Source: Candidatus Sericytochromatia bacterium
Lineage (GTDB): Bacteria > Actinomycetota > Actinomycetes > Mycobacteriales > Mycobacteriaceae
Length of the DNA: 32,000 nucleotides
Reading direction: 5' to 3'
Assembly (NCBI GenBank): GCA_050262635.1
Contig: JBLNEK010000005.1
Location: 35,135 to 67,134, forward strand
Shown piece after piece: positions 1-32,000 of the stretch (positions are counted from its first letter, which is position 1; the number at the start of each line of letters is the position of its first letter). The translations under genes and the position numbers were made by a program. The notes under the pieces were generated by a model. The model was not told where the DNA came from and did no database searches. It was given only the letters and a program-made list of their open reading frames with translations.

Positions 1-398
1 CGGACACACTGCGGGACGGCTCGGCCATGGATGCCTTCCGCGCGCTGGTGGCCGCGCAAGGCGGCTCCCTGGCGGCGAAGTTGCCGCTGGGCGCCCACAC
101 CGAGACGGTGACCGCAAACCGTGGGGGCACGGTGGGCGACGTCGACGCGATGGCGGTGGCGATGGCGGCGTGGCGGCTGGGTGCCGGCCGGGCGCGCCCG
201 GGCGAGCACGTGCAGGCGGGCGCGGGGGTGCGGATTCACCGGCGCCCCGGCTCTCGCGTGACGGCGGGCGAGCCGGTGTTCACGCTCTATACGGAGACGC
301 CGTCGCGGCTGCAGCCCGCACTGGCGGAACTCGAGGGCGCTTGGACGATCGGAGAATTCATCCCTCGGCCGCTGGTGATCGACAGAATCGTGTCATGA
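1..398 (+). CDS. deoA: Thymidine phosphorylase, C-terminal fragment (gene begins upstream of the window)
   Basis: Open frame from the window edge to TGA 396-398. The tail ...[42 protein letters not shown] is typical of the pyrimidine-nucleoside phosphorylase C-terminal domain. Its stop overlaps the add start (ATGA). Same neighbour as deoA-add in M. tuberculosis. Confidence 0.85.
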
Positions 399-1483
399 CG
401 ACGCCGCTGACGCTGGAGATGATCCACCAGGCACCCAAGGCGCTGCTGCACGACCACCTCGACGGCGGGCTGCGTCCGACGACCGTGCTCGAGCTCGCCG
501 AGCGGTTCGGCTATCGGGACCTGCCGGCCACGACCGTCGACGAACTGTCCGCATGGTTCCGCACTGCGGCCCACAGCGGTTCGCTGGTGCGCTACCTCGA
601 GCCCTTCGCGCACACCGTCGGGGTGATGCAGACGGCGGCGGCGCTGTACCGGGTGGCCTGCGAATGCGTCGAAGATCTGGCCGCCGACAACGTCGTCTAC
701 GCCGAGGTGCGGTTCGCCCCCGAACTGCACATCAACGAGGGGCTGTCCCTCGACGAGGTCGTGGATGCGGTGCTGGCCGGATTCGCCGACGGAGAGAAGG
801 CCGCCCGCGCCGACGGACGCACGATCACCGTCCGGTGTCTGGTCACCGCGATGCGCCACGCCGCCCGTTCGCTGGAGATCGCCGAGCTGGCAATCCGGTT
901 CCGAGACAAGGGAGTCGTCGGCTTCGACATCGCGGGGGCGGAGGCGGGCCATCCACCGACCCGTCACCTCGATGCATTCGAATACATGCGAAACCACAAC
1001 GGCCGCTTCACGATTCACGCCGGGGAAGCATTCGGCCTGCCGTCGATCCACGAAGCCATCGCGTTCTGCGGGGCTGACCGGCTCGGCCACGGCGTGCGGA
1101 TCGTCGATGACATCATCGAAAAGCTCGACGGCACATACACGTTGGGCCGTGTCGCGGCAATCGTGCGGGACAAGCGCATTCCGTTGGAGATGTGTCCGAG
1201 CTCCAACGTGCAGACCGGCGCGGTGCGCAGCATCGCCGAGCATCCCTTCGACCTGCTTGCCCGGCTGCGCTTCCGGGTGACCGTCAACACCGATAACCGG
1301 CTGATGAGCGACACCACAATGAGCCAGGAGATGCTGCGGCTGGTCGAAGCGTTCGGCTACGGCTGGGCCGATCTGCAGCGGTTCACGATCAACGCGATGA
1401 AGTCGGCGTTCATCCCGTTCGATGAGCGGCTGGCGATCATCGACGACGTAATCAAGCCCCGCTTTGCGGTGCTGATCGGGTGA
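395..1483 (+). CDS. add: Adenosine deaminase
   Basis: ATG at 395 gives [28 protein letters not shown]..., the adenosine deaminase metal-binding HxHLDG signature, with later ...FTIHAGE... and ...NTDNRLMS.... 362 aa. The 170 start in the ORF track is a GC-rich upstream extension overlapping deoA. Confidence 0.95.
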
Positions 1484-1771
1484 AGGTAGGTGCGGAGATC
1501 GAGTCGCTCGATCGGTTGCCCGGTAATCTGCGCGATCAGCCCGAAGTCGCGTCTGACGATTCATGCAAACGTGTGTATGCCGACTTGTCGATAAGCCATG
1601 TGGTTACCGCCACGCATCCCCTCGAAGGAGCGCCGGTTCTTCCGGTTCTGGTTCTGGTAAGCCGACGGCAATTCGTCGCGGCCGCGCGTACGTTGCGGGC
1701 GTTCCGCACTGCCGTAAGCCGTCAGCTGGTCCGGGCGATCCACGAAAGGTACCTGAAGCCGACGGACACCA

Positions 1772-3865
1772 TTGACAATGAAGGCTATGGACCTGGGTCG
1801 CAGCATGACTGCGGGTCGGCCGTCGCCGTTGGGTGCCCGTCGCCTGGAGGACGGCACCAATTTCTCGGTGTGGTCCAGCACCGCCGCGGGAGCCGAACTG
1901 CTGCTCTTTGACGACGTCGACGACTCGGAGCCGGCTCGGGTGATCACCCTCGATCCGCTACGCAACCACACCGCGTACTTCTGGCACGTGCGGGTGCCCG
2001 ACGTCGAGCCGGGACAGGTGTACGGGTGGCGGGTCCATGGCGCGTTCGAACCCGCAAGAGGATTGCGCCACGACGCGACGGCGCTGCTACTCGATCCCTA
2101 CGGGGTCGCGGTGGCGGTGCCGCGAGACTATGACCGGATGGCCGGCACGCGTCCGGACAGGGACCCGCGGACCGCAATGAAGAGCGTGGTCGCCGATCTC
2201 TCGTCATATGACTGGGAGGGTGACGTGCCGCTGGGCCGGCCGTTTGCGCGCACCGTCGTCTACGAGCTTCACGTCCGAGGCTTCACGGCTCACCCGAGTA
2301 GCGGAGTGGACCGTCGCCTGGCGGGAACGTACGCCGGGCTAGTGGAGAAGGTTCCCTACCTGCAGTCGCTTGGCGTGACGGCGGTCGAGGTGATGCCGGT
2401 TCAGGCGTTCGACCCCCAGGACGCGCTGCCGGGCCTGGTCAACTACTGGGGCTATAGCCCCGTGTCGTTCTTCGCGCCGCACCCCGCCTACGCATCCACG
2501 TCGAATCCCCTTGACGCCCTTGACGAATTCCGCGACATGGTCAAGGCACTTCACCGCGCCGGCATCGAGGTCATTCTCGACGTGGTGTTCAACCACACCG
2601 CCGAGGGGGGTGCCGACGGACCCACATTCTGCTGGCGCGGGCTGGACAACCGGGCCTACTACCTGCTTGAGCCGGGGAACCCGGGAAAGTATCTCGATTG
2701 CACCGGGTGCGCGAACACGGTCAACGCGAACCACTCAGTAGTGCGGCGCATGATCGTCGACTCGCTCCACCACTGGGTGAACCAGATGCACGTCGACGGT
2801 TTCCGGTTCGATCTCGCGTCTGCCATGACACGCGACACGGCCGGTGCTCCGATGGCCGACCCGCCCATCCTCTTCGAGATCGAGAACGATCCGATGCTGG
2901 CCGCCACCAAGCTGATCGCAGAGGCGTGGGACGTCGGGGGCCTGTACCAACTCGGCTCTTTCGCCGGCGACCGGTGGCGTGAGTGGAACGGGAAGTTCCG
3001 CGACGACATCCGCCGGTTCTGCCGCGGTGACCGTGGCACCGTGCCGCTGCTGCCGAACCGTCTGCTCGCCAGCCCCGACCTGTTCAGCGACCGGCCCGCC
3101 GAGGTCGAGCACAGCATCAACTTCGTGGCATGCCACGACGGCTTCACGCTCAACGATCTGGTGTCCTACGCGCGCAAGCACAACGAGGCCAACGGTCAGG
3201 ACAACGAGGACGGCACCGACGACAACTACTCCACGAACTGCGGCGTAGAAGGACCTTCACATGACCCCGCGGTCGAGCGCATGCGCACCCGCCTGGTGAA
3301 GAACCTGCTCGCCGTCACGCTGATCGCGATGGGCGTGCCGATGATTCTGATGGGCGACGAGGTCCGTCGAAGCCAGCGGGGTAACAACAACCCCTACTGC
3401 CAGGACAACGAAATCAGTTGGTTCGACTGGTCGTTGGTGGATCAACACGCGGAGATCGTCCGGTTCGTGCGCGGGCTTCTCGGCGTGCGGCTCGATCTGG
3501 ACATGACGCAGGTGATGCACCGGCTGCCGCTGGTCGAGTTCCTGGAACGGTCGTTGGTGGAGTTCCATGGCGTTCGTCTGCATGAGCCCGACTGGTCGGA
3601 CGACTCGCATGCGCTGGCCGTCACCGTCAGAAGTGTGATCGGAACGCGGATGGTGCACGGGTTGCTCAACAGCTACGACCACCCTCTCGTCTTCGAACTC
3701 CCTCCGGTTCTTAGCCCAGACCTGCCGTGGCGGCGGATCGTGGACAGCGCGCTGGATCCACCCGACGACATCGCAGATCTCGAGAGCGGCTCGCCAGTCG
3801 AGGGAAGCATCTACCGGGCCGATGCTCACTCGGTGGTTCTGCTGTGCGCCGACCTGCGGGTCTGA
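1772..3865 (+). CDS. glgX: Glycogen debranching enzyme, GlgX/isoamylase type (GH13)
   Basis: N-terminus PLGARRLEDGTNFSVWSSTAAGAELLLFDD, and GH13 catalytic regions VILDVVFNHT, DGFRFDLAS, IAEAWD, FVACHDGFTLND. The start is uncertain: TTG 1772, ATG 1778, 1787 or 1805 are all in frame. 1805 (MTAGRPSPLGA) looks most GlgX-like. Confidence 0.9.
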   Translation: MTMKAMDLGRSMTAGRPSPLGARRLEDGTNFSVWSSTAAGAELLLFDDVDDSEPARVITLDPLRNHTAYFWHVRVPDVEPGQVYGWRVHGAFEPARGLRHDATALLLDPYGVAVAVPRDYDRMAGTRPDRDPRTAMKSVVADLSSYDWEGDVPLGRPFARTVVYELHVRGFTAHPSSGVDRRLAGTYAGLVEKVPYLQSLGVTAVEVMPVQAFDPQDALPGLVNYWGYSPVSFFAPHPAYASTSNPLDALDEFRDMVKALHRAGIEVILDVVFNHTAEGGADGPTFCWRGLDNRAYYLLEPGNPGKYLDCTGCANTVNANHSVVRRMIVDSLHHWVNQMHVDGFRFDLASAMTRDTAGAPMADPPILFEIENDPMLAATKLIAEAWDVGGLYQLGSFAGDRWREWNGKFRDDIRRFCRGDRGTVPLLPNRLLASPDLFSDRPAEVEHSINFVACHDGFTLNDLVSYARKHNEANGQDNEDGTDDNYSTNCGVEGPSHDPAVERMRTRLVKNLLAVTLIAMGVPMILMGDEVRRSQRGNNNPYCQDNEISWFDWSLVDQHAEIVRFVRGLLGVRLDLDMTQVMHRLPLVEFLERSLVEFHGVRLHEPDWSDDSHALAVTVRSVIGTRMVHGLLNSYDHPLVFELPPVLSPDLPWRRIVDSALDPPDDIADLESGSPVEGSIYRADAHSVVLLCADLRV

Positions 3866-3878
3866 CGCGCGACGAATG

Positions 3879-5234
3879 TCAGGGCCGCGTCAGCCCCTGC
3901 TTGTCCGCGTTCTCGAACTCGTCATCGATCAGGACGACGGTCCGCTCGGCCGCGTCCAGCATCGAGGCCGCGACCGAAGCGCGGTATCCGGAGCCGCAGT
4001 GCACCCAGACCTCACCGTCTGGCACCTCGGCCATCCGCCCGTCGAGTTCGTGCAGCGGGATGTTCACCGCGCCCGGAATGTGGCTGTCCTCGTATTCGCC
4101 GGTTTGACGCACGTCGAGGACCGTCGCGCCGTCGGGCCGGTCAGCAACGTCGGAAAAGTCGACAACCCGGTAGGACCGCAATGGCGTTGCCGCGCTGAGC
4201 TGTTCGATCTCTCCGACCGCAGCGCCCGCCAACTCGTCGATGCCGATCCGGACCAGTTCGCGCTGGGCGTCGGCGATCTGATCTTCGTCGTCACCGATCA
4301 GCGTTAACGGCGCGCCCCATCGGTAGAGCCAGCCGAGATAGGTGACGAATGACTTCTCCAGCTCGAAGCTGAGGGTGCCGCCGAGATGACCGGCGGCGAA
4401 AGCTGTGCGCGTGCGCAAGTCGACCACCCATTCGCCGGCCTCGATCCGGTGACGCAGTTCGTGCGGATCGACCGGTGACGGAAGCGACAGGTCGACGGGC
4501 GGCGGCCCGGCCATGTTGATGACGCCCATGTGTGCGTAGTAGGCGGGATACGCCGAAAGCCCGGCGAGCAGTTCGTCGACGTAGCTCTGCTCGTCCTGCG
4601 TCAGCGCCGGGTTGGTCTGCCGTTCATCGGCGATAGTCGACGCATCGCCGCTGGCCTGGGTCGCCGAGCAGAAACTGCCGAAGCCGTGCGTCGGGTACAC
4701 CTGCGCCGACCCGGGCAACTCGTCGGCGAGCCGCCGCACCGAGTGGTACTGCGCGTGGGTCAGGGTGTCGGTGTGCTCGTCGCCCAGCAGGTCGGTGCGG
4801 CCCGTCGTACCGTGCAGCATGGAGCCGCCGGTGAAGACGCCAACTGCCGTCCCGCCGCCGTCCCGCAGCACGTAGCTGGCGTGGTGGTGTGTGTGTCCGG
4901 GAGTGTGCATGACCTGCAGCGTGAACGGGCCGGCGTCGATGACGTCGCCGTCCTGCACCGCGCGCCGCGGATATCCCAGGTCGTCGCCGGCCGGCACGAT
5001 GTATTCGGCGCCGACGGCGCGCGACAGCTCCAGGCCGCCGGTGACGTAGTCGTTGTGGATGTGGGTCTCGAGGACGTGCGTGATGGTTACGCCACGCTCG
5101 GCCGCCAGCTTCAGCACCCGGTCGATGTCGCGCTGAGGGTCGACGACGACCGCGATCTCCCCGTCGCTGACCAGATAGCTGCGATCGCCCAGGCTGCTGG
5201 TTTCGATGATGGCTATATCGATGGCTGGGTCCAC
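3879..5234 (-). CDS. MBL-fold metallo-hydrolase fused to rhodanese domains (persulfide dioxygenase/sulfurtransferase-like)
   Basis: GTG at 5234 is preceded by GGAGAG. THIHNDYVTGG matches the HxHxDH metallo-beta-lactamase motif. The C-terminal rhodanese has the active-site loop VHCGSGYRAS. The upstream part of the 759-aa ORF in the track overlaps the TauE gene in another frame and is not coding. Confidence 0.85.
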   Translation of the reverse strand: MDPAIDIAIIETSSLGDRSYLVSDGEIAVVVDPQRDIDRVLKLAAERGVTITHVLETHIHNDYVTGGLELSRAVGAEYIVPAGDDLGYPRRAVQDGDVIDAGPFTLQVMHTPGHTHHHASYVLRDGGGTAVGVFTGGSMLHGTTGRTDLLGDEHTDTLTHAQYHSVRRLADELPGSAQVYPTHGFGSFCSATQASGDASTIADERQTNPALTQDEQSYVDELLAGLSAYPAYYAHMGVINMAGPPPVDLSLPSPVDPHELRHRIEAGEWVVDLRTRTAFAAGHLGGTLSFELEKSFVTYLGWLYRWGAPLTLIGDDEDQIADAQRELVRIGIDELAGAAVGEIEQLSAATPLRSYRVVDFSDVADRPDGATVLDVRQTGEYEDSHIPGAVNIPLHELDGRMAEVPDGEVWVHCGSGYRASVAASMLDAAERTVVLIDDEFENADKQGLTRP

Positions 5235-5245
5235 GATGACTCTCC

Positions 5246-6049
5246 TCAGTGTTGGGTTGCTGCCGAGTGCAGGAAAAGGGTGTCGACGAGCACGTACGCG
5301 GCGACCGCGAAGACGAGGTAGGCGAACCACCGCTGCAGCCGCGCGGTGTCCATGCGGGCGCCGATGTGGCCGGCGATCAGCGATCCGACGATCGCGGTAC
5401 CGACGAACGCGGCGGTCACCGACCAGTTCATGGTGAAGCTGCCGGCATACGCCACGATGCCTGCCGCCGAGTTGGCAACGATGATCACCAGCGAGGTCCC
5501 GATCGCGATCGGTGTCTGGACTCCGAGCATCACCACGAGGGCCGGGACGATCAGGAACCCGCCGCCGACGCCGAACAAGCCGGTGAGGAAGCCGACGAAT
5601 AGGCCGGTGGGGATCGAGCGGGGAGCGCAGCGCTTCCAGTTGATGCCCGAGTCGCCAACCTCGCAGGCAGTGCCCGTGCTGTCGCGGTCGAGCAGCATCC
5701 GCACACCCGCCGCCACCATCACCAACGCGAACCCGACGAGGATGACCGGCTGCGGAAGATGGCGGCCGACGAGACTGCCCAGGAACGTGCCCGGGATGCC
5801 GAAGGCGGCGAAGATCGCCGCCAGCCGCCACTGCACCTGACCGGCGCGGGCCTTTGGCAAGGCACCCACCGCGGACGCCGCCGCGACGACCACCAGCGAT
5901 ACCGGAATGGCCTGGCTCACCGACAGTTTCAGCCCATAGACCAGAGCGGGCACGGCCATGATCGATCCGCCGCCGCCCAGCAGCCCGAGCAGCACGCCGA
6001 TCACCGCGCCGAGCGCGAGGCTGAGGATCAGCGTCAGAGAGGTGCTCAT
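5246..6049 (-). CDS. TauE/SafE (TSUP) family sulfite/organosulfur exporter
   Basis: 267-aa polytopic membrane protein with duplicated Gly-rich TSUP motifs (LLGGGGSIMAVPALV and LFGVGGGFLIVPALV). Ends 11 nt upstream of the MBL-rhodanese start. Confidence 0.85.
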   Translation of the reverse strand: MSTSLTLILSLALGAVIGVLLGLLGGGGSIMAVPALVYGLKLSVSQAIPVSLVVVAAASAVGALPKARAGQVQWRLAAIFAAFGIPGTFLGSLVGRHLPQPVILVGFALVMVAAGVRMLLDRDSTGTACEVGDSGINWKRCAPRSIPTGLFVGFLTGLFGVGGGFLIVPALVVMLGVQTPIAIGTSLVIIVANSAAGIVAYAGSFTMNWSVTAAFVGTAIVGSLIAGHIGARMDTARLQRWFAYLVFAVAAYVLVDTLFLHSAATQH

Positions 6050-6081
6050 ACGGGACGGGGTATACCCGGTTCAGGCAGCCG

Positions 6082-7344
6082 TTACTCCTGACGTAGGCGC
6101 GATTCGACGAAGCTCTCCAACTCCGTCCACTGATCGACCGCCTTGGCGTACGGGCCACCCGGCTTACGTGTGTTGTCGGGGTCGAGCACGTGCGCTACGA
6201 CTTTGCCCAGCGGCGTGCCCGGCTCCAACGCATTGTCGACGGTGCTGTCCTCGGAGTAGTCGCCGACATCGCGCAGCAGTTCGACGGCCAATTCCAGTTG
6301 ATCGCGGTCGATCGCGTCCGGGCCGTCGGCGAGATCGTCGGCGATGCCCATCAGCACGTACACATTGTCGTCGGTGACGTCGACGCGCAGCGAGCCGTCG
6401 GTGGCCGCTGTGCGGATGTCGTCGTACGTTGCGAGATCCGACAGGTCATGATCGTGCTGGTCGGCCAGGTACCGCGCCAGCGCCCGCTCCGAGCCGAACA
6501 CGCTGATCCGCCCGTTGCGCCCGAGGAAGATCGGTGTCTCGTCGAGGTAGCAGCGCAGCGTGTAGAACGTTCCGGCGCTCGTCATCAACCGGATCGGGTC
6601 GATGCCCACTTTGGCCCAGAAATCTTCGTCGGCGCCGAGTACCACATTGTCGGGCGGAGCCGCCGAGACGGTTTCGGTCTCCTCCGACGCGGGCTCGGTC
6701 TCCTCCTCGACTTCGGCGGTCTCCTCCTCTTGCTCTTCCTCTTCCGGCGCCGGCTCCTCGAGCTCGGCTGCGGCCTTCGCGGACGCATCGGCGTCGACGT
6801 CGGGCGTGGAGATGACCTCTTCGATTGCGTCGATCACCTTGTCCCAGCCCCTGCCGATCACCGCGCCGATCTCGTCCCAACGCCGATGTCCCGGCTTGTC
6901 GGAGAACTCCGCGATCCCGCCGGAAACCGACGACAGCACCGGATTGCCGTTGAAGAACTTGCTGACGGCGGGCAGCTCGCACACCGACCCGATGGCCGAC
7001 ACGATCGCCAGCGTCCCGGCCAGCTCTTCGACGGACTCCTGCGTCGGCTTCTCCGCGAGCAGCTCGTAGACGTTGATCAGGTCGCAGTGCTTGTCGTCTT
7101 TGGGGGTGAACTTGTGTGCAGACGCGGTGGTCAGCGCCTCCCACGCCGGGTGGTCGGAGAGGTCGTTCTCCGCCTTGGAACGGACGAAGGCGACCAGGTC
7201 GGCGACCGACTCGAATGCATACAGGTCGTCGCCCGCGCCGAGGAATGCCTCCCATTCGTCGTTGGCGTCGCGCCAGCGCGGCGCGTACAGCGTGAACACG
7301 TCACGCTCGTCCAGACCCAGCTTGATCGGCACGATGTCAGCCAC
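6082..7344 (-). CDS. Conserved mycobacterial protein, Rv3311-like, with acidic central linker
   Basis: 420 aa with a GTG start. It has the same length, and the same position and orientation relative to add, as I recall for Rv3311 in M. tuberculosis. Central Glu-rich linker: ELEEPAPEEEEQEEETAEVEEETEPASEETE. Confidence 0.8.
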   Translation of the reverse strand: MADIVPIKLGLDERDVFTLYAPRWRDANDEWEAFLGAGDDLYAFESVADLVAFVRSKAENDLSDHPAWEALTTASAHKFTPKDDKHCDLINVYELLAEKPTQESVEELAGTLAIVSAIGSVCELPAVSKFFNGNPVLSSVSGGIAEFSDKPGHRRWDEIGAVIGRGWDKVIDAIEEVISTPDVDADASAKAAAELEEPAPEEEEQEEETAEVEEETEPASEETETVSAAPPDNVVLGADEDFWAKVGIDPIRLMTSAGTFYTLRCYLDETPIFLGRNGRISVFGSERALARYLADQHDHDLSDLATYDDIRTAATDGSLRVDVTDDNVYVLMGIADDLADGPDAIDRDQLELAVELLRDVGDYSEDSTVDNALEPGTPLGKVVAHVLDPDNTRKPGGPYAKAVDQWTELESFVESRLRQE

Positions 7345-7362
7345 GGGCCACAGCCTAACCAG

Positions 7363-8589
7363 TCAGTCACCGAGCGACGTGACCGCCAGCGCCGCGACGC
7401 ACGCCACCACCGCAGCGGTCGTGACACCGTAGAGGACCGCCCAGGCGCCGCCGATCCGAAAACGGCCCATCAAGTCGCGATCGCGGCCGATCCCGACCAT
7501 CGCCACCAGCAGCGGCACCAGCAGCACAGCGTTGAGCACCTGGGTGGCCACCAGGATCGTCACCAGGGGAGCGTTGGGGACCAGCACGGCCAGCGCCCCG
7601 AGCACCGTGACGAGTCCGAAGGTGAGGTAGAAGGTGCGTGCCTCGCGGAATGGGTCGTCGAGCGCGGCCTCGGCGCCGACGTACTCGCACACCGAGTATG
7701 CCGTCGACAGTGGGAGCACGGCGGCGGCGAGGAACGCCGACCCGATTAGTCCCACCGCGAACAGGTTCGAGGCCGCGGCGCCGGCGAGCGGTTCGAGAGC
7801 GCGGGCGGCGTCCGCGGCGTCGTCGATGCTCTGGCCGTCACGGTGGAGAGTTTCGGCGCATGCCATTACGACGAAGAGCCCGATGACACCCGTCAGCACC
7901 GCGCCGATCACGACGTCCACACGTTCCAGGCCCAGTTCCTCGGTGCGGAGTTTCTTGTCGACGGCATACGACTGCATGAACGCCAACCCCCAGGGGGCGA
8001 GTGTGGTGCCGAGAGTGGCGGTGACGATGGCGACCGCATCGCCGGTGAGCGGCATGGTCGGGACGAACCCGCCGTGAATGACAGCGCCCCAGTCGGGGTG
8101 GGCCAGCAGGCCCGACCCGATGTACGCCAGGAAGACCGTCGACAACAGCAACAAGAAGTGCTCGACGCGATGGAAGTTGCCGCGCAGCACCAGCAATGAA
8201 ACGACGATCGCCGCGGCCGGAACGCTCAGGTAACGGTTAATGCCGAAGATCTCGAATCCTGCTGCGATTCCGGCGAATTCGGCGCAAATGGTGCCGACGT
8301 TGGCGACGACGAGCGCGACGAGCACCGCCCCGCCCAGCCGGACTCCATATCGCTGGCGCACTAGTCCGATCAGCCCCTGACCGGTGACCACTCCCATGCG
8401 CGCGGCGAGGCCGTGGAAGATCACGAGGGCGACGGTGGACAGCAGCAATACCCATAGCAGCTGATAGCCGTGATTCGCGCCGAGCACCGAGTAGGTGGTG
8501 ATACCGGCTGGGTCGTCGTCGGACAAACCGGCGAGTAGCCCGGGGCCGACGACAACCAGCAGCGCGCCGGTATGCAGTCGCCGTCTCAA
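7363..8589 (-). CDS. Nramp-related transporter with the Mg2+-type (NRMT/NrmT-like) binding-site signature
   Basis: Nramp/SLC11 fold. TM1 GPGLLAGLSDDDPAGITTYS (canonical DPGN is DPAG here, 8503-8514) and TM6 GTTLAPWGLAFMQS (canonical GATVMPH is GTTLAPW here, 7996-8007). TTG start at 8589 overlaps the stop of the upstream gene (TTGA). The longer ORF to 8961 overlaps that gene. Confidence 0.8.
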   Translation of the reverse strand: MRRRLHTGALLVVVGPGLLAGLSDDDPAGITTYSVLGANHGYQLLWVLLLSTVALVIFHGLAARMGVVTGQGLIGLVRQRYGVRLGGAVLVALVVANVGTICAEFAGIAAGFEIFGINRYLSVPAAAIVVSLLVLRGNFHRVEHFLLLLSTVFLAYIGSGLLAHPDWGAVIHGGFVPTMPLTGDAVAIVTATLGTTLAPWGLAFMQSYAVDKKLRTEELGLERVDVVIGAVLTGVIGLFVVMACAETLHRDGQSIDDAADAARALEPLAGAAASNLFAVGLIGSAFLAAAVLPLSTAYSVCEYVGAEAALDDPFREARTFYLTFGLVTVLGALAVLVPNAPLVTILVATQVLNAVLLVPLLVAMVGIGRDRDLMGRFRIGGAWAVLYGVTTAAVVACVAALAVTSLGD

Positions 8590-9449
8590 CGGGTGGTCCG
8601 CCGCGGCAGGTGGCGTCGACGCGGCCACACCCCCGACCGTAGGAACAGCCGCCGGGGTGCCTGCGCGAGGCGGCTCCGCCAATGGCTGGCGTGCTCCGCG
8701 GGCATCGCGCTGACGATCCGTTTCGCGTGAGTGCCGGGCACAGCGCGCAGCACGCGCTCGACGACGACAGGATGCGCGATGCGGACGACTTCGGCGGCGA
8801 CGTTGGGTTCTCTGGTGGTCAGCACCTCCGCGGCTGATTCGGTGTCGAGCCGGCTCACCAGCGCGGCGAGCCCGCGCGCGTCGAGATAGTGGACGGCCGA
8901 CCGCGGGGTCGCCAGCTGAACGGCGTGGCCGCGCTCGGACGTCAGGTGCAGGTCGTTCCATGAGACAGCGTCTTTGGGGGCGCGCGCAGCCACCCGCTGC
9001 AGACCGAGGCGCCGCAGCACTCCGGCAAAGCCGACCTCGACGCCGACGAGTTCGAGCCGGTTGTCGGCGCTGCGGGCCAGCACCACGTCAGCGACCCGCG
9101 CGAGCCGGTGACCGACGACGTCAATGATCTGGGTGTCCAGCACGTCGCGCACGAGAAAGATCTCATCGTCGTCCAAAGCCGTTGATCTGAATCGGCTCAG
9201 CTCGCCGGGGGCCAGCGCGATGTCGGTGTGCCGGAACTTCTCGACCGCAGTCCACGGGATCAGGAGCTCAAGAGCGCCGTCGCGCACCAGGATTCGCTGA
9301 ACCAGATGCGGACCCGCCGGAGTGCCGAGCCGCGCGGTGAGGTCGCGCAGGGTTCCGACGACCTCGCCGTCGGACGCACGCACGTCACGACCGATCAGCC
9401 GGCTCAGGAACAGCACATCAGGAGCATGCCGGGTCGGCGCGCGGCGCAT
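8586..9449 (-). CDS. Cytoplasmic PRC-barrel x2 / MgtE N-terminal-domain-like protein
   Basis: Two PRC-barrel-like segments (LIGRDVRASDGEVVGTLRDL...LLIPWTAV and VRDVLDTQIIDVVGHRLARVADVVL) are followed by helical repeats resembling the MgtE_N domain (AALVSRLDTESAAEVLTTREPNVAAEVVRIAHPVVVERVLRAVP). No TM segment. Domain calls are by eye. Confidence 0.7.
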   Translation of the reverse strand: MRRAPTRHAPDVLFLSRLIGRDVRASDGEVVGTLRDLTARLGTPAGPHLVQRILVRDGALELLIPWTAVEKFRHTDIALAPGELSRFRSTALDDDEIFLVRDVLDTQIIDVVGHRLARVADVVLARSADNRLELVGVEVGFAGVLRRLGLQRVAARAPKDAVSWNDLHLTSERGHAVQLATPRSAVHYLDARGLAALVSRLDTESAAEVLTTREPNVAAEVVRIAHPVVVERVLRAVPGTHAKRIVSAMPAEHASHWRSRLAQAPRRLFLRSGVWPRRRHLPRRTTR

Positions 9450-9485
9450 CGCCGAAACCGCGTTCAGGAGTTCCTGTGTCGGCTC

Positions 9486-11282
9486 CTACTTCGCGGCGCT
9501 GGTGGCTCCGGCCTGGCTGGGGGCTCCGGCCGGTGTGCCGGACTCCGAGGTGTTCCCCTGAGGTGCCGGGTCCGAACCGGCCGGTTTGGGGTCCGCCGGC
9601 TTCTCTGCCACGCCGCCTGGTGCCGGGACGGTATCGCTGGTCGGAGGCTTGGCTTGAAACGGCTTGCGCACCTTCGGCTCGTTCGCTCCGAAGCCAGGCA
9701 GGCTCAGGTTGATGTTGAAGGGCTTGGGCTTCGGCTTCGGCTTGGGCTCGGTCTTGGGATCTTTCGCATCGAGATCCTGCTTGTCGACGGAAGGCGGGTC
9801 AGTCTTCGTCGTCAGATCGGTCTTGATCGTCTGCTGTTCGTTGTCGGTCTTGGCGCCGAGCTGCTCGTTGTCGGTCTTGCTGCCGAGCTGTTCGTTTCCG
9901 GTGTTGGCGGTCAACTGCTCGTTGTCGGTTTTCGTCGACTCCGGCAGCTTCGAGTCAACAACGGTCACCTCATCTTTGTTCAGCTTCGGGTCAGATCCCT
10001 GTGGTTCGGCTGCCAGCTTGGCCGCGACTATTTGCGGTTGGGAATCGACCGCCACGTACGGCGTTGGGTTGCCGCAGTTGGCCCCGCCGCCGCACCCTGC
10101 GTAAACATCTGGCCCGCCGACGCCGTACATATTCGGCGGCTGGGTGCCGAACGGGCGGTTCAACGGATTACCGGTGACGGTGCTGATGAGGTTGTCTAAT
10201 CCGACCGGGATCGCGGCCACAAGGTTCACCAGGGTCTTGATCGGGTTGGGAAAGTACAGCCATTTCGCGGTCGTCGGAACTCCGGGATTGACCGTGCGGT
10301 CGTACCCGGCCTCCACGAGAACGCGTAAGAACGGGTCCAAGGTGACTGCAAGGGGATTGCCGACCAGAGGAATTCGCTGGAGGGGCATGAGCAAAGGAAG
10401 TACCGGCGTCCCAATCATGTAGTAGGTGGTGTCGCCGTACTGGCCCTGCAGTTCCGGTGTGCCGACATCGTAGTAATCGCCGTGCAGGTAATAGATGCCC
10501 ATCGCCGCGTTCAGATCGGCAAGCAGATTCAGGGGGTTGGTGGGGAAGTCGGCCCACCCGTCGTACTGCCGGGCGATGTCGACGGTGGTCATGTCGGTGG
10601 GGTCCCCATTGGGGAGGTTCGTCGGTGTTGCGCCGTTGAACGTCACGCCAAGAATCGGAATGTATAGGCCTTTGAAGCGCTCTAGGATTCCGCCGTTTGG
10701 TTTATTCGGGTTGGCCGCCAACACGAAAAAAACGTCGGACGTTGGTGGGTTCGCGATCAGGTCGCGTTTTTCCCGGGTCGCCACAGCCGCGCTTTGCGAA
10801 TACCCGTACACGACATAGGTGAGATCAGCGTCGCTAACCGGTTGGTCGGCGGTAACCAGGTATGGACTGGCGGTAGCAACGCAGCTACCTGACCGGATGC
10901 AGCGGTCGAGGTTCGCCTGACCGGCGGCAACAGACTGATCGAACGTCATGTCGAACAGGCCGGTGTCGAACCGAAACTGCTCAGGGGTGTAGACCGCAAA
11001 CACCTTGTTGCAGCTACCCGCACTCCCGCCATTGCAGAGCCCGCTTGGCGCGATGTAGTTGGTGTCTGCGCCGTTGACGTAGTCAGCGATGAATTGCTGG
11101 GTATCTTGCGGACGGCTCAGTGGGTGCCCGGTGCCGCCCATGATGAGCGCGGTTGCGGCAAGCGCAATCGACGTCATCGTCGTCGTGACCGCTACCAAGA
11201 CGGCGGCGATAAGCGTGAGGACAGCTATCGCTGCCGAACGGGCGACGCGGCGCACTCCGACCTCCACCTGTGGTGTCGACAT
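9486..11282 (-). CDS. Membrane-anchored PE-PPE-domain serine hydrolase (Chp-like), with repeat-rich C-terminal tail
   Basis: ATG 11282 (MSTPQVEV...). N-terminal hydrophobic anchor AAIAVLTLIAAVLVAV, PE-PPE domain start ALIMGGTGHP, nucleophile motif VYGYSQSA, and conserved ANPNKPNGGILERF, ARQYDGWADFP, YYLHGDY. The tail has KTDNEQLGx repeats and a KP run. Confidence 0.8.
   Translation of the reverse strand: MSTPQVEVGVRRVARSAAIAVLTLIAAVLVAVTTTMTSIALAATALIMGGTGHPLSRPQDTQQFIADYVNGADTNYIAPSGLCNGGSAGSCNKVFAVYTPEQFRFDTGLFDMTFDQSVAAGQANLDRCIRSGSCVATASPYLVTADQPVSDADLTYVVYGYSQSAAVATREKRDLIANPPTSDVFFVLAANPNKPNGGILERFKGLYIPILGVTFNGATPTNLPNGDPTDMTTVDIARQYDGWADFPTNPLNLLADLNAAMGIYYLHGDYYDVGTPELQGQYGDTTYYMIGTPVLPLLMPLQRIPLVGNPLAVTLDPFLRVLVEAGYDRTVNPGVPTTAKWLYFPNPIKTLVNLVAAIPVGLDNLISTVTGNPLNRPFGTQPPNMYGVGGPDVYAGCGGGANCGNPTPYVAVDSQPQIVAAKLAAEPQGSDPKLNKDEVTVVDSKLPESTKTDNEQLTANTGNEQLGSKTDNEQLGAKTDNEQQTIKTDLTTKTDPPSVDKQDLDAKDPKTEPKPKPKPKPFNINLSLPGFGANEPKVRKPFQAKPPTSDTVPAPGGVAEKPADPKPAGSDPAPQGNTSESGTPAGAPSQAGATSAAK
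9831..9938 (-). repeat. Four tandem 27-bp units encoding a nonapeptide repeat (TDNEQLxxK) inside the PE-PPE gene
   Basis: Plus-strand units are ctgctgttcgttgtcggtcttggcgcc / gagctgctcgttgtcggtcttgctgcc / gagctgttcgtttccggtgttggcggt / caactgctcgttgtcggttttcgtcga. Protein: STKTDNEQLTANTGNEQLGSKTDNEQLGAKTDNEQQTIK. Confidence 0.9.
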
Positions 11283-11451
11283 CAAGTTTGGTGGTGCGCG
11301 CGCCCCCCGGCGCCCCCCGGTCGCGCGCAACCCTCTAGCATCATGCACCGCGGTGGCAACCCTTATCAGCAAAATCGAATGTCCAACTCAGCAAACTATG
11401 CCGGTCACCTTCAGGCTCATTGGCGCACTGGCTCGTAATCCGCCACGGCAA

Positions 11452-12311
11452 TCAAGCAATGTTATGGGAAGCGTCTTCAGTTTCGTAGTCGAGTTCGAGG
11501 CGTTGTTCGGGCCGCTGCGCTTCAGCGGCCAGCGCCAGGCTGTAGTAGGACTTGTCCGCCCGGGTGAGCGGCGGTTGCGCGATGCTTCTGGGCCAGAGCC
11601 GTCGCACGCGAACGACACGCGAACGACGTCCGCCTGGATCGCGTAGACGATGACCGTTGCCTGCAGCGCCAACCAGGCGAGCAGTCCAAGGACGACACCG
11701 AACAATCCGGCGACCGCCTGAGCATGTCGCAGCTGGTGCGAGACAACGATTCCGGCGATGGTCAGCAAGATCTGCCAGCCGAGTGCGCTGATGGCCGCGC
11801 CGACCCACATGTCGCGGGTGGACACCTCGCCGGCCACGGCCACCCGGAACAGGATCAGAAAGAACGCGAACCCCAGAGCCGTTCCGACCGCCAGGCTCGC
11901 GAAGCGCGCGCCGAGCCCGCCGAGACCCAGCGATGCCGCGGTTCCGGCGGCGGTACTGGCGGCGCCTGTGACCACCACGATCAGGCTGAGAAGCAGGAGC
12001 AGCGAGATTGTGCGCAGGTAGCGCGGGAAAAAGCCGGGCCGGGCGACTTTGGGCACCGCCCACACCTTGTTCATCGTGTTCTGCATGGCATGGGCGAACC
12101 CGCGCCCTCCGATCAGCGCCCCGGCCACGCCGATGATCAACGATGGAAGCGTTCCACTGAATGATTCGACGCCGAGCTGATCGTGAATCTGGCCGCCGAC
12201 GATCGGAAATTCTGCAAAGGCCTGTGCGTGACCGTCATCTTGCTTCCGCTCGGTATCCCCGTCACCAAGCTCGGCGGCCGCCTCTTCACCCTTGCCGGCG
12301 ACCTGATGCAT
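11452..12311 (-). pseudogene. YihY/BrkB-family membrane protein, 5'-truncated and frameshifted
   Basis: Frame A (12311 to ~11616) carries the YihY core (MQNTMNKVWAVPKVARPGFFPRYLRT, multiple TMs). The conserved C-terminus VVRVRRLWPRSIAQPPLTRADKSYY... is in a different frame (ORF ending at 11452). The two frames are joined by an 11-bp tandem duplication. The first ~2 TM helices of the family are absent. Confidence 0.75.
11605..11626. repeat. Perfect 11-bp tandem duplication (cacgcgaacga x2) causing the yihY frameshift
   Basis: Plus strand 11605-11615 equals 11616-11626. Removing one copy gives the continuous reading ...YAIQADVVRVRRLWPRSIAQPPLT.... Confidence 0.9.
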
Positions 12312-12342
12312 ATCCCCTAAGGGGGCACCATGCGACTAATAC

Positions 12343-12645
12343 GTGGATTGCTGGGGCGTTCTGTTATGGATCGTTGCGGCGCTGCTCGGGCTCGTCGGGC
12401 TGGTGTTATGCGTGACGGTCATCCTGCTGCCGGTGGGGATTCCGATCGTGAAGATGGCTGGACGGTTCTTCACCAGCTCGGTGCAATTGATGCTTCCGCG
12501 GGCAGTGGCCCACTCGGTCGACGAGCTGACGAAGACGGCTCACAAGAAAGGGCGGAAAGTCGGGTCAGCCGCTTCGGGCACCGCCAGTTCGACCGCGAAG
12601 AAAGCCCGTAAGGCTGTTCGCAATCAGCGAAAGCTCCTGGCGTAG
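12343..12645 (+). CDS. Small hypothetical membrane protein with Lys/Arg-rich tail
   Basis: GTG start. High third-position GC in this frame only. Hydrophobic hairpin VLLWIVAALLGLVGLVLCVTVILLPVGIPIV followed by a basic tail KKGRKVGS...AKKARKAVRNQRK. No family recognised. Confidence 0.5.
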   Translation: MDCWGVLLWIVAALLGLVGLVLCVTVILLPVGIPIVKMAGRFFTSSVQLMLPRAVAHSVDELTKTAHKKGRKVGSAASGTASSTAKKARKAVRNQRKLLA

Positions 12646-12657
12646 AGAAACTTCCGG

Positions 12658-13940
12658 TCAAGCTCCGACGCGATCGGTCGCCCGATGGCTTCGTGCGTAC
12701 ACCTCGGCGAGGAATTGCTCGACGGCCACCGCCGCATGCGCCGCCCGCACCGAGCCGAGGATGTCGAAAGCGTGCTGAGTGAACGGAAGCTCCGCGTACA
12801 CCACTGGCTGCGTGCTGGCAGCACGTAACCGGGCGACGAACGCGCGGGCCTGCTCGACGGGTACCAACGAGTCATTGCGGCCGTGCAGCACGAAAAACGG
12901 TGGGGCGTCGGCGTTAACGTGGTGGACGGGTGACGCATCGACGTACGTCTGCAGGTCGGTCGAGTGAGGTCGTTTGACGACCCACCGTTCCAGAAGGTCG
13001 GGCATCGACGGGTGCATTGCATCCTCGACCCGGGTGAAGTCGTAGACGCCGTAGAAGGGGACAGCGGCCTGCACGGCGGTGTCGGCATCTTCGAAGCCCG
13101 GCTGGAACCGAGGGTCGTTGGGCGTCAGGGCCGCCAGCGACGACAGGTGCCCACCGGCCGACCCACCTTGATGGCAATAAAATTGGGGTCGCCGCCGTAT
13201 TCGACTATGTGTGTTTTGGCCCAGGTGAGCGCCCGCTTGATGTCGATGATGTGGTCGGGCCAGGTGTTGCGTGGGCTGTGCCGGTAGTTGATGGCGACGC
13301 AGATCCAGCCGAGCTCTGCGAGGTGGCTCATCAGCGGATGTGCTTGGCCGCGTTTGTTTCCCGTCGTCCATGCACCGCCGGGAATCTGGAAAAGCACGGG
13401 CGCCTTACCGTTTGGGTCGAAGTCCGGGCGTCGCCAGATGTCGAGATGGTTGGCCCGGCCGTAGTCGCCGTAGCTGATGTCGGCGCCATGGGCGTAGTCG
13501 CGGTAGATGCGCAGCATCCGCAGTGGGCCCGGCGTCTTCGCCAGGCCGCCGCCGGCCGGCTTGCGCCACAGGCCTGTCGAGTCTGCGCGACGACCGTTGC
13601 CGAGGCCGTCGTCCAGCGCCGCGGTCAGCGTGGCCTTCGACTGGTGGCCCGCGCGACTGAAGTTCAGCAACCCCACCGCCGACACGGCGGCCACGATCCA
13701 CGAGATGGCCCGCACGGGCCGGGTCAATCGCCGTGCGGTTAGTGCGAGCCCGCCGATCTGGCTCGCCAGCGTCTGCAACGGCAACTCGCTCACTACCAGC
13801 CCGAACACCCACGAGTAGACCGACGGGTATCCGTAGCGCGCCAAGGGCCGGTACCCGTTGAGTGTGGACGTGGCGGTCACAGCGGCGACGACCAGCGCCC
13901 CGACCTGTCGAAGGACGACGAGAGGTGAGGCGTTCCGCAC
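12658..13940 (-). pseudogene. Alpha/beta-hydrolase carboxylesterase (LipQ-like), interrupted by a 1-nt frameshift
   Basis: The upstream frame (13940-13169) has N-terminal TM helices, the oxyanion motif FQIPGGAWTTG and ...EYGGDPNFIAI. The downstream frame (13168-12658) starts at GGSAGGHLSSLAAL (GxSxG nucleophile) and contains the ...LHGRNDSLVP... and ...FTQHAFD... catalytic regions. The junction atc-aa-ggt-ggg-tcg lacks one base. Confidence 0.8.
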
Positions 13941-14410
13941 TCGCCCAGCCTACGAGGAATCATGCAGAAAATTGCACCGAGTGATTAGGGATGCCGGGCC
14001 AACATTTTTCGGCCGCCGCCGAACTCACCCGGTACCACGCCAGCGAACTCGATTGGATGACGGCCGGTGCGCTTTATGCCGGTGGATAGTATGCGCCGGG
14101 CGATCAATACGATGGGCGGGAGACTTTGCTGCGATAAAGCCGATAATGATCCTCGTCATTCGATTGACGGCCTTCTAGGGCTATGCCGTCGAGCATCACC
14201 GGCTACGTCGTCTGGTGCAAAACGCGGTGATCAGTCGTTCTACTGCCCTTGCGAGAACAAGTAGCTGCTAGTTGTGCGAGCTTTGCTGGACTTTGCCGTC
14301 GCCACGGTACTCGTGGGCTGGGTCACGGCCGGTATCGTTTGTGATCTAGCAAATATTGACATACGCTACCGCAGGGGACGGTAGCAAATTCTTTCGAGGG
14401 GACCGGGGCA

Positions 14411-16204
14411 GTGGGAAAGCATGCGTCGAAAAACCTGGCGAACGATTCAGGAAGCCGCCGGTTTCGGTCACCCGACGGGCCCTCGTGTGCGACGCGACCA
14501 GTGGTGCCGCCTCGAGTTCGAGACCGCCGGTGGCGCCGGGGCGTCCACTTGAGGGTTGCCGCGTCGGTAGCCGTGGTTGCTGCTGCTTTTCTGACTTTCG
14601 GCGCAACGTTGACTTCGGCAGTCGCCTCGGCGGCCACGTGTGCTGACGCGGATTGCGTTTACATCATGAAGGGAACCAACAGCGCCTTCAATCAGATTCC
14701 GGACTCCGCCTATCCACAATTCGCCCACGACTACTACAACGCGGTGAACCCTCCAGCGCCGATACCAGTCAGTGCGCCATACCCCTATTACGTCGTTCCC
14801 TATCCGGCAACGTTCCGCCCGTTTACTCCGCCGGGCTACATTTTCTCGCCGACATTCGACCAGTCGGTAGCAACCGGCGTGTCAAATCTGGAGAATGCAC
14901 GCCCCCTGGACTCCCCGCGATCTGGGGATGTCATTTGGGGTTACTCCCAAGGTGCGACGGTGGTTACGCAATACAAGCGCGACTTCAATTCGTCTGATCC
15001 CAGTGTCAACGCGCCGACCTTCGTCCTAGTCGCGAACCCGAACCGGCCGAACGGCGGAATCCTCGAGCGGGGTGTGGCGTTGGGTACCATCCCCATCCTG
15101 GGCCTGACGTTCAGCGGTGCCACCCCGACAACCACGAGCGGCCCGTCGGCCGGCTCGCTGACCACGTATGACATTGCCCGGCAATACGACGGCATCGCCG
15201 ACGCCCCCGAGAATCCACTCAACCCGGTCGCCGATCTCAACGCGATGATGGGGTTCTACTACCTGCACGGCCAGTACCCCAACGCCGACCTGACAACTGC
15301 AATCGATCAGGGTCGGTACGGCGACACCGAGTACTTCCTCATTCCGACTTACCCGCTGCCATTGCTGATGCCGCTGGACTCCATACCGGTCATCGGATTT
15401 CCGCTCGCCGACACGTTGGATCCGCCGCTGCGGGTCATCGTCGAATCTGCGTATGACCGCAGCACGTCCCCTGGTGAACCGACTCCGTTCAACCCCCTGT
15501 ATTTCCCGAACCCGGCGACATTCGGCACCAACCTCCTCGTTGCGATTCCGACCGGACTCGACAACGGAATCAGCGACTTCACAGGAACGCGCCCGTTCGG
15601 AACCATTCGGCCGGGGCCGTATGGCGTCGGCGGGCCGCCGACCCCCCAGCTGAGCACGCCGACGCAAGGCACTAGCCCTACCATTCCGGTGCTGTTCGGC
15701 TCCCCGAGCGGCGGTATGTTCGCGCTCCTGAATCCCGCAAACCTCTCACAAAGCCTCACGCCACCCGACGGTAGCCAGCCGAGCATCTCGTCCTTCTCGA
15801 ACACCACCAATGAACTCACCAACCTGGGACCGGACGGTCAGAACCCACCGGCAGGAAGTCAGCTCCAGGCCAATTCACCAAACGGCACTGTTTTTGGTCA
15901 GCGGCTGGCACCCGTAGCACCCCCGAATGAATCGCGCGAGCCAGAAGTCGCAGACACTGCCGGGCAGTCGAACGACGATCAGTCTGCGGCAACCAAGCCA
16001 CGACCGAGGCTCAACGTGCTGCGCTCCTCGCCGGGCGCGCCCGTCCCGCAGCCGGGAACAAGCTCGCCGAATGGCTCGCGATCCGCCAACAATCCGATTG
16101 GATCCGTCACCACGGGCATATCGAATTCCCTTGCGGGTGCCGCGGATTCCATCAGGTCGGCGCTTGGAGGTACGTCGAAGAACCCCAAAGGCGGTGCGAA
16201 CTAG
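14411..16204 (+). CDS. Membrane-anchored/secreted PE-PPE-domain serine hydrolase (Chp-like), with Ser/Pro/Asn/Gln-rich tail
   Basis: GTG start after GAGGGG. Hydrophobic N-region VAASVAVVAAAFLTFGATLTSAVASAA, nucleophile motif IWGYSQGA, and ANPNRPNGGILERG, ARQYDGIADAP, YYLHGQY. Clearly paralogous to 9486-11282. The ~190-aa C-terminal region is low-complexity. Confidence 0.85.
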   Translation: MGKHASKNLANDSGSRRFRSPDGPSCATRPVVPPRVRDRRWRRGVHLRVAASVAVVAAAFLTFGATLTSAVASAATCADADCVYIMKGTNSAFNQIPDSAYPQFAHDYYNAVNPPAPIPVSAPYPYYVVPYPATFRPFTPPGYIFSPTFDQSVATGVSNLENARPLDSPRSGDVIWGYSQGATVVTQYKRDFNSSDPSVNAPTFVLVANPNRPNGGILERGVALGTIPILGLTFSGATPTTTSGPSAGSLTTYDIARQYDGIADAPENPLNPVADLNAMMGFYYLHGQYPNADLTTAIDQGRYGDTEYFLIPTYPLPLLMPLDSIPVIGFPLADTLDPPLRVIVESAYDRSTSPGEPTPFNPLYFPNPATFGTNLLVAIPTGLDNGISDFTGTRPFGTIRPGPYGVGGPPTPQLSTPTQGTSPTIPVLFGSPSGGMFALLNPANLSQSLTPPDGSQPSISSFSNTTNELTNLGPDGQNPPAGSQLQANSPNGTVFGQRLAPVAPPNESREPEVADTAGQSNDDQSAATKPRPRLNVLRSSPGAPVPQPGTSSPNGSRSANNPIGSVTTGISNSLAGAADSIRSALGGTSKNPKGGAN

Positions 16205-16385
16205 GCTCACTGCCGCGGTGTAGTCGACGTCCGGGAGTAAATGATCACCGCCGCACACGCGATGACGGAGCTGAACGGCCCTCTGAAACGGATCCGCGTT
16301 CCCTGGGCCACACTGGCCATCAACACTTCCCCTATGTCCTGTTTGTTGGCGCAGGCCGCGCCCGGCGGATAGTTGAGACCGGAGG

Positions 16386-17093
16386 ATGGCTGTATTGCGC
16401 TGGACCTCGATCGCAAGAACGCTGGCTTTGGTGTTGTGCTCCGCCGCTCTTGTCGCGCCGACCGCATGCTCAGCCTCCTCCATGCGGAATCGGCACATCG
16501 ACATCAGCAAGATCTTTCTGGTCAAGTCCACATTCGGGCCCGACTACAAGGTTGCCACCACCGGTCCAACAGCCATCGATCCGCGATTGCTCATTCCCCC
16601 GACGCTCTCCTCCGATATGACGTTCGAGCCCGCGGATTGTGCGAAGTATGCCTCGGGTCAGACGTTGCCGAGGGACTTGACCGGCACGATGGCCACCGTG
16701 TCCGCCGAGGGGGACAGGAACCGCTTCGTTGCTGCCGCGCTGCAGACGTCACAGCAGGTTCCATACGAGCCGATCAGCGAAAATTGCAGGCATATCGCTT
16801 TCACCGGTCGAAGCGTAAAGGGCGTCATCGACCTCGTTGACGCGCCGCGCATTGACGACGCAGAAACTCTGGCTACCCACAGGGTGCTTCAGGCCACCCT
16901 CGGTGGCCAAGACCGCTCAAGCGATCTGTACAACTACACCGCATATCTCGGGAACTGCGTCGTACTGGTCGCCGCGACGTCGGTGGCGGCACCAGACCAG
17001 CCGCCCGCTGCCGTGGACGTCGAAATGGCGCGCCGGCTCCTGACTGACTCGGTGGCCTCCGTCCGTGGCGCGAAGATACGGGCGACCGGCTGA
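16386..17093 (+). CDS. Putative lipoprotein
   Basis: Signal peptide with a lipobox-like LVAPTAC (Cys28). The mature part has paired Cys (EPADCAKY, SENCRH, LGNCVV). The start could instead be TTG three codons downstream, which has better SD spacing. The family could not be pinned down by eye. Confidence 0.7.
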   Translation: MAVLRWTSIARTLALVLCSAALVAPTACSASSMRNRHIDISKIFLVKSTFGPDYKVATTGPTAIDPRLLIPPTLSSDMTFEPADCAKYASGQTLPRDLTGTMATVSAEGDRNRFVAAALQTSQQVPYEPISENCRHIAFTGRSVKGVIDLVDAPRIDDAETLATHRVLQATLGGQDRSSDLYNYTAYLGNCVVLVAATSVAAPDQPPAAVDVEMARRLLTDSVASVRGAKIRATG

Positions 17094-17185
17094 CTGCCTT
17101 ATCGAACTGCCATCGCACACATCGGGCGTGGTCAATCGCAGCAGCGCGGTGCACGCGTGGCGTGCGAGACAGATTGCGATACCAG

Positions 17186-17725
17186 TTACTTGGCGACCAT
17201 GCGCCAAGGCTGGCATCCGTGCGTGGCGAAGGCGGCATCCGTTGGCAGTATTCGCACCTGCGTCGGTCCAGCATCCGAGCCGCCGGCTTCGATCGTCGTC
17301 TCGGGTGTCTCCTGGGGCGCCGACAATCTCGCCCACGCGCAATGCGTCAACCCTGGCGCCGGGCCGTCCGACTCCCACACACCCGGATCGACCTGATCGC
17401 CGCCCACCCGATACATCCCGTCGGCCGGCATCATCTTTTCCGACACGTACCGGCTCGTCGTGGTCGTCGGCGCGGGCTGGGTCGGTGAGGGCGAGGACGG
17501 CGGCGTCGCCCCGGGGTTTCCACGAGTTCCCTGGAACACCAGCGCGCCCACGGCCAACAGCGCCGTGAGGCCCAGGCTTGCACCGGTGAGGATCTTGAAC
17601 AGTTTCGTGCTGCCGTGCTTGTGCGAGGCAGGGATAGCGGTATACCACTCCGAGCCGTCCCAGTACAGCTTCCTGGGTTTACCCTCCGGGTCGGGGTACC
17701 AGCCAGGCGGCAGCTGTGTGGGCAT
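17186..17725 (-). CDS. DUF2510-domain membrane protein
   Basis: N-terminal PPGWYPDPEGKPRKLYWDGSEWYT (DUF2510 signature), a single TM LGLTALLAVGALVF, a Pro/Thr-rich linker, and a C-terminal extracytoplasmic domain. Confidence 0.8.
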   Translation of the reverse strand: MPTQLPPGWYPDPEGKPRKLYWDGSEWYTAIPASHKHGSTKLFKILTGASLGLTALLAVGALVFQGTRGNPGATPPSSPSPTQPAPTTTTSRYVSEKMMPADGMYRVGGDQVDPGVWESDGPAPGLTHCAWARLSAPQETPETTIEAGGSDAGPTQVRILPTDAAFATHGCQPWRMVAK

Positions 17726-17895
17726 GTCAGCTCATTGTTTACCAGCAGACCCGGTTGCCAGTCACCCGCCGAGAGGTCCTCGACTTGTACAGCGCGCGCT
17801 CTGCGAGTGGGTACGGAATAAGCGCTCCAATGCCGCCGGTTTCCGCTTTGCGACTTTGCTAGGTTACGGAGAAAGCGATCGAGAGGGATACCGTT

Positions 17896-20526
17896 GTGCT
17901 CTCGAAGCTGCTGCGCCTTGGCGAGGGTCGTTTGGTCAAGCGGCTCAAGGCGGTGGCGAACAGTGTCAGCAGTCTGGCCGAGGACGTCGCACAACTGACC
18001 GACGCAGAATTGCGTGCGAAGACCGACGAGTTTCGCATGCGTCTTCTTGCCGGCAGGTCGCTCGACGACCTCGTGCCGGAGGCGTTCGCGGTGGCCCGAG
18101 AGGCGGCGTGGCGGGTGCTGGACCAGCGGCCGTACGACGTGCAGGTGATGGGCGGCGCGGCTCTGCATTTCGGCAACATCGCCGAGATGGGCACCGGCGA
18201 GGGCAAGACGTTGGCCTGCGTGCTGCCGGCGTATCTGAACGCGTTGAGCGGCAAAGGAGTTCACATCGTCACCGTCAACGACTATCTGGCCAGGCGCGAC
18301 GCGGAGTGGATGGGTCGCGTGCATCGCTTCCTTGGTCTGAGCGTCGGGGTGATCCTTGCGGAGATGAAACCCGACGAGCGACGGGTGGCCTACAACGCAG
18401 ACATCACCTACGGAACGAACACCGAACTGGGTTTCGACTATTTGCGCGACAACATGGCCCACCGGCTCGAGGACTTGGTGCAGCGGGGGCACCACTTCGC
18501 GATCGTCGACGAGGTGGACTCGATTCTGATCGACGAGGCGCGCACGCCGTTGATCATCTCCGGGCAGGCCGAGGAGGCCTCCGACTGGTATGTCGAGTTC
18601 GCTCGGCTGGCCGAAATGCTGGAGAACGACGTGCATTACGAGGTCGACATCCGCAAGCGCACGGTCGGGGTGGACGAAGCCGGGGTGGAACTCGTCGAGG
18701 ACCAGTTGGGCATCGACAGCCTCTATGAGGTGTCGAACTCGCCGCTGGTGAGTTTTCTCAACAACGCAGTCAAGGCCAAGGAGTTGTTCGACTGCGACAA
18801 GGACTACATCGTGCGCGACGGTGAGGTCCTCATCGTCGACGAGTACACCGGCCGGGTTCTGGTGGGGCGGCGCTACAACGAGGGGCTGCATCAGGCGATC
18901 GAGGCCAAGGAGGGCGTGGAGGTCAAGCCGGAGAACCAGACGCTGGCGACGATCACGCTGCAGAACTATTTCCGGCTCTACGACAAGCTCGCCGGGATGA
19001 CGGGCACCGCGCAGACCGAGGCCGCGGAGTTCCGGGACATCTACCGCTTGGGCGTGGTGGCGATCCCGCCGAACAAGCCGACGATCCGCAATGACGAGCC
19101 CGACATCGTCTACAAGACAGAGAAGGCCAAGTTCGACGCGGTGGTCGAGGAGGTGGCCAACCGTTATGCGACGGCCCAGCCAGTGCTGATCGGGACCACC
19201 AGCGTGGGCAAGTCGGAGTACCTTTCGGGTGAGTTCGTCAAGCGCGACATTCCGCATTCGGTCTTGAATGCCAAGCACCTGGAGGCGGAGGCGGCGATCG
19301 TTGCCGAGGCGGGTCGGCGAGGCGCAGTCACGGTGGCCACCGACATGGCCGGCAGGGGAACTGACATTGTGCTGGGCGGCAACATCGACTTCTTGACCGA
19401 CAAGCATTTGCGGACAAGGGGTTTGGACCCGATGCAGACCCCCGACGAGTATGAGGCAGCGTGGCGTGACGAGCGCTCTGCGGTAAAGGACGAGGCTGGC
19501 GTGGAGGCCAAAGCGGTTGTGGCGCTGGGCGGTCTGTACGTGCTGAGTACCGAGCGGCACGAGTCGCGGCGTATCGACAACCAGTTAAGGGGCCGGTCGG
19601 GGCGGCAGGGAGATCCGGGGGAGACGCGGTTCTATCTGTCGCTTGGGGATGAGCTGATGCGCCGCTACAACGGCGAGGCGGTGCAGAAGATCCTGACGAA
19701 GCTGAAGGTACCCGATGATCTGCCGATCGAGTCGAAGATCGTCAGCCGCGAAATCGCCACGGCGCAAACGCAAGTTGAGCAGGTCAACTTCGAGGTGCGC
19801 AAACATGTGCTCAAGTATGACGAGGTGATGAACCAACAGCGCAAGGTGATCTATGCGGCGCGCCAGCGGATTCTGCGGGGCGACGATCTCGGCAAGCAGG
19901 TGCACACGATGCTCGTCGACGTGATTACCGGCTACGTCGATGCAGCTACTGCATCGCCCGATGTGACGGAATGGGACGTCGACTCTTTGTGGACGGCGTT
20001 GAATGCGCTATATCCGGTTGGGGTGAAAGATCATCGGTGGAAGCGGCGACGAGCGAGGACGGCTGCGGTGATGCGCAAGGTGTTGACGCACGCCTTGATC
20101 AAGGATGCCGAGCGGGCATTCGCTAGGCGGGAGAAGGAGTTCGAGCAGCTGGCCGGCGCGGGGGCGATGCGGCAGCTGGAACGCGAGGTGCTGCTGGATG
20201 TGATCGACCGCAAGTGGCGTGAGCATTTGTATGCGATGGACTACCTGAAGGAAGGCATTGGGCTACGCGCGTTGGCGCAGCGCGACCCATTGGTCGAATT
20301 CCAGCGTGAGGGCTACGACATGTATGTCGCCATGATCGAGGCCATCAAGGAGGAGAGTCTTGTCGCGCTGTTCCAGGCCGCTCTGAAGAAAGACCCCGCA
20401 CCCGAGCCGGTTGGTGTGGTGGCGCCGCTGCGGCTGGCTGAATTCACTAGGGGCGCAACACAAGACGCGGACCCTTCGGCGCTCGGCGGCGAGGGAGAAG
20501 GACGGCATGCAGCAAGCCGTGGATGA
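17896..20526 (+). CDS. secA: SecA preprotein translocase ATPase, SecA1-type architecture, divergent
   Basis: GTG start 7 nt after [25 protein letters not shown]..., Walker [68 protein letters not shown], and [23 protein letters not shown]. 876 aa. Confidence 0.95.
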
Positions 20527-20527
20527 A
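20441..20527 (+). repeat. Copy 1 of a diverged direct repeat (secA 3' end including its stop codon)
   Basis: aattcactaggggcgcaacacaagacgcggacccttcggcgctcggcggcgagggagaaggacggcatgcagcaagccgtggatgaa. Roughly four-fifths identical by eye to 21298-21382. Confidence 0.75.
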
Positions 20528-20536
20528 CTTCTAGGG

Positions 20537-20950
20537 TCAGACGCCAACGACGGTCAGAAGATGTTCGATGCCTCGGAAGTCGTCGATGTTGCGGGTGTAG
20601 AGGGGCAGGTTTTTGGCTAGGGCGGTGGAGGCGATCAGCAGATCGACCGCCCGGGGGCCGCGCGCCTTGCGTCCTGTTGCGACGATTGCCGCATACATGC
20701 GTCCGTAGGCTCGGGCAGAGTCACCATCGAAGGGCAAGGGGTCGAAGGTGGCCTCGGCGCGCTGCAGCCTATCTTGGCGCCGCGCTCGCTCGGCGGTGTC
20801 GCGCGTGGCGTGAGGGCCCGCTGCGAGTTCGGCCATGGTGAGGGCGCTGATCGCCAGTTCGCCCGGGAGCTGCCCCATGTCAATGTGGTCCAGGTCGATC
20901 AGGACCGAGGTGTCGATGAGTCCTTGCGACCGACTCGGAACATCAGCCAT
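20537..20950 (-). CDS. vapC: PIN-domain ribonuclease toxin VapC
   Basis: MADVPSRSQGLIDTSVLIDL... (PIN N-terminal acidic motif), ...DLLIASTALAKNLPLYTRNIDDF. The ATG at 20950 overlaps the antitoxin stop (ATGGCTGA). Confidence 0.85.
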   Translation of the reverse strand: MADVPSRSQGLIDTSVLIDLDHIDMGQLPGELAISALTMAELAAGPHATRDTAERARRQDRLQRAEATFDPLPFDGDSARAYGRMYAAIVATGRKARGPRAVDLLIASTALAKNLPLYTRNIDDFRGIEHLLTVVGV

Positions 20951-21197
20951 GAGGCGTGATGCCTTGGCTCGCAACCCGATCGAGGTCAGCTCGCAGCCGG
21001 TCGAAATCTATGCGGGGAGCTCCTTTGAACGCCGCTTGCACGGCCTTGGCATTGACGAACCGCTGCCGACGCAGTGGCGAAAGCTCGCCGACAGGAACAC
21101 CATTCCTGGTCACAACAAAGGATTCACCCTGGTCGAGCTGGCGCATGATTTCGCCGCTGTTATTGCGTAGCTCACGTTGGGTGATCTCTCTGGTCAC
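20943..21197 (-). CDS. vapB: Phd/YefM-type antitoxin partnered with VapC
   Basis: MTREITQRELRNNSGEIMRQLDQGESFVVTRNGVPVGEL is the typical Phd/YefM N-terminal fold sequence. GTG start at 21197. Directly upstream of the PIN gene and overlapping it. Confidence 0.85.
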   Translation of the reverse strand: MTREITQRELRNNSGEIMRQLDQGESFVVTRNGVPVGELSPLRRQRFVNAKAVQAAFKGAPRIDFDRLRADLDRVASQGITPHG

Positions 21198-21222
21198 ATG
21201 GTGATTGTAGCACGCGTGCTAC
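21198..21222 (-). promoter_or_regulatory. Putative leaderless promoter (-10 TACAAT) overlapped by a perfect 16-bp palindrome operator
   Basis: Minus strand: GTAGCACGCGTGCTACAATcaccatGTG. The palindrome GTAGCACG/CGTGCTAC is at 21207-21222, TACAAT at 21204-21209, and 6 nt separate the -10 from the GTG start codon. Confidence 0.55.
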
Positions 21223-21297
21223 GGCGGTGGGACTTGGCATGCGGGCCGCAGCCGGTCGGCGCTCCCGACTGGCATGCGATCGAAGCGGGGAGGTGTG

Positions 21298-21382
21298 AAG
21301 TTCACAGTGGCGCGGCGCAAGACGCGGACCTTTCGGCGGTCGGCGGTGGGGGGACGGACGGCATATGGCGAGCCCTGATGAA
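21298..21382 (+). repeat. Copy 2 of the diverged secA 3'-end repeat
   Basis: aagttcacagtggcgcggcgcaagacgcggacctttcggcggtcggcggtggggggacggacggcatatggcgagccctgatgaa. In the matching frame it reads ...EVHSGAAQDADLSAVGGGGTDG..., against the SecA tail ...[22 protein letters not shown].... Confidence 0.75.
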
Positions 21383-21418
21383 ATCGATACAGCGCCGCCG
21401 GCTCGATGCCTGACGTCG

Positions 21419-21805
21419 CTACGCGGGCATTGAGAACGGTGGTTGCAGATCTTCGAACATCGGGAAGTGGCGGACGTTGAGAGTCGCCAAGTGAAGTCCT
21501 TTGACATCTGCGGTAGCTGCGACGAGATAGTCACCCAGTCCGATCCCGGAATGGATTTGCCGATATTGCCGCATCAGCTCGCCGGCCCGTCGAGCGATGA
21601 TCTCGGTAGCGGGTTCCACGCGAAACGATCCCAGCAACCCCCACACCTCGCGGCGCTCGGCTGATCGCATCCCGCCGACGAGCTCGGCGATCGAGACCAC
21701 GCTGATCGCCAGGGGCACCTGCTTCCGGGTGCTGAGAAGCCAGTCGCGGGCTGCGCCGATACCGCGCAGATGAGCGATCAGCACATCCGAATCGACAAGG
21801 ATCAC
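21419..21805 (-). CDS. vapC: PIN-domain ribonuclease toxin VapC (second module)
   Basis: VILVDSDVLIAHLRG... and ...DYLVAATADVKGLHLATLNVRHFPMF. I prefer GTG 21805, which overlaps the antitoxin stop (GTGA). GTG 21814 (ORF track) is the alternative. Confidence 0.85.
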   Translation of the reverse strand: MILVDSDVLIAHLRGIGAARDWLLSTRKQVPLAISVVSIAELVGGMRSAERREVWGLLGSFRVEPATEIIARRAGELMRQYRQIHSGIGLGDYLVAATADVKGLHLATLNVRHFPMFEDLQPPFSMPA

Positions 21806-22053
21806 GAGCGCCACATTCGGCCCAGGTGCTCCTCACGGGCACCCTCTCCGCGCACCGGAACATCGATGTCGTGCATCGCACCGAACGATTCGTCGATCGC
21901 CCGCAGGTCGGAAACGAGGCTGGCGTCCGCATCGGTCAGCACACGGTCCAACAGCTGGCGGATCAGCTCAGCACGGGAGACGCCCTGTTGTGCAGCCAGG
22001 CGGTCGAGGGCCGCTGTCTGTTCCTCGTCGAGGTAGATGTTGGTGCGGCGCAT
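21802..22053 (-). CDS. vapB: Ribbon-helix-helix (CopG-like) antitoxin VapB
   Basis: MRRTNIYLDEEQTAALDRLAAQQGVSRAELIRQLLDRVL is the classic RHH pattern. I prefer ATG 22053 over 22065 because of the -10 spacing. Confidence 0.8.
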   Translation of the reverse strand: MRRTNIYLDEEQTAALDRLAAQQGVSRAELIRQLLDRVLTDADASLVSDLRAIDESFGAMHDIDVPVRGEGAREEHLGRMWRS

Positions 22054-22071
22054 ACACCACATCATACACCA
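22051..22071 (-). promoter_or_regulatory. Putative leaderless promoter (-10 TATGAT) within a 9-bp direct repeat pair (candidate RHH operator)
   Basis: Plus-strand CATACACCA occurs at 22051-22059 and 22063-22071 (12-bp period). Minus strand reads TGGTGTATGATGTGGTGTATGcgc. TATGAT (22061-22066) lies 7 nt from the ATG at 22053. Confidence 0.5.
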
Positions 22072-22197
22072 GCTGGTGGCCCAGAAAGGGACCTTGCGCT
22101 ACGCCAGCGAACGCAGAGTCGCGCGTAACCATTTGCTCACGCCATCGGGGGCTATTCCTTAGTCATCGATGTTTGCTGGATGAGTACAGCAACCTAC

Positions 22198-23271
22198 TCA
22201 CGCCGTCGGCCGCCAGAAACCCTGAAAACCCTGGTTCAAGTTCGTCGTCCGGATCGGCGACAACTGCACAGGATCGCCGGCCTCGATCATCAGCCCGTTG
22301 CCGACGACCATCGCGACGTGACCGTCCCACACCGCAAGATCCCCCGGCAGCAGCGCGTTCGGCGACACCGCCACACCGACGTCTTGTTCTTGGGCCAGCC
22401 GCGGAAGGTCAAGTCCCGCTTCGTGATACGCCCACTGCGTCAGTCCGCTGCAGTCCAAGCCCACACCGGGTGTAGTGCCGCCCCAGTCGTAGGGCACGCC
22501 GAGCTGTGTCAGCGCGCGGCGCACCGCGTCGGCGGCCACCTTGTTGGGAGCGTTCACTGTGGTGCCGTCGGGCAGACGGACCGTGACCCCGCCACCGAGC
22601 GCGTCGGAGTCCAGCATCGGCGCCTCAGCGAGATCTCCCAGGCTCGCCGGCACCGCCGATGTCAGACCTGACATCAGCGCGGCAGGCGTCGCCGCAACAC
22701 TGCCTGCGCCCGGCAGCATCGACGACGACATCCCCGCCGGTGAGGTGACCGGTGGTTGCATGGCGGGCGTTGCGGCAGCGCCGGACTCCGCGACCGCCGC
22801 CGCGTGCCCGTCGAGTTCGGCTTCCAACTCTGCGACCACGCCCGCCGCGTCGGCCAGTGCCCGCCGCGTCGCCTCGGCCAATGCCGGGGCGCTTCTGGGC
22901 AGATCCTCTTCGAGCGTCTGGGCGGTGGCTTCGAAGTCGTCGACGATGCGCTGCAGCTGGGCCTTCGTGCGCGCGACTGCATCGGATGCGGCGTCGACAC
23001 GGCTCGCCATCCCCGACGCATGCGTGGCCAAGTCGGCCGCGCCGGTGAGCGCTGCCGAGATCGTGCGTCCCGCAGCGTTTGCCGCCATCCCCGACCACTG
23101 CGCACCGATTTGTCCGAGTCCGGCGGTGCCGTCGGCCGTCAACTCGGCGACGGCTTGGCTCGCGGCGCGCAGCACCTGGGCGGGGTCGTCATCCGTGAAG
23201 ACACCGTCGCCCACAGCCGCTTGCAACTCGTGCAGCGGCGCGGCGAGCGCGGTTACCAGGGCGCTGGCCAA
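22198..23271 (-). CDS. NlpC/P60 (C40) peptidoglycan peptidase with long N-terminal helical, WXG-like domain and no signal peptide
   Basis: C-terminal C40 domain: ALTQLGVPYDWGGTTPGVGLDCSGLTQWAYHEAG (catalytic Cys) and LAVWDGHVAMVVG (His). The N-terminal ~160 aa are Ala-rich helical with W59-S-G61 (IGAQWSGMAANAA). An Ala/Pro/Ser linker follows. TTG start 3 nt after the upstream stop. Confidence 0.85.
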   Translation of the reverse strand: MASALVTALAAPLHELQAAVGDGVFTDDDPAQVLRAASQAVAELTADGTAGLGQIGAQWSGMAANAAGRTISAALTGAADLATHASGMASRVDAASDAVARTKAQLQRIVDDFEATAQTLEEDLPRSAPALAEATRRALADAAGVVAELEAELDGHAAAVAESGAAATPAMQPPVTSPAGMSSSMLPGAGSVAATPAALMSGLTSAVPASLGDLAEAPMLDSDALGGGVTVRLPDGTTVNAPNKVAADAVRRALTQLGVPYDWGGTTPGVGLDCSGLTQWAYHEAGLDLPRLAQEQDVGVAVSPNALLPGDLAVWDGHVAMVVGNGLMIEAGDPVQLSPIRTTNLNQGFQGFWRPTA

Positions 23272-23274
23272 TGA

Positions 23275-23577
23275 CTAGGCCCCGACGTGCGCGATGTGCG
23301 TCTGAGAGCACCGTTCCGTGTCGTCGAAGTCGGCGGCCGCCGCCGTGGTCGCGCTGCCGGCGGCCATGACGTCGTCGCCAATCTGGTTAAGCCTCTTCGA
23401 CAGCGCATCGGCTGCGTAGGCGACTGTCTGGGCGAACCGGGAACCGATGGGTCCGAACGCGGCGGTGACGGTCGCGGCGGCCACCGAGCGCAACGGTGCG
23501 ACAGCTGCGTGGAGGTCGGCGCCGAGATCGGAGGTGGCGGTGCCGTAGTCGCGGATCGCGTCGGTGTCAGCGTGCAT
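23275..23577 (-). CDS. Small helical protein, EspC-like / type VII secretion target family-like
   Basis: 100 aa: MHADTDAIRDYGTATSDLGADLHAAVAPL...FGPIGSRFAQTVAYAADALSKRLNQIGDDVMAAGSATTAAAADFDDTE. The length and the pattern of conserved Ala, Gly and acidic residues resemble the ESX secretion-associated EspC family (by eye). Confidence 0.6.
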   Translation of the reverse strand: MHADTDAIRDYGTATSDLGADLHAAVAPLRSVAAATVTAAFGPIGSRFAQTVAYAADALSKRLNQIGDDVMAAGSATTAAAADFDDTERCSQTHIAHVGA

Positions 23578-23616
23578 GACACGTTAGACCGGCGGCGCCG
23601 GCTGGCGGTTCCGTCG

Positions 23617-24264
23617 TCAATCCAGAAGGGAGCCGACGCCCTCGGCGACCAGCAAGACCCCGAGCAGGCCGAGAACGGCGGTCATGACGGTCCGGTAGTG
23701 GTCGAGAAGCCACTGCTTGATGCGATCGAGTGTCGCGGTCGCGTGCTGGCCGCCTGACATTAGGAACGCCACCACCGCGATGAACGGCGCTGTGGCGAGC
23801 ACCGTGAACACCGCCAAGGTTGCCAGCAGAGCGGGCGCCGACACGTGAATTGACGCGGCTTGCGAACCCACCGACAGCAGCACCACCGCGTTGATCGGGT
23901 TCAACCACACGACCGTCAAGGACAGCGCGAACACCGCGCCCGCCCCCATGCCGGCGATCTTGTCCAACACCGCCGGCGGGGTCTCCAGGTTCCTGTTGAC
24001 CGAGCTTCCAATGGCCAAGGCGCCCAGCAGGACTCCGAGGGCGATGAGCAACCATCCGGTGACTGCACTGGGACTTGTGGCGTGTGTGTTATCGGCCCAG
24101 GATCGCAGCATCGTGGCGCCCAGGAGCGGCAGCGCGAACACCGACACGGTGACCGAACCGAGGAACACGAGCGCGTTGACCCGGGCGCGTGCGGACAGCA
24201 GGACCAGGATCATCTCGATCAGGCCTGTGGGGCTAAGGGCGATCGCGATCGCGGCCGGCAACAT
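23617..24264 (-). CDS. GAP-family (Sap-like, PF11139-type) polytopic membrane protein
   Basis: 215 aa with ~6 TM segments. The N-terminal AIAIALSPTGLIEMILVLLSARARVNALVFLGS matches the characteristic ALSPxxIIxxILxLxxxRxxxN start of this family as I recall it. Confidence 0.6.
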   Translation of the reverse strand: MLPAAIAIALSPTGLIEMILVLLSARARVNALVFLGSVTVSVFALPLLGATMLRSWADNTHATSPSAVTGWLLIALGVLLGALAIGSSVNRNLETPPAVLDKIAGMGAGAVFALSLTVVWLNPINAVVLLSVGSQAASIHVSAPALLATLAVFTVLATAPFIAVVAFLMSGGQHATATLDRIKQWLLDHYRTVMTAVLGLLGVLLVAEGVGSLLD

Positions 24265-24289
24265 CGTCGCCCACAGCTGGGCGGCAGAG

Positions 24290-25108
24290 TCACCGATGGG
24301 TGTCAGTCCTTGAAAGTCGTTGCCGGCGAATCACTATCGCGGCGACGGCTGCCACGTAGATCACCATGCAAGCGATCACGGTCGCGATCACTTGGGGATA
24401 CTTGCTGTCCCAGCCGCCGGCCGACGTGTGCTTGATGAGGATGCCCGTATAGGCCCACAGCAGCACGAGGCCGTAGGCGATGTCGCGGTTGCGCAGAACC
24501 GTAGCGGTTCCAATGGCCGCCGCGACGAGCACCATGATGACCGCCCAGGCCGAGTCGGCCAGGCCGAAGCCGTCCCAGTTGACGCTGACCAGAAACACCG
24601 TGACGTTCGCGACCGTCGCCACGGTGGTCCAGCCGAAATAGACGCTGAACGGCACCCCGATGAACAGTTTCTCCCGCGGAGTCAGCTCGGCAGCCGCCAG
24701 CGTCATCGCGATGACGGCCAGGCACGCCAGAATCACGATGATCAGCACCACCGAAAGAGCGATCACGTCGTAGTGCCAGGCGAACACCCAGGCCGTGTTC
24801 GCCAGTGACGAGATCGAGAAGTACAGGCCGACCTTGTTCAGCAGACCCGACCGATCGCCGGAGGCTTGGCGGGCCCGGAACAGCCCCAGCTGATACAGCA
24901 CGTGCAGGCCGAGCAGCAGGTAGATGAGGCTCCAGATGGAGAAGGTGATCCCGGCCGGCGCGAACAGGTTCGGATAGGCGTTCGACACGTCACCGGTGCG
25001 TCTTCCGTTGATAGGCAGCGTGTTCGCCAGGGCATTGACCGTCACCATCAACAGGTACGTGACTGCGGCCAATGCGGCGATAAGGCGCCTCGCCGTCGTC
25101 GCTTCCAT
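24290..25108 (-). CDS. TspO/MBR-related tryptophan-rich membrane protein (long form)
   Basis: 272 aa, multi-TM. NTLPINGRRTGDVSNAYPNLFAPAGITFSIWSLIYLLLG and the Trp-rich segments (NTAWVFAWHYD, YFGWTTVATVAN) resemble the TspO-like family. Assignment by eye. Confidence 0.5.
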   Translation of the reverse strand: MEATTARRLIAALAAVTYLLMVTVNALANTLPINGRRTGDVSNAYPNLFAPAGITFSIWSLIYLLLGLHVLYQLGLFRARQASGDRSGLLNKVGLYFSISSLANTAWVFAWHYDVIALSVVLIIVILACLAVIAMTLAAAELTPREKLFIGVPFSVYFGWTTVATVANVTVFLVSVNWDGFGLADSAWAVIMVLVAAAIGTATVLRNRDIAYGLVLLWAYTGILIKHTSAGGWDSKYPQVIATVIACMVIYVAAVAAIVIRRQRLSRTDTHR

Positions 25109-25181
25109 TCAGTCCTCCCTGTTCGAGTGCCGAGCACTGCCGTCGTGCGCGCTTCCCATGCGGTCCGAGGAGCGCGAAAAT

Positions 25182-25781
25182 ATGAACATGAAGATAGCGG
25201 CCGCTGCTGCGGCGCTGCTGCTATGCACGTTGACAGCGTGCGGCAGTGCCGACAAGAGCGCGAACAGCACACCGGGTTCCACGACAGATGCCACGACGGC
25301 AACCACGACGACCTCGCCGCCACCGGCCCCGGCGCCGTTCGCGTTGAGCAGTCCCGCCTTCGCCGACAACACACCGATTCCGGCCGAATTCTCCTGCAAC
25401 GGCCGCAACGTCCCTCCGCCGCTGCGTTGGGAGAATGTGCCGGCGGGCGCGGAGTCGCTGGCGCTGGTTCTCGATGACCCCGACGCGGTGGGTGGCCTCT
25501 ACATTCACTGGGTCGTGACCGGGATCCCGCGCGACGTTGCCGAGATCGTGGACGGTGCACTGCCTCCGGGCGCTCGGGTCGGGCTCAATTCGGGTGGCAA
25601 GGCGGCATACCTGGGTCCATGCCCGCCGACTGGCACGGGTGTGCATCACTACCGATTCCAGCTGTACGCGATCGGTAAGCCGTTGACGGTGACGGACACC
25701 ATGGCGGCCGCCGAGGCGACCCGCGCCATCGCTGACGCGGCCATCGCCGACGTCCGCGTCGTCGGGTTGTTCAGCGGCTGA
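25182..25781 (+). CDS. YbhB/YbcL-family PEBP (Raf-kinase-inhibitor-like) lipoprotein
   Basis: ATG 25182 lies 10 nt after GAGGAG. Signal peptide plus lipobox [13 protein letters not shown] core LVLDDPDA...[10 protein letters not shown]...[19 protein letters not shown]. Confidence 0.85.
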
Positions 25782-25807
25782 GGACGGCTTGGCTCAGGTG
25801 GTCGGCC

Positions 25808-26431
25808 ATGGACGTTCGGGTGGTCGACCATCCGTTGGCCGCCGTGCGGCTGACCGCGCTGCGTGACGAGCGCACCGACAACGCGGCATTCCGCGCAGCG
25901 CTGCGTGACCTGACGCTGATGCTCGTGTACGAGGCGACGCGCGACGCGCCGACCGAGACGGTGCCCGTGCGCACGCCGCTGGCCGACACCACCGGGTGCC
26001 GCCTGGCCAAGCCGCCACTGCTGGTGCCGGTGCTGCGCGCCGGGCTGGGGATGGTCGACCAGGCGCATGCGCTGATCCCGGAGGCGCAGGTTGGATTCGT
26101 CGGGGTCGCGCGTGACGAGCAAACGCACTTGCCCACACCGTATTTGGATTCCTTGCCCGACGACCTCGACGGCCAGCCGGTGATGGTGCTGGACCCGATG
26201 TTGGCCACTGGCGGCTCGATGGCACACACCGTAGAGCTGCTGAAGACACGTGGGGCAACAGACATCACGGCGGTGTGCGTGGTGGTGGCGCCGGAGGGCC
26301 TCGCGAAGATGGAGCAGCTGGCGCCGGAGATGCGGGTGTTCACTGCGACAGTCGACGAGCGGCTGAACGAAATCGCCTACATTGTCCCAGGTTTGGGCGA
26401 TGCCGGCGACCGTCAGTTCGGGCCGCGCTGA
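25808..26431 (+). CDS. upp: Uracil phosphoribosyltransferase
   Basis: [23 protein letters not shown]..., PRPP-binding loop [13 protein letters not shown], and C-terminal [15 protein letters not shown]. Confidence 0.95.
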
Positions 26432-27969
26432 AGCAGCGCGATCGCCTCCCGGCGCATTTGCTCGCAGAGAATGTCCGCACGACGTCGCGCAGCGGCGAGG
26501 CCGTCCTCGGGTGACAGCCGAATCTCGATGTAGCCTTTGAGCTTTGGTTCGGTGCCTGACGGCCGGACCGCTAGGCGCGCACCGTCGCAGGTGAGAATCA
26601 GCACGTCGGCGCGGCTCCCGACGGTGACGTCGAGCCCACCGAGTTTGGTCGGTGGGTGTTCACGCAACCGGGACATCCGTGCGGCGGCGTTGTCGGTGCG
26701 CACAGTGATCGCCGCGGTGACATGCACGCCGTGCCTACGGGCCAGATCATCGAGTGCGTCGGGCATCGAACGGCCTCTGGCTTTCAGGCTTGCCGCCAAG
26801 TCGCAGCACAACACCGCCGCGCTGATCCCGTCCTTGTCGCGGACCGCCTGGGGGTCGACGCAGTGCCCGATCGCCTCCTCATAGGCATAGACGAGGTCGT
26901 CGCCGGCCGCGCGGGCCAACCACTTGAAGCCGGTCAACGTCTCGACGTGGCGGGCACCGTACTCGGCGGCGATCGAAGCGAGCATCTGCGACGACACCAC
27001 CGTGCTCGCGACGACGGCACCCGGCTTTGCGCTCTGCAGGATGTAATCGCCTAAGAGCCAACCGGTTTCGTCGCCGGACAGCATCCGCCAGCCCGCGTTC
27101 ACAGGTATGCCGATCGCACAGCGGTCGGCATCGGGGTCCAGCGCCACCGCTAGGTCGGCGTCGACGCCGGCGGCGAGCTCGAGCAGGGCGTCCACCGCGC
27201 CGGGTTCCTCGGGATTCGGGAAAGCGACGGTGGGGAAATCCGGGTCGGGCGCGAGTTGGCTTGCCACTGTGTGCACGTCGGTGAACCCGGCGCGCCGCAG
27301 CGCCTCCACCGCGACCGTTCCGCCGACGCCGTGCAATGCGGTGAGCGCCACCCGCACCGAGCCCGAACCACGCGGCACCGCGGCCGCGCGTTGCAGGTAA
27401 TTCTCGAGAACGGCGGATCCAGTGGGAGTGACTGGGGTACGAGCGATTTCGTCGGCGTACGGGGCTTGGGCAATCGCGGCTTCGATCTCACGGTCAGCCG
27501 GGGAGATTATCTGCATGCCGCCATCGAGGTAGACCTTGTAGCCGTTGTCAGAGGCCGGGTTGTGGGACGCGGTGATCTGCACGCCTGCGACTGCGCCGGA
27601 CTGCCGGACGGCGAACGCCAGTACTGGTGTCGGCAACGCCTCATCGAAGAGTGTCACCGAAAATCCTCGGGCGGCGAGCACTTCGGCAGTGGCAACGGCG
27701 AACTGGCGGGATCGGTGCCGGGCGTCGAAGCCGACGTAGACGGATGCGGGCTCCTTCAGAAACCGAGCCAGCGCCCACGTTGCACGCAACACCACGGCCA
27801 GGTTCATTCCCGTCGGCCCGGCACGCATCGGCCCGCGTAGCCCGGCGGTGCCGAATGTCAGCGCACTGCTGAACCGTGCAGCGAGTTCGTCGGGCGAACA
27901 AGCGGACAACTCGGCCGCGTCATCGGGATCGGGGTCGTGGGCGATCCACTCCTGCGGCGTCACGGCCAC
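26413..27969 (-). CDS. pmmB: Phospho-sugar mutase (PmmB-like phosphomannomutase/phosphopentomutase-type)
   Basis: GTG start. Alpha-D-phosphohexomutase active-site loop [19 protein letters not shown] and metal loop ALDPDADRC. Its 3' end overlaps the upp 3' end convergently by 19 nt. Same neighbours as Rv3308. Confidence 0.9.
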
Positions 27970-28041
27970 GATTGTGCTACGGACGCGACCGTGATCGACC
28001 GTGGTCTGCCCGTCGTGACGCAGGATGCCGACTTCGACGAG
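27967..28041 (+). pseudogene. Remnant of a PIN-domain (VapC) toxin C-terminus
   Basis: The frame reads [25 protein letters not shown], matching the conserved VapC C-terminal pattern (D-x-x-I/A-A-x-A-...-P-L/V-V-T-x-D-x-DF). No N-terminal part exists, because it would overlap the pmmB start, and there is no nearby stop. Confidence 0.4.
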
Positions 28042-28460
28042 AGTGAGCGCGCGTGTCGTACTACCCCGTCATCGGGGCGTGAAACCGACTCGGCGAACGG
28101 ACGCCAGCGTGCAGAGTCGTTGCAGCAGGCGGGCGCGGGAGACCGCGAGAACGCCTCTACAGACGGCGACGCTGCCGGTGTCCACCCCTTCGGCTGGACG
28201 TACATGCGGCCTCAGCGGGGACCCAGCGCGTGTGCTGGACACCGGCACTATGACCCCAAGCCCCGTGTGTAGCTCGTCGGCTGAGACAACGACGGCTGGC
28301 CGGTGCTTGCGAGGCTCTCAGGCGCGAGCGGCACCATGGCTACCAGGCAAAGCTCACCGCGGCGCGGATCAGCCAACGCCGTCGCCGACCGTCCGGTCCC
28401 ATTCTCGATCTTCGTCGTGTACCGCCGGCGTTGTGGCGTCCTTCTGCCGGCCACTGGTCG

Positions 28461-29252
28461 TCAGATAGACCCGACCACCGAGGCCAGCAGCTCACCCATC
28501 CGCGCCGCCGAGTGACGGCCGGTCGAGAGCACCTCGTCGTGGCTGATCGGATCACCCGTGATGCCTGCGGCCATGTTCGTCACCAGCGACAGGCCGAGCA
28601 CTTCGAGCCCTTCGGCCCGCGCGGCGATGGTTTCGTGCACTGTCGACATACCCACCAGGTCCGCGCCAAGCGTGCGCAGCATCCGGATCTCGGCCGGCGT
28701 CTCGTACTGCGGACCCAGCAGACCGGCATAGACGCCCTCCGCCAGCGTGGGTTCGACGTCGCGCGCCAAAGCACGCAGCCGTGGCGAGTACGCATCCACC
28801 ATGTCGACGAACTGCGACCCCACCAGCGGCGACCGGCCGGTCAGATTGAGGTGGTCGGCGATCAGCACCGGCTGCCCGACGTGATAATCGTCCCGGATGG
28901 CCCCGGCCGCGTTCGTCAGCACCAAGGCACGCACCCCGGCCGCGGCTGCCGTGCGAACGGGATGCACGATGTGTCGCAGGTCCAACCCCTCGTAGGCATG
29001 AATTCGACCGAGCATCAACAGAATTCGCGCATTGGACACCATGACGGAGGACACGCTGCCCTGATGTCCCTCCGCGGTGGGGCCCTTGAATCCCGGCAGC
29101 TCGGCCACGTCGAACGTCACGGTGGCCTCGCCGAACGCGTCGGCGGCCGGCGCCCAGCCCGACCCGATCACCACCGCGACGTCGTGTTTGCGTACGCCGG
29201 TGTGCTCGGCGATCGCCGCGGCCGCCTGTCTTGCCAGCTCATCCCGAGTCAC
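28461..29252 (-). CDS. deoD: Purine nucleoside phosphorylase (PunA/DeoD of mycobacteria)
   Basis: GTG 29252 gives [19 protein letters not shown]...VVIGSGW...GRIHAYEG...VLTNAAG...[28 protein letters not shown]. Trimeric PNP family. The upstream part of the 445-aa ORF is a GC artefact. Confidence 0.9.
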
Positions 29253-29286
29253 GCTCAGGGACTTTAGCCCGCAATGCGATACTTCG

Positions 29287-30483
29287 ATGATGCCCGCCAC
29301 CTCGCCGCCGCCGCCCGCCCGGGAGCGGACGGCCACTGCCGACGTGGCGCAACGAGTGGTCGAGGACCGTCGCAACGACCTGATCGCGCTCTCCCACGAC
29401 ATCCACGCCGAGCCCGAACTCGCGTTCGCCGAACATCGCAGCTGCGCCAAGACCCGGGCTCTGGTTAAAGAGCGCGGTTTCGAGATCACCACGGCGCCCG
29501 CCGGCCTGGACACCGCCTTCCGTGCCGACTTCGGTAGCGGCGACCTCACCGTCGCGGTCTGCGCCGAGTACGACGCACTGCCCGGCATCGGACATGCCTG
29601 CGGGCACAACATCATTGCCGCCTCCGCGGTCGGCGCGGCACTCGCTCTGGCGGAGGTCGCCGAGGAGCTGAAACTCACCGTCGTGCTGATGGGAACGCCG
29701 GCCGAGGAGGCTGGCGGTGGAAAAGCGTTGCTGCTCAACGGCGGAGCCTTCGACGACGTCGACGCGGCCGTCATGGTGCACCCTGGGCCAGCCGACATCG
29801 CGGCCGCCCGGTCGCTGGCGCTGGCCGAGGTGACGGTGGACTATCGCGGCCACGAGTCGCACGCGTCGGTGGCTCCTCACCTCGGCGTCAACGCCGCGGA
29901 CGCCGCGACCATCGCGCAGGTGGCCATCGGGCTGCTGCGCCAGCACCTCGCACCCGGACAGCAGGTGCACGGCATCATCACCGACGGCGGTGGGGCCCCG
30001 AACGTCATCCCCGGACACGCGGCGATGCGGTACTACATGCGCGCCACCGGCAAGGAGTCGCTGGCCGGCCTTCAGCACCGCGTCGCCGACTGCTTTCGAG
30101 CCGGCGCGCTGGCCACCGGCAGCCAGTGCCGCATCGAACCGAGCGGACCGGCCTACGACGAACTGAAGCCAGACCCCTGGCTTTCGAACGTTTTTCGCGA
30201 CGAGATGGCCCGACGCGGCCGCACACCGCTGTCCGCGGAGCTGGAAACCGCGCTGCCACTCGGAAGTACGGACATGGGCAACGTCACCCAGGCGATGCCC
30301 GCCATCCATCCGGTGGTGGGGGTCGACGCGGGCGGCGCGTCGCTGCACCAGCCGGAGTTCACCGCGGTGGCGGCCTCTCCGAGCGGCGACGAAGCCGTGA
30401 TCGACGGAGCAATAATGTTGGCGTGCACCGTCATTCGCCTTGCGGAAACACCGGAACAGCGAAACCGGGTGGTCACCGCATGA
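29287..30483 (+). CDS. amiB1: M20-family amidohydrolase (AmiB1-like)
   Basis: ATG 29287. ...[14 protein letters not shown]..., metal ligands [18 protein letters not shown]. Its stop overlaps the next gene's start (ATGA at 30480-30483). Position matches Rv3306c. Confidence 0.85.
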
Positions 30484-32000
30484 GCCTCGCGGACACCTCA
30501 GAATCCTGGCTGGCGGCACACTACGACGACCTGGTCGGCTGGCGCCGGCACATCCACGCCCACCCGGAGCTGGGCCGTCAAGAGTTCGCCACCACACAGT
30601 TCGTCGCCACGCTGCTGGCCGAAGCCGGACTCAACCCGAAGGTGCTGCCCGCCGGCACCGGACTGACCTGCGACATCGGCCCCGACCACCTGCCCAAGAT
30701 CGCGCTGCGGGCCGACATGGACGCGCTGCCCATGCCGGAGCGCACCCGCGCGCCGTACTCGTCGGAAGTGCCGGGCGTCGCGCACGCCTGCGGCCACGAC
30801 GCGCACACTGCGATGCTGCTTGGCACTGCACTCGCGCTGGCGCAGGCACCGGAACTCCCGGTGAGTGTTCGATTGATCTTCCAGCCCGCCGAGGAGTTGA
30901 TGCCCGGTGGCGCGATCGACGCGATCGCCGCCGGGGTGCTGGCCGGCGTGTCGCGGATCTTCGCGCTGCACTGCGACCCCCGGCTCGAGGTCGGACGGGT
31001 GGCCACGACACCCGGGCCGATCACGTCGGCGTCGGATTCCATTGAGATCTCGCTGCATTCGCCCGGCGGGCACACGGCGCGTCCACACCTGACGGCCGAC
31101 CTCATCTACGGCATCGGCACCCTGATCACCGGCCTGCCCGGTGTGCTCTCCCGGCGCATCGACCCACGCAACAGCACCGTGATGGTGTGGGGTGCGGTGA
31201 ACGCCGGGTTGGCGCCCAATGCGATACCGCAGAACGGCGTGCTGGCCGGAACCGTCCGCACCGCAAGCCACGCCACCTGGCTGACGCTGGAAAAGCTCGT
31301 CCGAGAAACCGTCGCATCGATGCTGGCGCCGCTGGGCATCGAGCATTCGCTGCAATACCGCCGCGGGGTGCCGCCGGTGGTCAACGAGGAGGTCTCGACA
31401 CGCATCCTCACCCACGCGATCGAAGCCGTCGGTCCCGACGTGCTGGCCGAGACACGCCAGTCCGGCGGCGGCGAGGACTTCAGCTGGTACCTCGAAGAGG
31501 TGCCGGGCGCGATGGCGAGGCTCGGGGTGTGGTCGGGTCGCGGGCCTCAACTCGATTTGCACCAGCCGACATTCGACCTCGACGAGCGGGCGATGGCGGT
31601 CGGGCCGAGCGAGGTGCTGTTCGAGCTCCACAAGCTCGCGGCCTCGCGTGGTGAAGAGGATCAGGCGAAGGAGCTCCTCGAGTCCGCGATGGAGTCCGCG
31701 ATCCAGTCCGACGCCAACGTGCGCCGGCTGCGCCGCAGCCTGCTCGCGCACGGCGAGGGCCAGCGCCTGATCGAGGTCCTCGAGAAGCGGCTCGCGACGA
31801 ACCCCGAGGCGCAGAGCCAAGCGCGCCTGCTCGGCGATATGGCCGAGGCGCTCGACCAGCACATGAATCGCCCGGCCGACGCCCTCGAAGCGTTGATCAA
31901 GGCGATCAACGCCGTGCCCGGTCGCACCGATCTGCACGACAAGGCGCGCGAGCTCGCAAAGCGGAACGGCGCGACGAAGAAGTTCGTCGATGCCGTCGAG
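30480..32000 (+). CDS. amiA1: M20-family N-acyl-L-amino-acid amidohydrolase (AmiA1-like) to ~31605, then in-frame TPR-like helical sequence, open to the window end
   Basis: My own translation; this ORF is not in the track because no stop occurs before 32000. [36 protein letters not shown]...VAHACGHDAHTAML...FQPAEELMPGGA...GGGEDFSWYLEEVPGAMARLGVW...LHQPTFDLDERAMAVG, then PSEVLFELHKLAASRGEEDQAKELLESAM... Confidence 0.8.
   Translation, partial: MSLADTSESWLAAHYDDLVGWRRHIHAHPELGRQEFATTQFVATLLAEAGLNPKVLPAGTGLTCDIGPDHLPKIALRADMDALPMPERTRAPYSSEVPGVAHACGHDAHTAMLLGTALALAQAPELPVSVRLIFQPAEELMPGGAIDAIAAGVLAGVSRIFALHCDPRLEVGRVATTPGPITSASDSIEISLHSPGGHTARPHLTADLIYGIGTLITGLPGVLSRRIDPRNSTVMVWGAVNAGLAPNAIPQNGVLAGTVRTASHATWLTLEKLVRETVASMLAPLGIEHSLQYRRGVPPVVNEEVSTRILTHAIEAVGPDVLAETRQSGGGEDFSWYLEEVPGAMARLGVWSGRGPQLDLHQPTFDLDERAMAVGPSEVLFELHKLAASRGEEDQAKELLESAMESAIQSDANVRRLRRSLLAHGEGQRLIEVLEKRLATNPEAQSQARLLGDMAEALDQHMNRPADALEALIKAINAVPGRTDLHDKARELAKRNGATKKFVDAVE

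Follow-up and report, generated by a model that had tools for sequence, protein, structure and literature searches.

The SecA ATPase encoded at positions 17896..20526 of the window (by which we mean the whole 32,000-nucleotide stretch of DNA analyzed here) is something other than an ordinary secA1 at a new location; it is most likely an accessory, functionally shifted paralogue. Our best explanation, to which we give a probability of roughly 70%, is that it represents a third type of SecA, of SecA1 descent, which a small clade of uncultured soil Mycobacteriaceae carries in a two-gene cassette together with a DUF2510/Rv1352 membrane protein. According to the literature that we searched, mycobacteria have exactly two SecA paralogues (PMC10470612, PMC6333443). 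The sequence-only reading of this locus had offered two candidates, an extra paralogue or a relocated secA1. The first is now favored by a conflict between gene tree and host tree, by broken invariant sites, by the lack of hpf linkage, by the cassette itself, and by the uneven presence of the variant at the satS-upp site in close relatives, while the coexistence of the variant and a canonical SecA1 in one genome is something that we infer.

An intact motor with an altered wing and C-terminus

The variant gene lies on the + strand, begins with GTG, and encodes a protein of 876 aa (NCBI protein MGE5693826.1). All four domains (NBD1, PPXD, NBD2, and scaffold/wing) are present in the expected order, the Pfam domains SecA_DEAD, PP_bind, P-loop_SecA, and SecA_SW are found, and the wing/scaffold domain covers positions 1-199 of a 200-position profile. 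The catalytic motifs are likewise kept, including the Walker A Lys, the Walker B DEVD, and the motif VI arginines, and the protein is thus the intact 876-aa SecA with readable motor motifs that the sequence-only reading had described. Its match to the structure of Mycobacterium tuberculosis SecA1 (1NKT, 1392 bits, versus 441 bits for SecA2, 4UAQ) settles its fold. It also scored above the cut-offs of the NCBIfam equivalogs NF009538 (1169 bits, cut-off 814) and TIGR00963 (1124, cut-off 800). We rejected membership of SecA2, given a score of 625 against a cut-off of 725 for the mycobacterial SecA2 model TIGR04221; scores also fell below the cut-offs of the aSec SecA2 model TIGR03714 (727, cut-off 930), TIGR04397, and NF012136. 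The TIGR04221 score, the full-length wing, and the length of 876 aa uphold the earlier claim that this is not the shortened SecA2 type. The companion label of "SecA1-type" holds by profile score but not by C-terminal tail or gene neighborhood.

We checked the earlier motif claims in the five variant copies and in a set of 80 canonical SecA1 proteins. K99G (beside Walker A), T107A, F178L, H462L, and N483D are fixed in 5/5 variant copies. Both of the first two fall in the Walker A region (G99-T-G-E-G-K104-T-L-A107; 18190..18216, + strand), where the catalytic Lys104 is kept, and the motif V residue D483 (codon 19342..19344, + strand) is Asn in every canonical SecA1 and in all three outgroups. 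The differences K99G, F178L, and N483D that had been picked out by eye are therefore real and common to all copies. N176T, also picked out, occurs in four of the five and is absent from one, and G551S ("VLSTERHES"), while present in the window, is a private substitution and no feature of the family.

In total, 39 sites with an invariance of at least 99% in SecA1 differ in all five variant copies. The share of such sites altered was 4.3% in NBD1, 1.6% in PPXD, 11.2% in NBD2, and 16.7% in the C-domain (Fisher p = 1.6e-4), meaning that remodeling is found mainly in NBD2 and the scaffold/wing, with the preprotein-binding domain and NBD1 nearly unaltered. When we considered sites that are deeply invariant across two actinobacterial orders, we found 28 to 39 altered in the variants, versus one in Nocardia and at most four in any canonical SecA1; over one common set of 375 such sites, the count was 28 to 30 for the variant and one for Nocardia.

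The wing carries an Arg-rich segment (residues 712-728; 20029..20079, + strand) that is kept in every variant copy and in a truncated remnant. The net charge of wing loop residues 708-735 is +8 in the variant, versus -7 (range, -9 to -5) in canonical SecA1, and so the earlier observation that this segment replaces an acidic stretch was correct and extends to the whole family. A frameshift origin of the segment was rejected, as the other two frames hold stop codons. At the C-terminus, a short end (residues 836-876; 20401..20523, + strand) that is not conserved among the variant copies stands in place of the SecA1 tail of about 107 aa, with its LTYSGPxEDG motif and basic SRRERREAAR end. Both Nocardia and Tsukamurella retain this tail, and the variant lacks it, as had been noted for its basic part.

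Tree position, host, and selection

The variant clade comprises five full-length copies and the truncated remnant, all from uncultured Mycobacteriaceae. Variants are 69 to 74% identical to canonical SecA1, whereas canonical proteins are at least 78.5% identical among themselves (80 sampled), which confirms a by-eye impression of excess divergence. In a homologue search only P0001 (91%) and P0002 (86%) were close, with a flat plateau at 71 to 75% beyond them, and the 90% cluster of the window SecA holds two further members. A GTDB genome scan gave, among the matches listed, canonical SecA1 only (best, 74%), a search of JGI metagenomes for two DNA signatures specific to the clade returned no family member, and the contig index had no exact match to the window SecA or to SatS. 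We also rejected a plasmid or phage origin, as the matches were mislabeled chromosomes or generic ones at 45%.

In an NJ tree with 100 bootstraps, the variants were monophyletic (100), canonical SecA1 was monophyletic (100), and the two were grouped as sisters (91). The sequence-only reading had held that a mere housekeeping gene would branch with orthologous SecA1 at species-tree distance; the variants instead lie apart from a canonical clade that has a bootstrap support of 100%. In this tree the stem of the variants is about twice as long, and their basal position, which comes from NJ only, could reflect long-branch attraction.

The host, on the other hand, is an ordinary crown-group mycobacterium. 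The adenosine deaminase (Add) encoded in the window is 85 to 89% identical to those of named species, which are 82 to 95% identical to one another, and the Add tree placed the host clade outside the named species in 0/200 bootstraps. In Mycobacterium sp. WMMD1722, for example, Add is 85% identical to that of the window, and the canonical SecA1 (L045) is 71% identical to the window SecA. The gene tree therefore conflicts with the host tree, and a paralogue is favored over a relocated secA1. The contig itself was deposited in a MAG labeled "Candidatus Sericytochromatia bacterium", and this MAG is mis-binned. Tetranucleotide signatures were non-discriminating as to a link between L005 (MFD09495.bin.1.76) and the host-clade contigs.

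It is also possible that the variant is a xenologue, that is, the ordinary SecA of an unsampled sister lineage of Mycobacteriaceae, recently acquired, redundant, and unspecialized. The sister position to all canonical mycobacterial SecA1 would fit such an origin, as would the hypervariable island beside VapBC modules in which the gene sits; no canonical subclade has derived states in common with the variant, and we found no gene-conversion tracts from a co-resident canonical copy. However, even the sister genus Nocardia alters just one of the 375 deep invariants against the 28 to 30 of the variant, and the charge reversal in the wing, combined with the absence of a tail present in both Nocardia and Tsukamurella, argues for a changed function. 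Moreover, the GC3 of the window SecA (0.82) is like that of host genes, and the GTDB species representatives yielded no close relative among the matches listed. We consider a xenologue unlikely and favor an accessory paralogue.

Omega within the variant clade was 0.14 to 0.16, compared to 0.10 to 0.21 for canonical SecA1, and the variant clade is under purifying selection. Deep invariants broken in a burst, with purifying selection afterwards, is a pattern that favors a paralogue. Omega at the level of housekeeping SecA1 would also be expected for a sole essential SecA. The truncated remnant (L083) had an omega of 0.43 versus its closest allele, and the gene next to the variant secA had values of 0.13 to 0.28.

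A two-gene cassette at variable chromosomal sites

This neighboring gene, which we call the partner (17186..17725, - strand), is transcribed divergently from secA. It encodes 179 aa, with a DUF2510 motif at the N-terminus, a single predicted transmembrane helix, a linker rich in Pro and Thr, and, at the C-terminus, an Rv1352/Rv1906c domain that has two Cys. Phage moron membrane proteins resemble this C-terminal domain. The partner is intact and adjacent to the variant secA in 5/5 copies and never lies beside canonical secA1. The link between the two genes is one of co-location, and their trees are not fully congruent. Between them is a divergent intergenic region of 170 bp (17726..17895), in which a Shine-Dalgarno-like GAGAGGGA at 17881-17888 stands 7 nt before the GTG and no sigma-70 consensus promoter was found.

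Canonical secA1 has hpf directly upstream in 78/80 loci and the variant in none. The earlier remark that this neighborhood is unlike that of secA1 (Rv3240c) applies to every variant locus, none of which has hpf (Rv3241c) beside it. In M. tuberculosis, secA1 is about 70 genes away from satS, on the pmmB side. As had also been stated, the window SecA sits between the Rv3311 homologue and upp. The left anchor of this interval is satS (Rv3311 orthologue; 6082..7344, - strand; NF050072, 718 bits, cut-off 700), which encodes a chaperone of the SecA2 export pathway (PMC6333443), and the right anchor is upp (Rv3309c orthologue; 25808..26431, + strand). The interval (7363..25800) is hypervariable, with a gene content that was different in every relative examined, and it is the sapM slot in M. 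tuberculosis. Next to the cassette is an accessory envelope gene for a PE-PPE-domain protein of 597 aa (14411..16204, + strand), followed by one for a DUF5642 protein (16386..17093, + strand) with a lipoprotein-signal-like N-terminus (…LVAPTAC…). On the other side, a VapC (PIN) toxin gene (20537..20974, - strand) is transcribed toward secA, whose stop codon is 10 nt away, and a second lies at 21419..21814 (- strand).

We found the cassette in at least three chromosomal contexts: the satS-upp interval (window and L088), a site beside dnaE2 (L002), and a third context (L089). It was found on five independent contigs, four of them metagenomic and each of these from a different ENA assembly; one contig is chromosomal, 1.41 Mb long, with M. 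tuberculosis-like synteny. Long contigs of the host clade include ERZ25039554 contig_9595 (1.41 Mb) and ERZ25039495 contig_11307 (1.29 Mb). The five contigs speak against the idea that the variant is a non-working motor, be it a duplicate in decay, an artefact of assembly or binning, or a protein with a non-secretory role in defense or as part of a toxin-antitoxin system. The Sericytochromatia label, the frame changes in L088 and L089, the adjoining VapC genes, and the moron-like domain of the partner could all be read in this way. Yet other genes in the same long-read contigs are split likewise, PADLOC gave no match that would affiliate the locus with a defense system, and neither five independent contigs nor an omega of about 0.15 would be expected of a gene that does not work. 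We regard this idea as highly improbable.

At the satS-upp site itself, close relatives have the variant intact, absent, or truncated. L092 and L093 have no variant copy there, and L083, from a relative with 95% identity in Add, retains residues 629-836 only; the gene is thus dispensable at this locus. In samples ERZ25039558 and ERZ25039551 the satS-upp site is without the variant, and the cassette is on other contigs (L002 and L089). These samples would be compatible with a single copy per genome whose site varies, a pattern that a sole, mobile SecA would show as well.

It could then be that the variant is the sole housekeeping SecA1 of its host clade, having left the hpf locus, passed through a phase of rapid evolution, and now moving between sites. 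The omega of 0.14 to 0.16, which matches that of housekeeping SecA1, the wholly intact catalytic motifs, and the presence of the cassette elsewhere in samples with an empty satS-upp site are all in keeping with this. Within the 10 kb around indexed genes that the analysis covered, neither a canonical secA1 nor a secA2 turned up in any genome with the variant. Nevertheless, a crown-group host would have had to break 28 to 39 deep invariants in its only essential export motor and to lose both the conserved C-terminal tail and a near-universal linkage to hpf. In addition, the syntenic copy is cut to its last third in L083, which, together with the empty sites of other relatives, argues indirectly against a sole essential gene, and L001, since it resembles the window's own locus, probably comes from a different genome than L083. 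We therefore find a sole SecA1 quite improbable, and an accessory paralogue remains our preferred reading.

Relation to known SecA systems

The variant has in common with SecA1 (Rv3240c; PDB 1NKT/1NL3) its four-domain architecture and order, helical wing domain, GTG start, and N-terminus, and the tree places SecA1 closest to it. It differs in being just 69 to 74% identical, with 39 clade-fixed changes and a wing at +8 rather than -7, in lacking the tail of about 107 aa and the linkage to hpf, and in being variably present among close relatives. The wing domain and the C-terminus of mycobacterial SecA2 (Rv1821; TIGR04221; PDB 4UAQ) were reportedly described by Swanson et al. in 2015 as unlike those of SecA1, and the variant also departs from SecA1 in these two regions. 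The resemblance is conceptual as well, in that each would be a second SecA beside SecA1 with no dedicated SecY2, and the window variant is about 10 kb from satS, although this proximity is not conserved (L002 and L089). The wing of the variant, however, is full length and charge-reversed, not deleted, its protein is 876 aa long compared to the 778-residue 4UAQ chain, and it is a rare, mobile gene, in contrast to SecA2, which is conserved throughout the genus. Dominant-negative jamming of SecY has reportedly been studied with the SecA2 mutant K129R. As in the accessory Sec (aSec) SecA2/SecY2 systems, and in the SecA2 systems of Firmicutes that have a single SecY, a paralogous SecA is genetically linked to a candidate dedicated substrate. 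Unlike these, the variant scores below their model cut-offs, has no secY2, asp, or glycosyltransferase genes within the window, and is independently derived from actinobacterial SecA1.

SecA2 reportedly works through the housekeeping SecYEG, and how it achieves specificity despite this common channel is an open question in the literature (PMC6333443). We propose that the variant, like SecA2, may be an active ATPase that uses housekeeping SecYEG, in a host that would also hold a canonical, hpf-linked secA1 for essential work. Its altered regulatory and wing surfaces could confine or redirect it to only some clients, and the new basic patch in the wing may take over binding of lipid, ribosome, or an acidic chaperone from the lost C-terminal tail. 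The co-inherited type-II membrane protein would be the first candidate to consider as a client or membrane partner, and its pairing with the variant gives a simple motor-client or motor-partner hypothesis. A bolder version, which we hold only tentatively, is that the variant is a third mycobacterial SecA class, an old offshoot of SecA1 maintained as a mobile two-gene export module, with a motor of altered NBD2 regulation, reversed wing charge, and no C-terminal tail that is dedicated to, or docked by, its partner. If so, accessory SecA systems would come and go, and change place, in the way that other island cargo does.

As a natural, independently evolved accessory SecA, in which the clamp and NBD1 are kept and NBD2, the wing, and the C-terminus are rewritten, the variant would be a useful comparison for which SecA surfaces govern client choice and regulation. 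The variant could also confound secA1 typing, and the "single-copy" assumptions in MAG quality checks, in some soil mycobacteria.

A full-length SecA on a mycobacterial contig

The variant secA gene (17896-20526, + strand) is a single long ORF with a GTG start that encodes 876 aa, and its third-position GC of 0.82 is typical of genuine genes at the 65% GC of this sequence. In an NCBIfam profile search, the protein exceeded both SecA equivalog cut-offs (1169 bits versus 814 and 1124 versus 800) and scored below the cut-offs of the mycobacterial SecA2 model (625 versus 725) and of every Firmicute SecA2 model. Its Pfam domains follow the order SecA_DEAD, preprotein cross-linking domain, second P-loop domain and wing/scaffold domain, and its top solved structure was M. 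tuberculosis SecA1 (1NKT, 1392 bits), with M. tuberculosis SecA2 (4UAQ) at 441 bits. Given the ORF, equivalog scores, domains and 1NKT match, the sequence-only reading was right to describe an intact, SecA1-like, full-length SecA.

This protein (MGE5693826.1), the product of the adjoining gene (MGE5693825.1) and SatS (MGE5693817.1) are encoded on a 67-kb contig in an NCBI MAG labelled 'Candidatus Sericytochromatia bacterium'. Because of its gene content (SatS, PE-PPE genes, M. tuberculosis-like synteny and an adenosine deaminase, Add, 85-95% identical to those of mycobacteria), the contig is plainly mycobacterial, mis-binned and a contaminant of that MAG. Gene order in the window follows M. 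tuberculosis Rv3313c-Rv3305c, with add (170-1483), satS (Rv3311; 6082-7344) and upp (25808-26431), then pmmB and an amidohydrolase gene; satS and upp bound an accessory stretch on its left and right. Between add and satS, glgX is inserted relative to M. tuberculosis. Between glgX and satS, a 759-aa ORF (3879-6158, - strand) probably comprises two genes, one for a TauE/SafE-like permease (5246-6049, 267 aa, following the gene call in the compared locus L084) and, downstream of it, one for a metallo-beta-lactamase-fold plus rhodanese protein; the pair is an insertion relative to the related contig L083, in which glgX adjoins satS.

In M. tuberculosis, sapM is the sole gene between satS and upp (PMC6333443). 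In the window, this interval (7363-25800) is filled by about 18 kb of accessory genes. They encode an Nramp-like transporter, two proteins with PE-PPE domains, a BrkB-like protein, a LipQ-like esterase, a probable DUF5642 lipoprotein, SecA, a pair of VapC toxins, an NlpC/P60 protein, SfLAP and a PEBP protein; the window has no sapM-like phosphatase. Both VapC (PIN) toxin genes sit immediately downstream of secA; the first (20537-20974, - strand) is convergent with it, their stop codons lying 10 nt apart, and the second is at 21419-21814 (- strand). We found no tRNA genes in the window and no integrase or transposase match among the window ORFs scanned. The interval is a hypervariable hot spot whose gene content differed in every relative compared (L083, L088, L091, L092 and L093), where it includes guanylate cyclases, an FMO, a LIP lipase, a SOUL protein, a second glgX and VapBC pairs.

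SecA gene tree and host phylogeny

We aligned the three cleanly translated variant copies with 80 canonical SecA1 proteins (from Mycobacterium, including M. leprae, Mycolicibacterium and Mycolicibacter) and with outgroups from Nocardia, Tsukamurella and Nonomuraea. The earlier impression that the protein was more diverged from SecA1 than expected held up on measurement: the variants were 69-74% identical to canonical proteins, lower than Nocardia SecA (75-79%), and canonical proteins were 78.5-99.5% identical to one another (median, 85.8%). The variants were nearer to mycobacterial SecA1 than to SecA of Nocardia (69%), Tsukamurella (64%) or Nonomuraea (63%). In a distance-based neighbour-joining tree (100 bootstraps), variant and canonical proteins were each monophyletic (100 for both) and formed sister groups with Nocardia outside (91), the variant stem being about twice as long. 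A character-state check found no canonical subclade sharing derived states with the variants, and there were no nucleotide patches of raised similarity of the kind left by recent gene conversion.

Host placement was taken from the syntenic Add. The window Add was 95% identical to that of a 1.29-Mb relative, 91-94% across the host clade of metagenomic contigs, and 85-89% to those of named species (Mycolicibacterium thermoresistibile, M. houstonense, M. mengxianglii, Mycobacterium kyorinense and Mycobacterium sp. WMMD1722), which were themselves 82-95% identical to one another. In a Nonomuraea-rooted Add tree, the host clade was nested among the named species and fell outside them in 0 of 200 bootstraps, and Nonomuraea Add was equidistant from the window (70.0%) and the named species (69.9%). 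Judged by this marker, then, the host is an ordinary mycobacterium. WMMD1722 illustrates the discrepancy: its Add and the window Add are 85% identical, yet the canonical SecA1 of this strain (L045) reaches only 71% identity with the window SecA. Since the host is nested among named species and the variant lies outside canonical SecA1, gene tree and species tree disagree; the variant does not branch with orthologous SecA1 at the species-tree distance that the sequence-only reading had taken as the mark of a merely relocated secA1.

Constrained sites and selection

Thirty-nine positions with at least 99% invariance across the 80 canonical SecA1 proteins are altered in all five full-length variant copies, nearly always to the same residue. 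These fixed changes include K99G directly before Walker A, T107A, N483D in motif V and F178L in [15 protein letters not shown]462L. Among the motif differences listed from the window alone, K99G, F178L and N483D proved to be fixed in all five copies and N176T was present in four, but G551S is private to the window. All copies keep Lys104 (catalytic), the DEVD box and the arginines of motif VI. The Walker A sequence [10 protein letters not shown] is found as well on JGI metagenome contigs (L094-L114), in secA genes that belong to unrelated organisms, mostly of lower GC, and whose products are 39-54% identical to the window protein; a Gly before Walker A is therefore tolerated elsewhere.

Changes at invariant sites were spread unevenly over the domains (Fisher p = 1.6e-4), affecting 4.3% of such sites in NBD1, 1.6% in the preprotein cross-linking domain (PPXD), 11.2% in NBD2 and 16.7% in the scaffold/wing/IRA1 region. 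The reported replacement of an acidic wing segment by an Arg-rich one is real: the wing-domain loop (residues 708-735) has a net charge of +8 in every variant and in the truncated remnant, versus -7 (range, -9 to -5) in canonical SecA1. A frameshift origin of this segment was checked and rejected. The long basic C-terminal tail is likewise missing, as had been noted. Canonical SecA1 carries, in Mycobacteriaceae, Nocardia and Tsukamurella alike, a conserved tail of some 107 aa that includes an LTYSGPxEDG motif and finishes with a basic stretch (about +9 in the final 30 residues). Variant proteins end 36-42 residues past the scaffold, and these short ends do not align among themselves.

As a yardstick, we tallied changes at those sites that do not vary among all canonical proteins and two outgroups. 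Only 1 such site was changed in Nocardia SecA, at most 4 in any single canonical sequence, 20 in Tsukamurella and 42 in Nonomuraea, which belongs to a different order; the variants had 28-39. Within the variant clade dN/dS was 0.14-0.16, compared with 0.10-0.21 for canonical SecA1 pairs. On these values, the stem underwent a burst of change at constrained sites and then came normal purifying selection, the usual signature of a paralogue with a shifted, then stabilised, function.

A two-gene cassette, its distribution and its possible role

Canonical secA1 is directly preceded by hpf at 78 of 80 loci, with a median spacing of 115 nt, and hpf was found at none of the variant loci. Upstream of the variant secA is a divergently transcribed partner gene (17186-17725, - strand), 179-181 aa in every copy. 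Its product begins with a DUF2510 N-terminus, followed by a single hydrophobic helix, a Pro/Thr-rich linker and, at the C-terminus, an Rv1352/Rv1906c domain that contains two cysteines. The partner gene was intact at all five full-length variant loci (omega, 0.13-0.28) and was found beside no canonical secA1. Homology between loci starts and stops with the gene pair itself (about 17186-20530), and the cassette occupies three settings: the satS-upp interval (the window, L088 on a 1.41-Mb contig, and probably L001), a site adjoining dnaE2 and Rv3362c-Rv3369 homologues (L002), and a separate context in L089. Proximity to satS, a SecA2-pathway chaperone gene, is intriguing but not conserved across loci, and we attribute it to the hot-spot character of the satS-upp interval.

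At the syntenic site, close relatives vary. L083, whose Add is 95% identical, retains only residues 629-836 of the variant gene, and the omega of this remnant against the nearest allele (0.43) suggests relaxed constraint. No SecA was present in the wholly visible satS-upp interval of L092, between the esterase and NlpC/P60 genes of L093 (the flankers of the cassette in the window), or within 10 kb of satS in L091. Both samples with variant-free satS-upp sites carry the cassette on other contigs, as would be seen if the variant were the sole SecA1 of its host, present once per genome at a variable site; we consider this improbable, at perhaps one chance in ten. The most economical reading is that the variant is an accessory SecA coexisting with a canonical, hpf-linked SecA1, and the extra paralogue first proposed is well supported, if indirectly.

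Variant alleles also recombine, as their mosaic identity shows. In the partner gene and the 5' half of secA, the window (17186-21240) and L001 share 93-97% of nucleotides; identity falls to 80-88% in the 3' half and returns to 97-98% in the vapC flank; the L083 remnant (L083 1-628) carries the L001-type 3' allele, and in L089 the SecA groups with that of the window and the partner gene with that of L002. Three frame changes in the first 150 codons of secA in L088 (9530-12160) and one in L089 (9934-12556) are probably long-read assembly errors, because other L088 genes (satS, glgX and PE-PPE) are split likewise.

The variant is rare and so far confined to uncultured soil mycobacteria. A collection of 5.8 billion proteins held only two close clusters, P0001 (91%) and P0002 (86%), and all its other matches were mycobacterial SecA1, uniformly 71-75% identical irrespective of genus; two further members (P0245 and P0246) fell in a 90% cluster, and the truncated copy came from one further relative. 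The window contig is from the NCBI MAG, and the remaining five contigs are from soil metagenome assemblies in ENA, four in number (ERZ25039495, ERZ25039551, ERZ25039554 and ERZ25039558). The variant was absent from GTDB species representatives among the matches listed, the best of which reached 74%, and two clade-specific DNA signatures recovered no family member from JGI metagenome contigs.

The literature searched describes two mycobacterial SecA types (PMC10470612, PMC6333443) and no relevant 'SecA3'. If accessory, as we most economically read it, the variant would be a third type for mycobacteria and a variation on known accessory SecA paralogues. It is predicted to be an active ATPase, given the retention of every catalytic residue and the purifying selection on the gene, and it may use the housekeeping SecYEG, since no secY2 lies nearby; the same arrangement has been proposed for mycobacterial SecA2 (PMC6333443). 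With the substrate clamp and NBD1 conserved but NBD2, wing and C-terminus remodelled, the pattern suggests altered regulation, localisation or partner binding rather than altered chemistry. Speculatively, the new basic wing patch might replace the lost basic tail. From its co-location, the membrane protein inherited together with the variant is the obvious candidate for a client or a docking partner.

The partner protein also has distant relatives among the prophages and phages of mycobacteria, namely gene 2 of prophiGD03-1 (30% identical across 95% of the protein) and gene 46 of Sparky and Farewell, and it matches PHROG 17706, annotated as a moron membrane protein.

Follow-up and report, generated by a model that had tools for sequence, protein, structure and literature searches.

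A conserved EspC-like and NlpC/P60 gene pair of Mycobacteriales with a SigM-type promoter resembles a type VII secretion substrate unit

The window analysed here, a single stretch of DNA 32 kb in length, contains four open reading frames on the minus strand, separated by gaps of 25, 39 and 3 nt, as set out in a preliminary description of the sequence. All four look gene-like for a high-GC genome, with third-position GC values of 0.81-0.86, and homologues were found for each of them, while no esx genes were found within the 32 kb window. The features of the locus are as follows.

24290..25108, minus strand: gene for a Trp-rich polytopic membrane protein of a large uncharacterised family, outside the conserved pair
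23617..24264, minus strand: gene for a Sap/SfLAP (GAP-family) polytopic membrane protein (PF11139), adjoining the conserved pair and not a member of it
23584..23612, minus strand: SigM-type ECF promoter, a motif common to related loci
23275..23577, minus strand: gene for the small partner, 100 aa, an EspC/EsxB-like helical hairpin (family profiles, AF2, Foldseek)
23314..23328, minus strand: F84-D-D-T-E88, a variant form of YxxxD/E, which is one half of the bipartite type VII signal
22198..23271, minus strand: gene for the C40 protein, 357 aa
22771..23271, minus strand: N-terminal helical carrier domain of the C40 protein, aa 1-167 (AF2, family HMM matches)
23089..23097, minus strand: W59-S-G61, the WxG turn between helices 2 and 3 (alignment, AF2 model)
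22588..22770, minus strand: disordered Ala/Pro/Ser/Gly/Met-rich linker of the C40 protein, aa 168-228
22198..22587, minus strand: NlpC/P60 (C40) catalytic domain, aa 229-357, with the stop codon (PF00877)
22450-22452, minus strand: codon for C274 of the catalytic triad

Gene order was surveyed in 80 related loci across Mycobacteriales. In 78 of these loci the C40 gene is immediately preceded by the gene for a homologue of the small protein, the remaining two loci being cut by contig ends, and the pair, which is single-copy, adjoins upp in at least 75 of the 80. Loci bearing the pair come from Mycobacterium, Mycolicibacterium, Mycobacteroides, Rhodococcus, Nocardia, Gordonia and Williamsia. The downstream neighbours vary (YbaB-like, Rv3311-like or transposase genes, with VapB in the window), with one or two YbaB/EbfC genes lying 3' of the pair in Nocardia, Rhodococcus and Mycobacteroides, and neither a lipoprotein nor a TM protein that might confer immunity is conserved downstream of the pair in the related loci. 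Neither the TspO-like nor the Sap/SfLAP gene is carried by any of the 80 loci; together with a PEBP gene, they are confined to the window's nearest relative, L081 (C40 identity 87%), and are missing from the next relative (C40 identity about 70-72%). The preliminary description had proposed a tight four-gene operon. Of that gene order, the succession of small gene and C40 gene is retained, whereas the four-gene arrangement is not, as the related loci keep the pair alone and the pair's promoter sits after the Sap-like gene. Thus, the genes at 23275-23577 and 22198-23271 stand as a two-gene unit of their own rather than as part of one conserved operon, and a recent lineage-specific insertion, unrelated to the pair, accounts for the TspO-like, Sap-like and PEBP genes upstream of the promoter.

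The label GAP/Sap-like given to one of the two membrane proteins was borne out by a match to PF11139 (SfLAP; 74 bits against a cut-off of 35, E 1e-20). SfLAP/GAP proteins are known for the export of glycolipids, not of proteins. The label TspO-like found almost no support: the Trp-rich membrane protein of the window has no match in Pfam, NCBIfam or the PDB, and a single one of 32 members of its family (4078 representatives at E<=0.001) touches PF03073. A Peptoclostridium homologue of this protein is annotated as a 'tryptophan-rich sensory protein'. The suggestion that the two polytopic proteins might be an export, insertion or immunity component is not supported, given their absence from the related loci and the promoter that separates them from the pair.

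That promoter lies wholly within the 39-nt gap, past the stop codon of the Sap-like gene, and consists of a -35 element GGAACCG, a 15-nt spacer and a -10 element GGTCTAA; 6 nt (cgtgtc) separate the latter from the small gene's ATG, so that a leaderless transcript is predicted. When the motif GGAACC-N16/17-CGTC[C/G/A][A/T]A was searched for at up to 150 nt upstream of the small gene, a SigM-type motif was found in 74 of 76 related loci; the locus sequences as a whole, 1.95 Mb, hold only 126 matches when both strands are counted. The window copy is near-consensus, with one deviating -10 base, and the identical variant occurs in L081. In the logo published for M. abscessus SigM, a -35 GGAACCG is the anchor, and the SigM regulon is ESX-4-focused (PMC13491425); a promoter of this type points to ESX-4 rather than to ESX-1.

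The AF2 model of the small protein is a hairpin (helices 3-41 and 43-99, mean pLDDT 87) that turns at an invariant G42-P43, and its best Foldseek neighbours are EsxA, PE25 and CFP-10 (TM 0.7-0.83). Judged by its sequence relatives, the protein appears convincingly, at the level of the family, to belong to the Pfam EspC family: PF10824 matches 28 of 29 small-family members (best E 1.2e-9), and the family profile aligns full-length to CFP-10/EsxB (E 0.024), with the Y...D motif of the family falling on YSRAD of CFP-10. The window copy gives E 0.029 and 15.3 bits against PF10824, under the Pfam cut-off of 23.5 bits, so that the previously suggested resemblance to EspC holds for the family as a whole and not for this copy alone. 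At the first position of the signal motif, 65 of 76 family members have Y, nine have L, the residue of a Nocardia subset, and two have F, and D or E occupies the +4 position in 63 of the 76. The F is confined to the window's subclade, in which E88 is invariant. While the FxxxE motif (F84, E88) had been read correctly, the protein does not end at ...AAADFDDTE, since 12 residues follow.

The C40 gene starts at a TTG codon 3 nt past the stop of the small gene, to which it is probably translationally coupled on account of this spacing, and the start is backed by an N-terminus conserved family-wide (M-P/A-S-A-L-V). The helical N-domain of about 160 aa with its W59-S-G61 is present as first described, with AF2 placing helices across aa 1-167 (4-20, 30-56, 62-121 and 128-167) and the WxG in a loop at residues 57-61. 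PF06013 (WXG100) matches 15 of 19 family N-domains (best E 2.3e-9), while PF18879 (EspA_EspE) and DUF4226 each match six of the 19; the window N-domain reaches 16.3 bits against WXG100, under the cut-off of 27.3 bits. The best PDB match of the N-domain family profile is ESAT-6 (E 0.0011, with the WxG aligned), and Foldseek superimposes the domain on PPE41 with a target-normalised TM of 0.60, although the Foldseek E-values for helical domains are weak (0.08-1) and BAR and other long-helix folds score alike. Among 61 family members drawn from Mycobacterium, Rhodococcus, Nocardia, Gordonia and Williamsia, 58 have the W of the WxG and 59 its G, and both are invariant in a 74-sequence alignment; in Mycobacteroides orthologues, F replaces the W. 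Profiles and models together suggest an N-domain that is WXG100-like, PPE-like and EspA-like, with a near-invariant WxG. The replacement of signal residues in some lineages implies that the canonical residues are not strictly required or that the signal is degenerate.

The reported lack of a Sec-type signal or TM segment in the C40 protein was upheld by a hydropathy heuristic, which found no TM-like segment, and by the N-terminal charge pattern, 73 of 74 family members having no Lys or Arg in their first 8 residues. The linker has pLDDT values below 50 at residues 179-226 and varies in length and sequence across the family. Beyond it, the NlpC/P60 domain recognised from DCSG (C274) and GHVAM (H318) was confirmed by PF00877 (residues 258-351, E 2e-18). 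The catalytic triad of C274, H318 and E330 is invariant in 74 sequences, and with its triad intact the domain looks active; it is highly conserved and not polymorphic, at 62-84% identity between genera. Foldseek matches it to 8er5 (E 1e-8), and its sequence matches include M. tuberculosis RipC (5e-16), RipD, RipA and RipB, as well as Tn916-like wall hydrolases. Its nearest catalytic relatives are extracytoplasmic wall hydrolases.

The pair appears to be orthologous to Mab_3663/Mab_3664 of M. abscessus. Mab_3664 (UniProt B1MFZ3) was recovered among the homologues (P0210) and is collinear with the window protein, with 62% identity in the C-domain (E 1e-69) and 28% in the N-domain (E 4e-10), and the Mycobacteroides locus L054 is syntenic with the window pair. 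Canestrari et al. (2026) show Mab_3663-3666 to be a direct SigM target, operon 12, and propose Mab_3663 and Mab_3664 as ESX-4 substrates; they list Mab_3663 with a YxxxD/E sequence, model it with Mab_3664 as a PE/PPE-like heterodimer, and annotate Mab_3666, which like Mab_3665 is YbaB/EspL-like, as EspL-like (PMC13491425). The window shares with operon 12 a small YxxxD/E-type gene followed by a gene for a C40 protein with a helical N-domain, the SigM -35 GGAACCG promoter and, as in the syntenic Mycobacteroides locus, the place beside upp. It differs in lacking the two downstream YbaB-like genes, in having W rather than F in the WxG turn and FxxxE rather than YxxxD/E, in its much shorter linker (proteins of 357 versus 450 aa), and in the insertion of three unrelated genes immediately before the promoter.

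A similar logic is seen in EspA/EspC and EspE/EspF (ESX-1), EsxA/EsxB and PE/PPE, in which a larger WxG helical protein is accompanied by an EspC/EsxB-family partner of about 100 aa, WxG and YxxxD/E make up a bipartite signal on a four-helix bundle, and YbaB-like (EspL-like) genes lie near in several genera. The window pair differs from these in the C-terminal hydrolase borne by its larger partner, its location away from any esx locus, its small-to-large gene order and its SigM-type promoter. The likeness of the two genes to an ESX substrate pair, as originally suggested, is therefore supported by family HMMs, motifs, predicted structures, the promoter and the apparent orthology to Mab_3663/3664. 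The idea that they represent an uncharacterised system is out of date, as both the class and the pair were described in 2026 (PMC13444075, PMC13491425); the family and M. abscessus evidence supports a type VII reading that had already been published in kind.

Benedict et al. (2026) describe EatA-TapA1-TapA2-EatI as an ESX-4-secreted arabinanase toxin locus in which EatA toxicity is ESX-4-dependent, and name NlpC/P60 as one of the most frequent payload families of M. abscessus (PMC13444075). By analogy, the pair might be an Eat/Tap-type interbacterial toxin, with an ESX-4-delivered C40 protein harming neighbouring mycobacteria and an immunity protein shielding the producer. The two loci share an architecture in which one or more small helical partner genes lie 5' of an elongated helical carrier joined to an envelope-degrading enzyme without a Sec signal, and M. 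abscessus has a second, accessory NlpC/P60 protein in its SigM regulon, Mab_1832, in just 39 of 96 isolates (PMC13491425). We nevertheless consider this reading unlikely. The Eat locus has two partners rather than one, a GH183 rather than a C40 payload, a downstream immunity lipoprotein for which the related loci hold no conserved counterpart, and a patchy distribution (about 60 species), whereas the window pair is core, single-copy and fixed beside upp across the order, with a conserved rather than polymorphic catalytic domain. The EatA N-domain is reported to cluster with the T7SSb LXG type, whereas that of the window matches WXG100, EspA and PPE profiles. Operon 12, too, seems to be a core feature of M. 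abscessus, low prevalence being noted for operons 8 and 11 alone (PMC13491425).

It is less probable still that the C40 protein is a cytoplasmic or non-ESX peptidase, such as a muropeptide-recycling or gamma-glutamyl amidase, whose helices form a regulatory or oligomerisation coiled coil that resembles ESX substrates superficially. The missing signal peptide, the statistically weak helical-domain matches of the window copy alone, the replaced W/Y signal residues in some lineages and the lack of nearby esx genes would all fit such an enzyme. Against this stand the co-conservation of an EspC-family partner in 78 of 80 loci, family matches to WXG100 and EspC that reach E values of about 1e-9, the conservation of WxG and YxxxD/E where structure expects them, the conserved SigM-type promoter of an ESX-4-focused regulon (PMC13491425) and a catalytic domain closest to extracytoplasmic wall hydrolases.

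RipA-RipE, the five M. tuberculosis NlpC/P60 proteins, share the catalytic fold and the DCSG/His/Glu triad, RipC being the closest mycobacterial solved relative of the window domain (E 5e-16), and RipA and RipC likewise combine a helical N-domain with a C40 domain, differing in their regulation by extracytoplasmic partners. A divisome hydrolase of the RipC/CwlO/PcsB type, whose coiled-coil N-domain governs cell separation by docking on FtsX or on a regulator like SteAB, would accord with the full-length Foldseek matches to M. tuberculosis FtsEX/RipC (8idc_E) and C. glutamicum Cg1735 (8aud), with the alignment of the NCBIfam RipC model to residues 104-343 and with the name 'CwlO' given to many homologues by JGI. 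We hold this to be quite improbable: the match to the RipC model reaches 68 bits where the cut-off is 425, and the rmsd of 26-28 A in the full-length structural alignments indicates that the C40 domain alone truly superposes. Furthermore, RipA and RipB are described with signal peptides, which RipC and CwlO likewise carry (PMC12067865), whereas the window family has none and instead possesses an N-domain whose matches are to WXG100 and PPE rather than to the coiled coil of RipC, together with an obligatory EspC-like partner and a SigM promoter that a divisome role leaves unexplained. A signal-less WXG100-type C40 class is absent from a 2025 review of mycobacterial NlpC/P60 proteins. Most remote is a single four-gene system that relies on the TspO-like and Sap-like proteins to export the C40 protein, insert it or neutralise it: the genes are co-oriented with short gaps, an arrangement kept in L081, and read-through transcription may reach the pair, but this reading is largely refuted by synteny, the pair occurring without the membrane genes in every other genus examined and having its own conserved promoter between them and the small gene.

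We therefore favour, with a probability of roughly 0.6, the reading that the pair is a SigM-driven ESX substrate unit, most likely of ESX-4, whose C40 protein acts on the producer's own wall and in which the upstream genes play no part. A SigM-type ECF promoter would drive the pair from a probably leaderless mRNA. The 100-aa hairpin would provide the (Y/F)xxxD/E half of the secretion signal and the 357-aa protein, through its WXG100/PPE-like N-terminal helices, the WxG half, the two forming a four-helix bundle that would be recognised by an ESX ATPase. Such recognition would give a peptidoglycan peptidase that has no Sec or Tat signal a route to the wall. Beyond the membrane, the C40 domain, on its 60-aa disordered linker, is predicted to cut peptidoglycan stem peptides, probably at the gamma-D-Glu-mDAP bond by homology to RipA/B/C.

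Unlike the C40 protein of the window, a putative substrate, EssH is a CHAP-domain enzyme exported by Sec, which helps the type VII machine and is not itself a T7SS substrate. The dedicated wall hydrolase of the S. aureus type VIIb system, this peptidoglycan hydrolase is functionally tied to type VII secretion and offers a precedent for a self-directed, secretion-enabling role (PMC13059805). For a gene pair that is single-copy, syntenic with upp order-wide, strongly conserved and without a conserved immunity gene, we infer that the target is most likely the producer's own sacculus. The C40 protein may then serve local wall remodelling in SigM/ESX-4-dependent, contact-induced processes, rather than attack on a rival cell.

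Four consecutive open reading frames on the minus strand, separated by gaps of 25, 39 and 3 nt, occupy the region that a preliminary description had presented as one tight operon, and their coordinates agree with those claimed. Third-position GC is 0.81-0.86 in all four, which identifies them as real genes in a GC-rich genome:

24290-25108, minus strand: 'TspO-like' membrane protein, 272 aa
23617-24264, minus strand: Sap/SfLAP membrane protein, 215 aa
23275-23577, minus strand: small helical protein, 100 aa
22198-23271, minus strand: C40 peptidase, 357 aa, TTG start

A genome scan covering one genome per species returned 576 relatives of the C40 protein, which belongs to a large family with full-length members of ~340-450 aa. 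The best 80 of these 576 loci were examined, and came from Mycobacterium, Mycolicibacterium, a Mycobacteroides-like isolate, Rhodococcus, Nocardia, Gordonia and Williamsia. In 78 of the 80, an iterated HMM search placed a homologue of the small protein directly upstream of the C40 gene, the remaining two loci being interrupted by contig ends; in nearly all, the C40 gene was flanked by upp and pmmB. When all window proteins were used in tblastn searches of the same 80 loci, no copy was found of the TspO-like gene, the Sap-like gene or the neighbouring PEBP-family gene. These three genes are present as the same insertion in the nearest relative, L081, whose C40 protein is 87% identical to that of the window, and in the next relative examined (C40 identity ~70-72%) the small gene directly adjoins upp. 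Since the insertion is shared only with the nearest relative and occurs in none of the 80 loci, the four-gene arrangement is a recent juxtaposition. Gene order across the best 80 of 576 loci therefore identifies a two-gene pair, rather than a four-gene operon, as the conserved entity, and the absence of the two membrane protein genes from these loci leaves their proposed role as an export, insertion or immunity component unsupported.

The small protein had been described as EspC-like, a label that stands for the family as a whole and not for the window copy taken alone. Against PF10824 (T7SS_ESX_EspC) the window copy scores 15.3 bits (E 0.029), below the gathering threshold of 23.5 bits, and 28 of 29 members of the small family match at E<=0.1, with a best value of 1.2e-9. 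On the basis of these profile matches, we assign the family to EspC and the window copy to it as a divergent member. Features conserved across genera include an N-terminal aDT..i.a.g, a central fGPiGa.F turn and a C-terminal A..Y...D. At the Y position of this last motif, 65 of 76 family copies have Y, 9 (a Nocardia subset) have L and 2 have F; D or E stands four residues on (+4) in 63 of the 76. The window carries F84xxxE88 instead of YxxxD/E; the change to F is limited to its subclade, in which E88 is invariant. This FDDTE sequence occupies residues 84-88, and not the very end of the protein as had been claimed. A profile of the small family aligns over its full length with CFP-10/EsxB (E 0.024), such that the motif falls on the YSRAD of CFP-10. 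An AlphaFold2 model of the small protein (pLDDT 87) is a two-helix hairpin, with helices at 3-41 and 43-99, whose closest Foldseek neighbours are EsxA, PE25 and CFP-10 (TM 0.7-0.83). As modelled, the protein has the ~100-aa helix-turn-helix form of a partner in ESX heterodimers.

The C40 protein contains the DCSG, GHVAM and W59-S-G61 sequences previously noted, and its TTG start is backed by an N-terminus that is conserved family-wide. An NlpC/P60 domain (PF00877) covers residues 258-351 (E 2e-18; 66.7 bits against a cut-off of 23), within which C274, H318 and E330 are invariant across 74 sequences and provide the Cys-His-(Glu/His) triad of NlpC/P60 enzymes (MEROPS C40). The His-to-Glu spacing of 12 is that of RipA. 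The AlphaFold2 model, built from 74 sequences (mean pLDDT 78.7), has three parts: a helical N-domain (helices 4-20, 30-56, 62-121 and 128-167), a disordered linker at residues 168-228 and a confident NlpC/P60 domain. In the model W59xG61 lies in a loop at residues 57-61, at the turn between two long helices, and this turn recurs across genera, with W in 58 and G in 59 of 61 family members. Under the gathering threshold of 27.3 bits, the window N-domain matches PF06013 (WXG100) with 16.3 bits (E 0.012). Among 19 diverse family N-domains, 15 match WXG100 at E<=1 (best 2.3e-9), 7 match WXG100_2, 6 match EspA_EspE and 6 match DUF4226. The best PDB match of the N-domain family profile is ESAT-6 (E 0.0011), with the WxG aligned. 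Foldseek searches with the C40 model returned PPE41 and PPE4 at a target-normalised TM of 0.55-0.60, with weak E-values and with BAR domains scoring alike.

Most members of the pair family are preceded by a SigM-type promoter. In 74 of 76 loci, the 150 nt that precede the small gene contain the motif GGAACC-N16/17-CGTC[C/G/A][A/T]A, of which all loci together have only 126 matches in 1.95 Mb of sequence with both strands counted. Most Mycobacterium loci have ~5-7 nt between the -10 element and the start codon, implying leaderless transcripts. The corresponding site in the window is:

23612-23575, minus strand: promoter GGAACCG-N15-GGTCTAA-cgtgtc-ATG, in the 39 nt that separate the Sap-like stop codon from the small gene

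Compared by its -35 element, GGAACCG, this promoter agrees with the SigM site published for M. abscessus and M. smegmatis (PMC13491425). Its -10 element has one mismatch to the CGTC core of the family, a mismatch it has in common with its closest relative. Because the promoter lies wholly inside the gap that follows the Sap-like stop codon, the three-gene insertion spared the pair's own promoter. The only other candidate in the window, at 10276 on the plus strand, is a loose GGAAC-N-GTC match inside a PE-PPE-domain ORF region and was judged to be due to chance; no further SigM-type promoters were found in the window.

A pair of this kind has been described in M. abscessus, where Canestrari et al. 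2026 identified 15 operons as direct targets of SigM (PMC13491425). Their operon 12 comprises Mab_3663, which is ESX/PE-like and listed with a YxxxD/E sequence, Mab_3664, an NlpC/P60 protein (UniProt B1MFZ3), Mab_3665, which is Rv3716c-like, and Mab_3666, which is YbaB/EspL-like; Mab_3663 and Mab_3664 were modelled as a PE/PPE-like heterodimer using AlphaFold 3 (PMC13491425, Fig. 3M). B1MFZ3 was itself recovered among our homologues, and is collinear with the window C40 protein, with 62% identity in the C-domain (E 1e-69) and 28% in the N-domain (E 4e-10). At the Mycobacteroides-like locus L054 the gene order is pmm - upp - small - C40 - YbaB - Rv3311-like - add. One or two YbaB/EbfC-family genes, matching Mab_3665/3666 in position, likewise lie 3' of the C40 gene in Nocardia, Rhodococcus and some Mycobacterium loci, and are absent from the window. 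They were assigned by PF02575 (best E 1.8e-10, one of the two weak) at the following related loci:

L045, 7119-7893: one or two YbaB/EbfC genes
L030, 7122-7481: one or two YbaB/EbfC genes
L023, 7983-8294: one or two YbaB/EbfC genes
L054, 4175-4516: one or two YbaB/EbfC genes

From this similarity and from the synteny at L054, rather than from a phylogeny, we infer that the window pair is orthologous to the SigM-induced operon 12. In the Mycobacteroides orthologues (Mab_3664 and L054 2498-3847) F replaces W in the WxG turn, and the proteins are ~450 aa, with a much longer linker rich in Gln, Gly and Met. Taken with the L for Y in the Nocardia subset of the small family, this substitution indicates that the canonical signal residues are not universal. 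According to a second-hand statement in PMC13491425, an NlpC/P60 protein of the SigM regulon is reported to be required for conjugation; this protein may or may not be the orthologue of the window family.

These observations support the interpretation of the two proteins as a type VII substrate pair, and the best-supported model is that of a SigM-induced pair, probably for ESX-4, encoded by a leaderless bicistron. The secretion signal would be split between the two proteins, with (Y/F)xxxD/E on the hairpin and WxG on the C40 N-domain; the bundle formed by the small protein and this N-domain would be exported without a Sec signal, after which the tethered C40 domain would cleave peptidoglycan stem peptides.

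Whether such an enzyme would act on the producing cell or on a competitor can be weighed against the Eat/Tap toxins, with which the pair shares a small helical gene lying 5' of a gene for a helical N-domain and C-terminal enzymatic domain (PMC13444075). NlpC/P60 domains are among the commonest payloads of Eat-type loci, and the toxicity of EatA, whose layout resembles that of the C40 protein, depends on ESX-4 (Benedict et al. 2026, PMC13444075). The pair does not, however, show the patchy, polymorphic distribution of Eat/Tap systems: its position beside upp is fixed in most of the 80 loci, across at least six genera, and its catalytic domain is highly conserved across relatives. No conserved secreted candidate for an Eat/Tap-type downstream immunity gene (a lipoprotein or TM protein for extracytoplasmic targets) was found in the window or its relatives. 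The next gene 3' of C40 encodes a VapB-like antitoxin 132 nt away in the window; in relatives it is YbaB-like, Rv3311-like or a transposase gene. Because the pair is a core feature that keeps its synteny and sequence and lacks a conserved immunity gene, we favour, as an inference, self-directed remodelling over an interbacterial toxin. Tentatively, and at roughly three chances in ten, the pair may be an ancestral, order-wide SigM/ESX-4 cargo, namely a type VII-exported peptidoglycan endopeptidase acting on the cell's own sacculus and not a toxin. If so, it would make local openings in the wall that serve contact-induced roles of ESX-4, for example the uptake of DNA in conjugation or the passage of other substrates, and the upp locus would have kept a type VII-exported autolysin in genera from Nocardia to Mycobacterium.

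Among solved structures, those nearest to the catalytic domain belong to clostridial NlpC/P60 enzymes, to M. tuberculosis RipC, RipD, RipA and RipB, and to Tn916-type wall hydrolases. FtsEX-controlled hydrolases of the RipC/CwlO/PcsB type carry a Sec/Tat signal peptide, whereas the C40 protein lacks a signal-like N-terminus, as first described: a hydropathy heuristic detects no signal-like or transmembrane segment, and the first eight residues are free of Lys and Arg in 73 of 74 relatives. With the RipC equivalog HMM NF038345 the C40 protein reaches 68 bits, where the cut-off is 425, and its full-length Foldseek matches to RipC and Cg1735 have an rmsd of 26-28 A; by these model superpositions, the matches reflect the shared catalytic domain only. 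RipA-E are the only proteins treated in a 2025 review of NlpC/P60 enzymes in mycobacteria, which mentions neither ESX nor SigM.

The TAG of the small gene and the TTG of the C40 gene share a reading frame (TAG TCA TTG, 23271-23277), as they would in a split or read-through fusion. The two genes are in the same frame in only ~11 of 75 related loci, less than the one third expected by chance, and none is fused, so the arrangement in the window looks coincidental. A plasmid or mobile origin finds no support in PLSDB, where a distant DNA search gave one unrelated match, to the TspO-like gene; the pair is chromosomal and syntenic.

Over a longer stretch the window remains syntenic with M. tuberculosis Rv3305c-Rv3313c (M20 peptidases, deoD, pmmB, upp, the Rv3311-like gene and add), and additional genes have been inserted to either side of the pair. 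About 15 kb of these (7345-22197) separate the C40 gene from the Rv3311-like gene (6082-7344), two genes that lie no more than ~1 kb apart in most relatives, and encode Nramp, two PE-PPE-domain proteins, BrkB, an esterase, DUF5642, an 876-aa SecA and two VapBC modules. In this lineage the upp-add interval is an insertion hot spot. The full-length SecA is encoded at 17896-20526 on the plus strand, and at the corresponding place in L081 only a 177-aa SecA_SW fragment is called. The BD-FAE/alpha-beta-hydrolase esterase (12661-13517, minus strand) is split between two reading frames. Residues 1-116 of the intact 286-aa L081 orthologue map to 13517-13170 and residues 132-286 to 13125-12661, reflecting a frameshift that stems from either a pseudogene or an assembly error. 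At NCBI the source contig bears the name 'Candidatus Sericytochromatia bacterium'. Its gene content, its synteny and all close homologues are mycobacterial, indicating that it was probably mis-binned in the MAG.

As for the inserted membrane proteins, the SfLAP domain (PF11139) proposed for the Sap-like protein was confirmed over residues 2-210 (E 1e-20; 74.3 bits against a cut-off of 35), and its several hydrophobic segments are those of a polytopic Sap/GAP protein. The identification of the product of 24290-25108 as TspO fared less well: the window protein has no PF03073 match at E<=1, only 1 of 32 family members matches (E 1e-4), and nothing was found for it in Pfam, NCBIfam or, by sequence or profile, the PDB, leaving the label essentially unsupported across these databases and the family-wide Pfam scan. 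The protein belongs to a family of Trp-rich membrane proteins of ~265 aa (4078 representatives at E<=0.001), which is essentially without Pfam coverage and may represent a separate family not yet described. The PEBP-family ORF (25182-25781, plus strand) has a probable start that gives it a lipoprotein signal with a lipobox; so placed, the start leaves a divergent intergenic region of ~73 nt shared with the TspO-like gene.

The four-gene operon had been put forward as a candidate uncharacterised system. Since a system of this kind, and the concept behind it, were published in 2026, the window pair is a divergent further member that adds breadth and no new principle. The present analysis adds three things: it shows that pair, motifs and promoter are conserved order-wide beside upp, it sets the pair apart from the genes upstream, and it argues for a housekeeping ESX cargo over a polymorphic toxin. 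For annotation, the pair should be treated as a SigM/ESX-linked unit and the upstream membrane genes kept apart, and signal-less proteins with this N-domain that are called 'C40 family peptidase' or 'CwlO' in Mycobacteriales are misnamed. If the model is true, these proteins would form a sixth class of NlpC/P60 enzyme in mycobacteria, additional to RipA-E, one that reaches the wall by type VII and not Sec secretion. Kept across Mycobacteriales with its partner and SigM-type promoter, the pair would offer a good handle on the purpose of the ancestral ESX-4 and on how type VII-dependent processes cross peptidoglycan.
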